The notes beneath the pieces are model-generated. The model did no database searches. It saw nothing but the letters and a program-made list of their open reading frames with translations, and was not told the origin of the DNA. 64,000 bases of DNA from NCBI GenBank assembly GCA_037441645.1, contig JBBIRU010000016.1, positions 67,042 to 131,041 of the forward strand, given 5' to 3'. A program made the translations under genes and the position numbers. This stretch comes from Bacteroidota bacterium. GTDB lineage: Bacteria > Bacteroidota > Bacteroidia > Bacteroidales > GWA2-32-17. This document shows, one piece after another, positions 1 through 64,000 of the stretch; positions within the stretch are counted from its first letter, which is position 1, and every line of letters begins with the position of its first letter.

Positions 1-109
1 TTTACAAGCCAACACTCTCAAAAGAGATTTGAAATTAACAATAAAGCTTCTTCGAGAGCTAAATTAGTAATCAGTTCGAAACTACTTTCCCTTTCCAGAA
101 TAGTAACCG

Positions 110-2014
110 ATGATGAAATTAAGTTTTAGAGATATTTCCATCAAATATAAAATCATTTTTGTAATCATAACAGTTACATTAATGTCCCAGATAATTGCTG
201 CTTATATTTATATGCAGTACGACAAAAAGGATTTCAAAGAAAATGCCCTGAAAAATCTCGATATGCTTTCGGAGATAATTTCGAATAATTCTACCGCTGC
301 TTTGCTTTTTAATGATTCTACCCAGGCCAGGTACATTTTACAATCGATCAAAGCAGTACCATTTATAAAACTTGCCTGCATATACGATAAAAAAAAGCAC
401 CCTTTTGCTAACTACCGGAGAGAAATTCATAACACTTTATCACAACAAATTTTCATTAATGCCCTGGACACTACATCCATAACAGATAATTCGATAATTA
501 TTGTCAGGCCCATATTTGATGAAACCGAAAAAAAGGAAGTTATTGGATATATTTTCCTGGATCGTGATTTAAAAGATTATGAACTAAGATTATCGCAATT
601 CATCTGGGTATTGTTAATTATCACACTGGCTTCACTGCTTTTTGCAATTGTTATTTCTTTTCAGATGCAAAAAATTATTTCACGCCCTATCAGAAATCTT
701 TCGGCAATAGTAAAAAAGATTACAACTAACCGGGATTTTTCGGTAAGGATCAAGAAAAAGGGTAACGACGAATTAGGCGAATTAATAGGAGGATTTAATG
801 GAATGCTAACTAATATTGAAACACAGAATGATGCATTAATACAGGCAAAAGAGCAGGCAATAAGTTCGGCCAAAATAAAAGAGCAGTTCCTGGCAAATAT
901 GAGTCATGAAATAAGAACGCCTATGAACGCCATTGTTGGTATGACCAATTTGCTTCTTGACACAAAACTGGAGGGTGAGCAAACCGAATTTCTCAGGCAT
1001 ATTAAAACTTCATCAGATAATCTCCTGGTAATTATTAACGATATTCTTGATTTTTCAAAAATTGAAGCCGGAAAAATTGAATTTGAAAATATCCGGTTCA
1101 GCCTGAATGACTCATTTGAAGATATCCGAAAAACTTTTAATTTTAAACTCAAAGAAAAAAATCTATTCCTGAATATTAAAAAAAATAACGATGTCCCCGA
1201 TTTTTTCAATGGAGATCATGTCCGGTTGAATCAGGTTCTTCTCAACTTAATTGGCAACGCCATTAAATTTACCGAAAAAGGCGGAATTACATTAAAAGTC
1301 GAAAAACTTAATGAAAACCAGGACGATATAGAATTGATATTTAAAGTTAACGATACCGGTATCGGAATACCCAAAGATAAACTGGAACATATTTTTTTAA
1401 GTTTTAACCAGGCTACCAGCGAAACAAACCGGAAATACGGAGGAACCGGGCTGGGCTTAACAATTAGCAAACAATTAGTTGAACTGCAAAAAGGAAGAAT
1501 GTGGGTCGAAAGCGAAATGAATAAAGGAAGTACATTTTATTTTTCAATACCTTTTAAAAAAGCTGCTGTGCCAAATTATAGTGAATACCATAATTCCATT
1601 GTTGAAGAATCAATAACCATTTCACCGGAAAGAATAAGCAATGCACAACTATTAATAGTAGAAGATAATCAATTGAATTTACTTCTTGCCAATACACTGT
1701 TAAAAAAACAAAAGTTCCAACACATACACACTGCCGAAAACGGACAAACTGCCGTAGAAATGATAAAGAAGTTTGATTATGACGTTATCCTGATGGATCT
1801 TCATATGCCTGTTATGGATGGATATGAAGCTACAAAATTTATCAGGAACAACATGCCTGAAAAGAAAAGGTTAATTCCTATAATTGCATTGACAGCGGCG
1901 GCTATCAAAGGCGAACGGGACAAATGTTTTGAGGTAGGAATGAATGAATATATCTCAAAACCTTTTAAAGCAAATGAGCTATATGAAAAAATCTGCAAGT
2001 TTTTAAAAGAATAA
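110..2014 (+). CDS. Hybrid sensor histidine kinase / response regulator
   Basis: 634-aa ORF. Two N-terminal hydrophobic segments flank an extracytoplasmic region, followed by a HAMP-like linker. HisKA H-box 'MSHEIRTPMNAI'. HATPase boxes 'LIGNAIKFT', 'DTGIGIP', 'GGTGLGLTIS'. C-terminal receiver domain ('LLIVEDN', 'LMDLHMPVMDG', 'SKPF'). Confidence 0.92.
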   Translation: MMKLSFRDISIKYKIIFVIITVTLMSQIIAAYIYMQYDKKDFKENALKNLDMLSEIISNNSTAALLFNDSTQARYILQSIKAVPFIKLACIYDKKKHPFANYRREIHNTLSQQIFINALDTTSITDNSIIIVRPIFDETEKKEVIGYIFLDRDLKDYELRLSQFIWVLLIITLASLLFAIVISFQMQKIISRPIRNLSAIVKKITTNRDFSVRIKKKGNDELGELIGGFNGMLTNIETQNDALIQAKEQAISSAKIKEQFLANMSHEIRTPMNAIVGMTNLLLDTKLEGEQTEFLRHIKTSSDNLLVIINDILDFSKIEAGKIEFENIRFSLNDSFEDIRKTFNFKLKEKNLFLNIKKNNDVPDFFNGDHVRLNQVLLNLIGNAIKFTEKGGITLKVEKLNENQDDIELIFKVNDTGIGIPKDKLEHIFLSFNQATSETNRKYGGTGLGLTISKQLVELQKGRMWVESEMNKGSTFYFSIPFKKAAVPNYSEYHNSIVEESITISPERISNAQLLIVEDNQLNLLLANTLLKKQKFQHIHTAENGQTAVEMIKKFDYDVILMDLHMPVMDGYEATKFIRNNMPEKKRLIPIIALTAAAIKGERDKCFEVGMNEYISKPFKANELYEKICKFLKE

Positions 2015-2068
2015 TCATCGTTTTATTTATTAAAATATACTATTTTAGCTCATAATTTTTTCTGAAAA

Positions 2069-2410
2069 ATGGAAATCTACATAGATCTTAATTATCTCGA
2101 AAATATGTCGGGTGGCGACAAGCAATTAATGAAAGAAATGATCGACATTTTTAAAGAACAGGTTCCGGAATTTGTTACAGAAATGAAAACATTTTTAAAG
2201 AACAATGATCTTAAAGGCCTGGCTTCAGTGGCTCATAAAGCTAAATCATCTATTTCAATAATCGGATTAATTCAACTCATTTCCGACCTGAAAGAATTCG
2301 AAGATAATGTTACAAATTCAGAGAAACCGGAATCTTATATAGATTTTATTTCCCATTTCGAAGCAACCTGTAACCAGGCTCTTGTTCAGCTTGATAAGAT
2401 GAATCTGTAG
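2069..2410 (+). CDS. Hpt (histidine phosphotransfer) domain protein
   Basis: 113-aa helical ORF 54 nt downstream of the hybrid kinase. Candidate phospho-His lies in 'SVAHKAKSSISIIG', the typical Hpt H-x-x-K-G/S context. Confidence 0.8.
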   Translation: MEIYIDLNYLENMSGGDKQLMKEMIDIFKEQVPEFVTEMKTFLKNNDLKGLASVAHKAKSSISIIGLIQLISDLKEFEDNVTNSEKPESYIDFISHFEATCNQALVQLDKMNL

Positions 2411-2412
2411 GA

Positions 2413-3207
2413 TTGATTATGAAAAGGATAAAACACATCTTAAATCCATTCATCTTCAGTTTCATATTCGCCTTATTACTTGCCGGAGGCTGCACCATGT
2501 TTACGGCCGAGACAAAGGATCTGGAAGAAAAAGAAGGGATAACATATTTAAAAGGTACCAATAAACCATTTACAGGCCAGTCGCTTGATTACTATGATGA
2601 CGGAAAAAACAGCATTCTTTATAATTTCAAAAATGGCAAAAAAGACGGTGAAGCCAAAGCCTGGTATAAAAACGGACAGGTTGAATTTCAGGGAAATTAT
2701 CTGAACGGTGTTAAAGAAGGTCTTTTTAACGGATGGTTTGAGGACGGAAAAATGGGCGCTGAAAGAAATTACCTGCATGGTTATGAAAATGGTGTATGGA
2801 AAATCTGGAATGAAAATGGAAATTTAAAAGAATCCGGCTTTTTTAATAATGGTATCCGCGACAGCTTATGGATATGGTATTATGAAAACGGACAAAAATG
2901 GGTCGAAATTAATTTTATAAACGGAAAAGAAAACGGAGTGTGGCATGCATGGTATAATAATGGCAACAAACGGGAAGAAGTTAATTACCAAAACGGAAAG
3001 AAAGACGGGCTATGGCAGGGATGGAATAAAGAAGGTATTCTGACATCAAAAGGCCTGTATGCCCTGGGGCTTGAAAATGGGAACTGGTACGAATGGCACG
3101 ATTCAGGTAAGCCCAAGTCCGAAAAATTATATAAAAAAGGCGAATTAATATACCAGAAACAATGGGGCGAAAAAGGAAATCTGGTTTCCGGATCTGATAA
3201 CAAATAA
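2413..3207 (+). CDS. MORN-variant (YwqK-type) repeat lipoprotein
   Basis: Starts 3 nt after the Hpt stop. Signal peptide with lipobox 'LLAGGC'. Multiple tandem ~23-aa repeats of the form 'G.W..WYeNGqk..E.nY.NGkkdG'. Confidence 0.8.
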   Translation: MIMKRIKHILNPFIFSFIFALLLAGGCTMFTAETKDLEEKEGITYLKGTNKPFTGQSLDYYDDGKNSILYNFKNGKKDGEAKAWYKNGQVEFQGNYLNGVKEGLFNGWFEDGKMGAERNYLHGYENGVWKIWNENGNLKESGFFNNGIRDSLWIWYYENGQKWVEINFINGKENGVWHAWYNNGNKREEVNYQNGKKDGLWQGWNKEGILTSKGLYALGLENGNWYEWHDSGKPKSEKLYKKGELIYQKQWGEKGNLVSGSDNK

Positions 3208-3236
3208 AAAAAGCTGTCCTGAATCCAGAACAGCTT
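3205..3236. terminator. Hairpin terminator between convergent genes (U-run on the minus-strand transcript)
   Basis: 7-bp stem aagctgt (3211-3217) / acagctt (3230-3236). It is preceded on the + strand by aaaaaa, which gives UUUUUU after the hairpin on the minus-strand FKBP transcript. Confidence 0.55.
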
Positions 3237-3256
3237 TCATAAGATTATTTGAAAAA

Positions 3257-4438
3257 TTATTGTACATCCATTAACTCAACGTCAAAAACCAGGTCTGACT
3301 TAGGCGGAATGGCTCCCGGATAACCTTGTTCTCCATAGGCAAGCTGGTATGGAATTAATAAACGAAGTTTATCGCCTTTTTTCATTAAAGATATTCCTTC
3401 GTCCCAGCCTTTAATAACTTTTCCGGTACCCAATTCAAAACTTATAGGCTGGCCACGTTGTACTGAAGAATCGAAAATATTACCATCCTGAAAATAACCT
3501 GTATAATGTACTGAAACCGTTTTACCTGCCTGCGCTTTAATGTTATCTTTTTTACCTTCAGACACAACAATATACTTTAATCCCGAGGGTGTGGATAATG
3601 TGTCTTTTCCTTTTGTATTAAATACTTCAGGTTTAATTTCAGGGGTAAAACTTACCAGTTCAACATCAAAAATCAGGTTGGTTTTAGCTGGAATTACAGG
3701 CGGACGGCCAGTTTCGCCATATGCCAACTGGTAAGGAATTAATAATCTTGCTTTATCGCCTGGCTTTAATAATGAAATGCCCTCGTCCCAACCTTTTATC
3801 ACCATCCCTTTACCTAATTGAAATGAAATAGGTTCGCCTCTTTTAATGGAAGAATCGAATATTTTTCCATCTTCGAAATACCCTGTGTAATGTACTTTCA
3901 CATTTGCACCCCTGGAAGGTTTATCGCCTCCTTTTTTGGAATCGAACACCATAATATATTTAAGTCCCGAAGAAGTAGTTAAAGTATCTTTCCCTGCCGT
4001 ATTATATGCTTCAACTTTGGGTTCGGGCATCACTTTTAATAAATGAACCGTAAATTTCAGAACCGAATTAGGTGGTATGGAACCTGCCTGTTGTGCCCCG
4101 TAACCCAATTCCGAAGGAATTATCAATGTTGCCGAATCGCCTTCATTCAGTAAAGCAATCCCTTCGTCCCAGCCTTTAATTACCTGCCCCTGCCCTAAAG
4201 TAAAAGAAAAAGGTTGTCCTCTTTTATAGGAAGTATCAAATACGGTATCGTTCATTAATTTTCCAACATAATGCACAGTAACCCTGTCGCCGGGTTTAGC
4301 CTGTACTCCTTTTCCCTTCGAATGGATCTGGTATTTCAATCCCGAAGCGGTAGTTTTAAATTCCTTCATTTGTCCGGATGTTTGTAATATTAAAAGATTT
4401 AAAGTCAAGGCCAGAAGCCCGTTCAGTAATGTTTTCAT
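3257..4438 (-). CDS. Secreted FKBP-type peptidyl-prolyl isomerase with three tandem FKBP domains
   Basis: 393 aa with a signal peptide. Three ~125-aa repeats each contain 'SGLKY...V.VHYtG.f.dG..FDSS..RG.P.sF.LG.G.VIKGWDEGi.L...Gdk..LlIP..LaYG'. Confidence 0.93.
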   Translation of the reverse strand: MKTLLNGLLALTLNLLILQTSGQMKEFKTTASGLKYQIHSKGKGVQAKPGDRVTVHYVGKLMNDTVFDTSYKRGQPFSFTLGQGQVIKGWDEGIALLNEGDSATLIIPSELGYGAQQAGSIPPNSVLKFTVHLLKVMPEPKVEAYNTAGKDTLTTSSGLKYIMVFDSKKGGDKPSRGANVKVHYTGYFEDGKIFDSSIKRGEPISFQLGKGMVIKGWDEGISLLKPGDKARLLIPYQLAYGETGRPPVIPAKTNLIFDVELVSFTPEIKPEVFNTKGKDTLSTPSGLKYIVVSEGKKDNIKAQAGKTVSVHYTGYFQDGNIFDSSVQRGQPISFELGTGKVIKGWDEGISLMKKGDKLRLLIPYQLAYGEQGYPGAIPPKSDLVFDVELMDVQ

Positions 4439-4439
4439 G

Positions 4440-5294
4440 TCAGTTGATTTTTATTAATTCTATTTCAAATATTAATGTTGAATACGGGGGTATCATTTTA
4501 TATTGTTCCTTGCCATAAGCTAGGCCGGATGGAATTATCAGTGTTGCTTTTCCGCCCGGTTTCATTTTCCCGACACCTTCTTCCATACCGGGTATTACCT
4601 GGTTTGCACCAAATTCAAAAGTAAACGGCTCGCCCCTTTGAAGGGACGAATCAAAGACCTCGCCGCTAAGAAACGATCCGGTATAGTGTATGGTTACTTT
4701 CTGGCCTGCTTTCGGATAAGCGCCTTTACCTGCCAGCTGTTCTATATAATATAAACCACTGCTTTCCGGTTTCACGGTAATATTTGCATTATGTAAGTAA
4801 ACATCGAGCATACTTTTCTCGCTTTCTGCATTTGTTACCTGTGATTTTTTCTGTTCCTCAAGGAAATTCTCGTAGCTGAAAATTTCAACCAGTTTAATAT
4901 CAAAAACAAGTTTACTTTTTGGTTTTATAAATCCCGGGACTTCCGAACCTTTGGTTTCGAGAAAAAAACGTTCTGCATCGACAATAAATCTGGCGCTATC
5001 CCCTTCGTGCATCATGGCAAAAGCATCGTCTATTGTTCCGCCATTGGTTGAACGGGGCTTTACTTTCATTCTGAAGGGCTGGCCCTGCATTTCCCTGGTA
5101 TCAAATAACACCGAATCATTTTCAGTGGTGTATCGCATATATAAAACAACAATATCGCCCGGAACAGGCGTCTTCGCTTTTTCGTTACAGGTATAAAACT
5201 TATATTTCATGCCCGACGAATCCGTTTTATATTCATTTGTTTTGCATGAATACAAACAGAGGGACAGGAAAATAAAAAACAATATTCTTTTCAT
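4440..5294 (-). CDS. FKBP-type peptidyl-prolyl isomerase lipoprotein (degenerate N-terminal plus canonical C-terminal FKBP domain)
   Basis: 284 aa with lipobox 'LYSC'. C-terminal 'VTIHYTGSFLSGEVFDSSLQRGEPFTFEFGANQVIPGMEEGV...LIIPSGLAYG'. The stop lies 2 nt from the start of the downstream triple-FKBP gene. Confidence 0.9.
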   Translation of the reverse strand: MKRILFFIFLSLCLYSCKTNEYKTDSSGMKYKFYTCNEKAKTPVPGDIVVLYMRYTTENDSVLFDTREMQGQPFRMKVKPRSTNGGTIDDAFAMMHEGDSARFIVDAERFFLETKGSEVPGFIKPKSKLVFDIKLVEIFSYENFLEEQKKSQVTNAESEKSMLDVYLHNANITVKPESSGLYYIEQLAGKGAYPKAGQKVTIHYTGSFLSGEVFDSSLQRGEPFTFEFGANQVIPGMEEGVGKMKPGGKATLIIPSGLAYGKEQYKMIPPYSTLIFEIELIKIN

Positions 5295-5371
5295 AGCGCT
5301 TTTTAGAACAGGGCAAAGATATTATTTTAAATAAGAAACAAAGTATAAAACCTTCCGCTTTAACCTTTTTT

Positions 5372-5405
5372 AAAAAACAAAAAAGCCGGAATTTTCGTTC
5401 CGGCT
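5372..5405 (-). terminator. Rho-independent terminator after rny
   Basis: 8-bp stem agccggaa (5384-5391) / ttccggct (5398-5405). On the minus strand it is followed by a TTTTTTGTTTTTT run. Confidence 0.7.
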
Positions 5406-5425
5406 CATCCTATTAACATTGTGCC

Positions 5426-6961
5426 TTATTTTGCATACGATACAGCCCTTGTTTCCCGGATAACCGTAATTCTTATCTGCCCGGGATATGTGAGTTCGTC
5501 CTGAATTTTGCGGGCCAGATCGAACGATAATGATTCTGCATCTTTATCGGAAACCTTTTCGCTGCCTACAATAACTCTTAATTCGCGGCCTGCCTGGATA
5601 GCATAGGTTTTCTGAACACCCGGGTATGACAACGCCAGGTTTTCAAGATCTTTCAACCGCTTGATATATGATTCGGCCACCTCGCGGCGGGCGCCGGGAC
5701 GTGCGCCACTGATAGCATCGCATACCTGTACAATAGGTGAGATCATACTGGTCATTTCCACCTCATCGTGATGCGCGCCAATAGCATTGCATATATCGGG
5801 TTTTTCTTTGTACTTCTCGGCTAATGACATACCCAAGGTAGCGTGCGGAAGTTCAGGATTGTCGTCGGCCACCTTCCCGATATCGTGCAGTAAACCTGCC
5901 CGCTTGGCCGATTTTGCATTTAATCCTAATTCAGAGGCCATTATTGCGCATAAATTGGCCACTTCGCGCGAGTGTTGCAACAGGTTCTGTCCGTAGGAAG
6001 AACGGTATTTCATTTTACCTACCAGCCTGATTAATTCGGGATGCAGGCCATGAACGCCCAGATCGATGGTTGTTCTTTTACCGGTTTCGACCATTTCTTC
6101 TTCAACCTGTTTTCTTACTTTTTCAACTACTTCTTCGATACGGGCCGGGTGAATTCTGCCATCAGTAATCAACTGGTGTAAAGCAAGGCGTGCTATTTCC
6201 CTGCGGACAGGATCAAAAGCAGAAAGAACAATGGCTTCGGGGGTATCGTCAACAATAATCTCAACGCCCGTAGCTGCTTCGAGTGCACGAATATTTCTTC
6301 CTTCGCGGCCGATAATCCGTCCTTTAATTTCGTCGTTTTCGATATTAAAAACGGTAACACTGTTTTCAACAGCGGCTTCGGTAGCTACACGCTGTATTGT
6401 CTGCAACACAATTTTTTTCGATTCTTTGGTGGCGGTCATTTTGGCTTCTTCCATCACTTCATTGATATATGCCATTGATGACGTTTTAGCCTCAGCTTTT
6501 ATGGATTCCATTAACTGGGCTTTAGCCTCTTCGGTAGTAAGTCCGCTGATGGTTTCCAGTTTTTCGAGATGCTCATTACGCTGGCGATCAAGCTCATGGC
6601 TCTTTTTTTCTAATTTTTCTCTTTGAGCATTGAGGCTGGCCTGCAATGAATCCAGTTCTTTTTTAGTACGCTGAACTTCTTCGATTCGTTGTGAAAGGGC
6701 GCTTTCTTTCTGAACCAGTTTAGCTTCGGCCTGGTTAACACGGGCACCTTTCTCATTAACATATTTTTCGTGATCGGCCTTCAGTTGCAGAAATTTTTCT
6801 TTAGCCAGTAATTCTTTCTGCTTCCTGATAACTTCACCTTCCGATTCAGCCTCTTTGACAATCTTCTGAGCTTTATCAGACAGCGCTTTATCCCATACAA
6901 AGTATGAAACAAGCCCTCCCGCACATAAAGCTACTACTCCAACTACAATTGTTATTATCAT
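5426..6961 (-). CDS. rny: Ribonuclease Y
   Basis: 511 aa. N-terminal TM anchor, long coiled coil, KH domain ('[13 protein letters not shown]') and HD domain ('GLLHDIGK...HH'). Confidence 0.97.
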
Positions 6962-6987
6962 ATTATAAAAACATTAAAAAAATTAAT

Positions 6988-7184
6988 AAAAAACCCGCAC
7001 TATCTTCTTTAAGCATTTTAGAAAACCCAATATCACATGGGCGGGGTTAACCGGTTGTTTTTGACTTCCACTGCTCAACGAAGAGTCTTTGGCGAACCAA
7101 AGCTGCGGCCTGTCATACACATCTCGAGAATCACCCCTGGTTTGATTCTGTTGATTTTTAAAACGAATAAAGAATTAATGCGGG
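6988..7184 (-). ncRNA. Candidate structured ncRNA (6S/SsrS-like by size, closing helix and position after zapA); could alternatively be an rny leader
   Basis: ~197-nt zapA-rny spacer, visibly GC-richer than neighbouring spacers. The 5' CCCGCA (7179-7184) pairs with UGCGGG (6994-6999), and UUCUUUA pairs with UAAAGAA next to it, forming a long-range closing helix. Internal hairpin CUUUGG-UUCG-CCAAAG carries a UUCG tetraloop. GGGGU/ACCCC also pair. The 3' end is a U-run. Confidence 0.45.
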
Positions 7185-7505
7185 CTATGTCGTTTTATGT
7201 AAAAGAACGTTTTTCTCTTTTTGCAGATAATCTTCTAACTCACTTTCTACCTCTTTAATCTCTTCTACGAACGGAGCGATATTTTGTTTGTCTTCAAACT
7301 CTATCAGCTTACTAACATATTGCAATACTGCCATGGCAAGGAAATCCTGACCATCATTATCTTTATACAATTTTCTATATTGCAATACCGTATCATTAAT
7401 TCGCTTCGCTGCCTTCCTTACTTGTTCTTCCTCATTCTTATCTATTCTAAGCGGATAATATCTGTCGGCTATATTTACTCTTATCGTTAATTTATCGTCG
7501 CCCAT
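7185..7505 (-). CDS. zapA: Cell division protein ZapA
   Basis: 106 aa. The N-terminal 'LTIRVNIADRYYPLRIDKNEEEQVRKAAKRINDTV' ZapA fold pattern is followed by a C-terminal coiled coil. Confidence 0.85.
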   Translation of the reverse strand: MGDDKLTIRVNIADRYYPLRIDKNEEEQVRKAAKRINDTVLQYRKLYKDNDGQDFLAMAVLQYVSKLIEFEDKQNIAPFVEEIKEVESELEDYLQKEKNVLLHKTT

Positions 7506-7512
7506 ATTATCC

Positions 7513-7806
7513 CTATTTATTTAAAAGAGCTATGCACTGATCAACCTCCCGCACGATTCTGTTTATCTTTATCCGGGCATCGTGAACATCGGTACCCGTT
7601 ATTTCCATCATTTTACCAAGTTTAAGATTTTCATATTTCCGGTTCATGTCATTTAACTGATTTATTTTTTCATTTAACTGAACTTCGAAATACTCTTTAT
7701 CTTTTAAAAGAACCTCATTTTTCTTCTTTTCTTCTTCATAGAGTAAAATCAACCTGAAAATCTTATCTTTCAATGAATTTACAAGATCATCGTACTCTGA
7801 ATTCAT
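7513..7806 (-). CDS. Coiled-coil hypothetical protein upstream of zapA (ZapB-like in composition only)
   Basis: 97-aa heptad-rich ORF, 7 nt upstream of zapA on the same strand. Confidence 0.6.
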   Translation of the reverse strand: MNSEYDDLVNSLKDKIFRLILLYEEEKKKNEVLLKDKEYFEVQLNEKINQLNDMNRKYENLKLGKMMEITGTDVHDARIKINRIVREVDQCIALLNK

Positions 7807-7978
7807 TCCTTCCTATTTTAAACACAAATATAATACAAAGTGCTTAAAAAAAAAACAAGGGAATCCTTTATATATATTAATCTATTATTCTGAATATTAA
7901 AAAAATTATTTTGAAGAAATTGAAAGGTTCAATCAGCGCTTTTAATATTAAAAGATAAATTCCTGTTATATTTATGTC

Positions 7979-9040
7979 GTGAATGTTTATTATGCTATCG
8001 GAATTATGTCAGGAACTTCGCTGGATGGCGTTGACATTGCGTTGTGCCAGCTTGAATACAATCGTTTGCAATGGAAATACAAACTGATTAATTCTGCGAT
8101 GTATGCATACTCCAAGGAATGGAAAAACAAACTTTCTATTGCCCATACACTGGATTCTTACAAATTTATTCAATTTCATAAAGAATACGGACAATACCTG
8201 GGACAATTGGTAAACCGTTTTATCAATGGAATGCCTATTAAAATCAATTTAATCGGTTCTCACGGACATACTGTGTTTCACGTTCCGGAAGAAAAAATAA
8301 CTTTCCAGTTGGGCGACGGGCATATGATTGCTGCCGAAACAGGCATTACAACAGTCAGTGATTTCAGAACTTTTGATGTGGCGCTTGGCGGACAGGGCGC
8401 ACCCCTGGTACCTATGGGCGACGAACTTCTTTTTCATAATTATGATTATTGTATAAACCTGGGAGGTTTCGCCAATGTTTCGTACAAAAATGAATCGAAA
8501 AGAATTGCTTTTGATATTTGTCCTGTAAATATTGCTATCAATCTTTTATCATCAGAGGCCGGAAAGGAATTTGACAAAGATGGCTTTTTAGCCATGAAAG
8601 GAAAAATAAATGAAAAACTTCTGGAAAAACTCAACTCCCTGGGTTATTATCAGCAGCAGCCACCCAAATCGCTGGGCAGGGAGTGGTTCGAAAAAAATGT
8701 TATTCCCTTTATCCTGGATCCCGGTATCAGGCTTGAGGACAGGTTAAGAACCATCTACGAACACATAGCTATGCAGGTTTCCATTTCCATCCAACACGAA
8801 AAACAACGTTCAGTATTGCTTACCGGGGGCGGTGCATTAAACAAATACCTGGTTCAGATAATCAGAGAACATTCTCACCACCAGTTTGTGGTTCCCGGGG
8901 CGCCCATTATTGAATTTAAAGAAGCCATTATTTTTGCCTTTCTTGGGGTGTTAAGAATACGGAACGAAATTAATGTTCTGTCGTCTGCTACAGGTGCAAG
9001 AATGGATTCATGCAGCGGTGTGATACATAAAATAAGTTGA
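7979..9040 (+). CDS. anmK: Anhydro-N-acetylmuramic acid kinase
   Basis: 353 aa. N-terminal 'GIMSGTSLDGVDIAL', 'GGQGAPLVP' and 'TGGGALN' are AnmK/ASKHA motifs. The ORF-track start is GTG. Confidence 0.9.
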   Translation: MNVYYAIGIMSGTSLDGVDIALCQLEYNRLQWKYKLINSAMYAYSKEWKNKLSIAHTLDSYKFIQFHKEYGQYLGQLVNRFINGMPIKINLIGSHGHTVFHVPEEKITFQLGDGHMIAAETGITTVSDFRTFDVALGGQGAPLVPMGDELLFHNYDYCINLGGFANVSYKNESKRIAFDICPVNIAINLLSSEAGKEFDKDGFLAMKGKINEKLLEKLNSLGYYQQQPPKSLGREWFEKNVIPFILDPGIRLEDRLRTIYEHIAMQVSISIQHEKQRSVLLTGGGALNKYLVQIIREHSHHQFVVPGAPIIEFKEAIIFAFLGVLRIRNEINVLSSATGARMDSCSGVIHKIS

Positions 9041-9060
9041 AAACACAAAGTAGGAAGTTT

Positions 9061-9178
9061 AAAGGAAAAAGAAAAATGTAAGGTATAGGGGGAATAGGGG
9101 TAGATAAGGGAATTCAAAAGACAATAGATAGGAGGCAGGAGGCAATAAACATTCTACAAATAACTAAAAACAATGAAC
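9061..9178 (+). repeat. Purine-rich intergenic element, copy A (shares ATAGGAGGCAG and AACAATGAAC with 37.35 kb copy)
   Basis: GGAGG/GGGG-rich tract 9061-9150. Exact 11-mer ataggaggcag at 9128-9138 and 10-mer aacaatgaac at 9169-9178. Both recur, collinear, as reverse complements at 37370-37380 and 37351-37360. Confidence 0.55.
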
Positions 9179-9194
9179 TATAAATATTTTCAAC

Positions 9195-10340
9195 ATGAAC
9201 AACTTTGTTGCCTATAACCCTACCCGTTTATATTTTGGAAAAAGTGTTATTAATTCAATCCCTGAACATCTGAATTCATTTGGAAAAAATGTTTTGCTTG
9301 TATATGGCAAAGGCTCCATTAAAAAGAATGGTATTTATAATGAAATTATAACATCTCTCAGGAAAGCGGGAAAAATCATTACTGAATACGAGGGAATAAA
9401 ACCCAACCCACTTGTCAGCGATGTTGAAAAGGCGGTCTCTCTTGGAATAAAAAACAAAGTAGATATTGTTCTTGCCGTGGGTGGCGGAAGCGTTATTGAT
9501 TCGGCAAAAATTATTGCGTTATGTATTCCCGGCAATTCAGATCCCTGGAAAATAATGAAATACCAGGAAAAAGCCATTACAGCACTGCCACTTGTTACGG
9601 TTCTGACTCTTGCTGCCACAGGAACCGAAATGAACCAGTTTGCCGTTTTACAGAATCAGCAAACAAAGGAAAAAACAGGTTTTGGCTCTCCCCTGGTTTA
9701 CCCGGCCATTTCTTATTGCGATCCCGGTTATACTTTAAGTGTATCGAAAAAATATACTGCATTCGGAATTGCCGATATCATTGCCCATTCGCTCGAAGCA
9801 TATTTTGGCGAGGGCGAAGCTGCTCTTTCCGACCGTTTTGTTGCCGGAATTATCAGTGAAATGGCCGATACAGGACCGAAACTCCTGAACGATTTAAATA
9901 ACTATGAACTACGGGCAAGGGTAATGTGGGCTTCCACCTGTGCACTCAATGGCATGACATTCTATGGGCGTAAATCAGGCGATTGGGGCGTACACGATGC
10001 AGGACATATTTTATCATTGTTATACGATGTGCCTCATGGAGCTACCCTGTCGGTTGTTTACCCGGCCTGGATGAAGTACCATTCCCACAGCCTGGGTGAA
10101 AAAATTCAATGGCTGGGGAAAGAGGTTTTCGGAACAAATTCAACAGAAGAAAGCATTAAAGCATTTGAAAATTTATTTATTAAGCTTCAATGCCCTGTAA
10201 GGGTTCAGCAAACCGGAATTGATATCTCAAAAAAGAATGAAATAGTTGCTCAAATGATTCAGAACAAAGTTTCGGGAATGGCCATAAAACTTGACGAAAA
10301 AGCTATAAGAAGAATAGCTGATCTGGCTTTTGAAAAATAA
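9195..10340 (+). CDS. Iron-containing (group III) alcohol dehydrogenase, butanol dehydrogenase/YqhD-like
   Basis: 381 aa. 'GGGSVIDSAK' NAD(P)-binding motif and metal-binding His motifs ('HSLEAY', 'HDAGHILS...PHG'). Confidence 0.9.
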   Translation: MNNFVAYNPTRLYFGKSVINSIPEHLNSFGKNVLLVYGKGSIKKNGIYNEIITSLRKAGKIITEYEGIKPNPLVSDVEKAVSLGIKNKVDIVLAVGGGSVIDSAKIIALCIPGNSDPWKIMKYQEKAITALPLVTVLTLAATGTEMNQFAVLQNQQTKEKTGFGSPLVYPAISYCDPGYTLSVSKKYTAFGIADIIAHSLEAYFGEGEAALSDRFVAGIISEMADTGPKLLNDLNNYELRARVMWASTCALNGMTFYGRKSGDWGVHDAGHILSLLYDVPHGATLSVVYPAWMKYHSHSLGEKIQWLGKEVFGTNSTEESIKAFENLFIKLQCPVRVQQTGIDISKKNEIVAQMIQNKVSGMAIKLDEKAIRRIADLAFEK

Positions 10341-10449
10341 TTTATTAATGGGAGCAAGATATAAATTGTGAGTATTTTATTAAATACAATAATGACAATG
10401 GTTTTAAATTTTATTGACGACCCCATATAGTAAGGGCTTATTAAAGAAA

Positions 10450-11022
10450 TCAAGGCTCAAAATAAAACTCCATATTTTTATCGGGCATAAAATCTGTTTT
10501 ATTCCAATAATAAATCTTTTTACCATTTTCCATTCTCATACTATCTTGAATGTATGACATCGAATTTATTTTCAAGTTCTCTGGCACAATCAGTTTATAT
10601 GAAGCTTTTTCGAAAGGCTTAGCCCATTTCTGAGTAGTTTTTAATATGTATTCTGCTTTGTTTTTTTCTGTTTTCTGCCTATAATAAACATGGTATTTTG
10701 ATACTCCATATGCTTCAATTCTGACATTAAAAAAAGCGCCCTTTTCGGTTACATTTGTTATTATATTTTTCGAACCAGACCTAAGGTCAGCTGCAAAAAC
10801 AGTATCCACAAATCCATATAAACTATCAATGGGAAACGGATAAAATAAAACCTGATTTATTTCCTTTTTACTATTATTGCAAAAATGATAGATGCCATCA
10901 ACATAAAAACAGTTGTCTTTGATTTCAAATGTAAGGTCTTCTTTATAAAACTGAAGCCCCTGGGAAAAAGAAAACTTTGCAAAAAAAGAAAACAAGAAAA
11001 AAATAAATACAACTATTTTCAC
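10450..11022 (-). CDS. Secreted hypothetical protein (last gene of the TonB-receptor operon)
   Basis: 190 aa with a signal peptide 'FSFFAKFSFSQG'. Overlaps the upstream gene's stop by 4 nt. I recognise no family motif. Confidence 0.6.
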   Translation of the reverse strand: MKIVVFIFFLFSFFAKFSFSQGLQFYKEDLTFEIKDNCFYVDGIYHFCNNSKKEINQVLFYPFPIDSLYGFVDTVFAADLRSGSKNIITNVTEKGAFFNVRIEAYGVSKYHVYYRQKTEKNKAEYILKTTQKWAKPFEKASYKLIVPENLKINSMSYIQDSMRMENGKKIYYWNKTDFMPDKNMEFYFEP

Positions 11023-12125
11023 TTTGTAATAACAAGTTTATTTGTTGCAACTTTTTTCCCATCCAATTCAAGGTTGTAGTAATAAACTCCGGATGCAACA
11101 GAATTATCGTAAGATTTACCATCCCATTCAACTGAATATTTTCTTTCCTTACCTGAAAAGTCTATTGGTAAAATCTTAATAATCTCACCTGTTGAGTTGT
11201 ATATTTTTATAAGAGGATTTAAATCCTGAATATTCTTTTGCAAATCAAATGTTATTGTTGTTCTTCCATTGGATGGATTTGGATAACAAGACAATAAATA
11301 ATTATGATAAATTGAGTTAAATGTTATTCGATTGAGTAATGTATCTAAAACAAATTCATAGTAATTTACTGAATCCGGTTCGATATTTACTGCAGTATCC
11401 AAGAGAATAGCAGATAAAGTATAAATCCTGACATAATGCCTTCCACTTCGTATATAAAAATTAAACCCTCCGGAAGAATCGGTCAAACCTGTAAATTCAA
11501 CATTACAAGTTCCGGACGGCTCATAATAGTTTGCCGGGTTACCAATTTTAATACCGGTGATTGGATTGTGATTCAAATCAAATACTTTTCCTGTAAAATT
11601 GCCCATATATACACTGGCCTGAAATGGATTTAACCCAATGCTGGGTATATTTTCCTTTACCGGTTTATAATAAGTAGCAGGTTGCATATTAAAAGTATCA
11701 AAACATCCATAAGCATAATTTACTATAGATTGTCCGGGAAAAGGGGAATCTATCATGGAATACATATTATTCCCAAACCCGATCTCATCTATATACATCC
11801 CATCTTTTTCAATCCGGATAAAATCTCCGGTTCGATGAACAGACAGATGATGTTGCATACTATCCTGAGTAATTACGACTATATTTCCTGACAAAAAATG
11901 AATACCATTAAAAAATTGAACCGTGTCTGTTGAAGTAATTATCTGATACCCATCAAGAGTTGTATCTGGATAATATACCGGGTCAAAAAACAATTCAAGA
12001 TACCAGGTTGAGTCATTAACCAGGTAAAACTCACTTATTACAGGTGGCAGGGAAATAGGATTTGCTTTTACCAATCCTAAAGAAAATAAAAGCAATAAAG
12101 AAATAATTACTTTTTTCATAGTCAA
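11019..12125 (-). CDS. T9SS C-terminal sorting domain protein
   Basis: 368 aa with a signal peptide. The C-terminal ~80 aa ('CYPNPSNGRTTITFDL...SGVYYYNLELDGKKVATNKLVITK') match the Por/T9SS secretion-tail pattern. A central 'GKVFDLNHNPITG' segment resembles a carboxypeptidase-regulatory domain. Confidence 0.8.
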   Translation of the reverse strand: MTMKKVIISLLLLFSLGLVKANPISLPPVISEFYLVNDSTWYLELFFDPVYYPDTTLDGYQIITSTDTVQFFNGIHFLSGNIVVITQDSMQHHLSVHRTGDFIRIEKDGMYIDEIGFGNNMYSMIDSPFPGQSIVNYAYGCFDTFNMQPATYYKPVKENIPSIGLNPFQASVYMGNFTGKVFDLNHNPITGIKIGNPANYYEPSGTCNVEFTGLTDSSGGFNFYIRSGRHYVRIYTLSAILLDTAVNIEPDSVNYYEFVLDTLLNRITFNSIYHNYLLSCYPNPSNGRTTITFDLQKNIQDLNPLIKIYNSTGEIIKILPIDFSGKERKYSVEWDGKSYDNSVASGVYYYNLELDGKKVATNKLVITK

Positions 12126-12176
12126 TTGGATTATAAAAAACAGACTATTCTAAAGTCTATAAAGTTGCATCACTAA

Positions 12177-13043
12177 TTAATGCAAGATACCTGTTTTTTT
12201 CGAAACTGCCGATGCAATAAAAAATCCCATCACTTCTTTCTTTTTATCCGTCAGGTTTTTCACATTTCCTTTCACGTTCGACGGAGGGCCTGAAAAAGGA
12301 TTACCTGCTCCCATCACTTCACTGAATATAGCGTAAATAAAATCATAATATTCTTTATTAATCGATTTCATTTCCAGGGTAATTGTATCTCCCGGTTTAG
12401 CCTCAATAGTATAAATCGGAAAACCGGGCATATAATTCCCATTAACCATAGCATCATCAGAAAACATCCACTCTCTCAGAGAATCAGATTTTAATTCACC
12501 ATTAACATAATAGAGCCATAAATAATAATCTCCGATGGTAGCAGGTTCCTGTGCCCACAAATTCACCGTTGGTTTTCCCGGTCTGAACGGGTCCTGGCCA
12601 AATGAAATGGAATCCAGGATGGCAACACTTTTCAATAAAGAACTGGCCGAATATTCTTCACCATCATATTTAATATCAACCGTATATAATTTTCCAATCT
12701 CACCAACATAGGTAGGGTCTGTCTGGTAAATTCCAGGCGAAGTTTCGGTTAAAGCAACAACGTTTACGCCGTCGCTTATTGTAACAACTGCACCTGAAAC
12801 TTTTGGCTGTGCTTCGTTTGAAAAATAGTTACTTGTCTGGGTAATTTTTATTGTATGTCTTTTCGCCTCATTGGTTATCTCTCCTTCTACAACAAGTCGC
12901 ACATAAGTTTCTTTCAGTTTAATATCAATCTTTTCCTTACAGGAAGTTATAAAGATTGATAACAATAATGAGATAAAAAAGAAAATATTTATTCTCGAAG
13001 TGCTCATTTTCATATACATTATATACATTTTTATTTTTTTCAT
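12177..13043 (-). CDS. DUF4249-family lipoprotein (usual partner of this TonB-receptor class)
   Basis: 288 aa with lipobox 'FITSC'. Composition and position directly downstream of a CarboxypepD_reg-type TonB receptor fit the family. The exact start is uncertain because of several in-frame Met codons. Confidence 0.7.
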   Translation of the reverse strand: MKKIKMYIMYMKMSTSRINIFFFISLLLSIFITSCKEKIDIKLKETYVRLVVEGEITNEAKRHTIKITQTSNYFSNEAQPKVSGAVVTISDGVNVVALTETSPGIYQTDPTYVGEIGKLYTVDIKYDGEEYSASSLLKSVAILDSISFGQDPFRPGKPTVNLWAQEPATIGDYYLWLYYVNGELKSDSLREWMFSDDAMVNGNYMPGFPIYTIEAKPGDTITLEMKSINKEYYDFIYAIFSEVMGAGNPFSGPPSNVKGNVKNLTDKKKEVMGFFIASAVSKKTGILH

Positions 13044-13138
13044 GTGTTTATTTTTTTATTTTTTATTAAATCGGTCACATGGAATGCCATGATAATCATT
13101 AACTATTGATGATAAATTATATCATGGGCATTTCATAA

Positions 13139-15496
13139 CTAAAAATGGAAATTATAGGTTACTGAAGGAAGGATTGGGAATAAATAATATTTATATGCCT
13201 GTATAGTGTTAGGATCATTTTTCTCGGGCTCAAAACTAATCATCCATGCATTTTTCCGGTTATAGGCATTATAAACAGATATGTTTAAATCGCTGAAAAA
13301 TTTCTTTTCCGGCCTGTCTTTTCCTAATTGAATGGTAGTACCTACATCAAGCCTGTGATAATCGGGCATCCGGTAAGTATTACGTTCTGAATAAACAGGA
13401 ACAATAACATTATTGTATTCAAACCTTCCGGTGGGGAAAGTGGCTGCTGCTCCAGAGGCGTATATCCAGTTTACAGAAACATTAATTCTTTTGCTAATGT
13501 TATAACTTAAAACAATTGAAATATTGTGTGGTTTATCGTAACTGGCGGGATATTCAAGTCCATCATTTATTTCATTAATTTTTCTGAATGCACGTGCCCA
13601 GGTATAACTTACCCATCCGGTAAATTTCCCTTCCTGTTTTCTGATCAGAAACTCAACTCCATACGATTTGGCTTTTCCATACCGAAGTTCACCCTCAATT
13701 TTCTGATTCAGTAACAACTGGGCATGATCTTTAAAATCAATTTCGTTATTTACAATTTTATAATAAGTTTCGACAGAAACTTCAAAGGTATTGTGCTTAA
13801 AATTCCGGAAATAACCAATGGCACCCATATCGGCTATTCTGGGCTTTATGTTAATACTTGATGGGAGCCAGATATCTAATGGCATTCCGCCTGTTGTATT
13901 GGATGCCAGATGCAAATACTGCCTGGTTCGGGAATAAGAACCTTTTACCGAAGATACTTCATTTAAAGAATATTTCATGCTTAACCGTGGTTCAAAACCA
14001 GAGTATGTATTATAAAATTCTCCCTTGGAATATACAGTTGAATCAACAGACTGGTGATTATTATCAAAATTATATACCGTTGAGCTTCCAACGCTTTGAA
14101 AAATGGAATACCGTAACCCGTAATTTAAGGTTAAAACCGCATTAATCTTTTGCTCGTTACTAATAAAAGCTGCACTTTCAAGTGCATTTGAACCAGGCAT
14201 TTTTAATTCATTGATAACTGAATTTTCACCGTTACCTTCAGCAAATCCCGGTTCGAAATGATGATAGGTTGAAACAAAACCGAACTTTATGGTATTCTCA
14301 GGGTTTAAAAAATATGTGAAATCGGGTTTAACACTGAAATCTCTCATCTTTGCTATCCATTTAAATCCCTGCATGGAGACATTCGATTCCAACGAATAGT
14401 CGTAATTACTGAAAAGGAAAGTCATATTAGAAAACAACTTGCTTGAAAAAAGATGATTCCACCGTACAGTTTCGGTATTATTACCCCAGTTCATTCCAAA
14501 TTCTTTACTGAATTTAAATACATCGCGACCGAAATAACCTGATACAAAAAAGCGGTTTTTTTCGTCCAATGTGTAATTTATTTTCATGTTCAGGTCATAG
14601 AAATAAAGCTTTGTTTTCTGCATATTGGTATCATTCGAAAGCTTTAAAAATAAATCGGCATATGATCTTCGTCCGGAAACCATAAAGGAGCATTTATCTT
14701 TAATGACAGGGCCTTCGAGAGTTAATCTGCTGGAAATAGTGCCGATACCACCAGCTCCTGAAAATTTTTTCATATTTCCATCTTTCATCCTTATGTCAAG
14801 TAAAGAAGAAAGTCTTCCTCCGTATTCAGAAGGGATATCGCCTTTATACAGCTTTACGTCTTTTACTGCATCATTGTTAAATATGGAAAAGAAACCCATC
14901 AGGTGAGATGCATTATATACTGTGGCTTCATCAAGAATAATTAAATTCTGGTCGGAACCCCCGCCTCTTACGTTAAAACCCGACATACCCTCGCCCGAAG
15001 CCTGTACACCCGGTAACATCTGTATCGCTTTTATTATATCAACTTCACCAAATAGTGCAGGAATTGCCTTAATTGTTTTGGCATCCATTTTTACCACACT
15101 CATTTCTGCCTTGGTAATATTTTCGTCTTTCTTTTCGCCAACTACAACCACTTCATTTATCATTACCTGTTCGGTCTCAAGCTCCATATTAAAAACAGTG
15201 TTTTGAGTTAAATCAAATGTTTTTGTTACAGTTTTATATCCGATATAAGAATAATTAACCTGGTATTTTCCGGCAGGCAGGTTTATTGAGTAGTAACCAT
15301 ATACATTAGTAACTGTTCCAATGTTTAGTTCTTTAACATAAACTGTAACACCGATCAGCATTTCACCATTGCTTTTGTCTTTAACCCGACCACTGATGGT
15401 ATATTTAGCAGCATCCAGTGCAAATACAGAATAATTACTGCTAACAAATATTAAAATAATCAAGAGAATCCGGGATGTTTTAAATAGTTTTTGCAT
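13139..15496 (-). CDS. TonB-dependent receptor with N-terminal carboxypeptidase-regulatory-like domain
   Basis: 785 aa with a signal peptide. 'ISGRVKDKSNGEMLIGVTVYV...TNVYGYYSI' is the CarboxypepD_reg domain. Plug region ('DIIKAIQMLPGVQ','NVRGG'). Barrel ends '...SVTYNFHF'. Confidence 0.92.
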   Translation of the reverse strand: MQKLFKTSRILLIILIFVSSNYSVFALDAAKYTISGRVKDKSNGEMLIGVTVYVKELNIGTVTNVYGYYSINLPAGKYQVNYSYIGYKTVTKTFDLTQNTVFNMELETEQVMINEVVVVGEKKDENITKAEMSVVKMDAKTIKAIPALFGEVDIIKAIQMLPGVQASGEGMSGFNVRGGGSDQNLIILDEATVYNASHLMGFFSIFNNDAVKDVKLYKGDIPSEYGGRLSSLLDIRMKDGNMKKFSGAGGIGTISSRLTLEGPVIKDKCSFMVSGRRSYADLFLKLSNDTNMQKTKLYFYDLNMKINYTLDEKNRFFVSGYFGRDVFKFSKEFGMNWGNNTETVRWNHLFSSKLFSNMTFLFSNYDYSLESNVSMQGFKWIAKMRDFSVKPDFTYFLNPENTIKFGFVSTYHHFEPGFAEGNGENSVINELKMPGSNALESAAFISNEQKINAVLTLNYGLRYSIFQSVGSSTVYNFDNNHQSVDSTVYSKGEFYNTYSGFEPRLSMKYSLNEVSSVKGSYSRTRQYLHLASNTTGGMPLDIWLPSSINIKPRIADMGAIGYFRNFKHNTFEVSVETYYKIVNNEIDFKDHAQLLLNQKIEGELRYGKAKSYGVEFLIRKQEGKFTGWVSYTWARAFRKINEINDGLEYPASYDKPHNISIVLSYNISKRINVSVNWIYASGAAATFPTGRFEYNNVIVPVYSERNTYRMPDYHRLDVGTTIQLGKDRPEKKFFSDLNISVYNAYNRKNAWMISFEPEKNDPNTIQAYKYYLFPILPSVTYNFHF

Positions 15497-15772
15497 TTAT
15501 TTATATGATTTCAATAATTCAGTATAAGGACAGTATTATTATTTAAAGGTTGCAATTTCGACACAAAAGTATCTTTATGTTTTATTTTCTGAAACATTAA
15601 ACCGATAAATTAACAAAATTTTACGATAAAATAACGAAACAAATGGATAAATATCGCGCCTAAGACGATTCTTTATTTAGAAAGTTACACGTGTACTATA
15701 TATATTTGTTAAAATCCTGATTCCTTTTTAGATTCAGAAATCTGGAACAAACAAATTCAAGTCTGTTAATTC

Positions 15773-17185
15773 TTATTTCTTCCGGTTCACTGCTTTTAAC
15801 CCCTCCTCCAGAAACAATTTTACTCTATCTTCCGAACCGGCCTCGGCGTATATCCGTAACAAAGGTTCAGTGCCCGAGGCCCGTAACATGAGCCATTCAT
15901 TTTCGTTGATAAAATATTTGAATCCGTCGAGTGTTTCCACATGTTCAACTTTCAAATCGCCAAAAGATTTAAACATATTGTTTTTGCATGCTTCAACAAC
16001 AACTCTTTTATGATTTTCTTCGATTTTCAGATCGTAACGGGCATAATAAAAAGTACCTGTAATGGCATAAATTTCTTTAATAATCTGTTCAATACTTTTA
16101 CCCGTTTCAGTCATAAACTGCCAGATGGTAAGTCCCATCCAGATGCCGTCACGTTCGGGGATGTGACCTTTGCAGGTGATACCTCCCGATTCTTCGCCTC
16201 CCACCAGTACATCTTCCTGTAACATCACTTTGCAGATATCTTTAAATCCTATTCGCACACGCTGTACGGGAATGTTATATCTTGCACAAAGTTTTTCCAC
16301 TTTTACGGTACTCGAAAATCCTGTTACCACTTTGCCTCTCATTTTTCTAAATTCAGCCAGGTAATAGATAAGAATGAGAATAATGAGATGGGAATTGATG
16401 TAATTACCCTTACTGTCATATAATCCGATACGGTCGGCATCTCCATCTACCACCAGGCCACAATCGATTTTGCCACTGGAAGCAATATAGTTACTGAATT
16501 CGAGCAGGTTCTTATGAAGAGGTTCGGGAGGAATACCACGAAACGAAGGATTATTTTCGCAATGCAGAAGAAAAATGTCTGGAAAAAGTTTTTGCATAAC
16601 ATTTTGCCCGGCACCATACATGGCATCAAAACCAAAATTGAATTTTGATTTTCTAAGAGCCTCTATATCAAAACCGGAATGTACATGTTTAATGTACATA
16701 TCTTCCAAATCTGTTTCGTTTATTAAACCAGCCTTAACAAAGTCATCCCATTTTATTGAATCAAGAATCAGATCGTGTTCTTCGGGAATAGTGTTTTCAA
16801 TTTCTTTAGTGCTTTCTTCCAGCAAAGGTCCGCCATGATGTCCTTTTAGCTTGTACCCGTTATAATCAGGAGGATTATGGCTTGCAGTAATCATTATACC
16901 CAGGTGAGCTTTCAGTTTAACAACGCCCAGTGAAACGGCCGGTGTAGAAACTTGTCCATTCGAGATAAAAACCTTAATTTCATATGTTGCAAGCACCTTT
17001 GCTACAGTTTCTGCGAATAATTTTCCACCAAATCTGAAATCATATCCGATAACCACAACCGGATTTTTCGATTTGTTATTCAGCCACGATGCAACGGCAA
17101 CAGAAACCCTGGCTACATTATCAACGGTAAAATCCTTAGCAATGATGGCTCTCCATCCATCGGTACCAAATTTAATCTTATTCAT
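15773..17185 (-). CDS. Alpha-D-phosphohexomutase (phosphoglucomutase/phosphomannomutase family)
   Basis: 470 aa. Active-site 'TASHNPPDYNGYK', metal loop 'DGDADRIG' and sugar loop 'GGEESGG'. Confidence 0.92.
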   Translation of the reverse strand: MNKIKFGTDGWRAIIAKDFTVDNVARVSVAVASWLNNKSKNPVVVIGYDFRFGGKLFAETVAKVLATYEIKVFISNGQVSTPAVSLGVVKLKAHLGIMITASHNPPDYNGYKLKGHHGGPLLEESTKEIENTIPEEHDLILDSIKWDDFVKAGLINETDLEDMYIKHVHSGFDIEALRKSKFNFGFDAMYGAGQNVMQKLFPDIFLLHCENNPSFRGIPPEPLHKNLLEFSNYIASSGKIDCGLVVDGDADRIGLYDSKGNYINSHLIILILIYYLAEFRKMRGKVVTGFSSTVKVEKLCARYNIPVQRVRIGFKDICKVMLQEDVLVGGEESGGITCKGHIPERDGIWMGLTIWQFMTETGKSIEQIIKEIYAITGTFYYARYDLKIEENHKRVVVEACKNNMFKSFGDLKVEHVETLDGFKYFINENEWLMLRASGTEPLLRIYAEAGSEDRVKLFLEEGLKAVNRKK

Positions 17186-17186
17186 A

Positions 17187-18248
17187 TTATTTTATTTTTC
17201 TTTTATTCAGCGCCTGCCTGTATTTAGCAGCATTTCGTTCATGTTCGGCCCCGGTTTTTGCAAAATTATGATAACCCGAAAAATCTTCTTTTGCACAAAA
17301 GTAAATATATTGGTGTTTTGAATAATTCAATACAGCATCAATGCTTTTAGGCCATGGAATACAAATAGGTCCTGGTGGTAAACCTTCGTACAGATATGTG
17401 TTATAGGGCGAGTCAAACTGAAGGTGTTTTTTCAGTACCCTTCGTAACGAAAAATCACCCACAGCATAAACAACAGTCGGATCGGCCTGAAGCAACATAC
17501 CTTTATGTAAACGGTTAATATAAACCCCTGCAATTACAGGCATTTCATCAGTTTTCCACGATTCCTGCTGAACAATAGATGCCAGTATGGAAACATCGGT
17601 CTGGGTCAACCCTGCTTCATGCGCTTTATCTTTTCTTTCATCAGTCCAGAAAGTTTTATATTCTTTTGCCATTCGTTTAAAAAACTCATCGGGTGATGTG
17701 TTCCATAAAAACTCATACGTATTTGGAATAATCATAACCAGCACATTGTTTGGAGTAAATCCATAACTCTCAGCAAATGCCCGGCTATTTAGCAATTCCA
17801 TTATAGAAGAAGAGTCGGCTTCAAGATTTGCCCCGATTTTTCCTGCCAGTTCCTCTTTCAGCCTGTATCCGCGGATAACAAGGTTTACAGGTTCCTGTTC
17901 ACCGGAACGAAGAAGGTTTACAAGCTCGTTGTTGCTCATGTTATTTTTTATCTTGTACCGGCCGGGTTTAACATGGTCTTTATAATTTTTATATTCTGCC
18001 AGCCACTCGAAAGAAGCCATATCTACTATTAACTGCTCCCGGTTTAGAATGGAAACCAGGTCGTTGAAATCGGAACCGGTAGGTATATATAAAAATGTTT
18101 TATTATTGCCGAGCTTTACATTAGGGGAATATATTTTCTGATAATAGGAATACCCAACGTAACCACCTATTATCAGCAACAGGAATAAGATACTTAAGAA
18201 TATTTTCAGAATGAACGGAAATTTATTTCTCTTCTTCTTTTTTGCCAT
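17187..18248 (-). CDS. mltG: Endolytic murein transglycosylase MltG (YceG family)
   Basis: 353 aa with an N-terminal TM anchor. YceG motifs 'ILASIVQQES', 'VYINRL...LQADPTV.Y' and 'SPYNTY...GLPPGPI'. Confidence 0.9.
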   Translation of the reverse strand: MAKKKKRNKFPFILKIFLSILFLLLIIGGYVGYSYYQKIYSPNVKLGNNKTFLYIPTGSDFNDLVSILNREQLIVDMASFEWLAEYKNYKDHVKPGRYKIKNNMSNNELVNLLRSGEQEPVNLVIRGYRLKEELAGKIGANLEADSSSIMELLNSRAFAESYGFTPNNVLVMIIPNTYEFLWNTSPDEFFKRMAKEYKTFWTDERKDKAHEAGLTQTDVSILASIVQQESWKTDEMPVIAGVYINRLHKGMLLQADPTVVYAVGDFSLRRVLKKHLQFDSPYNTYLYEGLPPGPICIPWPKSIDAVLNYSKHQYIYFCAKEDFSGYHNFAKTGAEHERNAAKYRQALNKRKIK

Positions 18249-18357
18249 ACTCTAAATTGAAACACAAAGATAAAATGAATAAAATAATCCGAATAAAATA
18301 GGCACCTGTACTTATTAACCATTAATAATTTTTATAATTTTGATTTTTGTGTTTCAA

Positions 18358-19092
18358 ATGAAAATATTCGTTCTTACAATATTTATTATCTCTTTCATTA
18401 TTTCATCCTGTTCCAAAAAAGACCGATGCGGTTGTTTCGATTCAAACGGGAAGACCGAGATTGAAACAAGAAACCTTGCCCCTTTCAGTGAACTTGAGAT
18501 TGATGATGTATTTGATATTACTATACATTTAAACTCCAACCCGGTAATTAAAATTGAATCAGGCAAACACCTTTTCAAGGGAATTGAAACCAAAGTAGAG
18601 AATAACAGGTTAATAATAAAAAATAACAATATATGCAACTGGACCAGAAAATATAACGGGCATATAAAACTCGATATCAGCTGCGATTCTATTTCCTATC
18701 TTAAACTCAATGAAAGTTGCGATATCCGGTGTTCAGATACCATAAAGGCCAGAGAATTCAGATTTGACAATTTTGCCGATATTTCTACCGTAGATATGAA
18801 CTTTGTTTGTTCTACCATGACATTTGCGGTACATGCAGGAACCGGAGACATGAAACTACATGGCAGTGCAGGAGTTTGTTATCTCTGGAGTATGGGTTAC
18901 AGCTATTTTTATCTGAACGATTTTGTAACAGACTATTGTTTTATAATGAGTAATTCTACCGGAAATTGCTATGTGAATGTAACAAAGGAGATTGAGGCTA
19001 CATTAAAAAATTCAGGCAATATTTATTACTCGGGTAATCCTTACAGGGCTGTTTCTGTTGAAAAAGGGAAAGGGAAGCTAATAAAAAATTAG
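18358..19092 (+). CDS. DUF2807 (GIN/adhesin-head-like beta-helix) lipoprotein
   Basis: The ORF track starts at a TTG (18340). I prefer the ATG at 18358, which gives 'MKIFVLTIFIISFIISSC' (lipobox). The C-terminal 'GNIYYSGNP' is typical of the family. Confidence 0.7.
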   Translation: MKIFVLTIFIISFIISSCSKKDRCGCFDSNGKTEIETRNLAPFSELEIDDVFDITIHLNSNPVIKIESGKHLFKGIETKVENNRLIIKNNNICNWTRKYNGHIKLDISCDSISYLKLNESCDIRCSDTIKAREFRFDNFADISTVDMNFVCSTMTFAVHAGTGDMKLHGSAGVCYLWSMGYSYFYLNDFVTDYCFIMSNSTGNCYVNVTKEIEATLKNSGNIYYSGNPYRAVSVEKGKGKLIKN

Positions 19093-19105
19093 AGCTATGA
19101 TACAA

Positions 19106-19204
19106 GATTGTAATCAGTTGTCATACGGTTGTCATACAGTTGTAAAACGGTTGTCATACGGCTGTAAAACAATTGCCATACAGTTGTAATACGGCTGTAA
19201 GAAC
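19106..19204. repeat. Nine tandem 11-bp repeats (consensus GTTGTCATACG) between convergent genes
   Basis: gattgtaatca / gttgtcatacg / gttgtcataca / gttgtaaaacg / gttgtcatacg / gctgtaaaaca / attgccataca / gttgtaatacg / gctgtaagaac. Related units (attgtcatacg actgtaaaatc) occur at 37300-37321. Confidence 0.8.
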
Positions 19205-19218
19205 ATGCTATTTTTATA

Positions 19219-20418
19219 TTATTGCGCTCTTTTGGCTCTTTCCCAGTTTACAGACTGTTTCCCTTTTATATACCTGAAAAATCCAAGCCACATGGCAATG
19301 TTCATAACAAATATATAATAAGGCACAAACAAAAACTTCAATACTGTGTTCTTTTCCTGAATTAACCATCCCACAACTGCTAAAAAATAAAATAACGTCT
19401 GAAGCCAGAATAACAAAGAATACATATTAATATCAAATAACCCCATCCTCAGAGCCAGGAATATATTAAATATATATATAAACGGCAAAGCCATGGGAAC
19501 CAATATCCATCGAAGAATCTTATGTGAAACAAATTGAAAAGAAAGCAAAAAATCGTGAAAGGGATTTATTGCTTTTCCCAGGCGCATGGTCGACTGAATG
19601 GCACCGGCTGCTATACGTACTTTTCTTTTCAGTTCTTCTTTAACATTTACCGACGAAGTTTCAACAGCATATGCTTCAGGAACATATTTTATTCTGTACC
19701 CATCAATAGCTATTTTCATCGACATCATAAAGTCATCGAGTAATGTATCTGCTTCCACTTCTTTAAAAAGTTCGGTTCGTATGGCGAAAAGTTCACCGGC
19801 AGCGCCTACTGTTGTATATAATTCCGAATCCCATTTTTTTAATAAAGATTCGTATTTCCAATAAATTCCTTCGCCTGAACCGGCAGCCGAATCGGATTCT
19901 TTCTGTCTAATCCTTTTTTCACCGGCAACACACCCTACTCTTTTATCGTTAAATGCACTTGCTATTGCTTTAATACTTCCTTTTGACAAAATTGTATTTG
20001 CATCACAAAATATAACAATGGAAGTTTTTACATATTTCATTCCCCTGTTCATGGCATTAATCTTACCTCTGCGCTCCGGCTCATGAAGTACTGTAATATT
20101 CTTAAATTGACTTAACGTTTGCTCCGAACCATCGTTTGACCCATCTGTAACCCACAAAAAATGCAATTTATCTTCAGGATAATCCAATTCGTATCCGTTT
20201 TTCACTTTTTCTTCGATATACTCTTTTTCATTGTAGGCTGCTATAAAAAGCGTAACCTCGGGATATTCTTCATAAATTACCGGCTCCCGGGAAGAAGTTA
20301 CTCTTTTCATAACATTTAACAATAACAAAAGAACTGCATATCCTGCATAAGAATAAATTACTATTCCCAGTAGCAACCAGAATATAATAACAATGATTAA
20401 CATGCTTGGTGTTGGCAT
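19219..20418 (-). CDS. Family 2 glycosyltransferase (processive, membrane-embedded type)
   Basis: 399 aa. N-terminal TM segment, GT2 core ('LFIAAYNE','VTDGSNDGS','FCDANT') and a C-terminal multi-TM region. Confidence 0.88.
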   Translation of the reverse strand: MPTPSMLIIVIIFWLLLGIVIYSYAGYAVLLLLLNVMKRVTSSREPVIYEEYPEVTLFIAAYNEKEYIEEKVKNGYELDYPEDKLHFLWVTDGSNDGSEQTLSQFKNITVLHEPERRGKINAMNRGMKYVKTSIVIFCDANTILSKGSIKAIASAFNDKRVGCVAGEKRIRQKESDSAAGSGEGIYWKYESLLKKWDSELYTTVGAAGELFAIRTELFKEVEADTLLDDFMMSMKIAIDGYRIKYVPEAYAVETSSVNVKEELKRKVRIAAGAIQSTMRLGKAINPFHDFLLSFQFVSHKILRWILVPMALPFIYIFNIFLALRMGLFDINMYSLLFWLQTLFYFLAVVGWLIQEKNTVLKFLFVPYYIFVMNIAMWLGFFRYIKGKQSVNWERAKRAQ

Positions 20419-20491
20419 GTAAAGTTAAATCAATAGTCTCTAATTAAAAAACTTCTTCGGTAAAAGAGAATTGGGACAAATAATTAAGTAT

Positions 20492-21316
20492 TTAAAAGCT
20501 AACAGTAAAAGAAATCCCATTTATGGTAATAACAGCATCTTTATCGCAGGTTCCATCACCAAAATCTACCGTTCTTGAAGATAACCCCTGGGGAGTTAAT
20601 TCAAGTACTCCTTTGGTTATTATACCATTATAGCAGGAATTATCGAACGTTAATGAATCTTTGATATCAGAATCATATCCCAGTCCTTTTCTGTTAATTC
20701 CGGTAATATTTCCGGAGATTAAAAAACAGTCGTCGTTTTTTTCGTCCAAAGTCTGAAAACCGGATTTCCATTTTATAGTCCTATCCATTGTCCAGGAAGT
20801 ATTTTCACCATTCGGAAAGACCAACTTTGAATTATCCGTTTTAAACGTATATTCCGGCATAACCATACCTGCTCCAAAACAAGTTAATTGAAAACTCCCT
20901 ATTACCTGAACATTATCGAGATAAAAAGAATTCAGGCTTATCTCTGCACTTATTTCAGCAATGGAATCGATAGTCCATCTTCCGTCAAAAACAACAATTA
21001 TCTTTCCTTTTCTCTGGAAACCGTCAGAACAGAGAATTCCATTGCCATAGTTAATTATCATTGTTTTAGGAAAAGAATCTACAGGAAACTGCGGTGAAAT
21101 TGTAACCATTACATCTGTATCAACCTTAGGATTATTTTCACTTAAATAGTTTATTCCATAGTCATTTACAGTAGTCAGCAGATTTTCGGCAACATTATCA
21201 ACACTAATATTGTCGATAACAGATTGCGTATCATTGTCAGTCTCCTGTTCCGGTTTCTGACAGGAAAAAAGAAAGAGCAATAAAAAAACAACTATGAAAT
21301 TTTGAAAAATTTTCAT
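20492..21316 (-). CDS. Hypothetical lipoprotein
   Basis: I prefer the ATG at 21316 ('MKIFQNFIVVFLLLFLFSC', lipobox) over the longer track ORF. I recognise no family. Confidence 0.6.
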   Translation of the reverse strand: MKIFQNFIVVFLLLFLFSCQKPEQETDNDTQSVIDNISVDNVAENLLTTVNDYGINYLSENNPKVDTDVMVTISPQFPVDSFPKTMIINYGNGILCSDGFQRKGKIIVVFDGRWTIDSIAEISAEISLNSFYLDNVQVIGSFQLTCFGAGMVMPEYTFKTDNSKLVFPNGENTSWTMDRTIKWKSGFQTLDEKNDDCFLISGNITGINRKGLGYDSDIKDSLTFDNSCYNGIITKGVLELTPQGLSSRTVDFGDGTCDKDAVITINGISFTVSF

Positions 21317-21388
21317 TTTATTCGATGCAATTTCAACATAGACAAAGAGCAAAGAATAAAGGTTGCACTTATGCACTTTTTTGCATAT

Positions 21389-21715
21389 TTAGGCTTCTGC
21401 TGCAGGTCCTCCAAAAGTCATCGGAATAATGGGCCCCTGATCAGTAACTTTAATAGTACCGAACTGTGATTCGAATTTGTTCACATTTTCTTTAAGTGCA
21501 AGAAGTAATCTTTTTGCATGTTCAGGGGTAAGGATAATTCTTGATTTTACCTTTGCTTTTGGAATTCCGGGCATTATTCTGACAAAGTCGATGACAAACT
21601 CAGAACTGGAGTGAGTAATAACAGCCAGGTTTGAATAAACTCCCTGTGCTGTTTCCTCATCCAGCTCAATGTTAATTTGTCCTGCGTTTTTAGGATTATG
21701 ATCTTCCATATTCAT
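21389..21715 (-). CDS. DUF3467-family small protein, translationally coupled to rpoC
   Basis: 108 aa. Its start codon overlaps the rpoC stop (TAATG at 21713-21717). 'YSNLAVITHSSSEFVIDF' is the family-type core. Confidence 0.8.
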   Translation of the reverse strand: MNMEDHNPKNAGQINIELDEETAQGVYSNLAVITHSSSEFVIDFVRIMPGIPKAKVKSRIILTPEHAKRLLLALKENVNKFESQFGTIKVTDQGPIIPMTFGGPAAEA

Positions 21716-24700
21716 TATTCTGAAACTTCTATAGAGCGTTTTCTTGACATCATGGTTTCCAGTTCACTTTTCGAGCCTACCACCATTTTGGTATATTCAC
21801 GCAGACCTGTTCCGGCAGGAATTAAGTGACCTACAATTACATTTTCTTTCAATCCTTCAAGAAAATCTACTTTTCCATGAATTGCAGCTTCGTTAAGAAC
21901 CTTGGTTGTTTCCTGAAAAGAAGCAGCCGACATAAAGCTCTTTGTCTGAAGGGCAGCGCGGGTAATACCCTGAAGTACCTGGCTTGATGTAGCAGGTACG
22001 GCATCGCGGGCTTCAACCAGTTTTTTATCTTTTCTCTTCAGCATTGAATTTTCATCGCGAAGCTTACGGGCAGTAATAATCATACCTGGCTTGAAATTTT
22101 CTGAATCTCCGGCATCAACAACCACTTTTTTATCATAGATCCAGTCATTTTCTTCCATGAAATCAAGTTTATCTACCAATGATTTTTCAAGGAATCTTGT
22201 GTCGCCCTGATCTTCAATCAGAACTTTACGCATCATCTGCCTTACAATGGTTTCGAAATGTTTATCGTTAATTTTAACACCTTGCATTCTATACACTTCC
22301 TGAATTTCATTCACAATATATTCCTGAACAACAGTCGGTCCTTTGATAGCAAGAATATCGTTTGGTGTAATTGCTCCGTCTGACAACGAAGTTCCGGCGC
22401 GAACGTAGTCGCTTTCCTGAACAAGAATCTGTTTTGATAAAGGAACAAGATATTTTTTTACTTCACCTGTTTTGGAAGTAATAATAATTTCGCGGTTACC
22501 TCTCTTAATTTTACCATAGAGTACTTCACCATCAATTTCTGCAACAACAGCAGGATTTGAGGGATTCCTCGCTTCGAAAAGTTCAGTTACTCTTGGTAAA
22601 CCACCGGTGATATCGCCCGATTTTCCAACAGCTCTTGGTATTTTTACTAAAACAGAACCTGCTTTAATTTTTTCGCCCTGAGATATTGAAATATGTGCAC
22701 CTACAGGAATGTTGTAACTCTTCTGAACATCGCCTCCTGTTGTTACAATTTTTATTGTCGGGTTCTTTGTTTTATCACGGGTTTCGATAATAACTTTTTC
22801 TTTAAATCCGGTCTGTTCATCCGATTCTTCACGGAAAGTAACGCCTTCAATTACATTTTCAAAATCAATTTTACCGCCGGCTTCAGAAATAATAACAGCA
22901 TTATATGGATCCCATTCGCAAATGAGTTCACCTTTTTTAACTTCTGCATTATTCTTGACAAATAATTTCGATCCGTAAGGTAAGTTATGAGTCATTAAAA
23001 CGATTCCTGTCTTTTTATCAGTAATCCGCATTTCAGCTAAACGACTAACAACAACATCTACGCTACTGTTTTTTTCTTCTGCTAATGCAACGGTTCTGAG
23101 TTCATCAATTTCAATAACTCCGTCATAACGTGCAATAATATTCGATTCGGTAGTAATATTGGAAGCTGTACCTCCCACGTGAAATGTACGAAGAGTAAGC
23201 TGTGTTCCAGGTTCGCCAATTGATTGTGCTGCTATAACTCCAACCGCCTCTCCCATCTGAACCATCCTGCCATTTGCAAGGCTGCGTCCATAACATTTAG
23301 CACAAACTCCTTTTTTGGATTCGCAGGTTAATACTGAACGAATTTCTACGTTTTCAATAGGTGATTCGTCAATTTTCCTGGCAACTTCTTCGGTAATTTC
23401 TTCACCGGAAGCAATGATAAGTTCACCGGTAAACGGATGGTATAAATCGTGGACTGTTACTCTGCCAAGAATTCTATCATACAATGATTCAACAATTTCT
23501 TCGCCTTTTTTAAGTGAAGATGCAACCAATCCGCGTAAAGTACCGCAATCGTTCATGGAAATAATAACATCCTGTGAAACATCAACTAACCTACGGGTCA
23601 GATAACCGGCATCAGCTGTTTTCAGAGCTGTATCAGCTAACCCTTTACGGGCACCGTGAGTAGAAATAAAGTACTCAAGAACCGATAATCCTTCTTTAAA
23701 GTTGGCCAAAATCGGGTTTTCGATAATTTCCGAACCTGTAGAACCGGATTTCTGTGGTTTTGCCATCAAACCTCTCATCCCGCATAACTGACGGATCTGT
23801 TCTTTGGAACCACGGGCTCCTGAATCCAACATCATGAAAACAGGATTGAATCCCTGGTTATCTTCCGAAATTTGTTTTAATACCAGGTTTGTAAGTCTGG
23901 CATTAGTATGTGTCCATATATCAATAATCTGATTGTATCGTTCATTATTGGTTATAAATCCCATGTTGTAGTTAGAGAGAACTTCTTCTACCTGCTGATA
24001 GCCATCATTCACGAGTTTCTCTTTTTCAACAGGAATAATAACATCATCCAGGTTAAACGACAATCCACCTCTGAATGCCATCTGGAAACCTAAATTTTTA
24101 ATATCATCGAGGAATTTCGCAGCACGGGCAATACCGGTAACTTTCAATACATTCGCAATAATATCACGAAGTGATTTTTTAGTAAGAAGTTCGTTTATAT
24201 ACCCAACTTCTTTTGGAACAACTTCATTAAAGAGAACCCTGCCCACAGTTGTTTCAATAATCCGCAGCACAGATTGTCCGTCAACTATATCGTGAGTTTT
24301 AACTTTAATCATGGAATGAAGTTCAACTGCTTTTTCATTATAAGCAATGATTACTTCTTCGGGAGAATAAAATGTGAGGCCTTCTCCTTTAATAATTCTT
24401 TCTTTAGTACTTTTACGTGCTTTGGTAATATAATAAAGACCCAAAACCATATCCTGCGAAGGAACAGTAACCGGCGCACCATTGGATGGATTAAGAATAT
24501 TATGTGAAGCCAGCATCAGTAACTGGGCTTCCAAAATTGCAGCATTTCCTAAAGGTAAATGAACAGCCATCTGGTCACCGTCAAAGTCAGCGTTGAACGC
24601 GGTACAAACGAGTGGGTGCAACTGGATAGCTTTACCTTCGATAAGTTTAGGCTGGAACGACTGAATACCCAAACGGTGAAGTGTTGGAGCACGGTTGAGT

Positions 24701-26001
24701 AATACCGGGTGTCCTTTCAGAACGTTTTCCAAAATATCCCATACTACAGGATCGCGGCGGTCAACAATTTTTTTAGCAGATTTTACGGTTTTTACAATAC
24801 CTCTTTCAATCAGTTTACGGATGATAAAAGGTTTGTATAACTCAGCTGCCATATCTTTCGGCAAACCACATTCGTGTAATTGTAATTCTGGCCCTACGAC
24901 GATAACCGAACGGGCAGAATAATCGACACGTTTACCCAACAAGTTCTGACGGAAACGACCCTGTTTACCTTTTAAGCTGTCGCTTAATGATTTTAAAGGA
25001 CGGTTTGCTTCCGTTTTTACTGCATTCGATTTACGTGAGTTATCGAGTAAGCTGTCAACAGCTTCCTGTAACATACGTTTTTCGTTCCTGAGAATTACTT
25101 CAGGAGCTTTAATATCAATCAGCCTTTTCAGACGGTTGTTACGGATAATAACTCTTCTGTAAAGGTCATTTAAATCGCTGGTTGCAAACCTGCCGCCATC
25201 CAATGGGACCAATGGTCTTAATTCGGGCGGAATGACAGGAATAACTTTTAAAATCATCCATTCCGGTTTGTTTATTCCTTTTGATTCGCGGAAAGCTTCA
25301 ACCACCTGGAGTCTTTTTAAAGCTTCATTTTTTCTTTGTTGTGAGGTTTCTTTGTTTGCCTGATCGCGTAATGCATAGGACAGATCATCCAAATCGATAA
25401 TTGATAACAAATCATGCATCGCATCGGCTCCCATTTTTGCAATAAATTTATTGGGATCGGTATCTTCCAGATACTGATTATCTTTTGGAAGATTTTCAAT
25501 GATATTTACATATTCTTCTTCCGTAAGAAAATCCATTTTATTAAGACCATCGGCAGCTTTAACCCCGGGGTTAATAACAACGTAACGTTCGTAATAAATA
25601 ATCGAATCCAGTTTTTTGGAAGGCAATCCTAACAACGCACCGATTTTATTGGGTAACGAACGGAAGTACCAGATGTGAGAAACTGGAACAACCAATTCGA
25701 TATGACCAATACGTTCACGACGAACTTTCTTCTCGGTAACTTCAACACCGCAGCGGTCGCAAACAATACCTTTATATCTTATTCTTTTATACTTTCCGCA
25801 ATGACATTCGAAATCTTTTACAGGTCCGAAAATTCTTTCGCAGAACAAACCATCACGTTCAGGTTTATAAGTTCTGTAATTGATAGTTTCCGGTTTTATA
25901 ACTTCACCACTTGAACGTTCAAGAATTTCTTCGGGAGAAGCTAATCCGATAACGATTTTTGAGAAAGTGCTTTTTACTTTATTGTCTCTTCTGAAAGCCA
26001 T
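21715..26001 (-). CDS. rpoC: DNA-directed RNA polymerase subunit beta'
   Basis: 1428 aa. Zn-finger '[21 protein letters not shown]', catalytic 'NADFDGD', and bridge-helix/trigger-loop regions. Confidence 0.99.
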
Positions 26002-26053
26002 AATTGTTTTCTTTTTTTTAAGTTAATTAAAGGGCAGAGCCCAAAAAACCAGG

Positions 26054-29000
26054 CTATTCTAAATTAATACTTAGACCCAGGCCACGTAATTCATGAATGA
26101 GCACATTGAGTGACTCAGGAATTCCGGGAACCGGCATTGGTTCACCTTTAACAATCGCTTCGTATGCTTTGGCACGACCCATAACATCATCCGATTTAAT
26201 TGTAAGAATTTCCTGTAGAATGTTGGCTGCACCAAATGCTTCGAGCGCCCAGACTTCCATTTCACCAAAACGCTGACCTCCGAACTGAGCTTTACCGCCC
26301 AATGGCTGTTGCGTAATAAGTGAATAAGGACCAATGGAACGTGCATGCATTTTGTCGTCAACCATGTGACCCAGTTTAAGCATGTAAATTACACCTACTG
26401 TTGCAGGCTGGTCAAATTTTTCGCCTGTGCCACCATCATACAGGTGCATACGACCATAACGTGGAATTCCGGCTTTATCAGAGTATTTATTAATTTCATC
26501 CAAATCGGCTCCGTCGAAAATAGGAGTTGCGAATGTCATTCCTAACTCACGGCCGGCCCAACCCAAAACAGTTTCGTAAATCTGTCCGAGGTTCATACGG
26601 GAAGGCACACCAAGTGGGTTAAGTACGATATCAACAGGGGTTCCGTTTTCGAGGAAAGGCATATCTTCTTCACGAACAATTCTTGAAACAATACCTTTGT
26701 TTCCGTGACGACCTGCCATCTTATCACCTACTTTAATTACACGTTTCTGTGCAACATAAACTTTTGCAAGTTTTACAATACCGGTAGGTAGTTCATCGCC
26801 AATGGTAAGATTGAATTTTTTGCGTTTAGCTTCAGCTTCAATTTCTTTATGTTTAACAATGTAATTATTTAACAGATCACGGATCAAATCGTTTTTCGAT
26901 TTATCGGTAGTCCATTTATTCGGATTAATATTGATAAAATCAACTGTCTGAAGCATTTTAAGAGTAAATTTCTCACCCTTTGCTATAACATCCACATTGT
27001 AATAATCTTTTACTCCCTGCGATGTTTTGCCATTTACTACAACAAATAATTTTTCAATTAATTTTTGTTTAAACTCATTGAGTTTCTTTGCTGCTTCTTC
27101 ATCAATTTTATCGAGAAGAGTCTTTTCTGCAACTTTTACTTTACGATCTTTAATCTGACGTGAGAAAAGCTTTTTATCAATTACAACACCATACATGGAT
27201 GGCGGAACTTTTAAGGAAGCATCTTTTACATCACCGGCTTTATCGCCAAAGATTGCACGTAAAAGTTTTTCTTCGGGAGATGGATCTGTTTCACCTTTAG
27301 GAGTGATTTTACCAATTAAAATATCACCGGGCTGAACATAAGCACCTCTGCGGATAAGTCCATTTTCATCAAGGTTGCGTGTAGCTTCTTCGCTAACGTT
27401 AGGAATATCAGAAGTTAATTCTTCAACTCCACGTTTTGTATCACGAACTTCTAATATGAATTCATCAATATGAATAGAAGTAAATGCATCCTGTTTTACG
27501 AGTTTTTCATTAATAACAATAGCATCTTCAAAGTTGTATCCTTTCCAGGGCATGAAAGCAACCATCAGGTTTCTGCCAAGTGCCAGTTCACCGTTACGGG
27601 TTGCATATCCTTCAGTAAGTACTTGTCCTTTCTGAATTTTCTGTCCTTTTTTAACAATAGGGCGAAGTGTAATGGTAGTATTCTGGTTTGTTTTTCTGAA
27701 TTTTAAGATTCTGTAACGAACCACATCTTCGTCAAAACTCACAAATTTTTCTTCTTCAGAGCGTTTGTAACGAATTACTATTTCGTTGCCATCAACAAAC
27801 TCAACTACCCCATCGGCTTCAGCCATCAAAAGTGTACGCGAATCTAACGCTACTTTTTCTTCCAACCCGGTACCTACAATCGGTGCCTGAGGAACAAGCA
27901 ACGGAACTGCCTGGCGCATCATGTTTGATCCCATCAAAGCACGGTTAGCATCATCATGTTCCAGGAACGGAATAAGGCTGGCTGCAATTGAAGCAATCTG
28001 ATTAGGAGCAATATCCATTAACTGGATCTGTTCTTTTTCAAGAACGGGGAAATCACCTCTGAATCTTGCTTTTACTTTTGGATTCTGGAACACACCTTTA
28101 TCACTAAGCGGTGCATTTGCCTGAGCTATAATTTTTTCTTCTTCTTCTTCAGCGCTCATGTATACAACACCTTCGTTTTGCAGGTTAACAGTTCCTGCTT
28201 CAGCCAAACGATAGGGAGTTTCTATAAAACCAAGTTTATTGATTTTTGCATATACACAAAGGGAAGAAATAAGGCCGATATTCGGTCCTTCAGGGGTTTC
28301 GATCGGACATAGACGGCCATAGTGAGTGTAGTGAACGTCACGAACTTCGAATCCGGCTCTTTCACGTGTCAAACCGCCTGGTCCTAACGCTGACAAACGA
28401 CGTTTGTGAGTCATTTCGGCCAGTGGATTGGTCTGATCCATGAACTGTGACAGCTGGTTTGTACCAAAGAATGTATTGATTACAGAAGAAAGGCTCTTTG
28501 CATTGATCAAATCAATAGGAGTAAATACTTCATTATCTCTTACGTTCATTTTCTCACGAATGGTTCTTGCCATACGTGCCAAACCAACACCAAACTGGGC
28601 GGACAATTGTTCGCCAACGGTTCTGACTCTACGGTTACTCAAGTGATCGATATCATCAACATCTGCTTTGGAGTTGATAAGTTCTATCAGGTATTGAATA
28701 ATATAAATAATGTCGGCTTTGGTAAGAATCTTTGTATCAATAGGAATTTCAAGTCCTAATTTTTTATTGATTCTGTAACGGCCAACTTCTCCTAAATCAT
28801 ATCTTTTAATGGAGAAAAATAATTTATCAATTACGTCGCGTGCAGTTTCTTCATCGGGAGGTTCTGCATTACGTAACTGACGATAGATGTACATTACAGC
28901 TTCTTTCTCAGAGTTACAGGGATCTTTCTGTAATGTATTGTATATAATTGCAAAATCAGTCAGGTTTTGATCTTCTTTATGGAGAAGTATCGTTTTGGAA

Positions 29001-29863
29001 CCGGAATCAACGATTAAATCAATATGATCTTTATCGATAACGGTTTCCCTGTCAATGATTATTTCATTTCTTTCGATAGACACAACTTCGCCGGTATCTT
29101 CATCCACGAAGTCTTCAATCCATGTTTTTAAAACACGGGCTGCCAGTTTGCGACCAATAAGTTTCTTCAAAGCTGCTTTTGAAACCTTTACTTCTTCAGC
29201 TAAACCGAAGATCTCAAGAATATCTTTATCGCTTTCGAAACCTATAGCACGCAATAAGGTTGTTACCGGTAATTTCTTTTTTCTATCAATATATGCATAC
29301 ATCACATTATTGATATCGGTAGCAAATTCAATCCACGATCCTTTGAATGGGATAATACGGGCTGAATACAGTTTTGTACCGTTGGCATGTACGCTTTGTC
29401 CGAAAAACACGCCGGGTGATCTGTGTAATTGTGAAACAACAACACGTTCTGCGCCATTGATTACAAATGTTCCGCGGGGAGTCATATAGGGAACTGTCCC
29501 TAAATATACATCCTGGATTACTGTATCAAAATCCTCATGATCGGGGTCAGTGCAAAAGAGTTTGAGTTTTGCTTTTAAAGCAACACTATAGGTTAATCCT
29601 CTTTCGATACACTCGTTAATTTCATAACGCGGTGGATCCACAAAATAATCGATAAACTCCAGAACAAAGTTATTCCGGGTATCGGATATGGGGAAATTTT
29701 CCTGGAAGACACGATGAAGTCCTTCCATTTTTCTTTTCTCAGGAGTAGAATTCAGCTGAAAAAACTCCTCGAAAGAGCGAACCTGAATCTCCAAAAAATC
29801 AGGATATTGAAACTGATTTTTATGGGATCCGAAACTAATTCTATTGTTATTTGTTGCAGACAT
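26054..29863 (-). CDS. rpoB: DNA-directed RNA polymerase subunit beta
   Basis: The track ORF extends to 29902. The conserved N-terminus '[12 protein letters not shown]...' begins at the ATG at 29861-29863. Rif-cluster region '[28 protein letters not shown]'. Confidence 0.99.
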
Positions 29864-29958
29864 TTTAATTCTATTAATTGAACATAATAAATAAAACGAC
29901 AAAAAGGCTTAAGGCCTTCAAGAGGCCCTAAACCTATATAGGTTACTGAACTTCGTTT

Positions 29959-30336
29959 TTATTTAAGTTCAATTTCTGCGCCTGCTTCTTCTAATTTTGC
30001 CTTTAATGATTCAGCTTCTTCTTTTGAGCAACCTTCTTTAACTGCCTTTGGTGCAGCATCAACTAAGTCCTTTGCTTCTTTAAGTCCAAGACCTGTTAAT
30101 TCTTTCACCAATTTAACTATCTGAAGTTTTGCACCACCGGGTGATTTAAGAACCACATCGAATGAGCTTTTTTCAGCAGGTGCTGCAGCATCGCCAGCGC
30201 CCGGAGCAGCAGCAACTGCAACTGCAGCAGCAGCAGGCTCAATGCCATATTCATCTTTTAAAATCTTGGCTAATTCGTTAACATCTTTTACTGTTAAGTT
30301 CACCAATTCTTCTGCTAAAACTTTTAAATCTGCCAT
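29959..30336 (-). CDS. rplL: 50S ribosomal protein L7/L12
   Basis: 125 aa with an Ala/Pro hinge. C-terminal domain '[24 protein letters not shown]'. Confidence 0.99.
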
Positions 30337-30369
30337 TTTACTGTTTTTAAGATTAAAAACTATTTTGAA

Positions 30370-30888
30370 TTATTTTTTCTCTGAGAGAGTTTTTACGACG
30401 CCAGCAATAATATGCTTTCCTGATTCGAGTGAAGACATAACGTTGCGGAGCGGGGATTGTAACAATCCGATAATATCTCCGATAAGTTCTTCTTTACTTT
30501 TGATTGAAACAAGTGCATCGATCTGGTTGTCGCCAATGTAAACTGATTCTTCAACAAAAGCACCTTTAAGTAAAGGTTTTTTGTTTGTTCTGCGGAATTC
30601 CTTAATCAGTTTTGCGGGTTCGTTTGCGGAATTAGAAAACATTACCGAGGTACCACCTTGTAAGACATTGTATAGTCCATCGAATTTTCCTTCGAATCTT
30701 TCCAGCGCTTTGCGGAGTAAAGTATTCTTAACAACTACTAATTCAATTTCTTTATCAAAGCATTTACGTCTTAAAACACTGGTATCTGCAGCATTCAAAT
30801 CTGAAATATCCGCAAAATAGAAATGACTGAATTGCTGAAAACGTCCAGCTAATTCGTCAATGATTTTATTTTTATCTTCTTTTCTCAT
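30370..30888 (-). CDS. rplJ: 50S ribosomal protein L10
   Basis: 172 aa, located between rplA and rplL, with the L10 N-terminal pattern. Confidence 0.97.
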   Translation of the reverse strand: MRKEDKNKIIDELAGRFQQFSHFYFADISDLNAADTSVLRRKCFDKEIELVVVKNTLLRKALERFEGKFDGLYNVLQGGTSVMFSNSANEPAKLIKEFRRTNKKPLLKGAFVEESVYIGDNQIDALVSIKSKEELIGDIIGLLQSPLRNVMSSLESGKHIIAGVVKTLSEKK

Positions 30889-30906
30889 TTGTGCCTTGTA
30901 ATTAGA

Positions 30907-31599
30907 TTAATCAACTGATTTGGCATCAATCTGAATACCGGGACTCATGGTACTCGACAGATAAATACTCTTTAAATAAGTTCCTTTTGCTGCAGTAGGC
31001 TTTAATTTGATAATAGTACGAATAAATTCTTTAGCATTATCAATTATTTGCTCTTCAGTAAAAGATACTTTTCCTACAGATGAATGAACGATGCCATATT
31101 TATCAACCTTAAAATCGATTTTACCCATCTTCACTTCCTTTACAGCTTTTCCAACTTCCATTGTAACTGTACCACTTTTAGGGTTAGGCATAAGGCCACG
31201 GGGGCCTAATACTTTACCTAAAGCACCGATTTTAGCCATAACAGATGGCATTGTTATAATTACATCAATATCTGTCCAACCACCTTTAATTTTTTCGATG
31301 TATTCTTCCAGACCCACATAATCAGCGCCAGCTTCGGTTGCTTCGTTTACCTTATCGGGTGTACAAAGTACCAAAACCCTGGTTAGCTTACCTGTTCCGT
31401 GAGGAAGGGTAACGATACCACGAACCATCTGATTTGCTTTCCTGGGATCAACACCGAGTCTAATGTCAAGGTCAACAGAAGCATCAAATTTTGTGAAAGT
31501 AAGAGTCTTTACAAGTTTAGCAGCTCCATTAATATCATATGACATATTAGGATCTACTTTCGCCTGCGCAGCCTTACGGTTTTTAGTTAATTTTCCCAT
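30907..31599 (-). CDS. rplA: 50S ribosomal protein L1
   Basis: 230 aa. '[24 protein letters not shown]' and '[10 protein letters not shown]'. Confidence 0.99.
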
Positions 31600-31613
31600 T
31601 GCTTCTACGTTGT

Positions 31614-32057
31614 TTAATTTTGAAATGGTGAAACTCCTGTAACAGTAATTCCAATACTACGTGCGGTACCGGCAACCATTTTCATGGCTGACTCGATGGT
31701 AAAGCAGTTAAGATCGGGCATTTTATCTAAAGCAATAGCTTTAACCTGATCCCATGTTACAGAACCTACCTTATTTCTGTTAGATTCCGGAGAACCTGAC
31801 TGAAGTTTGGCAGCTTCGAGGAGTTGTACAGATGCAGGAGGAGTTTTAACGACAAAATCAAATGATTTGTCGGCATATACAGTAATTAAAACGGGTAATA
31901 CTTTTCCAGCCTTATCCTGGGTTCTTGCATTAAATTGTTTGCAGAATTCCATGATATTTAACCCCTTTGAACCTAATGCAGGTCCTACGGGAGGAGACGG
32001 ATTAGCGGCACCACCTTTAATCTGTAATTTGATAAATGTTTCTACTTGTTTTGCCAT
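31614..32057 (-). CDS. rplK: 50S ribosomal protein L11
   Basis: The start is moved to the ATG at 32055-32057 ('[29 protein letters not shown]'). Confidence 0.99.
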
Positions 32058-32075
32058 AAAACACAATCCATTTTT

Positions 32076-32621
32076 TTATTCTTTTTCGACTTGCATGAAA
32101 CTTAATTCCAATGGTGTTTTTCTTCCGAAAATTTTTACCATTACTTTCAGTTTCTTCTTTTCTTCATTCACCTCTTCAATAATTCCTGTAAAGCCGTTAA
32201 AAGGTCCATCAATAACCTTTACTGCTTCAGTAACCAAGAAGGGGCTGTTAATTTCTTCATCGCTTTCAGCTAACTCATCAACTTTACCCAGAATCCTGTT
32301 AACTTCAGACATTTTTAAAGGAGTAGGCTGACCTTCTTTGGAAGCCAGAAAGCCCAACACACCCGTAACATTTTTAATAATGTGTGTTATTTCTCCGACA
32401 AGAATGGCTTCAATCAGGATATAACCCGGGAAGAAGCTACGTTCTTTACTAATCTTTTTTCCGTTTCTGATCTGATAAATCTTCTCCGTTGGAACAAGAA
32501 TCTGGGAAACATATTCCTGAAGATTAAGACGATTAATATCAGCCTCAATATACTCTTTGATCTTCTTTTCTTTTCCGCTGATCGCCTTAACTACGTACCA
32601 ATGTTTCACATTTTCTGCCAT
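32076..32621 (-). CDS. nusG: Transcription termination/antitermination factor NusG
   Basis: NGN domain ('WYVVKAISGKEKK') and KOW domain ('VKVIDGPFNGFTGIIEEV'). I prefer the ATG at 32621 over the GTG at 32630. Confidence 0.97.
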   Translation of the reverse strand: MAENVKHWYVVKAISGKEKKIKEYIEADINRLNLQEYVSQILVPTEKIYQIRNGKKISKERSFFPGYILIEAILVGEITHIIKNVTGVLGFLASKEGQPTPLKMSEVNRILGKVDELAESDEEINSPFLVTEAVKVIDGPFNGFTGIIEEVNEEKKKLKVMVKIFGRKTPLELSFMQVEKE

Positions 32622-32637
32622 AATCTTCACTTAAAGA

Positions 32638-32832
32638 TTAATAGAACATACTATAAATTTGCTTCATGATGTTACTGAAACCGAAGTCCATTAACGATAC
32701 AATAAGCGCTATAATAAAGGAAGCAACCATTACAACTATTGCACTGGATTGAAGCTCTTTCCAGGTAGGCCATGTGACCTTCTGGGTTAACTCAATGTAA
32801 GCTTCTTGTAAATATAATTTTAGTCGTTTCAT
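32638..32832 (-). CDS. secE: Preprotein translocase subunit SecE
   Basis: 64 aa. 'VTWPTWKELQSS' is followed by a single TM helix. Lies directly upstream of nusG. Confidence 0.93.
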   Translation of the reverse strand: MKRLKLYLQEAYIELTQKVTWPTWKELQSSAIVVMVASFIIALIVSLMDFGFSNIMKQIYSMFY

Positions 32833-32846
32833 TATAAAACTCTTTG

Positions 32847-32919
32847 CACGGGTGGAGAGACTCGAACTCCCAGCCTATAGTTTTGGAGACTACCACTCTA
32901 CCAATTGAGCTACACCCGT
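32847..32919 (-). tRNA. tRNA-Trp (anticodon CCA)
   Basis: Manual cloverleaf: acceptor ACGGGTG/CACCCGT, D-arm GCTC-AATTGGTA-GAGT, anticodon arm GTAGT-CTCCAAA-ACTAT, T-arm GGGAG-TTCGAGT-CTCTC. Confidence 0.93.
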
Positions 32920-32922
32920 GTT

Positions 32923-32950
32923 TTGCATGAGAGAATTACCTCTCATGCAA
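32923..32950 (-). other. Perfect 11-bp stem-loop between tuf and tRNA-Trp (no U-run; possible processing or stability element)
   Basis: ttgcatgagag (32923-32933) / ctctcatgcaa (32940-32950) with a 6-nt loop. It lies 10 nt after the tuf stop and 3 nt before the tRNA 5' end. Confidence 0.5.
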
Positions 32951-32960
32951 GGATATTTAA

Positions 32961-34148
32961 TTATTCAACAATTTCTGTAACCTGTCCGGCACCTACTGTT
33001 CTACCACCTTCGCGGATAGCAAAACGGAGACCTTTATTAATAGCAACCGGATAGATAAGATCTACCTGAATTGTAATATTATCACCAGGCATTACCATTT
33101 CCACACCTTCGGGAAGAATCATTTCACCGGTAACATCAAGTGTACGTAAATAGAATTGTGGACGATAATGATTATGGAATGGGGTGTGACGTCCACCTTC
33201 TTCTTTTTTCAGGATATAAATCTCAGCTTTAAATTTGGTATGAGGAGTAATTGAGCCTGGTTTTGCGATAACCATACCTCTTTTAATTTCCTTTTTATCA
33301 ATACCACGAAGTAAAAGACCAACGTTATCACCAGCTTCACCTCTGTCAAGAATTTTACGGAACATTTCTACTCCGGTAACCACTGTTTTTCTCTTTTCAA
33401 AGCTTAATCCGATAATTTCCATTTCATCACCAGTGTTTACAACGCCTGTTTCAACTCTTCCGGTAGCAACTGTACCACGACCGGTAATGGAGAATACGTC
33501 TTCAACGGGTAATAAGAATGGTTTTTCGTTTTCACGGGTTGGTATTGGAACGTATGAATCAACTGCATCCATCAGTTCCATAATTTTAGCTACCCATTTT
33601 GGGTCACCATTCAAACCACCCAATGCTGATCCGCGGATAACAGGAGCATTGTCACCATCAAATTGATAGAAGCTAAGAAGTTCGCGAACTTCCATTTCTA
33701 CCAGGTCTAACATTTCTTCGTCCTCAACCATGTCTACTTTATTGATAAACACAACAAGTTTAGGAACATTTACCTGGCGAGCAAGTAAGATATGTTCTCT
33801 TGTTTGGGGCATAGGACCATCAGTAGCAGCAACAACGATAATAGCACCGTCCATCTGGGCAGCACCGGTAACCATATTTTTAATATAGTCGGCATGTCCG
33901 GGGCAATCTATATGTGCATAATGCCTTGTGGCAGTTTGATATTCAACGTGAGCTGTATTAATAGTAATACCTCTTTCTTTTTCTTCCGGAGCGTTATCGA
34001 TAGAATCGAATGAACGGAATTCAGAAAGTCCTTTTTCGTGTAATACTTTAGTAATTGCAGCTGTCAATGTAGTCTTGCCATGATCGATATGACCAATTGT
34101 ACCTACATTAACATGCGCTTTTGACCTGTCAAATTTTTCTTTTGCCAT
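32961..34148 (-). CDS. tuf: Elongation factor Tu
   Basis: 395 aa. '[10 protein letters not shown]', 'DCPGHADY', 'NKVD'. Confidence 0.99.
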
Positions 34149-34202
34149 AATTTTTGCAAGTTTTTGTTGAATAATTAATTAAACATTTATTTTTAGTTTC
34201 TG

Positions 34203-34274
34203 AGCCAATGATGGGAATTGAACCCATGACCCCTTCCTTACCAAGGAAGTGCTCTACCCCTGAGCTACATCGGC
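34203..34274 (-). tRNA. tRNA-Thr (anticodon GGT)
   Basis: Cloverleaf: GCCGATG/CATTGGC acceptor, anticodon arm CTTCC-TTGGTAA-GGAAG, T-arm ATGGG-TTCAATT-CCCAT. Confidence 0.93.
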
Positions 34275-34282
34275 AAAACCAG

Positions 34283-34355
34283 AGCGGGAGACGAGACTCG
34301 GACTCGCGACCCTCAGCGTGGAAGGCTGATGCTCTACCAACTGAGCTACTCCCGC
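34283..34355 (-). tRNA. tRNA-Gly (anticodon TCC)
   Basis: Cloverleaf: GCGGGAG/CTCCCGC acceptor, anticodon arm TCAGC-CTTCCAC-GCTGA, T-arm GCGAG-TCCGAGT-CTCGT. Confidence 0.93.
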
Positions 34356-34360
34356 TGGTG

Positions 34361-34443
34361 TGGGGAGAGCAGGATTCGAACCTACGAAGACGTACGTCAG
34401 CAGATTTACAGTCTGCCCCAGTTGGCCACTTTGGTATCTCCCC
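34361..34443 (-). tRNA. tRNA-Tyr (anticodon GTA), long variable arm
   Basis: Cloverleaf: GGGGAGA/TCTCCCC acceptor, anticodon arm GCAGA-CTGTAAA-TCTGC, 14-nt variable arm, T-arm GTAGG-TTCGAAT-CCTGC. Confidence 0.92.
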
Positions 34444-34466
34444 AATATTTTCTAGACGTCACTCAG

Positions 34467-34540
34467 AGCCGATGGAGGGATTCGAACCCCCGACCCGCTG
34501 ATTACAAATCAGCTGCTCTGGCCAACTGAGCTACATCGGC
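34467..34540 (-). tRNA. tRNA-Thr (anticodon TGT)
   Basis: Cloverleaf: GCCGATG/CATCGGC acceptor, anticodon arm GCTGA-TTTGTAA-TCAGC, T-arm GGGGG-TTCGAAT-CCCTC. Confidence 0.93.
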
Positions 34541-34579
34541 ATCTCAAAGAACGTTTTTCAGGTTTTAAAAATCAGACCG

Positions 34580-34587
34580 CAAATGTA
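34580..34587 (-). promoter_or_regulatory. Candidate Bacteroidota -7 promoter box (TACATTTG = TAnnTTTG) for the tRNA-tuf operon
   Basis: The motif matches the established Bacteroidetes sigma-A -7 consensus TAnnTTTG. It lies ~40 nt upstream of the first tRNA 5' end. A single short motif in AT-rich DNA is weak evidence. Confidence 0.3.
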
Positions 34588-34663
34588 TAAATATATTTCT
34601 TAACAGCCAAACATTATTTTAAAATATTTGTATGGTTTTTGAGAGGGATATGAACAATTTTAA

Positions 34664-34704
34664 AATAAACAAAAACGCTGATCCGAATTTATCGAATCAG
34701 CGTT
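34664..34704 (-). terminator. Rho-independent terminator after hpf
   Basis: 13-bp stem with one mismatch: aacgctgatccga (34674-34686) / tcgaatcagcgtt (34692-34704). On the minus strand it is followed by TTTTTGTTTATTTT. Confidence 0.7.
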
Positions 34705-34724
34705 CTGATTTTATGCATTATATA

Positions 34725-35024
34725 TTACTTGCCGGTCTTCTTCTCTTTATACTTTTTTAACTGCCTGTTTAAAGCATCAACAGCAATATCTGTTGCTTCC
34801 TCAAAAGATTTTGACTGTTTTTTAGCGAATAAATTGTTCCCCGGAACTTCCAGTTTTATTTCGGCAACCTTATTATCCATCGATTGTGCTTTATCGAGTT
34901 TCAGGGTTACTTCGGCCTGTACAATGTTCTGATTTCGGGAAATAAGTTTATCTAATCTACCATGAATAAATGTTTCGAGTTTTTGATCTGCATCAAAATG
35001 TACTGATTGAATTTTTACTTTCAT
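34725..35024 (-). CDS. hpf: Ribosome hibernation factor (short HPF/RaiA family)
   Basis: 99 aa. 'MKVKIQSVHFDADQKLETFI...' with the sigma-54-modulation/S30EA fold pattern. Confidence 0.9.
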   Translation of the reverse strand: MKVKIQSVHFDADQKLETFIHGRLDKLISRNQNIVQAEVTLKLDKAQSMDNKVAEIKLEVPGNNLFAKKQSKSFEEATDIAVDALNRQLKKYKEKKTGK

Positions 35025-35045
35025 ATTAATTCCTCCATTTTTTAG

Positions 35046-35927
35046 TTATGCCCGTGGATGAGCTTTTTTATATATAGTACGAAGTTTTTCAAATGAATTA
35101 TGAGTATAAATCTGAGTTGCCGCCAGATTTGCGTGTCCTAACAACTCTTTTATTGCATTTAAATCGGCACCGTTATTTAATAAGTGTGTTGCAAAAGTAT
35201 GCCGAAGTACATGCGGACTCTTTTTTTCGATAGTTGCTACAATATTTATATATTGGGTTACCACTCTGTAAACAAGTTTCGGGTAAAGTTTTTCACCTTT
35301 ATCTGTAACAAATAATTCCGGATTTGTACTTATTTCATTTCTTTCCTTTAAATAATCCTGAATTTCGTTTCGTAAACCGGTATTAAATGGAATTATTCTT
35401 TCTTTATTTCTTTTACCCAAAACTTTAAGAGTATTCTCATGGAAATCGATATCACTTATTTTAAGTGATATTAATTCAGATAATCGAATTCCGGTCATAT
35501 AAAACACATTTAAAATCAGCCTGTTCCGTTTCCCTTCATATCCTCCGCCAAAATCTATTTTTGTAAACATATCCGACATGGGCTTTTCTTCTACAAAAAC
35601 AGGAAGTCTCTTTTTATTTTTAGGAGAGGTTACTTTTTCTGTTGGGTTAAATATAACTAATTTCTCCCGTAAAAGGTATTTATAAAAAGTATTTAATGTA
35701 GATAATTTCCGGTTTACCGACCGGGCTTCGTTTTTTTGTTCCATTAAATTGACAACCCACGATCTTACATGCCTGAAATTAGCATTTAATGGATTTATTC
35801 CATTAAATGAACTTGTTAAAAAAGTTGCAAATTGATTTAAATCGCGTAAGTAAGCATTAACCGTGTGAGCAGAGTACCGTTTTTCGTTTTGAATATATCC
35901 CCCAAATGCACCAATCACATCCATCAT
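35046..35927 (-). CDS. Tyrosine recombinase, XerC/XerD-like
   Basis: 293 aa. SAM-like N-domain and catalytic R...HxxR...Y ('GIRLSEL','HVLRHTFATHLL','LGHANLAATQIYTH'). Confidence 0.88.
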   Translation of the reverse strand: MMDVIGAFGGYIQNEKRYSAHTVNAYLRDLNQFATFLTSSFNGINPLNANFRHVRSWVVNLMEQKNEARSVNRKLSTLNTFYKYLLREKLVIFNPTEKVTSPKNKKRLPVFVEEKPMSDMFTKIDFGGGYEGKRNRLILNVFYMTGIRLSELISLKISDIDFHENTLKVLGKRNKERIIPFNTGLRNEIQDYLKERNEISTNPELFVTDKGEKLYPKLVYRVVTQYINIVATIEKKSPHVLRHTFATHLLNNGADLNAIKELLGHANLAATQIYTHNSFEKLRTIYKKAHPRA

Positions 35928-36007
35928 CTCCGAGTATAAAATGTATTTTATTAAACGAAGAAAAACAAAAAATAGTTACGAAATAACTTTTTGTTAGTTA
36001 TTTTTAA

Positions 36008-36199
36008 CTATTTATCCTGTTGCTGAAGCTGCTGAATGTAGCGGGCTTTGATAATTTCTTCGCGGCGACGAATAGAAGGCTTTTTGAATGCTTTTCTTTC
36101 ACGCAGTTCTTTCATAATCCCTGTTTTTTCGAACTTACGTTTGAATTTTTTTAAAGCTCTGTCGATGTTTTCGCCTTCTTTAATTGGAATAATAATCAT
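36008..36199 (-). CDS. rpsU: 30S ribosomal protein S21
   Basis: 63 aa. 'GENIDRALKKFKRKFEKTGIMKELRERKAFKKPS'. Confidence 0.97.
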   Translation of the reverse strand: MIIIPIKEGENIDRALKKFKRKFEKTGIMKELRERKAFKKPSIRRREEIIKARYIQQLQQQDK

Positions 36200-36277
36200 A
36201 TACTTTTCGTTAATTGAGCCGCAAATGTACGGAAAATTTCAATATGTCCAAACCTTCTTAGTAAATTTATTTTTAAT

Positions 36278-37231
36278 TTATAACTCTATATACTGCTTAA
36301 TCTTATCGCATTGTTCCTGAGTTATCATTTTATCTTTTACCAAATCCTGAATATTTAATATCTTTCCCTGAATTCTTCTGTATTCAAGTATCTTATTTAC
36401 AATATCTTTTGAAAAATACGGATGCCGGATTAATTGTTTGAATTCTGCTTTATTTAAGTTCAGCTTTTTAACTGAAGAAGATTCGACATAAACAAGGTTT
36501 TCGATTTTTGAATACATTTCTGCTGTAAAACCAAAAACTTCGAGTAATTGCTCTTTTGCGACATAACCTCCCAGTAAATCACGGTATTTTAAAATACGCC
36601 TTGTAAATCCGTACCCTATTCCCGGCAATGCACAAAGACCGGCAGAATCGGCAGAATTTAACTCTACGCTATTATCTTTTTTATCAGAATAACTGGTTTT
36701 GTAATACTTAGTACCAGAGTTACTATTCCATTCCTTGTAATTTGTTTTCCATTTTTGTGTATTCTCATTCTCATATTTTTGATTACTACCACTTATGGGA
36801 ATTTCGATATACGGAACCAATTTCTGATAAATTGAATCTTCAAGTCCCCATATCTTTCTCACATCTTCTTTATCCCTGAATTTTCCACCCTTTGAAATAT
36901 AATTTATCCAGGAATGAATCACTTTTTCGGGAATCCCCATCCGCTGTAAATTGTTTTCAGTTACAGTATTCGGGTTAAACAAAGCATATCCGGTTACATT
37001 ATACGAATTGTTATTATTTTCATTATAAGAACCAGAACTGTCCTGATTTTGAACAGAGGATATAAACTTCCCTATCTCGTTTTCGAAAGAAGAATAATCG
37101 ACCTGTTTTTTTCCAAACCATAAACTGACAGTTTGTAACAAAACCAGTAAGACAATGATAATAAACAATAAGACAAGAATTCCATTTCGTTCGGAACGGG
37201 TAAAGGTAAAATATTCGCGAAATTTCCCCAC
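36278..37231 (-). CDS. Membrane-anchored helix-hairpin-helix (ComEA-like) DNA-binding protein
   Basis: 317 aa with a GTG start and an N-terminal TM segment. Three HhH-like units (e.g. 'LNSADSAGLCALPGIGYGFTRRILKYR', 'LNLNKAEFKQLIRHPYFSKDIVNKILEYR'). Confidence 0.75.
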   Translation of the reverse strand: MGKFREYFTFTRSERNGILVLLFIIIVLLVLLQTVSLWFGKKQVDYSSFENEIGKFISSVQNQDSSGSYNENNNNSYNVTGYALFNPNTVTENNLQRMGIPEKVIHSWINYISKGGKFRDKEDVRKIWGLEDSIYQKLVPYIEIPISGSNQKYENENTQKWKTNYKEWNSNSGTKYYKTSYSDKKDNSVELNSADSAGLCALPGIGYGFTRRILKYRDLLGGYVAKEQLLEVFGFTAEMYSKIENLVYVESSSVKKLNLNKAEFKQLIRHPYFSKDIVNKILEYRRIQGKILNIQDLVKDKMITQEQCDKIKQYIEL

Positions 37232-37240
37232 TTGTAAATA

Positions 37241-37440
37241 AAAATTATGTCAGACAGTTGTCAATAGTTGTTAGTAAAAAACAGAAAACAATTGTCACTC
37301 ATTGTCATACGACTGTAAAATCTTAAATCGTTATTCATAAATCGTTCGTGGTTCATTGTTCTTTGTTCACTGCCTCCTATTTCTTTTTTGCTGCATCCCG
37401 CCTCCTTTCTTCTACCGCTTGTTCCTGGTTTTGGTATTTG
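37241..37440. repeat. Composite intergenic repeat locus, copy B (11-bp TTGTCATACG-type units plus reverse-complement of the purine-rich element at 9.1 kb)
   Basis: attgtcatacg/actgtaaaatc at 37300-37321. gttcattgtt at 37351-37360 and ctgcctcctat at 37370-37380 are exact reverse complements of 9169-9178 and 9128-9138. A CCTCC-rich tract runs to ~37433. Confidence 0.6.
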
Positions 37441-37472
37441 GATCCGATAGTTATCGGATTTTGTTCTTGACA

Positions 37473-38552
37473 TCAGTTCCTATTCTCGGCATTTAAATCA
37501 GTAAAAGCAATTTTTAATCGTTCAACCACTGATTTTTCACCATCTCTCAACCATGCGCGGGGATCATAATATTTTTTGTTGGGTTTGTCTTCTCCTTCGG
37601 GATTACCAATTTGTCCTTGCAGGTAAGCCGATTTTTTGGAATAATAATTACGAACACCATCCCAGTAAGCCCATTGCGTATCGGTATCAATATTCATTTT
37701 AACTACGCCATAAGAAATGGCTTCACGAATTTCTTCCCTGAGTGAGCCTGAACCTCCATGGAAAACAAAGTTTACAGGTTTTTCAACTGTATTATATTTC
37801 TGTTTTATAAAATTCTGTGAATTTTTAAGAATGATAGGCTGAAGTTTTACATTCCCGGGTTTATATACTCCATGTACATTGCCAAACGAGGCTGCAATGG
37901 TAAAATTTTCACTTATTTTAAGCAGTTCTTCATATGCATAAGCGACATCCTGTGGTTGCGTATAAAGCTTAGAATTATCTACTTCCGTATTATCTACACC
38001 ATCTTCTTCTCCACCGGTAACACCTAATTCGATTTCGAGAAACATTCCGATTTTTGACATTCGCTGTAAATATTTTTTACAGATTTCGATGTTTTCGTGA
38101 AGTGGTTCTTCGCTCAGATCAAGCATGTGTGAACAAAACAGGGGTTTACCATGCTGTGCAAAATATTTTTCACCGGCATCTAAAAGGCCATCGATCCAGG
38201 GAAGCAGTTTTTTTGCCGCATGATCTGTATGTATTATAACCGGTACTCCATATGATTCGGCCAGATGATGGATATGTACCGCACCTGAAATAGCCCCGGC
38301 AATGGATGCTTCGTATTTGTCGTTGGGCAAAGATTTTCCGGCATAAAATTGCGCACCTCCGTTTGAAAACTGAATTATAACCGGCGAATTAACTACATGA
38401 GCTGCTTCCATAACAGCATTTACCGTATTTGTACCTACTACATTAACCGCTGGAATAGCAAAACCATTTTGTTTGGCAATTCGGAATATTTCTTTCAAAC
38501 CATCTCCCCAGGCTACTCCCGGACGTACTTTATCGAATATTTTTTCAGACAT
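37473..38552 (-). CDS. fba: Class II fructose-1,6-bisphosphate aldolase
   Basis: The start is moved to the ATG at 38550-38552 ('MSEKIFDKVRPGV...'). Motifs 'HTDHAAK', 'MLDLSEE', 'FGNVHGVY', 'HGGSG'. Confidence 0.96.
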   Translation of the reverse strand: MSEKIFDKVRPGVAWGDGLKEIFRIAKQNGFAIPAVNVVGTNTVNAVMEAAHVVNSPVIIQFSNGGAQFYAGKSLPNDKYEASIAGAISGAVHIHHLAESYGVPVIIHTDHAAKKLLPWIDGLLDAGEKYFAQHGKPLFCSHMLDLSEEPLHENIEICKKYLQRMSKIGMFLEIELGVTGGEEDGVDNTEVDNSKLYTQPQDVAYAYEELLKISENFTIAASFGNVHGVYKPGNVKLQPIILKNSQNFIKQKYNTVEKPVNFVFHGGSGSLREEIREAISYGVVKMNIDTDTQWAYWDGVRNYYSKKSAYLQGQIGNPEGEDKPNKKYYDPRAWLRDGEKSVVERLKIAFTDLNAENRN

Positions 38553-38608
38553 AACAAAGTTTTTTTGTGATGACCAAAAATAAAAAAATATACGATAGTA
38601 AAAAAATA

Positions 38609-40954
38609 TCAAAAGGGATAACCTATTCCCAGGTTGAATGCATAATCGTCTCCTGTAATTTTCTTATGCCATTGCAACCATCTCTGGCCAACCGGTTGAG
38701 AGGGATCTCTTCCTTTTAAACCCCAGTCGACTCTGAAAACAAAAAACGAAAAATCAAGCCGTAATCCAAAACCATATCCTATAGCTATATCATTATAAAA
38801 TTTATCCAAGCGGAACTCCGCTCCGGGTCTTTCATCGGTTTTCCGCAAATCCCAGATATTTCCTGCATCAACAAACAAAGCGCCTTCAATTACCCACATT
38901 AATTTAAACCGGTATTCCAGGTTTGCTTCTAATTTGATATCAGCTGTCTGGTTTGGCACCAGCATTAATGAATCGCTGAATGATCCCGGACCCAAACTAC
39001 GTACAGCCCATGCTCTGTTACTATTGGCTCCGCCGCAAAAATATCTTTTTTCAAAAGGAAGTACATCAAGGTTACCATATGGAATTCCTATTCCTCCAAA
39101 AGTACGATAGGCCAGCTTTGTTCCTTTGGAAATAAAATGATAGTACCTGAAATCCATTTCAGCCTTAACAAACTGTGCATATTTTGTATTTAAAATCTGA
39201 TAGCTCCCTTCAACTGTGTTAGAGTGAAGCATATCATTTATTCCTGATAATAAATTTCCTGCGGTTTCCAGTTGCCCTCTTACATAAACCACATCGTGAT
39301 GAATTCCAATATTTGGTTCATTAAATAAAAAACCATAAGAGGTAACTCCCACCAGGTGATTAGTATAACTGTTTTCGAGAAAAGTATTTCTAATTGTATT
39401 CTGAAATTTACCCGAAATAAAAGGAAGGTTTACATAGTTGATTTCAGCCGGATTGAAAAAATGCCTGAGATTCTTATTTCCTTCCCACGAATATCCAAAT
39501 GTAATATTTGAGATGGTTCGTGAATAATCCGGTCGTTGCTGAAAGTTATAGGCTAAGATAAGATTGGTTTTGGGGTTCTTGTTTTTCTTAAATTTTTCAG
39601 AAGAAAATGGCATTAAAAAAGTAGGAAAACTCAGTTTTGATTCACCTCCGATTTCAATTGTATTAAATGGAAGCTGATCCTGGTTTTCTCTTACAACAGC
39701 ACTTTGTCTTTCAATGGCTCCTCTTAATTTAATATCGAATAATTGTGCTCCTTTAAATAAATTCCTGTTCAGATAAATAACATTTCCGGCCAACCCCAGG
39801 TTTCCTGAAGAATTTGTTCCTTCTGCTTCGAGTTTATAAGATTGCTTACTTAATGGTGTTAGCTGTATATAACAATTTAAGAAGTTGGGCTTTGTTGATT
39901 CGAGGAACTGAATATTTACCAATCGAAAAGTTTTTAATGAAGTCAGACTTCTATAGGTTCTTTCAACATCTTTTGAATCATATAGAATACCTGAGTTTAA
40001 ATAGCATGAACGGGTTAAAACCCTGGTTTTAAAATCCAGTTGATTGTTATAGATAAAGAAATATCCATTTTCATGTAAGGTATCAAATGTCTGAAAATAT
40101 TTTTCCCTGTCCTGGATTGCCAGCTTAGGATCGAAATCGGTAAATATAAAAACAGAATCTAATGCATATTGTTTGTGTTTTTCTTTAACAATTCTTCCAT
40201 CAGACAATTGTTTATCATTATCCTGGATGTTTATTTTAAGATTAACTCTATTGTTTCCAACAGTGGTATCCGCATCAAAATATATAAATTCTTTCACAAA
40301 AAAATAGTACCCCATTCTTTTTAACGACTCGGTCATTCTGATACGTTCTTTTTGAAGTACATCTGTATCGAATAGATTTCCTTTTTTAAGGAATGAAGAA
40401 GAAGTATCTTCATTAATAATTTTACTTACATTTTCATCTTCTATTTTATATTCAATATTATTAATCAGATAAGGTTTTCCGGTTTGAATAACATAAATCA
40501 TATTCTTTCTTTTTCTTCTGATTTTGACAGAATCCCTGACACTGGCATTATAATATCCCTTATTCTTTAAATAAGAATTAATTTGGTTACAGGATTTATC
40601 GGCTTTGAACTGATCGAATATTACAGGTTCTTCTCCTACTATATTTCCAAGTTTGGTTTTCCACTTCCTTTCTTTTCCTAAATGCGCTATGTTATATACC
40701 ATCAGGTGAAAACGAAAAAAGGCAAGGATATGCTTATTGGGTTTTTGTTTTATATAACTCTCTGCTTCTTCAAGATTTACATATTTGTTATCGCATTTTA
40801 CCTTAACCCTGTTTAATAAAAATTCGTTTTCAGGCACAAAGCGCGTAGGCGAACAGGAAACAAAATAAATTCCCGCCAGGATTATAACAATATAATTACA
40901 GGTTCTTTTCAACAACAAATGTTTAAGTGGCAAAGATAAACTGAAAACATTCAA
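38609..40954 (-). CDS. Omp85-family (BamA/TamA-like, surface antigen D15) outer membrane protein
   Basis: 781 aa. N-terminal POTRA-like repeats and a C-terminal barrel with 'RYFCGGANSNRAW' and terminal '...AFNLGIGYPF'. Confidence 0.8.
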   Translation of the reverse strand: MNVFSLSLPLKHLLLKRTCNYIVIILAGIYFVSCSPTRFVPENEFLLNRVKVKCDNKYVNLEEAESYIKQKPNKHILAFFRFHLMVYNIAHLGKERKWKTKLGNIVGEEPVIFDQFKADKSCNQINSYLKNKGYYNASVRDSVKIRRKRKNMIYVIQTGKPYLINNIEYKIEDENVSKIINEDTSSSFLKKGNLFDTDVLQKERIRMTESLKRMGYYFFVKEFIYFDADTTVGNNRVNLKINIQDNDKQLSDGRIVKEKHKQYALDSVFIFTDFDPKLAIQDREKYFQTFDTLHENGYFFIYNNQLDFKTRVLTRSCYLNSGILYDSKDVERTYRSLTSLKTFRLVNIQFLESTKPNFLNCYIQLTPLSKQSYKLEAEGTNSSGNLGLAGNVIYLNRNLFKGAQLFDIKLRGAIERQSAVVRENQDQLPFNTIEIGGESKLSFPTFLMPFSSEKFKKNKNPKTNLILAYNFQQRPDYSRTISNITFGYSWEGNKNLRHFFNPAEINYVNLPFISGKFQNTIRNTFLENSYTNHLVGVTSYGFLFNEPNIGIHHDVVYVRGQLETAGNLLSGINDMLHSNTVEGSYQILNTKYAQFVKAEMDFRYYHFISKGTKLAYRTFGGIGIPYGNLDVLPFEKRYFCGGANSNRAWAVRSLGPGSFSDSLMLVPNQTADIKLEANLEYRFKLMWVIEGALFVDAGNIWDLRKTDERPGAEFRLDKFYNDIAIGYGFGLRLDFSFFVFRVDWGLKGRDPSQPVGQRWLQWHKKITGDDYAFNLGIGYPF

Positions 40955-40997
40955 TTATTGAAAATATTATAAGTCCCCTTTTGAATTGATTAAAGAA

Positions 40998-42170
40998 TTA
41001 ATGCCGGTTGTCTTTTATCCTATATTGTTCGGGCACAACAATATCTTCTATTTTAATTCTACCCTGATTCTCATCTACAATCTTAATTTCAACTCTGCGG
41101 TTATATTTTCTTCCTTCCGCGCAATCTGTACCGTCTGCATTATTATTTATTGCTACCGGGTTTTCATAGCCTTTTCCGAGGGAAATTAAACGATCTTTTG
41201 AAATTCCTTTCTTAATTAAATAATCAACTGCCGACTTAGACCTAAGTCGTGATAAATTTTCATTGTACATTTTAGAACCTTTCGAATCTGTATGGCCAAT
41301 CAACTCCAATTTGATATCCGGATTATCAGTCAAAACTCCGGCTAATTTATCGAGAACTGCTTTTGATTCGGGTTGAAGACTATACTTATCATAATCAAAA
41401 AGAATATTATTCACAACCAGGATAACTTCCGGTTTAGGAGTTTCAACTGGCTCCATATTGAGAATAATATGACTTTTAAAAGCGGTATCGTTTTCAGAAA
41501 TTATTACCTGTTCTGTATAGGTTTTATAGCCATCTGCTGTTATCATCAGGTTATAGTATCCTCTATTTATTTTATGCTTATAAATGAACACATTGCTATC
41601 GGGCAAATATTCAAAGATTGAGTTTACAACGGAAGAATCAAGCAATTTAATTTTAAAATTTCCAGGAATTTTCTGTGTCTGATTATTAAATGATAGTTTT
41701 CCATTGAGAGTTATAAAATATTGTTTAGTAAAGGATTTTTTAACCGTATCTTGTAACGAATCAACAGGAATATCTCTGAACTTTCTGAATACTCCTTCCA
41801 GCCTGAAATACGGATCATTATAACCCCTTTCTTCCTTTTTATCAGTAAAATATATCTTACCTGCAATTTTATATGCATAATCATCCTCAACGTAAAGTAA
41901 AGTATCACTGATATTGTTCATAATAAAAATTGACAGATCAGAAAATCCCCATTCTTTAAATAACCACATGCAATCCCATTGCCTTGCCTCTTCCTTACTC
42001 GTTGTTTTATATACAATAATGTCTGCATCCTTTTTATTGTCAACTTTTACCAAAACCAAATCTGCATCAGTAGGATAAGTCATTTCTATGACAGTCTGTC
42101 CAAAAGAGTAACCAGGAAAAAAAGATGAAATAATAAAAATAACTAAAAGTACTATTACTAAATTTTTCAT
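40998..42170 (-). CDS. OmpA-domain peptidoglycan-binding protein
   Basis: I prefer the ATG at 42170 ('MKNLVIVLLVIF...', signal peptide). The C-terminal OmpA_C-like domain has 'NILFDYDKYSL', 'LELIGHTDSKGS..YN..LS..R' and 'NRRVEIKI'. Confidence 0.88.
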   Translation of the reverse strand: MKNLVIVLLVIFIISSFFPGYSFGQTVIEMTYPTDADLVLVKVDNKKDADIIVYKTTSKEEARQWDCMWLFKEWGFSDLSIFIMNNISDTLLYVEDDYAYKIAGKIYFTDKKEERGYNDPYFRLEGVFRKFRDIPVDSLQDTVKKSFTKQYFITLNGKLSFNNQTQKIPGNFKIKLLDSSVVNSIFEYLPDSNVFIYKHKINRGYYNLMITADGYKTYTEQVIISENDTAFKSHIILNMEPVETPKPEVILVVNNILFDYDKYSLQPESKAVLDKLAGVLTDNPDIKLELIGHTDSKGSKMYNENLSRLRSKSAVDYLIKKGISKDRLISLGKGYENPVAINNNADGTDCAEGRKYNRRVEIKIVDENQGRIKIEDIVVPEQYRIKDNRH

Positions 42171-42381
42171 TACGAATAGTTTATACCGGACAATTGTACT
42201 AACATGCCCTAAATTCACATCATAAAGTTAAAAAATAATATTACAACCCCTTATTTGCTAACAGAAAGTTTCAACACGGGGTAAAATACATATCATGCTA
42301 TATATAATTACATTACATAAACGTAATTAACAATTACCGGGCACAGAGCTTACACGTGTTTTTAAAACAACAGTGTCCCGG

Positions 42382-45300
42382 TTATTCAACTTTAATTCTT
42401 ACGCCCTGCGAATGGGATGAAAACTCAGGTGCATACATACATTGTATGCTTGTAATACCATTTGAAAAATCTCCTTTAAACGATGTTCTTAAGGGATATT
42501 CAAACACATAGGTTCCTTTAGGTAAGTAATCCATAAAGAAATTTGTACTGGCATCTTTGGTGGTTTCATAATAGCCCAATCCATCCTGGTACTTATATGT
42601 TGAGATTACATTCATAGGTTCAAAAGCTGCCGCACGCATATCTTTCATGTGAACAAACTCCATATTCCGGTCAACTCTGAGTTCGATGCGAACAATTACC
42701 TTATCGCCGACTTTAAGAATTGCTCCCGCAGCTAATGGTTCGATTACTTTTCCGGATGAAGTTAACCGCTCTACAAACAATTCTTTTTTCAACTTTAAGG
42801 GTGTTTCGTGGGGTGTGATTTTATCAAGCTGTTCGAAATATTGCCAGTAAACGGCACCCCATGCTACTCCCTGAGTATTCTTAGTAACTTTTACTTTACC
42901 CATTTCAGGTGTAATTTCTCCACCCTGCCAACTGGTTTTAAAGTACCCCGTTCCGGCTTCTACATTCACACCATCCGTTTTTTTCGGATCAATTACCTGA
43001 TTTCCTACAACTATCTCAACCAATTGGTCATCAGCCAAGAGATCTACACCTTTTAATAACAAAGCATAAATGGCTTCTACCGTAGCTTTTGTTGTTTTCC
43101 AATCCTGGGTTTGCTTTTGTTTCAACAACCATATTTTCATCTCTTCCACTGATTTCTGATCATTGGAAATCTCGTCAAAAGCTTCAATCAACAATGCTTC
43201 TGTCTCAATGGGAGCATTCCACCAGTAATATCCTGCTTCCACATCTTTCCAGTACATGCCAAGTTCTTCGTGATCGATTGAATTTTCTTTCAAAGATTTT
43301 ATGATATCCTGTGGAACCGTTTTGCTCCCATACCGGTGTAAACCAAGCGCCATCATTCCCTGTAAATATTTATTCTCTGTTAACCAGTATTTCTCGGCCT
43401 GTCCCTTAAAATAATCAAAAGCTTCCTTACACTTATTAGGGACCGGAATTTCAGTGTAGAAACTCCTGCAATATAAGTACTGTTCCTGGGTAGAACCAAT
43501 ATGTTTTTTCTGAAGTTCTTCTTTTGAATAGTACTTTAATAAATTATTGTAATCGTCGCGTATTTCCTCATCAAGAAACTTCACGCCATCCGTAACCATA
43601 CTCCGTAATTTATTATCATTATTATAATCAACTACTTTCAGTTTTTGAAGATGACCGAAACCTGTAATAATGTGCTGGGTAATATACCGGCTTTCCGGCA
43701 TACCCGGGAACCAGGGCCAGCCACCATTAGACGACTGGGCTTTTTCGAGTTTTGCAAGCGCCGACTGCATTTCATTCGCCATCCTGTTTAAATCAAACAG
43801 AAGTCCTACATTTCTTTTTCTCTGTGATTCATCCTGTGCATCGAGCACCCAGGGTGTTTCCTGTAACAATACAGACTTCAGCTCCTGGTTTTTCTCAAGA
43901 TTTGACAATAAAGCCTTTGAATCGGGTGTATTTTTCCATGAATCAAAAACCGATTTAATTTTTGGTGATGAGTTTGCAATATGAGTTGCCAGGCTATTTG
44001 CATAATAACGACTGAACAACTGCTCACTGCATTCATAAGGATACTCAATCAGATAGGGCAATGCCTGAACGGCATACCAGGCAGGATTAGATGTAAACTC
44101 CAGTGTATATTTGAAATTTCTCAGAGTATTTGAGTTTCCTGACTCTATCAATTTTTTAAACTCAAATGTTTTCGATTGATTTCCACGGATTGGCAAAGGA
44201 AGTGATTCGGTAACCATCATGCGATTACTCATTACCGGCACAACACTTTGTTCACCATCACTGAATTGACCGGATACAGCGACAACCTTAACAGCTAAAG
44301 CATTTATTCCTTCAGGAATGGTTAATGCCCATGTTACTGTTGTATTACCTTTAGCGCTGGCAGTAAAAGTCTTTGACTCGTCCTGTTTTGCAATAATTCC
44401 GGAAACCGGTTTCATTGTTATCGGGTCGGTAAATTCAAGACCGGACTGCCCTGTCATTTCTTTATCGGTAAGATTTGAAATTTTTACCGATAGTTCCATT
44501 TTATCGTTTTCACGGAAAAATCGTGGCAGATTTGGAATCACCATCAGTTCTTTCTGGGTAACCAGTTCGTTACCAATAAAACCATACTCAAGATTCTGTG
44601 TATGTGCAAAACCCATCATTCTCCATTTTGTTAATGCTTCGGGAACAGTGAATTTAACAATAACTTCTCCATTCTCATTGGTAGAAAGTGTCGGGTAGAA
44701 AAAAGCTGTTTCATTCAGGTTGGTACGGACTTTAACGTTTCCGGAACCCTCATCTCTTTTATCAACATCGGCAGCAAAAGGATCTGAAATAGTTGTATCG
44801 GATACGGCTCTTTCTTTCTGCTCAAGCTTGCCAGTAGCATCCACACTTTTCTCTGCTTCGTCATATTCTCCATTCATTTCAGAGGGCGGAGGGGCTGCGG
44901 TTTTAGCCATTAATGCCACTCCTTTATGCCTATTGCCTCTGCTTTCCTCATAACCTCCATAACCATAATAATTTCCGGAGTAATAATAAAAGCCAAACCA
45001 GTTCAGCTGATCATAGGTTTGATATGGATACGAAGAATATGTTTTATAATTTTTAACTATCTGACTGGATGAACCAGAGCTGAATAAATCAGGAGTTAAC
45101 TGCAGGCTCATATAATATGTCGGAAAAACACTGAAGTCCCAGTAATTTGCTTTTAATGCATCTAACGATTTATCGTATAGCGCGGCAACCATCTCTGCCG
45201 CTACCTTTTCGCCCTTAGGTCCCGATATTTTAATTTTCCATTCTTCCTGCTGTCCCGGAAGTAACTTATCGCGAAACGTTTCAAAAGACATTTTCAGCAA

Positions 45301-48300
45301 TTTGTTAGAATACGGAACATATACCGTTTCGTCAAAAGAATAATACCTGTTATCTGCAATAATCCTGAAATGAACTGCAAAATTACCTCTGTATTCTTCT
45401 TTTACCGGAATATCAATCAGTACCTGCCCATTGCTTATTTTCAACCATTTCTTTAATATTATTATTTCATTTTTATGTTCCACTTCATATAATACATACG
45501 CATTTGGGTAACTACTGCCAACAAGGAATTTAGCCGATTCGCCGGGTTCGCAATCATGTTTCACCGATACTGACCAGAAGGGGGTTGCATAAGGCAGGTG
45601 TTCAGATTTTTCGGAATATACAACTATGTATTTTTTATTAATGACCTTTTTTCCAAAGGAATCGACTGAGTTCATATTAATAACATATCGTCCCGGATCC
45701 CATTTCGAAAGATCTTTAATTACAAATTTTTCTTCTTTGTGGGTGTCAAATGAATATTCAAATACCTGCTTAATTGTTTTTGATTTTGATAAATCAGATT
45801 CAGCCTGATACACATTACCGGGGAATAATTTATTCCATTCGTCTTTCGTATAGCTGTATTTATCTGGTTTCTGCCAGAGTCTGCTCCGGAGTATTTCTTT
45901 CTCATCCTCCAGTTTTGAAATGGTAATTTTCCCTGCAGCGCCAACTTCTTCACCATTTAAATTGGTAGTATAAATATGAAATTTCTGGGTATCGGCAGCA
46001 TTTACCATATCAGGAATGGAAGAACTGATTTGCAAGGTAGTGTAGCCAACCGTAACCGATCCTGACGATGACTGGGTTTCCCCATTAATGTCTGTTATAT
46101 CAATATATACCTGGTAATCGAAATCAGTATAATCATCTGCTTTAAATGACAGATCCGGAACTGCCTTAAATTTAAACCTGACTTCTCCTTTTTCGTCAGT
46201 TTTTAATTTTCCGTTAATAATTTCAACTGAAGTTTGCCTGAAAGGTCTCCACCACCATCCGCGCCACACAGGTGTGCGAACAACCCGGTAAGTAACCTGT
46301 GCATCAGAAATACTTGGCCCTGAATAGGCAGTTCCTTTTGCCACCACTTCAACCGAATCGCCAACCCTGTAACTCCCGTTAAATGGCAATACTTCCGTGA
46401 TAAATTTCGGACGTTTGTATTCTTCTACCGAAATACTTTGTGAACCGTATGGGGTCACTAACTGAAATAATCCATTCAGCAATCCCTGCGGTATTTGTAA
46501 TGTTCCGCTAAAAGTACCGAATTCATTTGTTACCTGATTTACTTCCTGAACACTTTGGTAGTTAGGATCTTTAAACGACAGCGTAGTGGAGAAATTTTTT
46601 GCGATATTACGGTTGTCGCCATCAACTTCAACTACCACTCCTTTATAATAAACCGTTTGTCCGGGACGATATATCGCCCTGTCGGTAAAAAGAATAATTG
46701 AATAAGTTTTAGGTCTTTCATTATTGTACCTGTAATTATAAAAATTCTGTTTGGTTTTTAAAGTTTGTTTATTCCAGTGAAATTCAAGTCCTGTATTATA
46801 AACATCTTTATCATACTTAAGTAAAACTGAGGCAAAACCATTTTCATCGGTGGTGTGAGTATCACCTTTATTAATTACATATTTCCTGGTTAAATAGTTA
46901 TACTTAGAGAAATATTCCTGAACTATCACTCCCTGCAATGGTTCCCCGGTTTTTCTATGAGCCACATAAACCTGGTATGTACCATCTTCCATCCTTCGTT
47001 TCATATAGCTTATATCAGTAACCATTATATCATTATAAGCCATGGCATCATTATCATAATTGAATTCTTTGTTCTGGGAAACAAAAATAACATAGTGTCC
47101 AAAGGGCAGTGTATCTCCTATAAATTCAACAGAATGGTTGTTATAATCATTGTCCTCAGGCAATGGAACTTCATAATTCTTGATTACTTTTACTGCTTTC
47201 ATCAATTTACCGACATATTCCACTCCATAATTATTTTCGGCCAGTTTTTCATACTCTTCAATATCGATGGATGCAATACGAATCCAGGCTTTTTTCAGGT
47301 TCAGGTAGTTCAGCTTAATTGCATATGGTTTGCCTGGATTTATAACATCTTCCGTTTCAAATGAAATGGATTTGTTTTCAATCTGTTCTTTCAGATTTTC
47401 ACATTTTAATGTACCACTGGCTTCCGGATATTTCTGAATCATCTTAAGGCAAATATCCATGGCCTTATTTTTATAATTTTTAAATTTAAATGTGGTTGAA
47501 TCTTCATAGTTATAGCCCGACGAAAGAGTGTTATACAGGAAAGCTAACCTGTATGATGCTTCTGATACAAATGGAACATCTTCGTACTTTTTACAGATTG
47601 ATTTTAATGATTCGATATACAGGCTGTCCTTTTCAGGATTTACCGAATTAAAATAAACAAAGTTCAAACGAGCCAGATCGGCATCAATAAAGGCTTCGGG
47701 TTTAGCATCGCGGATGTGGAAATCGAGCAGTTTCTGCAATACTTTTATTCCATAGAACTGTAATGAAAGAGTATCTGAATTCTGAAAATTCTGTTTCACA
47801 AATTCTCCTGCGTTACTAAAATAAAAATCTTCTTTCAATTCAAATTTATCGACAGGCCGGGAAAGGGCAATTTCTTTGTTAGAAAAAAACTCAACTGCCC
47901 TGAACGCCAGAAAATCATATAATGTTGGTCTCAAACCATCGGTACCCTGGCCTTTGTTTAGAACAGCTTCTACTTCTGTAACAAGGGTCCGTTTTAAACT
48001 GTCTTCACTTTCGAGCGATTTCATATAATGCTTAATACAAACATCAGCCAGCTTATTCAAATCCCATGTTTTTATATCATTATTAACAAAGTTGACGGTT
48101 TCGCTACGGTTTGAAAATTTCCAGCGATTATTCTGATAATACATCCAATATAAACTGGCAGATATAGAATGAAAAACAGAATTATAGGGATAGTGCATTA
48201 TTTCTGCATCTTTCGCCAGATCTGTAACTATTTTTTCGAAAGCATCTTCCTCGATGGCATTTCTATATTTCAACTGGTAAATACGGGCCTTTACAACCTG

Positions 48301-48549
48301 GGCTGCATTCTTCTCGGCAAATGCTTTTTTATAGATCTTATCGACTATTTCCAGAGCCGATTTTGGCAATCCCTTGGAATCGAGACTGTCTACAGTTGCC
48401 CAATCTTTCCTGTAATCATTTGAGTTTGCAAAATGAAGGGGCTTGTCGATAGGTCTGGGATTTATTCTTTTCATACTTATTCCGGCTATTACAATTGAAA
48501 ACAGAAGGATTGCAGAAGCCAACAGGGGCATAAATTTATTCGTTTTCAT
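42382..48549 (-). CDS. Alpha-2-macroglobulin family protein (2055 aa) with intact thioester motif
   Basis: N-terminal signal-anchor and a helical N-terminal extension. Macroglobulin-like repeats. Low-complexity bait-like segment ('YYYSGNYYGYGGYEESRGN...DKRDEGSGN') directly before 'RTNLNETAFFYP'. Thioester 'YPYECSEQ'. C-terminal receptor-binding-type domain. Confidence 0.9.
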   Translation of the reverse strand: MKTNKFMPLLASAILLFSIVIAGISMKRINPRPIDKPLHFANSNDYRKDWATVDSLDSKGLPKSALEIVDKIYKKAFAEKNAAQVVKARIYQLKYRNAIEEDAFEKIVTDLAKDAEIMHYPYNSVFHSISASLYWMYYQNNRWKFSNRSETVNFVNNDIKTWDLNKLADVCIKHYMKSLESEDSLKRTLVTEVEAVLNKGQGTDGLRPTLYDFLAFRAVEFFSNKEIALSRPVDKFELKEDFYFSNAGEFVKQNFQNSDTLSLQFYGIKVLQKLLDFHIRDAKPEAFIDADLARLNFVYFNSVNPEKDSLYIESLKSICKKYEDVPFVSEASYRLAFLYNTLSSGYNYEDSTTFKFKNYKNKAMDICLKMIQKYPEASGTLKCENLKEQIENKSISFETEDVINPGKPYAIKLNYLNLKKAWIRIASIDIEEYEKLAENNYGVEYVGKLMKAVKVIKNYEVPLPEDNDYNNHSVEFIGDTLPFGHYVIFVSQNKEFNYDNDAMAYNDIMVTDISYMKRRMEDGTYQVYVAHRKTGEPLQGVIVQEYFSKYNYLTRKYVINKGDTHTTDENGFASVLLKYDKDVYNTGLEFHWNKQTLKTKQNFYNYRYNNERPKTYSIILFTDRAIYRPGQTVYYKGVVVEVDGDNRNIAKNFSTTLSFKDPNYQSVQEVNQVTNEFGTFSGTLQIPQGLLNGLFQLVTPYGSQSISVEEYKRPKFITEVLPFNGSYRVGDSVEVVAKGTAYSGPSISDAQVTYRVVRTPVWRGWWWRPFRQTSVEIINGKLKTDEKGEVRFKFKAVPDLSFKADDYTDFDYQVYIDITDINGETQSSSGSVTVGYTTLQISSSIPDMVNAADTQKFHIYTTNLNGEEVGAAGKITISKLEDEKEILRSRLWQKPDKYSYTKDEWNKLFPGNVYQAESDLSKSKTIKQVFEYSFDTHKEEKFVIKDLSKWDPGRYVINMNSVDSFGKKVINKKYIVVYSEKSEHLPYATPFWSVSVKHDCEPGESAKFLVGSSYPNAYVLYEVEHKNEIIILKKWLKISNGQVLIDIPVKEEYRGNFAVHFRIIADNRYYSFDETVYVPYSNKLLKMSFETFRDKLLPGQQEEWKIKISGPKGEKVAAEMVAALYDKSLDALKANYWDFSVFPTYYMSLQLTPDLFSSGSSSQIVKNYKTYSSYPYQTYDQLNWFGFYYYSGNYYGYGGYEESRGNRHKGVALMAKTAAPPPSEMNGEYDEAEKSVDATGKLEQKERAVSDTTISDPFAADVDKRDEGSGNVKVRTNLNETAFFYPTLSTNENGEVIVKFTVPEALTKWRMMGFAHTQNLEYGFIGNELVTQKELMVIPNLPRFFRENDKMELSVKISNLTDKEMTGQSGLEFTDPITMKPVSGIIAKQDESKTFTASAKGNTTVTWALTIPEGINALAVKVVAVSGQFSDGEQSVVPVMSNRMMVTESLPLPIRGNQSKTFEFKKLIESGNSNTLRNFKYTLEFTSNPAWYAVQALPYLIEYPYECSEQLFSRYYANSLATHIANSSPKIKSVFDSWKNTPDSKALLSNLEKNQELKSVLLQETPWVLDAQDESQRKRNVGLLFDLNRMANEMQSALAKLEKAQSSNGGWPWFPGMPESRYITQHIITGFGHLQKLKVVDYNNDNKLRSMVTDGVKFLDEEIRDDYNNLLKYYSKEELQKKHIGSTQEQYLYCRSFYTEIPVPNKCKEAFDYFKGQAEKYWLTENKYLQGMMALGLHRYGSKTVPQDIIKSLKENSIDHEELGMYWKDVEAGYYWWNAPIETEALLIEAFDEISNDQKSVEEMKIWLLKQKQTQDWKTTKATVEAIYALLLKGVDLLADDQLVEIVVGNQVIDPKKTDGVNVEAGTGYFKTSWQGGEITPEMGKVKVTKNTQGVAWGAVYWQYFEQLDKITPHETPLKLKKELFVERLTSSGKVIEPLAAGAILKVGDKVIVRIELRVDRNMEFVHMKDMRAAAFEPMNVISTYKYQDGLGYYETTKDASTNFFMDYLPKGTYVFEYPLRTSFKGDFSNGITSIQCMYAPEFSSHSQGVRIKVE

Positions 48550-48679
48550 AGTTCAGATATTTTAGGCTAATTACAACGATGTAAAATAGCTATAATTATT
48601 TATTTTTGAAAACAGATTCCTCATTTAGAAAATTCCATAAAATCAAAATGGATTTCTTAAGAATAAAATCAATTGGTAC

Positions 48680-50620
48680 TTACTCTTTCACAGAGGTTAT
48701 AACCAATTCTGTTCTGCGGTTCAATGCTCTTCCTTCTTCAGTATCGTTGGTTGCAATTGGTTTGGAAAAGCTGTAGCCTTTATAAGTCATTCGCTTTGCA
48801 TTTATTCCACGAGAAGTAAGAAAATCATAAACTGCTTTCGCCCTGTTTTGAGAAAGTTTAATGTTATGTTCGGCTGAACCGACATTATCTGTATGTCCGC
48901 CAATTTCCACGGATACACCCGGATTGTCATTCAGAAACGTAATAATCTTCCCAAGTTCTACGGTAGATTCAGACTTAAGATTAAACAAGTCCGTATCAAA
49001 GAATATATTTTTCAGAACTATTGATGCTCCTTCTTTAACTGGCTGCAGGTATACATCACGTTTATATGTTGAACTAACATCTTTTAATCCCCTGAGTGAG
49101 AAATTGTCGCTGTAAAACAGGTATCCTTTCCTTGAAACATTCATTGCGTAATCGTGTTCTGCCGGAAGACAGGCAAGATATGCACCATTCCTGGGATCAG
49201 AAAGCACCTGGGCTACGGTGTCAGCTGTTTCCAATTCCTGAATATCGATTGCGGCTTCCAGTTTTTGCTTTGTTACAGCATCATAAACTATCCCGGCCAC
49301 ATATGTTACAGGAGTGGGTCTGGCTTCCGGATATAATTCAAAACCAAAAATATCCCAATCGACAGTACCTTTCCGGTTGGAAGAATAATATGCAAAATTT
49401 CCTTTTACATTAACAATTAATCCAAAATCATCTGCATATGTATTTATAGGATATCCAATATTCTTTGGAGTAGACCATGTTCCGTCATTTTTCAACCTTG
49501 AATAAAAAATATCCTGTCCTCCCATTCCCGGCCATCCATCGGATGAAAAATACAGGGTTTTGCCATCGGGGTGAATAAAAGGAGCATATTCATTCCCCGG
49601 AGTATTTATACTATCTCCCATATTTTCGGGTTCCGACCACGTACCATTTGCCAGCTTATGACACATATAAATATCGCGCCCACCTCTTGAACCGGGTCTT
49701 CCTCCTGAAGCAAAAAAAAGAATTCGTCCATCCGAAGAAGGTGCCGGGTTCGACTCCCAATAACTGGTACTGATAGGTGGTCCTATATTTTTTGGTTCTG
49801 ACCATGTATTCCCTATTTTTTCGGAGTAATAAATATCACATGATCCGAAATCTTCCCTGCGGTTACAGGCAGTATAAAACAAGAAACGCCCATCGGCAGA
49901 AATGCCCTGGGCTCCTTCGTTATCTTCGGTATTTAAAGGAGGGCCGGCATTCATAGATGGCGACCATGTTCCATCATCATTTTTATAAGTAATAAAAAAA
50001 TCTTCCTGCATTTGCGTTGCTCCCATAGGTGTTCGCATGTTGGTTGGCAGTTGCGAGGTAAAAATCAAAGTTTTTTCATCAGCTGTAAGTGAAGGCCAGT
50101 AATCCTTATATTTAGTATTTACGTAAGGCCCCAGATTAACAGGATTAAAAGGAACCGGGTGTTCAACAGCCCATGCGCCAAACCCGGCTTTTTTCAGTAA
50201 TTGTCCTGCCTCATTCTCAATGGACGAATCAAGAGTTGTGTAAGTTAAACATTTCTCAAGATGTTTTACCGCTTCACTATAGAGCCCGGTTTTCATTTCG
50301 GATCTGGCAACAGTAAAATATATTTTCGGGTTAAAGTCGGGGTTTATTTCCATGACCTTTTTAAAAGCTTCTATTTCTTTATCGAAATGCTGGAGTTCAT
50401 TTTCCATATCGGCAGTTAACAAATAAGGTTCGATAAAATTCGGATCCTTTTCGAGCGCCAGTCTAATGTAGGTTCTTGTATTTTCGAGATTCCCCTGGTT
50501 AAAATATGCCAATGCATTTTCGAAAAGTGCGATAGCTTTTTTATTTTTAGTAGAGTATTCATTTTGAGAAAATGAACAAACCGAATACATAAATAATATT
50601 ATAAAAAGAATGAATCTCAT
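48680..50620 (-). CDS. TPR + TolB-like beta-propeller + OmpA-domain protein
   Basis: 646 aa with a signal peptide and TPR units at the N-terminus. Repeated 'W(S/T)xPxN(L/I/M)Gxx(I/L)NT' WD40-like/PD40 blades. C-terminal OmpA domain ('NIFFDTDLFNL','GHTDNVGS..HN..LS..RA','NRRTELVI'). Confidence 0.88.
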   Translation of the reverse strand: MRFILFIILFMYSVCSFSQNEYSTKNKKAIALFENALAYFNQGNLENTRTYIRLALEKDPNFIEPYLLTADMENELQHFDKEIEAFKKVMEINPDFNPKIYFTVARSEMKTGLYSEAVKHLEKCLTYTTLDSSIENEAGQLLKKAGFGAWAVEHPVPFNPVNLGPYVNTKYKDYWPSLTADEKTLIFTSQLPTNMRTPMGATQMQEDFFITYKNDDGTWSPSMNAGPPLNTEDNEGAQGISADGRFLFYTACNRREDFGSCDIYYSEKIGNTWSEPKNIGPPISTSYWESNPAPSSDGRILFFASGGRPGSRGGRDIYMCHKLANGTWSEPENMGDSINTPGNEYAPFIHPDGKTLYFSSDGWPGMGGQDIFYSRLKNDGTWSTPKNIGYPINTYADDFGLIVNVKGNFAYYSSNRKGTVDWDIFGFELYPEARPTPVTYVAGIVYDAVTKQKLEAAIDIQELETADTVAQVLSDPRNGAYLACLPAEHDYAMNVSRKGYLFYSDNFSLRGLKDVSSTYKRDVYLQPVKEGASIVLKNIFFDTDLFNLKSESTVELGKIITFLNDNPGVSVEIGGHTDNVGSAEHNIKLSQNRAKAVYDFLTSRGINAKRMTYKGYSFSKPIATNDTEEGRALNRRTELVITSVKE

Positions 50621-50623
50621 GAA

Positions 50624-51250
50624 TTAAGGAATCTGCATGAATTTATGTGATTGTAAAGAAATATTCCATTTTGGATTTGCTTTTACATATTCTACCACTT
50701 CTTTAATAATTGTATCGAACTTACTCCATTCAGGTTGCAAAAACAACTTGCAATTATTATTTATTAATTCGGCATTTTTTTCGGCCCATTCAAAATCTTC
50801 TTTTGATTGTATTACAACTTTAAGTTCATCGGCAATATTGTATATTTCAGGTTCGGGCAATGCCTGTCGTTTAGGAGAAAAACATATCCAGTCCCATGTA
50901 CCCGACAAAGGGTGTGAACCACTCGTTTCCAGGAACGTCTCCATATTTTTTTCTTTTAGCTTTTTGCACAAATAATCGAGGTTATGACTTAACGGCTCGC
51001 CTCCTGTAACAACTACCGATTTTGCGGCAAATCCAGCCGCTCTTTCAACCACTTCGTCCACAGTTACCAGCCAATGCGATTGATTGTCCCAGGAGAATTT
51101 TGTATCGCACCATGCGCAGGTATTATCGCAACCTCCCACGCGTATAAAATAAGCAGGTTTTCCGGTATGAAATCCTTCCCCCTGAATCGAATAAAATTCC
51201 TCCACCACAGGAAGTTTTTTTTCACTCATATCGCTTTTGTTCATTGTCAT
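50624..51250 (-). CDS. queE: 7-carboxy-7-deazaguanine synthase (radical SAM)
   Basis: 208 aa. 'EFYSIQGEG' and the 'GGCDNTCAWCDTKF' CX3CX2C cluster motif. Confidence 0.9.
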   Translation of the reverse strand: MTMNKSDMSEKKLPVVEEFYSIQGEGFHTGKPAYFIRVGGCDNTCAWCDTKFSWDNQSHWLVTVDEVVERAAGFAAKSVVVTGGEPLSHNLDYLCKKLKEKNMETFLETSGSHPLSGTWDWICFSPKRQALPEPEIYNIADELKVVIQSKEDFEWAEKNAELINNNCKLFLQPEWSKFDTIIKEVVEYVKANPKWNISLQSHKFMQIP

Positions 51251-51294
51251 TCATTACAAAACACTGCAAAAGTAGCTTAATCTTTTAACTGATT

Positions 51295-51323
51295 ACAAAA
51301 AAAGGACCTGATTTCTCAGATCC
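51295..51323 (-). terminator. Rho-independent terminator after the DUF2339 gene
   Basis: 9-bp stem with one G-U pair: aggacctga (51302-51310) / tcagatcct (51315-51323). On the minus strand it is followed by TTTTTTT. Confidence 0.65.
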
Positions 51324-51340
51324 TTTCTCATATTCAGTTG

Positions 51341-53020
51341 TTAGTTCAAACTTTCCGTTTCTTCGCCGGTATTTTTCTTTTTGTGCTTCGTATAATAGAC
51401 CGAGATAGCTATTGAAATTATAGCCAGGAACATAAAAGCAACAATACGATAAATAATTCCTACGCTGGCAAGATCTACAATAAAAAGATAAATGGCGGCA
51501 GCTATCATAGTAAAGATTGCCATCCACCTGTATTTAATATTGTGAATCAAAATGCTTAAGATGAAATACACAACTGCTGCAATGGTCCATGATAATGTAA
51601 CATATTGTCCTGGAACAACTTTATATAATGCATAAAGCATTGCAAAAAAACCTAAAATCAGGTAAATGTTTCTTAACAAATCTGTTTTGATATCCAGTCT
51701 TTCGCTTTGTAAATTAATAACACGGGCTGTTATTATTGCTATAACGGCAAATGAGAAATTAATGGAATGAATTGATTCTGCCGAAAAATAGTAACCGGTC
51801 ATTAAAAGAATAAAAAGAAAAAAATTCATAAACACAATGATTTTTGACCTGAACCAGATAGCCATCGAAACGACCAGTAAACTCTGGATTGATAACAACA
51901 AATAGGCAAGTGGCAAACCAAAAATTCCATAAATGGCTGTACTTATTGAAACAAAACCATAAAGGGCATAAAAAGCCGGTGTGTATTTCCACTCTGAATA
52001 TTTTTTCAAGAACACCGAAAAAAGTAAACAAATCGCAGAAATAGACAGGAAAATTCCTACATAATTCATCATATAGAAAGTAATCACATACATGGTAAGA
52101 ATTACTGTAAAGAATAAACCATTAAGAATAATTGAAATAAAAACAAATGCTTCCGGAATAGATTCCCTTTGCTTAAATAATGTGATCATTGAGAAAGCAG
52201 AAACACAAATAAAGAGATAAGCAATGCTGTAATGATCTGTGAGTTCTGCAGGTATATTTTTTTCAGCATTAGCATGAACCAAATACCAGATAACAAATGA
52301 TATGTAAGATATAAATTGAGAAATGATAATAAGTTTCCACCAACTGTTCTTATGCAAAAGATAAACCGAAAACAATACGGCCAGGGTCGCTATGGAAAGC
52401 ATAAAGTGTGTAGTATTACTGATATTTGCCGTTATAAGAAGTAAAATAAAACCAATGGAGGCAAGAAACTCTGAACGGTTTTTATTGGCAAAATAAAATT
52501 GAACAATACTAATTACTACTAACAGGATTAAAGGAATAACCGGTTCTGAAATAAGCGGAAAATCGGTAAAAAAATGAAGCCGCAAAGTAACATAAAATAG
52601 AAGTATATAGCTTATAATATTAAATTTAGAGGATAGTCCCGGGATAGATTTGCGAATATAATGGGCTATGATAAATACTATGCCGGCAGCAAAGTAACCG
52701 AAAAGAGTAGAAAATAAGGGCTGTCCGGAACTCTGAATATATTGTGTAACAAATGCAATTCCAAACAAAAGAACAATACTTCCGAGCCACCCTAAACCAA
52801 ACTCACCGATTCTTGATTCCATGGCAAACTCTTTTTCTGAACCGGAAGATTTTTGTTTCAATTCTTCAGTAGTAAGTTCCCTTTCGTATTTTTTAAATTC
52901 TTCCTGGGATACTTTTCGGATGCCTAATAAAGACTCCAACTGGCCTATTCTTCGTTCGAGATAGTCAAGCCTTTCTAAAATTTTATCATCCATTTTATGT
53001 TCTTCTGATTTTTCTGACAT
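51341..53020 (-). CDS. DUF2339-type polytopic membrane protein
   Basis: 559 aa. N-terminal coiled-coil segment ('LERLDYLERRIGQLESLL') followed by >12 hydrophobic helices. Confidence 0.75.
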   Translation of the reverse strand: MSEKSEEHKMDDKILERLDYLERRIGQLESLLGIRKVSQEEFKKYERELTTEELKQKSSGSEKEFAMESRIGEFGLGWLGSIVLLFGIAFVTQYIQSSGQPLFSTLFGYFAAGIVFIIAHYIRKSIPGLSSKFNIISYILLFYVTLRLHFFTDFPLISEPVIPLILLVVISIVQFYFANKNRSEFLASIGFILLLITANISNTTHFMLSIATLAVLFSVYLLHKNSWWKLIIISQFISYISFVIWYLVHANAEKNIPAELTDHYSIAYLFICVSAFSMITLFKQRESIPEAFVFISIILNGLFFTVILTMYVITFYMMNYVGIFLSISAICLLFSVFLKKYSEWKYTPAFYALYGFVSISTAIYGIFGLPLAYLLLSIQSLLVVSMAIWFRSKIIVFMNFFLFILLMTGYYFSAESIHSINFSFAVIAIITARVINLQSERLDIKTDLLRNIYLILGFFAMLYALYKVVPGQYVTLSWTIAAVVYFILSILIHNIKYRWMAIFTMIAAAIYLFIVDLASVGIIYRIVAFMFLAIISIAISVYYTKHKKKNTGEETESLN

Positions 53021-53050
53021 ATATCATATTTTATAACTTCCTGTTTATAT

Positions 53051-53089
53051 TTAAAAAATAAAAAAAGGTTTCATTTTATTGAAACCTTT
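53051..53089 (-). terminator. Rho-independent terminator closing the tetrahaem-FeS-NrfD unit
   Basis: 10-bp stem aaaggtttca (53064-53073) / tgaaaccttt (53080-53089). On the minus strand it is followed by TTTTTTTATTTTTT. Confidence 0.65.
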
Positions 53090-53125
53090 TACATTACTAA
53101 TTATTTATTTTTATACATAAATGAA

Positions 53126-54325
53126 TTATTCATGTTCAATATGTGGTGCTTTTTTCCAGGGTGGCAGTAACCATAAAAGAACGGATAATATTATTAATGG
53201 AACTACAATCCATATCATAGCCATTAAAAATCCTTCTTTACCTATCAGATCTAATTTAAAATCAGTGAATCCATAGAAACTCTTTGAAAATAACTGACCG
53301 CCTATTACTACGTTCCATCTCATAAAGAATATTCCAACTAAAACAAATCCTGCAATAATAAAATAAAAGAATTTGCGAATATTTTCTTTAGGTTTTATAA
53401 ATTGGAATGTGCCCAGTGTAACTAAAGGAATTAGTGTTCCTATTAATCCTTGCATTATGAAAAATGTAAAGAATAATTTACCATGTACTAAAAGATTAAG
53501 TATATCAAAAGATTCTTCAGCTACATAAATTCTGTGAATCTGATCCAAACCTTCAAGAACAAAGTCAATAACAAGAATAAAGAATAAGTATTTTCCAATG
53601 GCATCGAGACAAACTATGTCGAGTTTTTGTTTCCTTAAAAAATTTACTACCATATAGATAAACATAACCAGAGCAATACCGGAGACCATAGCAGAAAAAA
53701 GAAAAATAACAGGCATCATAACTGTGGACCACCATGGATTTGCTTTTATTGACCCAAAAATAAAACCGACATATCCATGAAGAAGGAAAGCCGACGGGAT
53801 ACCGACTACCGTTATAAAATACCCAAGTTTATTGTCAGTTTTACGCGATAATGGCGAAGTATCTTTAATCCCCAGGGTAAGAATTTTATAAAGAAAAGTT
53901 TTAAACCCTTTCTTTTCTTTTGACCATATAGTCATATCGTATCTGTAATCAAACCATATCTCTAACAACAATACAACCATCAGGTACCATAAATACACAA
54001 AACCAAAAATAGCCATGGCAGAGGTAAGATGTGGTGTGGTCATTATCTCATATGCCCGCCAGGGAACTCCCAAATGATTAATTAATGGCATGGTTGCAAC
54101 AAGCATAAAGGAAAGTGCAGTAAGAAGAGATAACTCATAAGTTGGCTTTAATGCCTGAACATTAAAAACCCTGTTTAGAGATGCCAGAATAAAAGCACCG
54201 GCAACCAATCCTGTTATATATGGATAAAGAACAATGAGAATTGACCAGTTTAATTCTATCTCGTTCGGATAGCAGAAGCCATCCATATGGGACATAGCTT
54301 CATATAATGATTTAAATTCTTCCAT
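53126..54325 (-). CDS. NrfD/PsrC-family polytopic membrane (quinone-interacting) subunit
   Basis: 399 aa of hydrophobic helices throughout. The start lies 1 nt after the stop of the FeS subunit gene. Composition and context match NrfD/PsrC/DsrP-type subunits. Confidence 0.8.
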   Translation of the reverse strand: MEEFKSLYEAMSHMDGFCYPNEIELNWSILIVLYPYITGLVAGAFILASLNRVFNVQALKPTYELSLLTALSFMLVATMPLINHLGVPWRAYEIMTTPHLTSAMAIFGFVYLWYLMVVLLLEIWFDYRYDMTIWSKEKKGFKTFLYKILTLGIKDTSPLSRKTDNKLGYFITVVGIPSAFLLHGYVGFIFGSIKANPWWSTVMMPVIFLFSAMVSGIALVMFIYMVVNFLRKQKLDIVCLDAIGKYLFFILVIDFVLEGLDQIHRIYVAEESFDILNLLVHGKLFFTFFIMQGLIGTLIPLVTLGTFQFIKPKENIRKFFYFIIAGFVLVGIFFMRWNVVIGGQLFSKSFYGFTDFKLDLIGKEGFLMAMIWIVVPLIILSVLLWLLPPWKKAPHIEHE

Positions 54326-54326
54326 A

Positions 54327-55091
54327 CTAATGTACCTCCTGACTTAATGAATTATAATAGAGTTTTGATCCTGTATTTAAATTTGGTTTTAAAACGGCCA
54401 CGTTATGGTTTTTAATAAATTTAACCAATTCACTTTTAGGATCGCGCAAATCACCATAAATCCTTGCACCGGTAGGACATACCATCATACAGGCAGGATC
54501 CAATCCTTTTTTAACTCTATGGTAACATAATGTACATTTATCTACCGTTCCCAGGTCAGGTTTAATATACCTGCAACCATAAGGACATGCCTGAACACAA
54601 TAACGACATCCGACACAATAATTTGGATCTGCTAGCACGAAACCATCGGGCGTTTCAAAAGTAGCACCTACCGGACAAACCTGAACACAAGGAGATTTCG
54701 CACAATGATTACACATTTTTGGAACATAGAAAGTTTTAAATATCTCTGATTCAGGTACCGGTTGTTTATAACCATCAATACCGCCATTGGGAGATTGAAC
54801 TTTTACTTCGCCGCTATTTGTAATAGTATATTGTTCAACCCAACTTCTAAAAAAGAAGGGTTCTTTAGGAACATCATTTTCAGCTTTACAGGCACGGGCA
54901 CAACTGGCACAACCAATACATTTTTCGATATCTAATCCGATACCATACCAAGGGCCGTCTCCTTTAGGTTCCTGCGAAGCGTATACTGCTTTCAGCGGAT
55001 TGAGCAGGGATGCAAATAATACACCTCCAGCTATAGCTCCAGATTTTTTAAAAAAATCTCTTCTTGAAAAATTTTCTTTTTCTTTTACCAT
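54327..55091 (-). CDS. Tat-exported four-cluster [4Fe-4S] ferredoxin subunit (NrfC/PsrB/HybA/DsrO type)
   Basis: 254 aa. Twin-arginine signal 'SRRDFFKKSGAIAGG'. Cys groups 'CIGCASCARAC', 'CNHCAKSPCVQVCP', 'CVGCRYCVQACP' and 'CTLCYHRV...ACMMVCP'. Confidence 0.9.
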   Translation of the reverse strand: MVKEKENFSRRDFFKKSGAIAGGVLFASLLNPLKAVYASQEPKGDGPWYGIGLDIEKCIGCASCARACKAENDVPKEPFFFRSWVEQYTITNSGEVKVQSPNGGIDGYKQPVPESEIFKTFYVPKMCNHCAKSPCVQVCPVGATFETPDGFVLADPNYCVGCRYCVQACPYGCRYIKPDLGTVDKCTLCYHRVKKGLDPACMMVCPTGARIYGDLRDPKSELVKFIKNHNVAVLKPNLNTGSKLYYNSLSQEVH

Positions 55092-55531
55092 AACACAGGA
55101 TTATGAGAATTATGACAACTTATACATTCATCTTCTTTATTATGCTCTTCTATATCAATTTGTTTTATGACTTTTGCACGGGCCGGGTTTTTAGCATGAC
55201 ACCTGCCGCAAAATTCGCGGGTGTGTTCTTTTACAATATTCGTTTTTTGAGGATCGTCTACATGTTTGTAACCGGGGCCATGACATGTCTGACAGTCTAT
55301 TGACTTATGAACACTGCTATCTTTAACAGCTGCAATTGAATCGTGACATGTAACGCATGTTTCATTCATGTTTACATACTTAATGGGCCTGTCTTCATTT
55401 TCCTTTAATGCATCGCCCCTGTAATGGCCATATTCACCAAAACTAGCCGGTCTTAAAAAATGACGGGCAACCAGAAATAATGCAATAAAGACCGCAAATG
55501 CAATCAGAAGTCTTTGTACTTGAACTGGCAT
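55085..55531 (-). CDS. Membrane-anchored tetrahaem cytochrome c (c3/NrfB-like small multihaem)
   Basis: 148 aa with an N-terminal hydrophobic anchor. Four CXXCH motifs: CVTCH, CQTCH, CGRCH, CISCH. Overlaps the FeS gene by 7 nt. Confidence 0.88.
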   Translation of the reverse strand: MPVQVQRLLIAFAVFIALFLVARHFLRPASFGEYGHYRGDALKENEDRPIKYVNMNETCVTCHDSIAAVKDSSVHKSIDCQTCHGPGYKHVDDPQKTNIVKEHTREFCGRCHAKNPARAKVIKQIDIEEHNKEDECISCHNSHNPVLW

Positions 55532-55710
55532 ATATCTATGTATTTAAATATTTGATTAAAAACACAATTCGAGAACTTTACAAAAATGCCTTATGTTATA
55601 AAACATTTTTATTATCGCAAACATAATTGATTTTTTGCCTTACCTAAAAAAAAATAATAAATATTTTCACTTGAATGCCCCATTTTAGAAACATTATAAA
55701 TAAACAATAT

Positions 55711-55744
55711 GAAAAAGAAAAGATTGACATAAAGCCAATCTTTT
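55711..55744 (-). terminator. Hairpin terminator after the heptahaem cytochrome gene
   Basis: 9-bp stem aaaagattg (55718-55726) / caatctttt (55736-55744). On the minus strand it is followed by CTTTTTC. Confidence 0.5.
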
Positions 55745-55773
55745 CAAAATTATTAAAAATTTATAACTGCTAT

Positions 55774-57276
55774 CTAGAACATTTCAAAATGACATTCAGA
55801 ACAATTGGTTGATTTCCATTCTTCACCAACATCTACCGGGTGGATAAATTCCATGGTGCTGTTAATAGGTGCATATTTCATTGAATCCCTCTGGCCCTGC
55901 CCGATTATTGAATGGCACAAATTACAATCTTTGGAAATAACTTTTCCATCGGAACTTTTGTGTTTATCATCGTGACAACGGAAACAACCTTTATTTTCAA
56001 AATGACCAATATTTCTCGGATACTGCTTATAGCTTACTTTCATCTCGGGAAATGTATTATATGAGAATGCTTCCTGTACCGCTGTAATCGCTTTCTTAAT
56101 CTCCTTCTCATATTTGGAAAACAAATCAGGATATCCGTCTTTATAGTATTTTATCATTTGATCGTTTATTCCCATAAAAGCCGAATCTTTGGTAGAATAA
56201 GTGTCATTAGTAGCTTCCATAGCAGCGCTTTTAAGATAGGGAACTTTTGTTGATATCTTATTACCGGCAAATAATCCGTTCACATATTTCGGTGGAGAAA
56301 AATATTCGTGGGATGGGCGATTATGGCAGTCCATACAATCGAACATACGTTTTTCAGAATTCTCTAATTCCTTTGCATTCGGGTGTATAGAAGTATCTTC
56401 CTCCAGGAAAATAATTTCTTTTCCTGTTTGTTTATTAAAATATCTAACCCAAGGTATTGTCTGTCTTTTTTCATCAGCCTGATACGAGATTTCTACATCA
56501 GGGTTAATGTGCCAGTGTATTCCTTCAGTATTACCAAGTGATGAGTGGTCGGCTCCAATTCTCATCTTCATAATAACATCCCATTCGGTATTGGCAGAAT
56601 CGGCCAGGTAATATTTTTCATTCCTGATTTTGTTTGTATAAAATTTCTGTGGCCAGTGACATTTTTCACATGTTTCGCGGGCAGGGCGCAGGTTAGCAAT
56701 AGGTGTTTCTATGGGTCTCGGATAAGTGCCTAATAAATATTTGTATACCTGGCGTAACCCTGACATTTTTGATTTTACATAAAAATCGGCTCCTTCACCC
56801 ACATGGCATTCGGCACATTTAACACGGGCATGAGGTGAATGCTGATATGCAATATATTCAGGTTCCATAACTTTATGACAAAGCTTGCCGCAAAACTCTA
56901 CTGATTCGGTATAATGAAATCCTTTATAGCTACCAATTACAGTTGCAATAACAAAGAATATTGTAACAATGATAAAAATCGTAATCGCATTTCTTGTTTT
57001 GGAATCTTTTAAATTTATAATTAAAAGTTTTTCATCAGATACCGGCAAACCTTTTTTAAGTTTCCGTTTCTTTAAATACATACCGGCAGGTATCAGCACT
57101 AGGCCAAACACCAAAAAACCCGGGGTAACCAAATATGCAAACAATTCGAAATAAACATTATCTGCATTAAAGAAATTTAACTGGATAACAAAAAAGATAA
57201 TTGCAAACGTTGCAATTAAAGCAATTATAGTTCCCAGGTAGGAAATGTAATTGTAATACGTCCGTGGTAGTTTCAT
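55774..57276 (-). CDS. Inner-membrane heptahaem cytochrome c with NapC/NirT-like region and three TM helices (ImcH-like architecture)
   Basis: I prefer the ATG at 57274-57276 ('MKLPRTYYNY...') because the track start is TTG. Three N-terminal hydrophobic helices. Seven CXXCH motifs: CGKLCH, CAECH, CEKCH, CMDCH, CFRCH, CNLCH, CSECH. The first pair, 'FCGKLCHKVM...HARVKCAECHVG', resembles the NapC/NirT quinol-dehydrogenase motif. Confidence 0.85.
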   Translation of the reverse strand: MKLPRTYYNYISYLGTIIALIATFAIIFFVIQLNFFNADNVYFELFAYLVTPGFLVFGLVLIPAGMYLKKRKLKKGLPVSDEKLLIINLKDSKTRNAITIFIIVTIFFVIATVIGSYKGFHYTESVEFCGKLCHKVMEPEYIAYQHSPHARVKCAECHVGEGADFYVKSKMSGLRQVYKYLLGTYPRPIETPIANLRPARETCEKCHWPQKFYTNKIRNEKYYLADSANTEWDVIMKMRIGADHSSLGNTEGIHWHINPDVEISYQADEKRQTIPWVRYFNKQTGKEIIFLEEDTSIHPNAKELENSEKRMFDCMDCHNRPSHEYFSPPKYVNGLFAGNKISTKVPYLKSAAMEATNDTYSTKDSAFMGINDQMIKYYKDGYPDLFSKYEKEIKKAITAVQEAFSYNTFPEMKVSYKQYPRNIGHFENKGCFRCHDDKHKSSDGKVISKDCNLCHSIIGQGQRDSMKYAPINSTMEFIHPVDVGEEWKSTNCSECHFEMF

Positions 57277-57407
57277 TTTATAACTTATTATAGATTTAAC
57301 ATTTATAACTGAAAGCAAATGATTTTATATATTATCATATTTACCTATTCAGTAACGACAAATGTAGGACTGAGTTCCATTTTAAAAAATGCTTTAAAAC
57401 ATGTAAA

Positions 57408-57440
57408 CAAAAAAAGGGTGTTTCACAAGTGAAACACCCT
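57408..57440 (-). terminator. Strong rho-independent terminator after the beta-barrel gene
   Basis: Perfect 12-bp stem agggtgtttcac (57415-57426) / gtgaaacaccct (57429-57440). On the minus strand it is followed by TTTTTTTG. Confidence 0.75.
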
Positions 57441-57464
57441 TTTTACTTTTAGCATTGTTATTAA

Positions 57465-58346
57465 TTAGAATCTAACAGTAATATTAAAACCTATTAATAA
57501 AGTATTAAAATCTCTTTGATTATATAAGTAATTTTTTTGTGCAATTATATTATTATAAGTAGTTGCAAATAATTGAAATGCATGTGTTCCGGTATTTTTT
57601 TCAAGTCCAAATGCAAAACCCGGCTTAGGTGAACCTGGCACATCATTTCCATCAACATCTTTTGGATAGTCAAATGATTCAAGTGGTGAAACATAATTAA
57701 ATTCTCCCATAAATGATATTTCATTCCATATCTTAATTCTACCGCCTACGCTAACACCAATAGCATCATTAGAATATAAAGAATCCACTTTATTAAAATG
57801 TAAATAATAGGGTGCAACTTCTAATGAAATTCTTTCGCTAAACTTACGTGCAATAATAAGTTGATGAAAAGTAGATATACGATCTTTAAAACTATAGTTA
57901 TCTCCAAAATATGCTTCTTCTCTACCGCAAACAACTACATTGCCATAGTATGAAAGAAATATTGGCATTCCATTTTCTTTTTGCTGAAGTATCGAATATT
58001 TCCACATTAATTCCTGCATTTTATTAAATTTTTCGGAACCAAAACCAAGCATTAATTTGTCTGTAATACCATAATTAATTCCAAGTCTAATATTGGCAGG
58101 TCCATATAAACCAAATATATCACTTATACTTTTAATGGTTCCTATTCTGTGATGAATAATAAATTCTTTACCTTTCTTTTTAGGTTGAGTAATGGTTTGA
58201 TTTTCTATTAGCATAGTACATGCAAATGCATCTTCAACGGTTTTTTTTTCTTCTTTCTGAGCTTCTCCTTCTTGAGAAACAGCATATTTAACGCTGACAA
58301 TCAGCATCAAAGATAGAATGAACGATATTTTTTTTAACATAATCAT
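57465..58346 (-). CDS. Small outer-membrane beta-barrel protein (DUF5777-like) cotranscribed with a lipoprotein cytochrome
   Basis: 293 aa. Signal peptide 'SLMLIVSVKYAVSQ'. Alternating hydrophobic beta-strand pattern, C-terminal '...LLIGFNITVRF' (aromatic terminus) and a 'GTHAFQLFATT' motif. The family name is recalled from memory, not searched. Confidence 0.7.
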   Translation of the reverse strand: MIMLKKISFILSLMLIVSVKYAVSQEGEAQKEEKKTVEDAFACTMLIENQTITQPKKKGKEFIIHHRIGTIKSISDIFGLYGPANIRLGINYGITDKLMLGFGSEKFNKMQELMWKYSILQQKENGMPIFLSYYGNVVVCGREEAYFGDNYSFKDRISTFHQLIIARKFSERISLEVAPYYLHFNKVDSLYSNDAIGVSVGGRIKIWNEISFMGEFNYVSPLESFDYPKDVDGNDVPGSPKPGFAFGLEKNTGTHAFQLFATTYNNIIAQKNYLYNQRDFNTLLIGFNITVRF

Positions 58347-58374
58347 TTATTTATTTTTTATTGTTTTTAATATT

Positions 58375-59271
58375 TTACCAGCATGTTTTACCTGCTCCGC
58401 AATGAGCTGCAGTACCATTACTTGAGTATCCCATACCATTTGCCATTGTTCCTCCTTCACTAATATTGAGAGGTTTGAAAAAAGTACTTCCGTCAACATG
58501 ATACATGGTACCGTATGTACCTTGGTTGATAGGGCCATTAATATTTGTTTCATTTGTAGCATTAATAGAATGGCACCAGAAACATTGAACTCCATCCCAA
58601 TAAGGAGTGGAATATGGGGTTGTAGAAAAATTTTGAGTATTTGACATGTGTGCACTTTTTTGATGTGAACCGGATTCTGGATAATCATTTATAGTCATAG
58701 CATTAGGCCGTTCAACAAGGTAAGGAGACGTCATATTTCCTTTACCATTATGGCAAGAAGAACAAGCCGTTATTTTACCATTATCCCATCTTGGAGTTGT
58801 TGCATATTCTACGGTATCAAATGGAGGAGTTTGCATACTCCAGGTATAAGTTCCATCAGTTCCTCTGTCGGCGGTAACTCCGTTACTGTGGCAATAAACA
58901 TTTGAACAGGTTTTAGTGTCGGAATCCCACGTTGGAATATTACTATCAGCTCCATTTCTTGTTGCTAAACCATTAGGATCAAATGTGATATTTTTTACTG
59001 CATTCATGTGTGTTTTCGTATCCCATCCATGTCCATAATGACATGTTGTACAATTAAATGTATATAAACCCTTCGTATGTTTACTATGTGCATTAGTAGA
59101 ATGCAAAGGGAAGGTATTGTTATGACAATTTTCGCAAAAATCAGGTAAAACAATTTGCTCTGTAGAAGAATTATTATGTTTGATTTTCTCTTTTTCACAA
59201 GAGACTAAATAAATTACACTACCTGCTAAGAGCAATGTAAAAATAACAGTTTTAAAACTTTTTAACATCAT
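58375..59271 (-). CDS. Lipoprotein pentahaem cytochrome c with CX4CH...CXXCH (Geobacter-type) signature
   Basis: 298 aa with lipobox 'YLVSC'. Haem sites CENCH, CTTCH, CSNVYCH (CX4CH), CSSCH and CFWCH. Degenerate C-terminal 'HCGAGKTCW'. Ser/Thr/Asn/Gly-rich. Confidence 0.85.
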   Translation of the reverse strand: MMLKSFKTVIFTLLLAGSVIYLVSCEKEKIKHNNSSTEQIVLPDFCENCHNNTFPLHSTNAHSKHTKGLYTFNCTTCHYGHGWDTKTHMNAVKNITFDPNGLATRNGADSNIPTWDSDTKTCSNVYCHSNGVTADRGTDGTYTWSMQTPPFDTVEYATTPRWDNGKITACSSCHNGKGNMTSPYLVERPNAMTINDYPESGSHQKSAHMSNTQNFSTTPYSTPYWDGVQCFWCHSINATNETNINGPINQGTYGTMYHVDGSTFFKPLNISEGGTMANGMGYSSNGTAAHCGAGKTCW

Positions 59272-59334
59272 AATAACTTAATTGCTAATAGATTGAAGCT
59301 GTTTTTTATGACAGCAATTTTATATAATCGAGTC

Positions 59335-59342
59335 CAAAATTA
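59335..59342 (-). promoter_or_regulatory. Candidate -7 promoter box (TAATTTTG = TAnnTTTG) for the cytochrome/barrel unit
   Basis: The motif matches the Bacteroidetes -7 consensus. It lies ~65 nt upstream of the ATG at 59271 and downstream of the terminator at 59420-59462. A single short motif in AT-rich DNA is weak evidence. Confidence 0.3.
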
Positions 59343-59419
59343 ATTTATTTATTTATTTGAAAAAAAAAATAACGTACTAATTTGCATTTTCATATTTAAT
59401 TATTTTAATAGCTATAGAT

Positions 59420-59462
59420 AAAAATAATAATAGCTTGAAAAGACTCTTCTTTTCAAGCTATT
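59420..59462 (-). terminator. Rho-independent terminator closing the Rrf2-ferredoxin-cupin-Bfd unit
   Basis: Perfect 14-bp stem aatagcttgaaaag (59429-59442) / cttttcaagctatt (59449-59462) with a 6-nt loop. On the minus strand it is followed by a T-rich ATTATTTTT. Confidence 0.7.
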
Positions 59463-59480
59463 AATTTACAATCATTTAAT

Positions 59481-59648
59481 TTATCGTATGCCTTTATTAA
59501 AAATTTTCAACATTTCAAAAACTACAGGCCTGCACCATCTGCAAACAAGGCAGGCTCCTGTTTCATTACAAATTATATCAATATTCTTTGATTTAAATTT
59601 ATCAATTGCATTTAATACCTGTATTTTGAGACAACGGCACAAATACAA
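59481..59648 (-). CDS. Unannotated 55-aa Bfd-like [2Fe-2S]-binding protein (TTG start)
   Basis: Hand translation: (M)YLCRCLKIQVLNAIDKFKSKNIDIICNETGACLVCRWCRPVVFEMLKIFNKGIR*. The C-x-C...C-x2-C layout and the 'xYxCxC' N-terminus parallel E. coli Bfd ('MYVCLC...CGKC'). The ORF is below the 60-aa cutoff of the track. There is no in-frame ATG. Confidence 0.6.
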   Translation of the reverse strand: MYLCRCLKIQVLNAIDKFKSKNIDIICNETGACLVCRWCRPVVFEMLKIFNKGIR

Positions 59649-59685
59649 ATAATAACTTCTTTGGGTCCATTCTAGTTTCCTTTAA

Positions 59686-60003
59686 TCATATCAAAAGCAT
59701 TTTAAATTTCTCGTTGGCATTAACTGCATGGGGCACATTTGCGGGCATAATAATAAAATTCCCTGTTTGAACCTGATAAGGAACCTTATTTATTATTATT
59801 TCCCCAACTCCTTCTACAACCTGAACTACTGCATCGAAGGGAGCGGAATGTTCGCTTAATCCCTGTCCTTTATCGAAGGCAAATAAAGTAAGGTTTCCGG
59901 TTTCCTTTTTTGTAACTATCTTACTTACAATTGCACCTTCTGAATATTCTACAGATTTTGCCAGATCGTAAATATTTGAATGCTGAAAAATTAATTCGTT
60001 CAT
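59686..60003 (-). CDS. Cupin-domain protein
   Basis: I prefer the ATG at 60003 ('MNELIFQHSN...'). Single cupin barrel ('GLSEHSAPFDAVVQVVEGVGEIII...GNFIIMPANVPHAV'). Confidence 0.8.
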   Translation of the reverse strand: MNELIFQHSNIYDLAKSVEYSEGAIVSKIVTKKETGNLTLFAFDKGQGLSEHSAPFDAVVQVVEGVGEIIINKVPYQVQTGNFIIMPANVPHAVNANEKFKMLLI

Positions 60004-60114
60004 ATGTTTATATTTTTTGTAACCAGTTTTTTTACAAACAGTGAGTTGTAATTCAGCAACTGGCAATCAGTAGAATATGCAACTGACTACTAATCACTTA
60101 TATTTACTTAAAAA

Positions 60115-60963
60115 TCACACCCACATTTCCTGCTCTATTTCTCCACTGATTTTTAAAATAACCAATTTAATGGGAACTTTCCGTGCAGCTTTCTCTACTG
60201 CCTGCTGGGCTATGCGCAATAACCCTCCGCAACAGGGAACTTCCATAATAGCTACTGTCAGGGTATTGATTTTAGCATCGTCAACCATAGCTTTGATTTT
60301 GTCAACATAAACTTCCATTTCGGAGTCAAGTTTCGGACAGGCAATGGCAATGGTTTTTCCTTTCATCATTTCGGGGTGAAAACTACCCATAGCAAAAGCA
60401 GTACAATCAGCTGCAATGAGTACATCCGCATTCTGAAAATAAGGCGCTCTCGGACTTACAAGGTGCATCTGAATAGGCCATTGTCTTAATTGTGATGAAA
60501 CTTTTCCTTCAAATGTTGTTTCTTCGTTTGTTTTATCCCTTAAATCAATTGTTTTTGCGCCGGGACATCCGCATTCTGAATGATTTTCCATGTTACTGTT
60601 ATTTTTTAGATTAATAATTATGTTGTTCTTTTTTAAATATTCCAATGCCTGATTATAAAATTGAATTTCACCATGATCTTTAAGATGGTTCAAATGTGCT
60701 TTTATAGTATTTTCACCTTGTTTGGAAATAATTTCCATAACTTTTACTTCATCGTAAGGTTCTGCTTCCCTTTCTTCAATAGTTATCGCACCTTCCGGAC
60801 AATGGCCCAAACATGCTCCCAACCCGTCGCAAAAAAGATCTGAGATTAATCTTGCTTTTCCATCAATAATCTGAAGAGCTCCTTCCTGGCAATTTGGAAT
60901 ACATAATCCACAACCATTACATAATTCTTCATCAATATTTACAATCTTTCTTTTCATTATCAA
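60115..60963 (-). CDS. 4Fe-4S dicluster ferredoxin-domain protein (FrdX-like, ~280 aa)
   Basis: N-terminal 'CNGCGLCIPNCQEGAL' and 'CDGLGACLGHCPEGAI' cluster motifs. C-terminal Cys-containing domain ('IAADCTAF','IACPKLD','VPCCGG'). Confidence 0.8.
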   Translation of the reverse strand: MIMKRKIVNIDEELCNGCGLCIPNCQEGALQIIDGKARLISDLFCDGLGACLGHCPEGAITIEEREAEPYDEVKVMEIISKQGENTIKAHLNHLKDHGEIQFYNQALEYLKKNNIIINLKNNSNMENHSECGCPGAKTIDLRDKTNEETTFEGKVSSQLRQWPIQMHLVSPRAPYFQNADVLIAADCTAFAMGSFHPEMMKGKTIAIACPKLDSEMEVYVDKIKAMVDDAKINTLTVAIMEVPCCGGLLRIAQQAVEKAARKVPIKLVILKISGEIEQEMWV

Positions 60964-60987
60964 TAAGTTGATTTTATAAATATTTTA

Positions 60988-61006
60988 AGTATTTAATTAC
61001 TCAAAT
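60988..61006 (-). promoter_or_regulatory. Operator-like motif AGTATTTAATTACTCAAAT upstream of the ferredoxin gene
   Basis: 18 of 19 nt are identical to 61467-61485. It contains the imperfect palindrome GTAtTTAAtTAC and lies 25 nt upstream of the start at 60963. Confidence 0.55.
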
Positions 61007-61049
61007 GTAATTATCTTTTTTATAATTTCCAAATAAAATCGATAAAAAA

Positions 61050-61448
61050 TTACAAGTATTGATCTATCGTTCTGGATTTCAGATAGTCCCTAAATTCATT
61101 GGTAAGATTAAAAACCTTATTGGTCATGATACACATACCAAAAGGACAGATTTCTTTCTCGAACATACATTCAGAAGATTCTATTTTGCCTTCGATTGCC
61201 TCATAAATATCCAAAAGGGAAACAGTTTTTATATCTTTTTTAATACTAAACCCTCCCTGAGGCCCCCTATGAGAATATAAAAATCCTGCTTTTACCAAAC
61301 GTTGCAACACTTTTGCAACATGATGTTTTGACGTGCTTGTTAGTTCAGCAATTTCCAAAACATTAATTTTACCATCCGAACGTGCAATAAGAATTATCCC
61401 ATGCAACGCTATTGACGCAGCCTCTGATATGTTGATTATTTTACTCAT
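61050..61448 (-). CDS. Rrf2-family transcriptional regulator (three clustered Cys; IscR/NsrR-like)
   Basis: 132 aa. wHTH 'LEIAELTSTSKHHVAKVLQRLVKAGFLYSHRGPQGGF' and a Cys triad in 'ECMFEKEICPFGMC'. Confidence 0.9.
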   Translation of the reverse strand: MSKIINISEAASIALHGIILIARSDGKINVLEIAELTSTSKHHVAKVLQRLVKAGFLYSHRGPQGGFSIKKDIKTVSLLDIYEAIEGKIESSECMFEKEICPFGMCIMTNKVFNLTNEFRDYLKSRTIDQYL

Positions 61449-61466
61449 TCAATAAAAAATAAAAGG

Positions 61467-61485
61467 AGTATTTAATTACGCAAAT
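61467..61485 (-). promoter_or_regulatory. Operator-like motif AGTATTTAATTACGCAAAT upstream of the Rrf2 gene (probable autoregulatory site)
   Basis: Near-identical copy of 60988-61006 in the same orientation, 19 nt upstream of the start at 61448. It sits in the 120-bp divergent region shared with the SprB-repeat gene. Confidence 0.55.
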
Positions 61486-61568
61486 ATAAACTTAATTTGG
61501 TTGTAAAACATATTTTTTATCTTTGCTTAAATATATTTAACATCAAATAATTTAACCATAAAAAATCT

Positions 61569-64000
61569 ATGAAAACACTTTTATCAACTCTCATCTTTTC
61601 ATTTTTTTTAGTTAATTTAATAGTTGGGCAAGCCACTATTAACCTAACTCCAACAAACGTAAGTTGTTTTGGCAGTTGCTCCGGTTCAATTAATAATTCA
61701 GTTACCGGGGGAACTCCACCCTATAATTATACCTGGAGCAATGGAGCAACAACTCAGAACATTTCCGCATTATGCGCCGGAACATATACAGTTACAGTAT
61801 ATGATGCGTTAGGAATGCCTTCTAATAGTTCTGCCACTGTTTCAGAGCCGCCACAATTAATCAGCTCTATTTTATCTTCTTCAAATGTCTCCTGCTATGG
61901 TCTTTCCAATGGAACAGCTACTGCATATGCAACCGGAGGCGTACCGGGTTATACTTATTTATGGTCGAATTCTCAAACTACAGTAACAGCTACAGGATTA
62001 ACTGCCGGAACATATTCGGTTACAGTACATGACGTAAATTTATGTCAATCTGTTTCTACCGTAACCATTACTCAACCAACACAAATTAATTATACTACAG
62101 TTGCTTTAAATAATGTAACTTGTTCTGGAGGAAATGATGGATCATTTAATATTACAGTAACCGGTGGCGTTCCGGCCTATTCTTATAGCTGGACAGGGCC
62201 ATCGGGTTTTACTTCATCCACCGAAGATCAGACTGGTCTTCAGGCAGGAACTTATTATGTTACAATTACGGATGCCAGCGCCTGCAGTATTACCTCTTCT
62301 ATCAGCATTAATGTATCATCAACACTTACTTCCGGTATCTCATCTTTCACAGATGTTACCTGTAATGGAGGCTCCAATGGCTCCGCTACTGTAACTCCAT
62401 CAGGGGGAAACCCACCCTACACTTACCTATGGAACGATCCGGCTCCTGTCCAAACCACAGCAACATGCACAGGATTAACAGCAGGATCGTGGTCTGTAAC
62501 AGTTACAGATGCCAATAGTTGTACTTCAATTTCAACTGCAACAATTATTCAACCTCAGCCAATTACTGCCAATGCTGGTTTTGACCAAACTATTTGTGCA
62601 AATAGTACAATTGCTCTTAACGGATTTATTACTGTAGCAACAGGAGGTATATGGTCTTCAAGTGGTTCAGGTACATTTATTCCGGATAATATTTCATTGA
62701 ATGCAACCTATATTCCTTCAGCATCAGATATTCTTGCAGGAAATGTGATTCTTACTCTTACTACAACGGGTAATGGTTCTTGTAGTTCAGTTTCAGATAA
62801 TATTGTTATCACATTTTTGCCTTCACCTACAGCAACATTTACAGTGCAGTCTCCTATATGTGCAAATGATATATCATCTATTGTTTATACTGGAACAGGT
62901 GGGGTAGGTGATATTTATAACTGGAATTTTAGTGGAGCTATTCTGCTTTCGGGTGTTGCAGGTACTCCGGGGCCATTTACTGTTTCTTGGAATACAGCAA
63001 ATAATTATTTGGTTTCATTAGATGTAATGAGTATAAATGGTTGTTCTAATAACTATCAGGTTATTGCAACAGTAAATGACAATCCTACTGCAACTGGAAC
63101 AATAACCGGTTCAAGTTGCCTTAATAACGATGGAATTATTTCTATTATATGTAATGGAGGAACTGTACCATACTCATATCTTTGGACCAACCTGATGATT
63201 AATGATACGATTTCAGGATTATCATCGGGTATTTACTCACTAACAGTTACAGATGCTAATTCATGTACAACTACTGCAACTTATACTGTTCCTCAAATTT
63301 CTTTTAACGCAAACATAAATGGTTCTGCTTCCTATTCAGGAGGAAATATTCCTATGGGAGAAGCTGTTGCAAATTTATTTGTAGAATCGTCGGGAACAGG
63401 TTCGGCACAGTTTGATTCATTAACTTCTTCTTTCTTTACATCAACCGGCTTTAGTTTCTATAACCTTACACCGGGCAGATATCTTTTAGAAATAGTTCTG
63501 ACAAACCCTGCAAGCTATCCAACGCTTTTAAATACCTACTATAATAATCAGTACTTATGGACTTTGGCAGATACAATAAATCTGGTTTGTGATGACAATT
63601 TAACCTTACCTGTTCAAATGTATGAGATACCAGATACAATGAACGGGAATTGTAATTTAAATGGTACCATAATTCTGTGGTCAGGAAGTAAAGCTGTTGG
63701 CGAACCGGTACCCGGAGCAGAAATATTAATTGAACAGGAGCCCAATGATGTACCTATTCAGTCGGCATATACAGATATTAATGGAAACTACACTCTTCAG
63801 AATATCTCATCCGGAAACGGTTATCATTTACTCGTTGATATTCCCGGATTTCCATTGCTGTCAACATATCTTAATCTTACGATAAACACAACTGATACCT
63901 TACTAAGTAATCTCAATTTTTATTTAGATACAACTCTTGGCGGAGGAATCTTTATCGATACGGCAACCGGTTTTTCAAATCCTTTTGTTGAGTCGGGTAT
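61569..64000 (+). CDS. SprB-repeat cell-surface protein, 5'-partial (runs off the window; absent from the ORF track)
   Basis: I translated the frame from the ATG at 61569 by hand and found it open to 64000 (>810 codons). Signal peptide 'MKTLLSTLIFSFFLVNLIVGQ'. At least 5 units of 'NVSC.G..NG...v..tGG.pPYtY.W....T....gL.AGtY.VTV.Da..C'. A carboxypeptidase-regulatory-like segment follows ('GAEILIEQEPNDVPIQSAYTDINGNYTL'). Confidence 0.85.
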   Translation, partial: MKTLLSTLIFSFFLVNLIVGQATINLTPTNVSCFGSCSGSINNSVTGGTPPYNYTWSNGATTQNISALCAGTYTVTVYDALGMPSNSSATVSEPPQLISSILSSSNVSCYGLSNGTATAYATGGVPGYTYLWSNSQTTVTATGLTAGTYSVTVHDVNLCQSVSTVTITQPTQINYTTVALNNVTCSGGNDGSFNITVTGGVPAYSYSWTGPSGFTSSTEDQTGLQAGTYYVTITDASACSITSSISINVSSTLTSGISSFTDVTCNGGSNGSATVTPSGGNPPYTYLWNDPAPVQTTATCTGLTAGSWSVTVTDANSCTSISTATIIQPQPITANAGFDQTICANSTIALNGFITVATGGIWSSSGSGTFIPDNISLNATYIPSASDILAGNVILTLTTTGNGSCSSVSDNIVITFLPSPTATFTVQSPICANDISSIVYTGTGGVGDIYNWNFSGAILLSGVAGTPGPFTVSWNTANNYLVSLDVMSINGCSNNYQVIATVNDNPTATGTITGSSCLNNDGIISIICNGGTVPYSYLWTNLMINDTISGLSSGIYSLTVTDANSCTTTATYTVPQISFNANINGSASYSGGNIPMGEAVANLFVESSGTGSAQFDSLTSSFFTSTGFSFYNLTPGRYLLEIVLTNPASYPTLLNTYYNNQYLWTLADTINLVCDDNLTLPVQMYEIPDTMNGNCNLNGTIILWSGSKAVGEPVPGAEILIEQEPNDVPIQSAYTDINGNYTLQNISSGNGYHLLVDIPGFPLLSTYLNLTINTTDTLLSNLNFYLDTTLGGGIFIDTATGFSNPFVESG

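Follow-up and report, generated by a model that had tools for sequence, protein, structure and literature searches.

The window analysed here, the whole stretch of 64,000 nucleotides from a member of the Bacteroidota, carries on its minus strand six co-directional genes (A-F) whose products hold 16 haem-binding sites in all, and the question it raises is where the electrons handled by these proteins might go. The original prediction read them as a complete conduit for extracellular electron transfer (EET) with no terminal reductase. ORF calling and motif scanning recovered the same genes, motifs and junctions, with the sole exception of the motif count of gene C, and profile searches bore out the domain assignments of all six proteins. 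A scan of the six for the NrfA-type haem motif CXXCK returned none, as had been claimed.

The genes form three units, each closed by an intrinsic terminator on the minus strand in which the stem is followed by a T run: A-B (57411..57444, 15-bp stem), C (55717..55745, 12-bp stem) and D-E-F (53063..53090, 11-bp stem). These three hairpins, already noted in the original prediction, are the top-scoring sites of a terminator scan that yielded 14 sites, against 4.9 +/- 2.6 in shuffled sequence. A fourth terminator-like hairpin of the same strand (59428..59463, 16-bp stem and T run) lies upstream of A and parts A-B from a cupin gene. The flanking ORFs are housekeeping genes (by Pfam at about 36-61.5 kb, by eye at 1-21 kb); the 21-36 kb stretch, to judge from its ORF sizes, reads as holding rpoB/rpoC and ribosomal-protein genes.

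Genes C and D-E-F

Gene C (55774..57276, minus strand) encodes a predicted inner-membrane heptahaem menaquinol oxidase of the ImcH family. Its homologues place the true start at the ATG at 57276, giving a protein of 500 aa in place of the 514-aa ORF that opens with TTG. The three hydrophobic transmembrane (TM) helices and seven haem sites of the original prediction stand, but the sites are six CXXCH and one CX3CH (CGKLCH) rather than seven CXXCH. The same plan is seen in ImcH of Geobacter sulfurreducens (GSU3259), which is about 500 aa long, with three TM helices near the N-terminus, a NapC/NirT-like region and a CX3CH next to TM3 in addition to six CXXCH; the surroundings of haem 1 are conserved, and the residues equivalent to Geobacter E127, H137, K173, Q179 and Y188 are kept with identical spacing. 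All the features by which ImcH, a Geobacter quinol oxidase serving EET, has been delimited in sequence (PMC6295460; bioRxiv 10.1101/2023.05.03.539133) are thus present, and by its sequence gene C is a genuine member of the family. The host, in contrast to Geobacter, belongs to the Bacteroidota, and the identity given here, 53%, is to the Melioribacter roseus protein listed as an ImcH homologue (PMC6295460), not to the Geobacter one.

The D-E-F unit comprises a tetrahaem cytochrome c with one anchor helix and four CXXCH (gene D, 55085..55531), a Tat-exported four-cluster FeS subunit of the PsrB/NrfC/DsrO type (gene E, 54327..55091; PF13247 at 1.7e-25) and an NrfD/PsrC-type integral membrane quinol-interacting subunit with nine hydrophobic segments (gene F, 53126..54325; PF03916 at 4.1e-33), all on the minus strand. 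The 7-nt overlap of D with E and the 1-nt gap from E to F are as predicted. Gene E bears the Tat motif SRRDFFKK and four 4-Cys groups, and its closest solved chain is PsrB (2VPW_B, 5e-45); it scores 179.6 bits against DsrO and 194 bits against TtrB, below the respective cut-offs of 200 and 416, and the unit reaches no NCBIfam equivalog cut-off. It shares with the NrfBCD, DsrJOP and PsrBC-type modules an NrfD membrane subunit, a Tat-exported four-cluster FeS subunit, a small multihaem cytochrome and tight gene coupling, but its cytochrome combines four haems with a membrane anchor, and there is no NrfA, DsrMK or PsrA partner. D-E-F is a tetrahaem cytochrome/four-cluster FeS/NrfD quinol module without a catalytic subunit. 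Another quinol module lacking such a subunit is the "NrfCD" of M. roseus, suggested to supply electrons to an Fe(III) reductase of the outer membrane (PMC3534657).

Gene B and the lipoprotein gene A

Gene B (57465..58346, minus strand) encodes a DUF5777 outer-membrane beta-barrel (PF19089 at 5e-63) with a signal peptide and a C-terminal Phe (GFNITVRF). The small barrel that had been proposed is borne out by an AF2 model of 12 strands (pLDDT 82.9), whose Foldseek neighbours are OmpG, NanC, Tsx, FapF and KdgM-type barrels. Residues 41-60, just ahead of strand 1, are modelled at pLDDT >90 without regular secondary structure, which suggests that the lumen is plugged rather than open. The family comprises 1290 clusters at 50% identity (E<1e-10), and we found no mention of DUF5777 in the published literature.

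The start of B lies 28 nt past the stop of gene A (58375..59271, minus strand), which encodes a 298-aa lipoprotein cytochrome with the lipobox YLVSC and five haem sites, four CXXCH (CENCH, CTTCH, CSSCH, CFWCH) and one CX4CH (CSNVYCH). It scores above cut-off against both PF09698 (27.2 bits versus 21.7) and TIGR01904 (37.3 bits versus 27), sharing with the latter the CX4CH...CXXCH domain first defined in Geobacter. Its predicted structure is of low quality (pLDDT 41). A search of 5.8 billion proteins gave no more than 38 homologues, and the monohaem lipoproteins encoded upstream of other barrels align with it over the lipobox, the "CEK" motif and the first haem (hhalign 86%). Gene A is a rare, clade-specific replacement for the usual monohaem barrel partner. 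The protein putatively resides in the outer membrane or at the surface and may pair physically with B, but the lipoprotein sorting rules of Bacteroidota give no grounds to call it surface-exposed, which we count against a conduit.

In having a barrel gene next to a gene for a multihaem lipoprotein cytochrome, near quinol oxidases of the inner membrane and without a terminal reductase, A-B resembles the porin-cytochrome complexes (MtrCAB and the Geobacter OmaB-OmbB-OmcB and Ext clusters). We found no sequence or Pfam relationship of B to the MtrB-type porins, however, and MtrB has 26 strands against the 12 modelled here; nor is there a gene for a periplasmic multihaem protein able to fit inside the barrel. 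The way in which electrons would cross the membrane must differ from that of the porin-cytochrome complexes, and since a 12-strand barrel is unable to sheath a multihaem protein in the manner of MtrB, no known mechanism accounts for the crossing.

Neighbours of the barrel in related genomes

We surveyed 80 related loci from different species, with 83 barrel genes. For 78 of the latter a same-strand ORF lies directly upstream across a short gap; nearly all of these ORFs have a lipobox followed by Cys-Glu, and 69 carry CXXCH, while those that lack it (in Saprospiraceae members and L023) have CX4CH instead where inspected. Counted by locus, a lipoprotein cytochrome gene directly precedes the barrel in 76 of the 80 and an ORF with at least three CXXCH is present in 78, so the barrel family has cytochrome neighbours almost without exception. 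Known terminal reductases beside such clusters would have told against EET; no NrfA-type CXXCK multihaem protein and no Tat-signal protein >600 aa occurs in the 80 loci, and no known terminal reductase is recognisable there. CbcA/CbcB- or CbcL-like genes, with a seven-haem cytochrome bearing a C-terminal TM helix and a four-TM cytochrome b561 protein as in Geobacter CbcBA/CbcL, are found in 59 loci, in 52 of them directly downstream of the barrel; the present window lacks them. Other recurrent neighbours are a Crp/Fnr regulator (52 loci), FeS and NrfD genes (33), CcsBA (23) and ImcH-like genes (9), the last no more than 10 kb away but differing in position and orientation. Some loci also encode a 26-haem protein that contains a beta-helix region, next to a T9SS-tailed one.

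One relative, P0394 (407 aa), is a natural fusion in which a class-I cytochrome c precedes a DUF5777 barrel at the N-terminal end. The cytochrome domain is 36-40% identical to the cytochrome that ends FeS-NrfD operons, and the neighbouring genes encode a monohaem lipoprotein of the barrel-partner family and a CXXCH-containing protein with a T9SS tail. Cyc2 of iron oxidisers has a fused cytochrome-porin layout, and the DUF5777 system similarly joins a small cytochrome to a small barrel, in P0394 as a true monohaem cytochrome c-barrel fusion. The fused domain of P0394 is nevertheless a complete class-I cytochrome c and the strand number of the DUF5777 barrel appears lower, whereas A and B are separate genes with a five-haem lipoprotein cytochrome.

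The closest relatives encode cytochrome c-b561 fusion proteins with 16 and 19 haems, and L002 retains the order A-B...C-D-E-F. L001 lacks D-E-F, and in L003-L006 the recovered DNA holds A-B but not C or D-E-F (L003, L004 and L006 being whole short contigs). In L001 and L002 cytochromes of 19 and 16 haems, respectively, are inserted between B and C, which about 7 kb of other genes separate. Upstream of A-B, our window has genes for a cupin (59686-60066; PF07883), a 282-aa ferredoxin-like protein (60115-60963; Fer4 families in Pfam) and an Rrf2 regulator (61050-61448; PF02082), all on the minus strand. FeS and cupin genes recur upstream of A-B in L002, L004 and L005, the Rrf2 gene being detected in L002 only, and this set (59686..61448) may be a sensing or regulatory unit.

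Possible routes for the electrons

We give about an even chance to the reading that the cluster is a respiratory electron-transfer chain without a terminal reductase, most likely taking electrons out of the quinone pool and handing them to an acceptor located at the outer membrane or outside it. Gene C would oxidise menaquinol at haem 1, beside the third TM helix, and pass electrons into the periplasm; D-E-F would act as a second quinol:cytochrome c oxidoreductase, combining the quinol site of NrfD with four [4Fe-4S] clusters and the anchored tetrahaem cytochrome, and is built like NrfBCD or DsrJOP minus the catalytic partner. A-B, the 12-strand barrel and pentahaem lipoprotein, would form the outer-membrane module, the local variant of a Bacteroidota-wide one (monohaem lipoprotein and DUF5777) that adjoins ccsBA, a gene for cytochrome maturation, as well as genes for class-I cytochromes c and for quinol oxidases resembling CbcBA, CbcL and ImcH. 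Candidate acceptors are Fe(III), Mn(IV), humic substances or a conductive surface. The EET role predicted here was favoured by all the tests that could be computed. The original interpretation is upheld for the domains, the ImcH membership, the cytochrome neighbours and the small barrel. Its claim of a complete conduit goes too far, since no gene for a soluble periplasmic carrier lies in the window and this genome lacks the giant cytochromes of its sisters. Also counted against a conduit are that the related loci all come from uncultured genomes and that in M. roseus the 10 kb to each side of the ImcH homologue are free of cytochrome genes.

Alternatively, the proteins might make up a periplasmic electron-transfer hub whose acceptor or stressor is soluble or diffusible (for example quinones, peroxide, chelated Fe(III), or a sulfur or nitrogen species), the barrel being a substrate-specific channel or mere outer-membrane dock and the lipoprotein cytochrome a periplasm-facing reductase. 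The closest solved folds of the barrel, small solute-specific channels (NanC, Tsx, OmpG, KdgM-type), are consistent with this, as are the attachment of the P0394 cytochrome at the barrel N-terminus, which is periplasmic in ordinary barrels, the three cysteines of the Rrf2-family regulator beside the syntenic ferredoxin-like and cupin genes, and the need of Geobacter for ImcH with soluble Fe(III) citrate too (bioRxiv 10.1101/2023.05.03.539133). Yet the apparently plugged lumen, the lack of a catalytic-type haem motif such as CXXCK, and the T9SS-tailed and giant beta-helix multihaem proteins of some loci, which point outside the cell, make it unlikely. Inward flow through the same hardware, as with Cyc2 or PccH, would draw on Fe(II), a cathode or a partner cell and continue by way of class-I cytochromes towards oxidases, or else uphill into the quinone pool; we regard it as rather improbable. 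The pairing of monohaem cytochrome and barrel and the P0394 fusion echo Cyc2, 10 of 27 monohaem lipoproteins match the PccH Pfam model (best 5.6e-05), the associated class-I cytochromes match a cbb3-subunit-III type domain, many loci come, by their record names, from stratified lakes and aquifers, and CbcL/MtoC-type proteins occur in iron reducers and iron oxidisers alike (PMC6295460). These Pfam similarities are weak, however, the partner in the window is pentahaem, no oxidase gene is present there or recurs in the loci, and ImcH has so far been reported only in Fe(III) reducers (PMC6295460).

The three units might also adjoin by chance, each serving a separate pathway. Their separate terminators, the solitary M. 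roseus homologue and the gene content of L001-L006 speak for this, and the juxtaposition assumed in the original prediction is not conserved even among close relatives, which counts against joint function. We nonetheless hold chance to be very unlikely, given the ImcH-like genes in nine loci, where about 0.4 would be expected (an estimate for a single-copy gene in a 4-Mb genome), the recurrence of FeS-NrfD modules and the order preserved in L002; in the favoured reading the units would work together.

Returning to outward transfer as the favoured reading, what is new in it is the outer-membrane module and not the whole chain, because ImcH and CbcL/CbcBA homologues have already been reported in Bacteroidota (PMC6295460; bioRxiv 10.1101/2021.04.15.440034). 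The CbcBA homologues of Bacteroidetes were proposed as EET markers in a note that is silent on the barrel and lipoprotein (bioRxiv 10.1101/2021.04.15.440034). The barrel-cytochrome pair recurs across the phylum and may represent an undescribed route by which electrons are taken to the cell surface.

Organization of the six-gene cluster and its flanks

The six co-directional ORFs of the cluster were all found on the minus strand where the original prediction had placed them, in three units made up of genes A-B, C and D-E-F. Gene A (58375-59271) encodes a lipoprotein with a YLVSC lipobox and five haem sites (CENCH, CTTCH, CSNVYCH, CSSCH and CFWCH), and gene B (57465-58346), which starts 28 nt past the stop of A, a beta-barrel protein with the C-terminal end GFNITVRF. 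Gene C, for which homologues set the start at the ATG at 57276, encodes a 500-aa protein with three hydrophobic helices and seven haem sites. The third unit comprises gene D (55085-55531), coding for a tetrahaem cytochrome with one anchor helix and four CXXCH motifs, gene E (54327-55091), whose product has SRRDFFKK as its Tat motif as well as four 4-Cys groups, and gene F (53126-54325), whose product has nine hydrophobic segments. The junctions likewise agree with the earlier description, with a 28-nt gap between A and B, a 7-nt overlap of D and E and a 1-nt gap between E and F. The three terminators proposed to close the units were the top scorers of a terminator scan, which returned 14 sites as against 4.9 +/- 2.6 in shuffled sequence and detected a fourth terminator upstream of A.

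Upstream of A-B and on the same strand lie genes for an Rrf2 regulator with three cysteines (C-x7-C-x4-C), a 282-aa ferredoxin-like protein and a cupin (59686-61448, minus strand). The latter two are syntenic in the related loci L002, L004 and L005, and the Rrf2 gene was detected in L002 only. Beyond them, a large ORF with a signal peptide (61630-64000, plus strand) extends past the end of the window and, judged by reading the reverse strand, seems repetitive and rich in beta-structure; the largest ORF of the window encodes 2055 aa (42382-48549, minus strand). The flanking ORFs that were annotated by Pfam (within about 36-61.5 kb) or read by eye (1-21 kb) are housekeeping genes, and among them there is no molybdopterin subunit or known reductase. 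The CXXCK motif of NrfA-type haems is also absent from the six proteins A-F.

Putative quinol-oxidizing modules

ImcH is required for the reduction of high-potential extracellular acceptors. Its published definition specifies a protein of 495-519 aa with three TM helices and an atypical CX3CH motif beside the TM domain, in addition to six CX2CH motifs (PMC6295460). The product of gene C shows the same length and topology, with hydropathy segments at residues 13-31, 45-63 and 97-115, and its homologues, of 494-504 aa, align at 100% coverage. The original prediction had credited it with seven CXXCH motifs: the count of seven sites holds, albeit as six CXXCH and one CX3CH, in the order CGKLCH at residue 129, followed by CAECH, CEKCH, CMDCH, CFRCH, CNLCH and CSECH. 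For the proposed haem-1/menaquinol site of Geobacter ImcH (E127, H137, K173, Q179 and Y188; bioRxiv 10.1101/2023.05.03.539133), C has equivalents in E124, H134, K170, Q176 and Y185, with identical spacing. Family profiles recover a NapC/NirT N-terminal region together with c7-type motifs, and the protein is 53% identical to a Melioribacter roseus protein listed in the literature as an ImcH homologue. Judged by its sequence, gene C is thus a member of the ImcH family, agreeing exactly with the published definition. In M. roseus itself no cytochrome or barrel gene lies within 10 kb on either side of the ImcH gene, and outer-membrane cytochromes go unmentioned in the multi-omics paper on this organism; its ImcH neighborhood is uninformative about the outer-membrane step.

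In the D-E-F unit, F matches the NrfD family (PF03916, 4e-33) and has no sequence-detectable relative in the PDB. E is, by homology, a PsrB/NrfC/DsrO-type protein; it matches PF13247 (1.7e-25) and has PsrB as its closest solved chain (2VPW, 5e-45). E scores below every NCBIfam equivalog cut-off, and assignment of D-E-F as a TtrBC, ArrB or NrfCD equivalog was rejected, with all scores under cut-off. D is only 26% identical (E 6e-05) to the tetrahaem proteins that precede the FeS and NrfD genes in the related loci L008, L047 and L078, the likeness being one of architecture. The unit resembles the CISM-type modules NrfCD, PsrBC and DsrOP in combining NrfD with a Tat-exported four-cluster FeS subunit, but differs from them in that no catalytic partner, whether molybdopterin-dependent or other (PsrA, TtrA, ArrA or NrfA), adjoins it or occurs among the annotated ORFs of the window, and none recurs in the 80 related loci considered below. 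Its layout is that of NrfBCD or DsrJOP minus the catalytic subunit, an arrangement for which a role in supplying an outer-membrane Fe(III) reductase has already been put forward in M. roseus (PMC3534657).

The DUF5777 barrel and its lipoprotein partners

Profile searches confirmed B as a DUF5777 protein (PF19089, 5e-63; 213.1 bits against a cut-off of 23.1), the match covering positions 1-247 of the 247 in the profile; this is its sole Pfam match, and there is none in NCBIfam. An AF2 model built from 28 homologues (pLDDT 82.9, pTM 0.78) has 12 strands, joined alternately by long loops and short turns, and ends in Phe. Residues 41-60, which precede strand 1, are modelled at pLDDT >90 in the absence of regular secondary structure, and we read them as a segment probably packed in the lumen. 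The Foldseek neighbors of the model are generic small barrels only (TM-scores of 0.4-0.65 to OmpG, NanC, Tsx, FapF and a KdgM-type porin). The 12 strands bear out the expectation of a barrel smaller than the Mtr/Pcc porins and, together with these neighbors, indicate that B is not of the MtrB type and could not, being so narrow, sheath a multihaem protein; the Pfam result likewise led us to reject an MtrB-type porin. Across 132 diverse DUF5777 proteins the best-conserved positions are H66, R67, G79, K116, Q122, P128, R156, R167/K168, H183, N185, H255 and F257, with H66, H183, H255, K116, R156, R167 and K168 conserved at 86-98%. Such conservation of three histidines and several basic residues is unusual for a plain porin, and a role in cofactor binding or haem docking is possible.

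As had been anticipated, the lipoprotein A contains the CX4CH...CXXCH (GSu_C4xC__C2xCH) domain (PF09698, 27.2 bits against a cut-off of 21.7; TIGR01904, 37.3 against 27). Its lipidated Cys is followed by Glu at +2 and +4. The family is small, with 38 members among 5.8 billion proteins, and an AF2 model from 31 homologues reached a pLDDT of 41, too low for use. An H-C-x5-C-W motif at the extreme C-terminus (58375-58407) is invariant in 31 of 31 aligned members of the A family.

To place the A-B pair in context we turned to barrel relatives; scanning one genome per species gave at least 545 stretches that contain them. The 80 best loci, drawn entirely from metagenome-assembled or single-cell genomes of Bacteroidota or Chlorobiota/Ignavibacteria-type organisms, were analyzed with a simple ORF caller and single-linkage BLAST clustering, in which the existence of fused proteins causes "Cluster 0" to combine the CbcA-, CbcB- and CbcL-like proteins. 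A same-strand ORF lies directly upstream of the barrel gene in 78 of 83 cases, usually 0-36 nt away, and 69 of these 78 ORFs contain CXXCH. Nearly all encode lipoproteins with a Glu immediately after the lipidated Cys ("SCEK" or "SCEY"). The upstream lipoprotein is devoid of CXXCH in the Saprospiraceae loci L030, L037, L051, L052, L062, L069 and L071 and also in L023; those read (L023, L030, L037, L051, L062 and L071) have a CX4CH motif (CNISGCH or CAASSCH) at the same position. The usual partner is a monohaem lipoprotein, which an A homologue replaces only in the closest relatives, L001-L006 (barrels 76-81% identical). Profile comparison aligns the lipobox, a "CEK" motif and the first haem site of the two families at 86% probability, consistent with A being an elaborated form of the monohaem partner.

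The typical gene order runs from a Crp/Fnr regulator through a lipoprotein that has six haems and, after its lipidated Cys, a collagen-like Gly-X-Y stretch, and then the monohaem lipoprotein, to the barrel. Directly after it come a seven-haem cytochrome with a C-terminal TM helix and a cytochrome b561 protein, a pair with the CbcA/CbcB architecture, and then a Tat-exported FeS protein, NrfD, a 297-aa protein lacking a Pfam match and a class-I cytochrome c. The lipoprotein cytochrome family is present in 76 of the 80 loci, CbcA/B- or CbcL-like proteins in 59, FeS plus NrfD in 33 and ImcH-like proteins in nine. An ORF with at least three CXXCH motifs occurs in 78, contrary to what would be expected of a barrel family found mostly without cytochrome neighbors. 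The six-haem lipoprotein (L067:16371-17441, with equivalents in 49 of the 80) matches the MtrC/MtrF domain II/IV model and may be a stalked surface cytochrome. At L009 and L012 the barrel is accompanied by a 1968-aa protein that combines 26 haem sites with a beta-helix region, and by a T9SS-tailed NHL/PKD protein. Genes for CcsBA and for HmuY with a TonB receptor are frequent near the barrel loci; triads of HmuY-like lipoprotein, TonB-dependent receptor and HmuY-like lipoprotein (clusters 12-19-12) recur with ccsBA at L043, L046, L019, L023, L060 and others, and may supply haem for cytochrome synthesis.

A profile search of 1.84 billion representative proteins yielded 1290 DUF5777 clusters at 50% identity (E<1e-10), nearly all members being stand-alone proteins of 270-320 aa. 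One exception, P0394 (407 aa, encoded at the locus L085:5457-7947), is a fusion in which a class-I cytochrome c precedes the barrel at its N-terminus (PF00034/PF13442 plus PF19089). The cytochrome domain shares 36-40% identity with the class-I cytochrome found last in the FeS-NrfD operons, and the neighboring genes encode a monohaem-family lipoprotein and a Reeler-domain protein that has a T9SS tail and a CALCH motif. This fusion physically links the barrel to c-type cytochromes. Another protein, P0295 (615 aa), contains two DUF5777 barrels in tandem.

A candidate route for extracellular electron transfer

In the Mtr/Pcc porin-cytochrome complexes a wide barrel of about 20-26 strands (MtrB, OmbB or Ext) sheathes a periplasmic multihaem cytochrome, while Cyc2 is a single polypeptide with an N-terminal monohaem domain followed by a barrel. 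A-B shares with the former the adjacency of a barrel gene to a multihaem cytochrome gene, but B, with its 12 modelled strands, is not such a wide barrel, and there is no MtrA- or OmaB-like gene in the window. Unlike in Cyc2, A and B are separate genes and A has five haems, fusion being seen only in P0394. Homologues of ImcH, CbcL and CbcBA have already been reported in Bacteroidota (PMC6295460; bioRxiv 10.1101/2021.04.15.440034). An earlier search for porins of extracellular electron transfer (EET) relied on MtrB, OmbB and Ext-type porin models and demanded at least 14 strands (PMC7399161), so that a family like DUF5777 would be missed. A full-text literature search found no paper mentioning DUF5777, and we found no description of the DUF5777-lipoprotein module in the literature on Bacteroidota porin-cytochrome systems, Prolixibacter, CbcBA or Cyc2.

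We propose that C and D-E-F would oxidize menaquinol and reduce periplasmic or outer-membrane cytochromes, with A-B providing the outer-membrane step; for the cluster as a whole, we give outward EET roughly an even chance. The three units could instead be unrelated neighbors. Their order is kept in L002 (Rrf2, ferredoxin-like, cupin, A, B, C, D, E, F), where two CbcL-like cytochrome c-b561 fusions with 19 and 16 haems lie between B and C; D-E-F is absent from L001, and both C and D-E-F are absent from L003-L006 within the DNA recovered, which suggests that the clustering is recurrent rather than fixed. In this region of the closest relatives (L002:11409-17547, with equivalents in L001, L005 and L007) the 927-aa, 19-haem fusion directly follows the barrel; the second such fusion, of 796 aa and 16 haems, is encoded in L001 and L002. 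At the corresponding point of the window there are just 188 nt (57277-57464), the fusion genes having been either lost in its lineage or gained in the relatives. The acceptor could also be soluble, with the barrel serving as a channel or dock. Finally, the same components could run in reverse, for electron uptake. Consistent adjacency of orthologous clusters to a known terminal reductase would have spoken against the original prediction; no such reductase recurs in the 80 loci, which likewise contain no CXXCK multihaem protein and no Tat-signal protein of more than 600 aa.

A broader reading, less likely than not, is that DUF5777 and its lipoprotein cytochromes form a new class of outer-membrane electron conduit across Bacteroidota. 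Here a 12-strand barrel, plugged and with conserved His, Arg and Lys residues, would connect a class-I cytochrome c in the periplasm with a lipid-anchored cytochrome that faces the surface, dispensing with the sheathed multihaem wire of Mtr/Pcc. Such a class could account for electron exchange with solids by the many Bacteroidota that become enriched on electrodes and in anoxic, iron-rich habitats. DUF5777 is a large family, and its genes almost always neighbor those for multihaem cytochromes and for ImcH-, CbcL- or CbcBA-type quinol oxidases. Were it an electron conduit, it would offer a phylum-wide genetic marker of extracellular redox metabolism, alter which organisms are credited with iron, manganese and humic cycling in metagenomes of lakes, aquifers and sediments, and pose a new biophysical problem, namely how electrons pass across a membrane by way of a 12-strand barrel.

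Follow-up and report, generated by a model that had tools for sequence, protein, structure and literature searches.

To our knowledge, few outer-membrane electron routes have been described in Gram-negative bacteria, namely the Mtr/Pcc/Ext conduits and Cyc2. Work on these has centred on Proteobacteria and Desulfobacterota; anoxic sediments, peat, groundwater and bioelectrochemical biofilms are rich in Bacteroidota. In the conduits (MtrCAB, OmaB-OmbB-OmcB (Pcc) and Geobacter ExtABCD/EFG), barrels of 18–26 strands enclose a cytochrome, and ExtC and ExtF are pentahaem lipoproteins (PMC6148476). Cyc2 is the fused cytochrome-porin of iron-oxidising bacteria, joining a short cytochrome domain to a 16-strand OprO/OprP-like porin (PMC8406198). 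In Bacteroidota, 'putative' EET genes without an explanation have been noted in metagenomic surveys (PMC6344600).

Here we analyse a cytochrome-barrel gene pair within a 64,000-nucleotide stretch of a Bacteroidota contig (the window). The pair is a rare five-haem form of a widespread Bacteroidota module that combines a DUF5777 barrel with a lipoprotein cytochrome, the usual cytochrome having one haem; it is thus not the unique 'minimal' arrangement that a preliminary description had made of it. That description had also called the type previously undescribed, in agreement with the literature searched, where we found no description of the module or of DUF5777 (searches on LIC11213 and on Bacteroidota cytochrome-barrel systems included). 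Through the module, DUF5777, of which there are about 1,900 sequence clusters at 50% identity and which is present in at least 494 GTDB species, acquires its first functional context.

The gene pair and its products

Both open reading frames of the preliminary description were found, on the minus strand and 28 nt apart (Table 1), and the terminators said to bound them are there as hairpins on both flanks, with stems of 16 and 15 pairs; a hairpin scan of the region gave 6 terminator-like sites vs. 1.2 expected. Judged from the sequence, the two genes are probably co-transcribed, and in 70+ related loci the cytochrome and barrel genes are similarly close, the median gaps being of tens of nt. The –7 promoter box reported upstream, TAATTTTG, is present, but the TAnnTTTG motif is not enriched across the 64-kb window (71 found vs. 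90 expected), so that only the position of this box makes a promoter role plausible. A comparable box before the NrfH-like gene, TACATTTG, suggests that this gene has its own promoter, which would fit a separate transcription unit. The hairpin upstream of the pair closes the preceding unit of the cupin gene and a small ORF. A Bfd-like identity for the 55-aa ORF at 59481-59648 was rejected as a guess without Pfam support.

Table 1. Features in and around the gene pair, in order of minus-strand transcription (window coordinates)
Feature	Coordinates	Strand	Details
Rrf2 regulator	61050-61448	minus	upstream of pair
AF_0155-like Fe-S protein	60115-60963	minus	upstream of pair
Cupin	59686-60066	minus	upstream of pair
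Terminator-like hairpin, upstream of pair	59463-59428	minus	16-pair stem, 4-nt loop, T-rich tail
TAATTTTG, candidate Bacteroidota-type –7 promoter box	59342-59335	minus	64 nt upstream of cytochrome ATG
Lipoprotein c-type cytochrome gene	58375-59271	minus	298 aa; first gene of pair
Spacer between cytochrome and barrel genes	58347-58374	minus	28 nt, without terminator
DUF5777 barrel gene	57465-58346	minus	293 aa; second gene of pair
Terminator-like hairpin, 20 nt past barrel stop codon	57444-57411	minus	15-pair stem AAAAAGGGTGTTTCAC/GTGAAACACCCTTTTT, T tail
TACATTTG, –7-like box before NrfH-like gene	57366-57359	minus	candidate own promoter
NapC/NirT/NrfH-like membrane-anchored multihaem cytochrome	55774-57318	minus	6 CXXCH + 1 CX3CH
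Tetrahaem cytochrome c	55085-55531	minus	148 aa
TtrB/DsrO/NrfC-like four-cluster Fe-S protein	54327-55091	minus	Tat-like signal
NrfD/PsrC-type integral-membrane quinone-interacting subunit	53126-54325	minus	

The cytochrome had been described as a Ser/Thr/Asn/Gly-rich lipoprotein with one CX4CH beside CXXCH sites, and both readings hold: its lipobox is LVSC (Cys25), S+T+N+G make up 41% of the mature chain, and four CXXCH motifs (CENCH46, CTTCH74, CSSCH170 and CFWCH230) accompany one CX4CH (CSNVYCH122). All five are invariant or nearly so across 33 homologues, which conserve both the CX4CH (C122-x4-C127-H128) and the CXXCH that follows it (C170-xx-C173-H174). The C-terminal 'HCGAGKTCW', on the other hand, is no degenerate remnant as had been supposed, since H290, C291, C297 and W298 are invariant in 33/33 homologues, as an H-C-x5-C-W motif. 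HMM searches placed the chain above the cut-offs of both TIGR01904 (37.3 bits vs. 27) and PF09698 (27.2 bits vs. 21.7), and by these matches it is a member of the CxxxxCH/CxxCH family. Its short, five-haem lipoprotein form is confined to a small Bacteroidota clade (38 matches), and the CxxxxCH five-haem type is found as a DUF5777 partner only in close relatives of the window. More distant relatives adjoin NHL and T9SS-tail proteins, not barrels, which hints at an extracellular life for the family. A profile search of the five-haem family against PDB sequences found nothing meaningful.

The second gene encodes a protein with a type I signal peptide, alternating amphipathic strands and a C-terminal Phe, all three as the preliminary description had it. 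It matches PF19089 (DUF5777) over profile positions 1-247 of 247 (E = 5e–63, 213 bits vs. a cut-off of 23.1); this is its sole Pfam match, with no TPR, no DUF560 and no Mtr/Pcc porin family. The AlphaFold2 model has 12 strands (pLDDT 88, pTM 0.81), and Foldseek related it to outer-membrane barrels with probability 1.0, the top TM-scores going to the 12-strand barrels NanC, FapF and Tsx and further matches to FadL/TodX/COG4313 channels. The fold check thus returned a confident 12-strand barrel, neither a non-barrel nor an 8-strand anchor, and the protein is predicted to be an outer-membrane beta-barrel of about NanC, Tsx or FapF size. As had been argued from its length, such a barrel would be too small to sheath a cytochrome, let alone enclose a multihaem protein, and an MtrB-like sheath was rejected for its wrong strand count. 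Among PDB sequences, a profile search for DUF5777 relatives found nothing meaningful.

Family-wide, the polar residues H66, R67, N85, K116, Q122, N185, H255, Q258 and N288 are invariant or nearly so, and the conserved polar residues and glycines are predicted to lie on the lumen-facing strand phase and periplasmic turns. The N-terminal segment (residues about 35-59) is also conserved, and could be a plug. Loops L1-L4 have fixed lengths across the family; the predicted external loop L5 is 8 residues longer in barrels with a five-haem partner, which is the sole clear signal between five-haem- and monohaem-paired barrels, whose differing positions are otherwise scattered.

Association of DUF5777 barrels with cytochromes

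The neighbourhood sample consisted of 79 species-level GTDB genomes, each contributing a DUF5777 locus; a metagenome scan was seeded with alignment A3, alignment A2 being too diverse. Enrichment of cytochrome neighbours had been put forward in the preliminary description as a check on the barrel family, and it is pronounced: of 77 genes immediately upstream of DUF5777 (position –1), 74 had a haem motif, compared with 8 of 211 background ORFs (P = 2e–55), and natural fusions point the same way. All of these haem-motif proteins (74/74) have a lipobox. The usual partner is a monohaem lipoprotein of ~125 aa, homologues of which stand at –1 in 70 of the 79 loci. Homologues of cytochrome and barrel occur on the same contigs and diverge in parallel, to barrel identities as low as ~53%. 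Barrel-lipoprotein pairs number in the thousands in metagenomes, and the genomes of relatives that carry the module include those of Draconibacterium, Lutibacter and Saprospiraceae. Among divergent barrels (~30% identity), a haem protein lies within three genes upstream in 53 of 74 loci, and in 61 of the 74 the gene of a YceI-like protein separates those of the monohaem lipoprotein and the barrel.

The fusions comprise 67 protein clusters that join a class I cytochrome c (PF13442/PF00034) and PF19089 in one chain, of ~400 aa in one DUF5777 subfamily. The cytochrome sits at the N-terminus of the barrel, the end that faces the periplasm in ordinary outer-membrane barrels. In 3/3 fusion loci examined the fusion gene is followed by a gene of the monohaem lipoprotein family, and one fusion locus adjoins a peroxiredoxin gene. 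When the natural fusion P0279 was modelled with AlphaFold2, its cytochrome domain had pLDDT < 50. We consider a functional link between barrel and cytochrome highly probable.

Downstream of the barrel, a multihaem gene is found in 58 of 77 relatives and in the window as well. Across the 79 loci, a heptahaem cytochrome occurs in 61 (mostly at +1), a b561-type PF01292 cytochrome b in 54 (mostly at +2) and DsrO/DsrP-like genes in 23. The downstream quinol-dehydrogenase slot is filled in three non-orthologous ways: 1) a heptahaem cytochrome with a PhsC-like cytochrome b, 2) a 928-aa cytochrome b fusion with 19 haems, in the relatives nearest to the window (L007/L008), or 3) in the window, the NrfH-like and NrfCD proteins. 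The NrfH-like cytochrome, a probable quinol dehydrogenase by similarity, fills the slot of the multihaem gene that relatives have after the barrel. Because periplasmic multihaem and quinol-dehydrogenase genes regularly follow the module, it appears to be the end of a longer chain. Three loci (L001, L002 and L009) have no multihaem gene after the barrel, and in the window a terminator stands between the pair and the NrfH cluster. The only haem-motif ORFs of the window are three, all inside 55085-59271; neither YceI nor PF01292 is present around the pair. On the upstream side, the order of the Rrf2, AF_0155-like and cupin genes with the pair is kept in the close relatives L001/L002 and L008. Members of the window subfamily come from anaerobic Bacteroidales and are accompanied by Crp/Fnr regulators.

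Candidate roles of the module

Our best overall explanation, which we would put slightly short of an even balance, is that the pair forms the outer-membrane end of a quinol-fed envelope chain, as a Cyc2-like unit. The 12-strand barrel and the lipid-anchored c-type cytochrome would act together, receiving electrons from menaquinol via the neighbouring proteins (NrfH-like, tetrahaem and NrfCD-like); one or more haems would be held at the opening of a narrow pore whose wall carries the conserved polar residues, and would swap electrons there with a small redox species entering or crossing the pore (a metal ion, or else a shuttle that is soluble or lipophilic). In the window, the five-haem Geobacter-CxxxxCH-family cytochrome in place of the monohaem partner would provide a longer haem chain, and the direction of flow could be that of outward respiration or of inward oxidation. 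The unit would most likely be Cyc2-like, not MtrAB-like, given the narrowness of the barrel and the attachment of the fused cytochrome to the N-terminus, which in ordinary outer-membrane barrels faces the periplasm; our preference is for a redox site of the Cyc2 kind at the pore mouth rather than a sheath of the Mtr kind. The specific pore-mouth mechanism is tentative and somewhat more apt to prove wrong than right. Counting against the quinol-fed pore-mouth explanation are the intervening terminator and the loci without a multihaem gene; the NHL/T9SS neighbours of distant cytochrome relatives favour a trans-membrane route, and the longer L5 favours external contact. For the barrel itself we infer that it may anchor the cytochrome, export it or pass electrons.

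It is conceivable, though doubtful, that the module, after the Mtr/Pcc conduits and Cyc2, makes up a third class of outer-membrane electron transfer, distinct from both in structure and with a mechanism of a new kind: since the barrel cannot enclose the cytochrome, electrons would cross, or move at, the outer membrane in an undescribed way. Were this so, Bacteroidales of sediment, peat, lakes and groundwater would have an unrecognised extracellular redox capacity, and the five-haem form of the window would be specialised for insoluble or polymeric acceptors.

The trans-membrane route just mentioned would be a miniature Mtr/Pcc conduit, which we think unlikely. A surface lipoprotein cytochrome, with a periplasmic cytochrome (heptahaem, NrfH-like or fused class I) docked below, would pass electrons through the 12-strand barrel, by haems inserted from both ends or by a tether or domain of the lipoprotein that passes through the lumen. 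The mature lipoprotein N-termini are rich in acidic residues (CEK, CEYEFIEPE, CYYDNEE), reminiscent of Bacteroidota surface-export signals, but the post-Cys sequences apparently have no close match to the published export-signal consensus. The T9SS/NHL neighbours and the longer L5 of five-haem-paired barrels speak for this conduit, as does the separate lipoprotein cytochrome always present at the fusion loci examined, even though the fusion already puts one cytochrome at the barrel N-terminus. Moreover, lipoprotein cytochrome, barrel and periplasmic multihaem cytochrome together fit the definition of the known conduits (PMC6148476). However, a folded haem domain is far too wide for a 12-strand lumen, the barrels of known conduits being those of 18–26 strands, and for the monohaem partners, which are the majority, one haem per side would allow no single-step tunnelling across a barrel as thick as the membrane unless both were deeply inserted.

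We regard as quite improbable a role in envelope protection or lipid redox rather than respiration, in which the barrel would handle hydrophobic redox species (a quinone or a lipid-derived radical) and the cytochromes, with a YceI lipocalin in other subfamilies, would carry electrons to or from them in the manner of YceI/cytochrome b561 (BcnA/LcoA). The intercalated YceI-like proteins of the divergent loci and the frequent PF01292 cytochromes of the window subfamily agree with this role, YceI and b561 being genetically linked and protective against lipid peroxyl radicals (PMC9113575); so do the peroxiredoxin gene beside one fusion locus and the fold matches to the hydrophobic-substrate channels FadL, TodX and COG4313. 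Yet the window locus has no YceI, five haems are excessive for radical quenching, and the occurrence of the subfamily in anaerobic Bacteroidales, alongside Crp/Fnr regulators, heptahaem cytochromes and NrfCD-type modules, is typical of respiration.

Less is to be said for a Slam-like factor that would assemble, export or anchor the lipoprotein cytochrome, with no electron-transfer role of the barrel's own, and we think it very improbable. The tight adjacency of barrel and lipoprotein, whichever cytochrome family is involved, does resemble that of Slam-substrate pairs, but a translocon would have no need of the soluble class I cytochrome fused to the barrel in 67 clusters, the barrel has no DUF560/TPR architecture, and the lumen His, Arg, Gln, Asn and Lys are invariant family-wide even where partners differ. 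Chance adjacency or mis-annotation of unrelated neighbours is effectively refuted by the –1 enrichment, the fusions and the co-divergence on shared contigs.

Comparison with known systems

The module points to unrecognised electron movement at the outer membrane. Being apparently non-homologous to the known systems and having natural fusions, it offers a testable candidate for electron exchange by Bacteroidota with iron, humics or shuttles, and its 12-strand barrel poses the question of how charge passes where no haem chain fits.

PF01292 and YceI-like proteins in the operons of other DUF5777 subfamilies recall the YceI/b561 (BcnA/LcoA) system, in which, however, no outer-membrane barrel or c-type cytochrome is described (PMC9113575); the window locus has neither protein. 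Slam differs in being a DUF560 14-strand barrel with an N-terminal TPR, whereas the window barrel has PF19089 only. The Geobacter CxxxxCH/CxxCH cytochromes share with the window cytochrome the CX4CH...CXXCH spacing and the two families whose cut-offs it passes, TIGR01904 and PF09698; the window form differs in being a short, five-haem lipoprotein with the C-terminal H-C-x5-C-W and an obligate DUF5777 neighbour, which its longer relatives are without.

To the Mtr/Pcc/Ext conduits the locus is similar in its set of lipoprotein multihaem cytochrome, barrel and periplasmic multihaem cytochrome (in the window with the intervening terminator), in the inner-membrane quinol dehydrogenases (CymA/NapC-like, CbcL-like) that feed such chains, and in that the window cytochrome is a pentahaem lipoprotein, as are ExtC and ExtF. 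It differs in that the window barrel has 12 strands and no match to Mtr/Pcc porin families, and in that most DUF5777 members pair with a single-haem lipoprotein.

With Cyc2 the module has in common an outer-membrane barrel and a small c-type cytochrome, usually of one haem, joined at the N-terminus or encoded beside it; one DUF5777 subfamily, too, has the two fused into a chain of about 400 aa, and both barrels are too small for a cytochrome chain, so that the substrate must come to the pore. The described architecture of Cyc2 nonetheless sets it apart from DUF5777, which has 12 strands, a Pfam family of its own and no PDB relative by sequence; OprP was not among the top Foldseek matches of the window barrel. 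What is fused to DUF5777 is a complete class I cytochrome c domain, always accompanied by a lipoprotein cytochrome encoded separately, and the window version consists of two genes with five haems. We thus see in the pair a new version of the cytochrome-porin theme, in which the coupling of barrel and cytochrome is well supported and the mechanism is inferred.

The cytochrome-barrel pair and its surroundings

Haem-binding motifs occur in only three ORFs of the 64-kb window, all inside 55085-59271. The genes for the five-haem lipoprotein cytochrome and its partner barrel lie 28 nt apart on the minus strand, as the preliminary description had it, and the terminators that it placed on either side of them were recovered as terminator-like hairpins, in a scan that returned 6 sites vs. 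1.2 expected. The –7 box that it proposed, TAATTTTG, is present, but the window has no excess of its motif (71 occurrences vs. 90 expected), so that both this box and a second one are only positionally plausible.

Coordinates of the pair and of its candidate transcription signals in the window
Feature	Position	Strand	Length or basis
Cytochrome gene	58375-59271	minus	298 aa
Barrel gene	57465-58346	minus	293 aa
Terminator-like hairpin	59463-59428	minus	hairpin scan
Terminator-like hairpin	57444-57411	minus	hairpin scan
TAATTTTG box	59342-59335	minus	TAnnTTTG motif match
Second TAnnTTTG box	57366-57359	minus	ahead of next gene

The cytochrome scored above the curated thresholds set for the CxxxxCH/CxxCH family of Geobacter (TIGR01904, PF09698); a sequence search against the PDB found no solved relative. 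Its lipobox (LVSC, Cys25), its one CX4CH site beside four CXXCH sites (residues 46, 74, 122, 170 and 230) and the Ser+Thr+Asn+Gly richness of its mature chain (41%) had been read correctly from the start. When 33 homologues were aligned, the five haem motifs and the candidate distal ligands H88, H203, H258 and H290 proved invariant or near-invariant. The extreme C-terminus, HCGAGKTCW in the window, had been taken as degenerate, but its pattern H-C-x5-C-W is invariant in these homologues and is therefore a conserved feature of the cytochrome.

Directly upstream of the pair (59686-61448, minus) are genes for an Rrf2-family regulator, an AF_0155-like 4Fe-4S protein and one or two cupins, in an order matching that in the related loci L001, L002 and L008 (836-3853 in the last), which suggests that these genes and the pair form a larger conserved unit, possibly iron- or redox-regulated. 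A 55-aa Cys-rich ORF (59481-59648, minus; CxC...CxxCxxC) that separates the cupin gene from the upstream terminator was suspected of encoding a Bfd-like 2Fe-2S protein, a candidate for which Pfam gave no match. An ORF of at least 816 aa (about 61570-64000, plus), which combines a signal peptide with repeats of 'TNVSCFGSCSG'-type motifs, runs past the right end of the window and may encode a large surface protein similar to SprB. The region downstream of the respiratory genes (38609-51250, minus) is rich in envelope proteins. Its genes, for a radical-SAM protein, a TPR/PD40/OmpA protein, an alpha-2-macroglobulin of bacterial type (2055 aa), an OmpA-family protein and an Omp85/POTRA protein, have no obvious connection with the pair. 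Five clustered tRNA genes (Rfam; 32847-34540, minus) adjoin ORFs of 395, 1282 and 1428 aa, apparently in a standard tuf / ribosomal-protein / rpoBC region.

Genes adjoining DUF5777 barrels

The barrel is a full-length match to Pfam DUF5777 (PF19089), 'membrane bound beta barrel domain' (E = 5e–63); no NCBIfam name was found for it. This family gave >1000 hits among 90%-identity clusters and 1939 clusters at 50% identity (E ≤ 1e–3), and occurs in at least 494 genomes of GTDB species, almost all of them Bacteroidota; one hit was labelled Gammaproteobacteria and one Chlorobi. We called ORFs, heuristically in the related loci, and numbered them relative to the barrel at 79 species-level loci, the 80-locus samples being best-scoring matches rather than random draws. 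The pairing proposed for the window extends to the family: the –1 gene (same strand, short gap) had a haem motif in 74 of 77 cases, with a lipobox in all 74, vs. 8 of 211 background ORFs, Fisher P = 2e–55. One motif was usual (65 cases), with two in 5, four in 1 and five in 3, and a single homologous family of ~125-aa monohaem lipoproteins, resembling PSCyt1 and class I cytochrome c, filled the –1 slot in 70 of the 79 loci. Downstream, the +1 slot held a heptahaem cytochrome in 53 of 77 cases as judged by motif count, with a homologue present in 61 of the 79 loci, and the +2 slot a PF01292 cytochrome b, best matched by PhsC (homologues in 54 of 79), while DsrO-like Fe-S and DsrP/NrfD-like genes lay farther on in 23 of 79 loci and a Crp/Fnr regulator was nearby in 40 of 79. 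Genes for periplasmic multihaem cytochromes and for membrane modules that interact with quinones regularly accompany the module.

With 38 hits, the five-haem cytochrome family is a small one, whose ~300-aa members occur on the same contigs as the barrels most like that of the window and co-diverge with them, barrel identity falling from 87% to 53% and cytochrome identity from 77% to 58%; the pair was seen directly in L001, L002 and L007-L009. Barrels at or below 49% identity have the monohaem lipoprotein as partner, and distant cytochrome relatives (>400 aa) have no adjoining barrel, their neighbours being NHL-repeat and T9SS-tail proteins. A CxxxxCH-family cytochrome has thus been recruited to the slot usually filled by the monohaem lipoprotein.

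The slot downstream of the barrel is variable too. Beyond the terminator 3' of the barrel, the window encodes a seven-motif NapC/NirT/NrfH-like membrane cytochrome, then a tetrahaem cytochrome, a TtrB/DsrO-like Fe-S protein and an NrfD protein. In the closest relatives, L007 and L008, the gene after the barrel encodes a protein of 928 aa in which 19 haem motifs are combined with a PF01292 domain, an architecture resembling that of CbcL; no such multihaem/quinol-dehydrogenase gene follows the barrel in L001, L002 or L009. The filling of one slot by three non-orthologous types of quinol dehydrogenase speaks for a conserved function, the feeding of quinone-pool electrons toward the outer-membrane pair. 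The gene directly after the NrfD gene of the window (51341-53020, minus) encodes a 559-aa predicted membrane protein that could be one more subunit of this NrfCD-like complex; its sole match, to DUF2339, is weak.

In the family representative P0279 a class I cytochrome c domain is fused N-terminal to DUF5777, and a search seeded with it found 67 clusters of about 400 aa combining PF13442/PF00034 with PF19089, one from a Lutibacter genome. All three fusion loci examined keep a PSCyt1-like monohaem lipoprotein as the next gene, so the lipoprotein is the partner found throughout, to which the fused cytochrome is an addition. A divergent subfamily from metagenomes (~30% identity to the window barrel) has the usual order monohaem lipoprotein, YceI-like protein, barrel, with a haem protein at most three genes upstream of the barrel in 53 of 74 loci and the YceI-like protein in 61 of 74.

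Several further observations concern these neighbourhoods. The family member P0174 (615 aa) and the barrel ORF of locus L095 (588 aa) comprise two complete DUF5777 barrels in tandem with no cytochrome domain. The monohaem partner in locus L005 (5578-5970) has a sub-threshold match (E = 1e–8) to the NCBIfam 'LIC11213 family lipoprotein' of Leptospira, so that similar small haem lipoproteins may occur outside Bacteroidota. HmuY-like proteins and TonB-dependent receptors adjoin the module in L003 (7104-11634) and L170 (2827-5118), which could reflect a link to haem or iron uptake, or coincidence. Longer five-haem relatives in L087 (1573-5976) and L088 (3179-4411) adjoin NHL/DUF5128 beta-propellers and a small T9SS-sorting-tail protein.

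Barrel fold and possible routes of electron transfer

AlphaFold2, using a 54-sequence alignment, predicted a 12-strand outer-membrane barrel (pLDDT 88, pTM 0.81), the fold foreseen for it, with a confident but non-regular N-terminal segment (residues about 35-59). A search against the PDB found no sequence-related solved structure, and Foldseek matched the model only to generic outer-membrane barrels, with top TM-scores for the 12-strand NanC (0.69), FapF (0.60) and Tsx (0.54), and FadL, TodX and COG4313 channels also among the matches. Model and best matches thus agree with the earlier view that the barrel is too small to sheath a multihaem protein. Residues conserved family-wide (H66, R67, G79, N85, K116, Q122, P128, N185, G247, H255, Q258, G286 and N288) are mostly polar or glycine, and fall in the polar phase of strands or in predicted periplasmic turns. 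Under the standard N-in, C-in rule, predicted external loops L1-L4 are fixed in length throughout the family and L5 is 8 residues longer in barrels with a five-haem partner.

Enrichment, co-divergence and fusion together make functional coupling of barrel and cytochrome very probable, and the pair probably ends an electron-transfer chain of the cell envelope at the outer membrane. Ordinary outer-membrane barrels have their N-terminus facing the periplasm. Because of the 12 predicted strands, the N-terminal fused cytochrome and the lumen of conserved polar residues, we tentatively prefer a Cyc2-like pore-mouth arrangement to an Mtr-like sheath. Haem would then lie where a narrow, specific pore opens, and a small redox species (metal ion, quinone or humic-type shuttle) would come to it; for the YceI-containing subfamily the visiting species would be a lipophilic molecule.

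The chief alternative, which we consider somewhat less likely, is that the pair is a real conduit in miniature whose lipoprotein is exposed at the cell surface: the triad gene logic fits the definition of known conduits (PMC6148476), the mature N-termini of the lipoproteins are acidic, the distant five-haem relatives have an extracellular-looking context and L5 is longer, but 12 strands leave no room for a haem chain. Envelope protection akin to that by YceI/cytochrome b561 (PMC9113575) is a possibility chiefly in the aerobic subfamily. The cytochrome-barrel fusions speak against a barrel that serves in export or anchoring alone.

Relation to known cytochrome-porin systems

The pore-mouth arrangement likens the pair to Cyc2 in its proposed mode of working (PMC8406198), whereas in structure it lies outside the definition of Cyc2 as a single OprP-like chain of 16 strands (PMC8406198). 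With the Mtr, Pcc and Ext conduits it shares gene logic, but it lacks their large barrel. Its proteins are bona fide members of their own families, the barrel of DUF5777 and the cytochrome of the CxxxxCH family. The papers searched make no mention of DUF5777, and surveys note no more for Bacteroidetes than 'putative PCC' and 'Cyc2 homologs' that are not specified further (PMC6344600). Within a widespread module on the cytochrome-porin theme, not described in the papers searched, the window pair represents a rare five-haem form.
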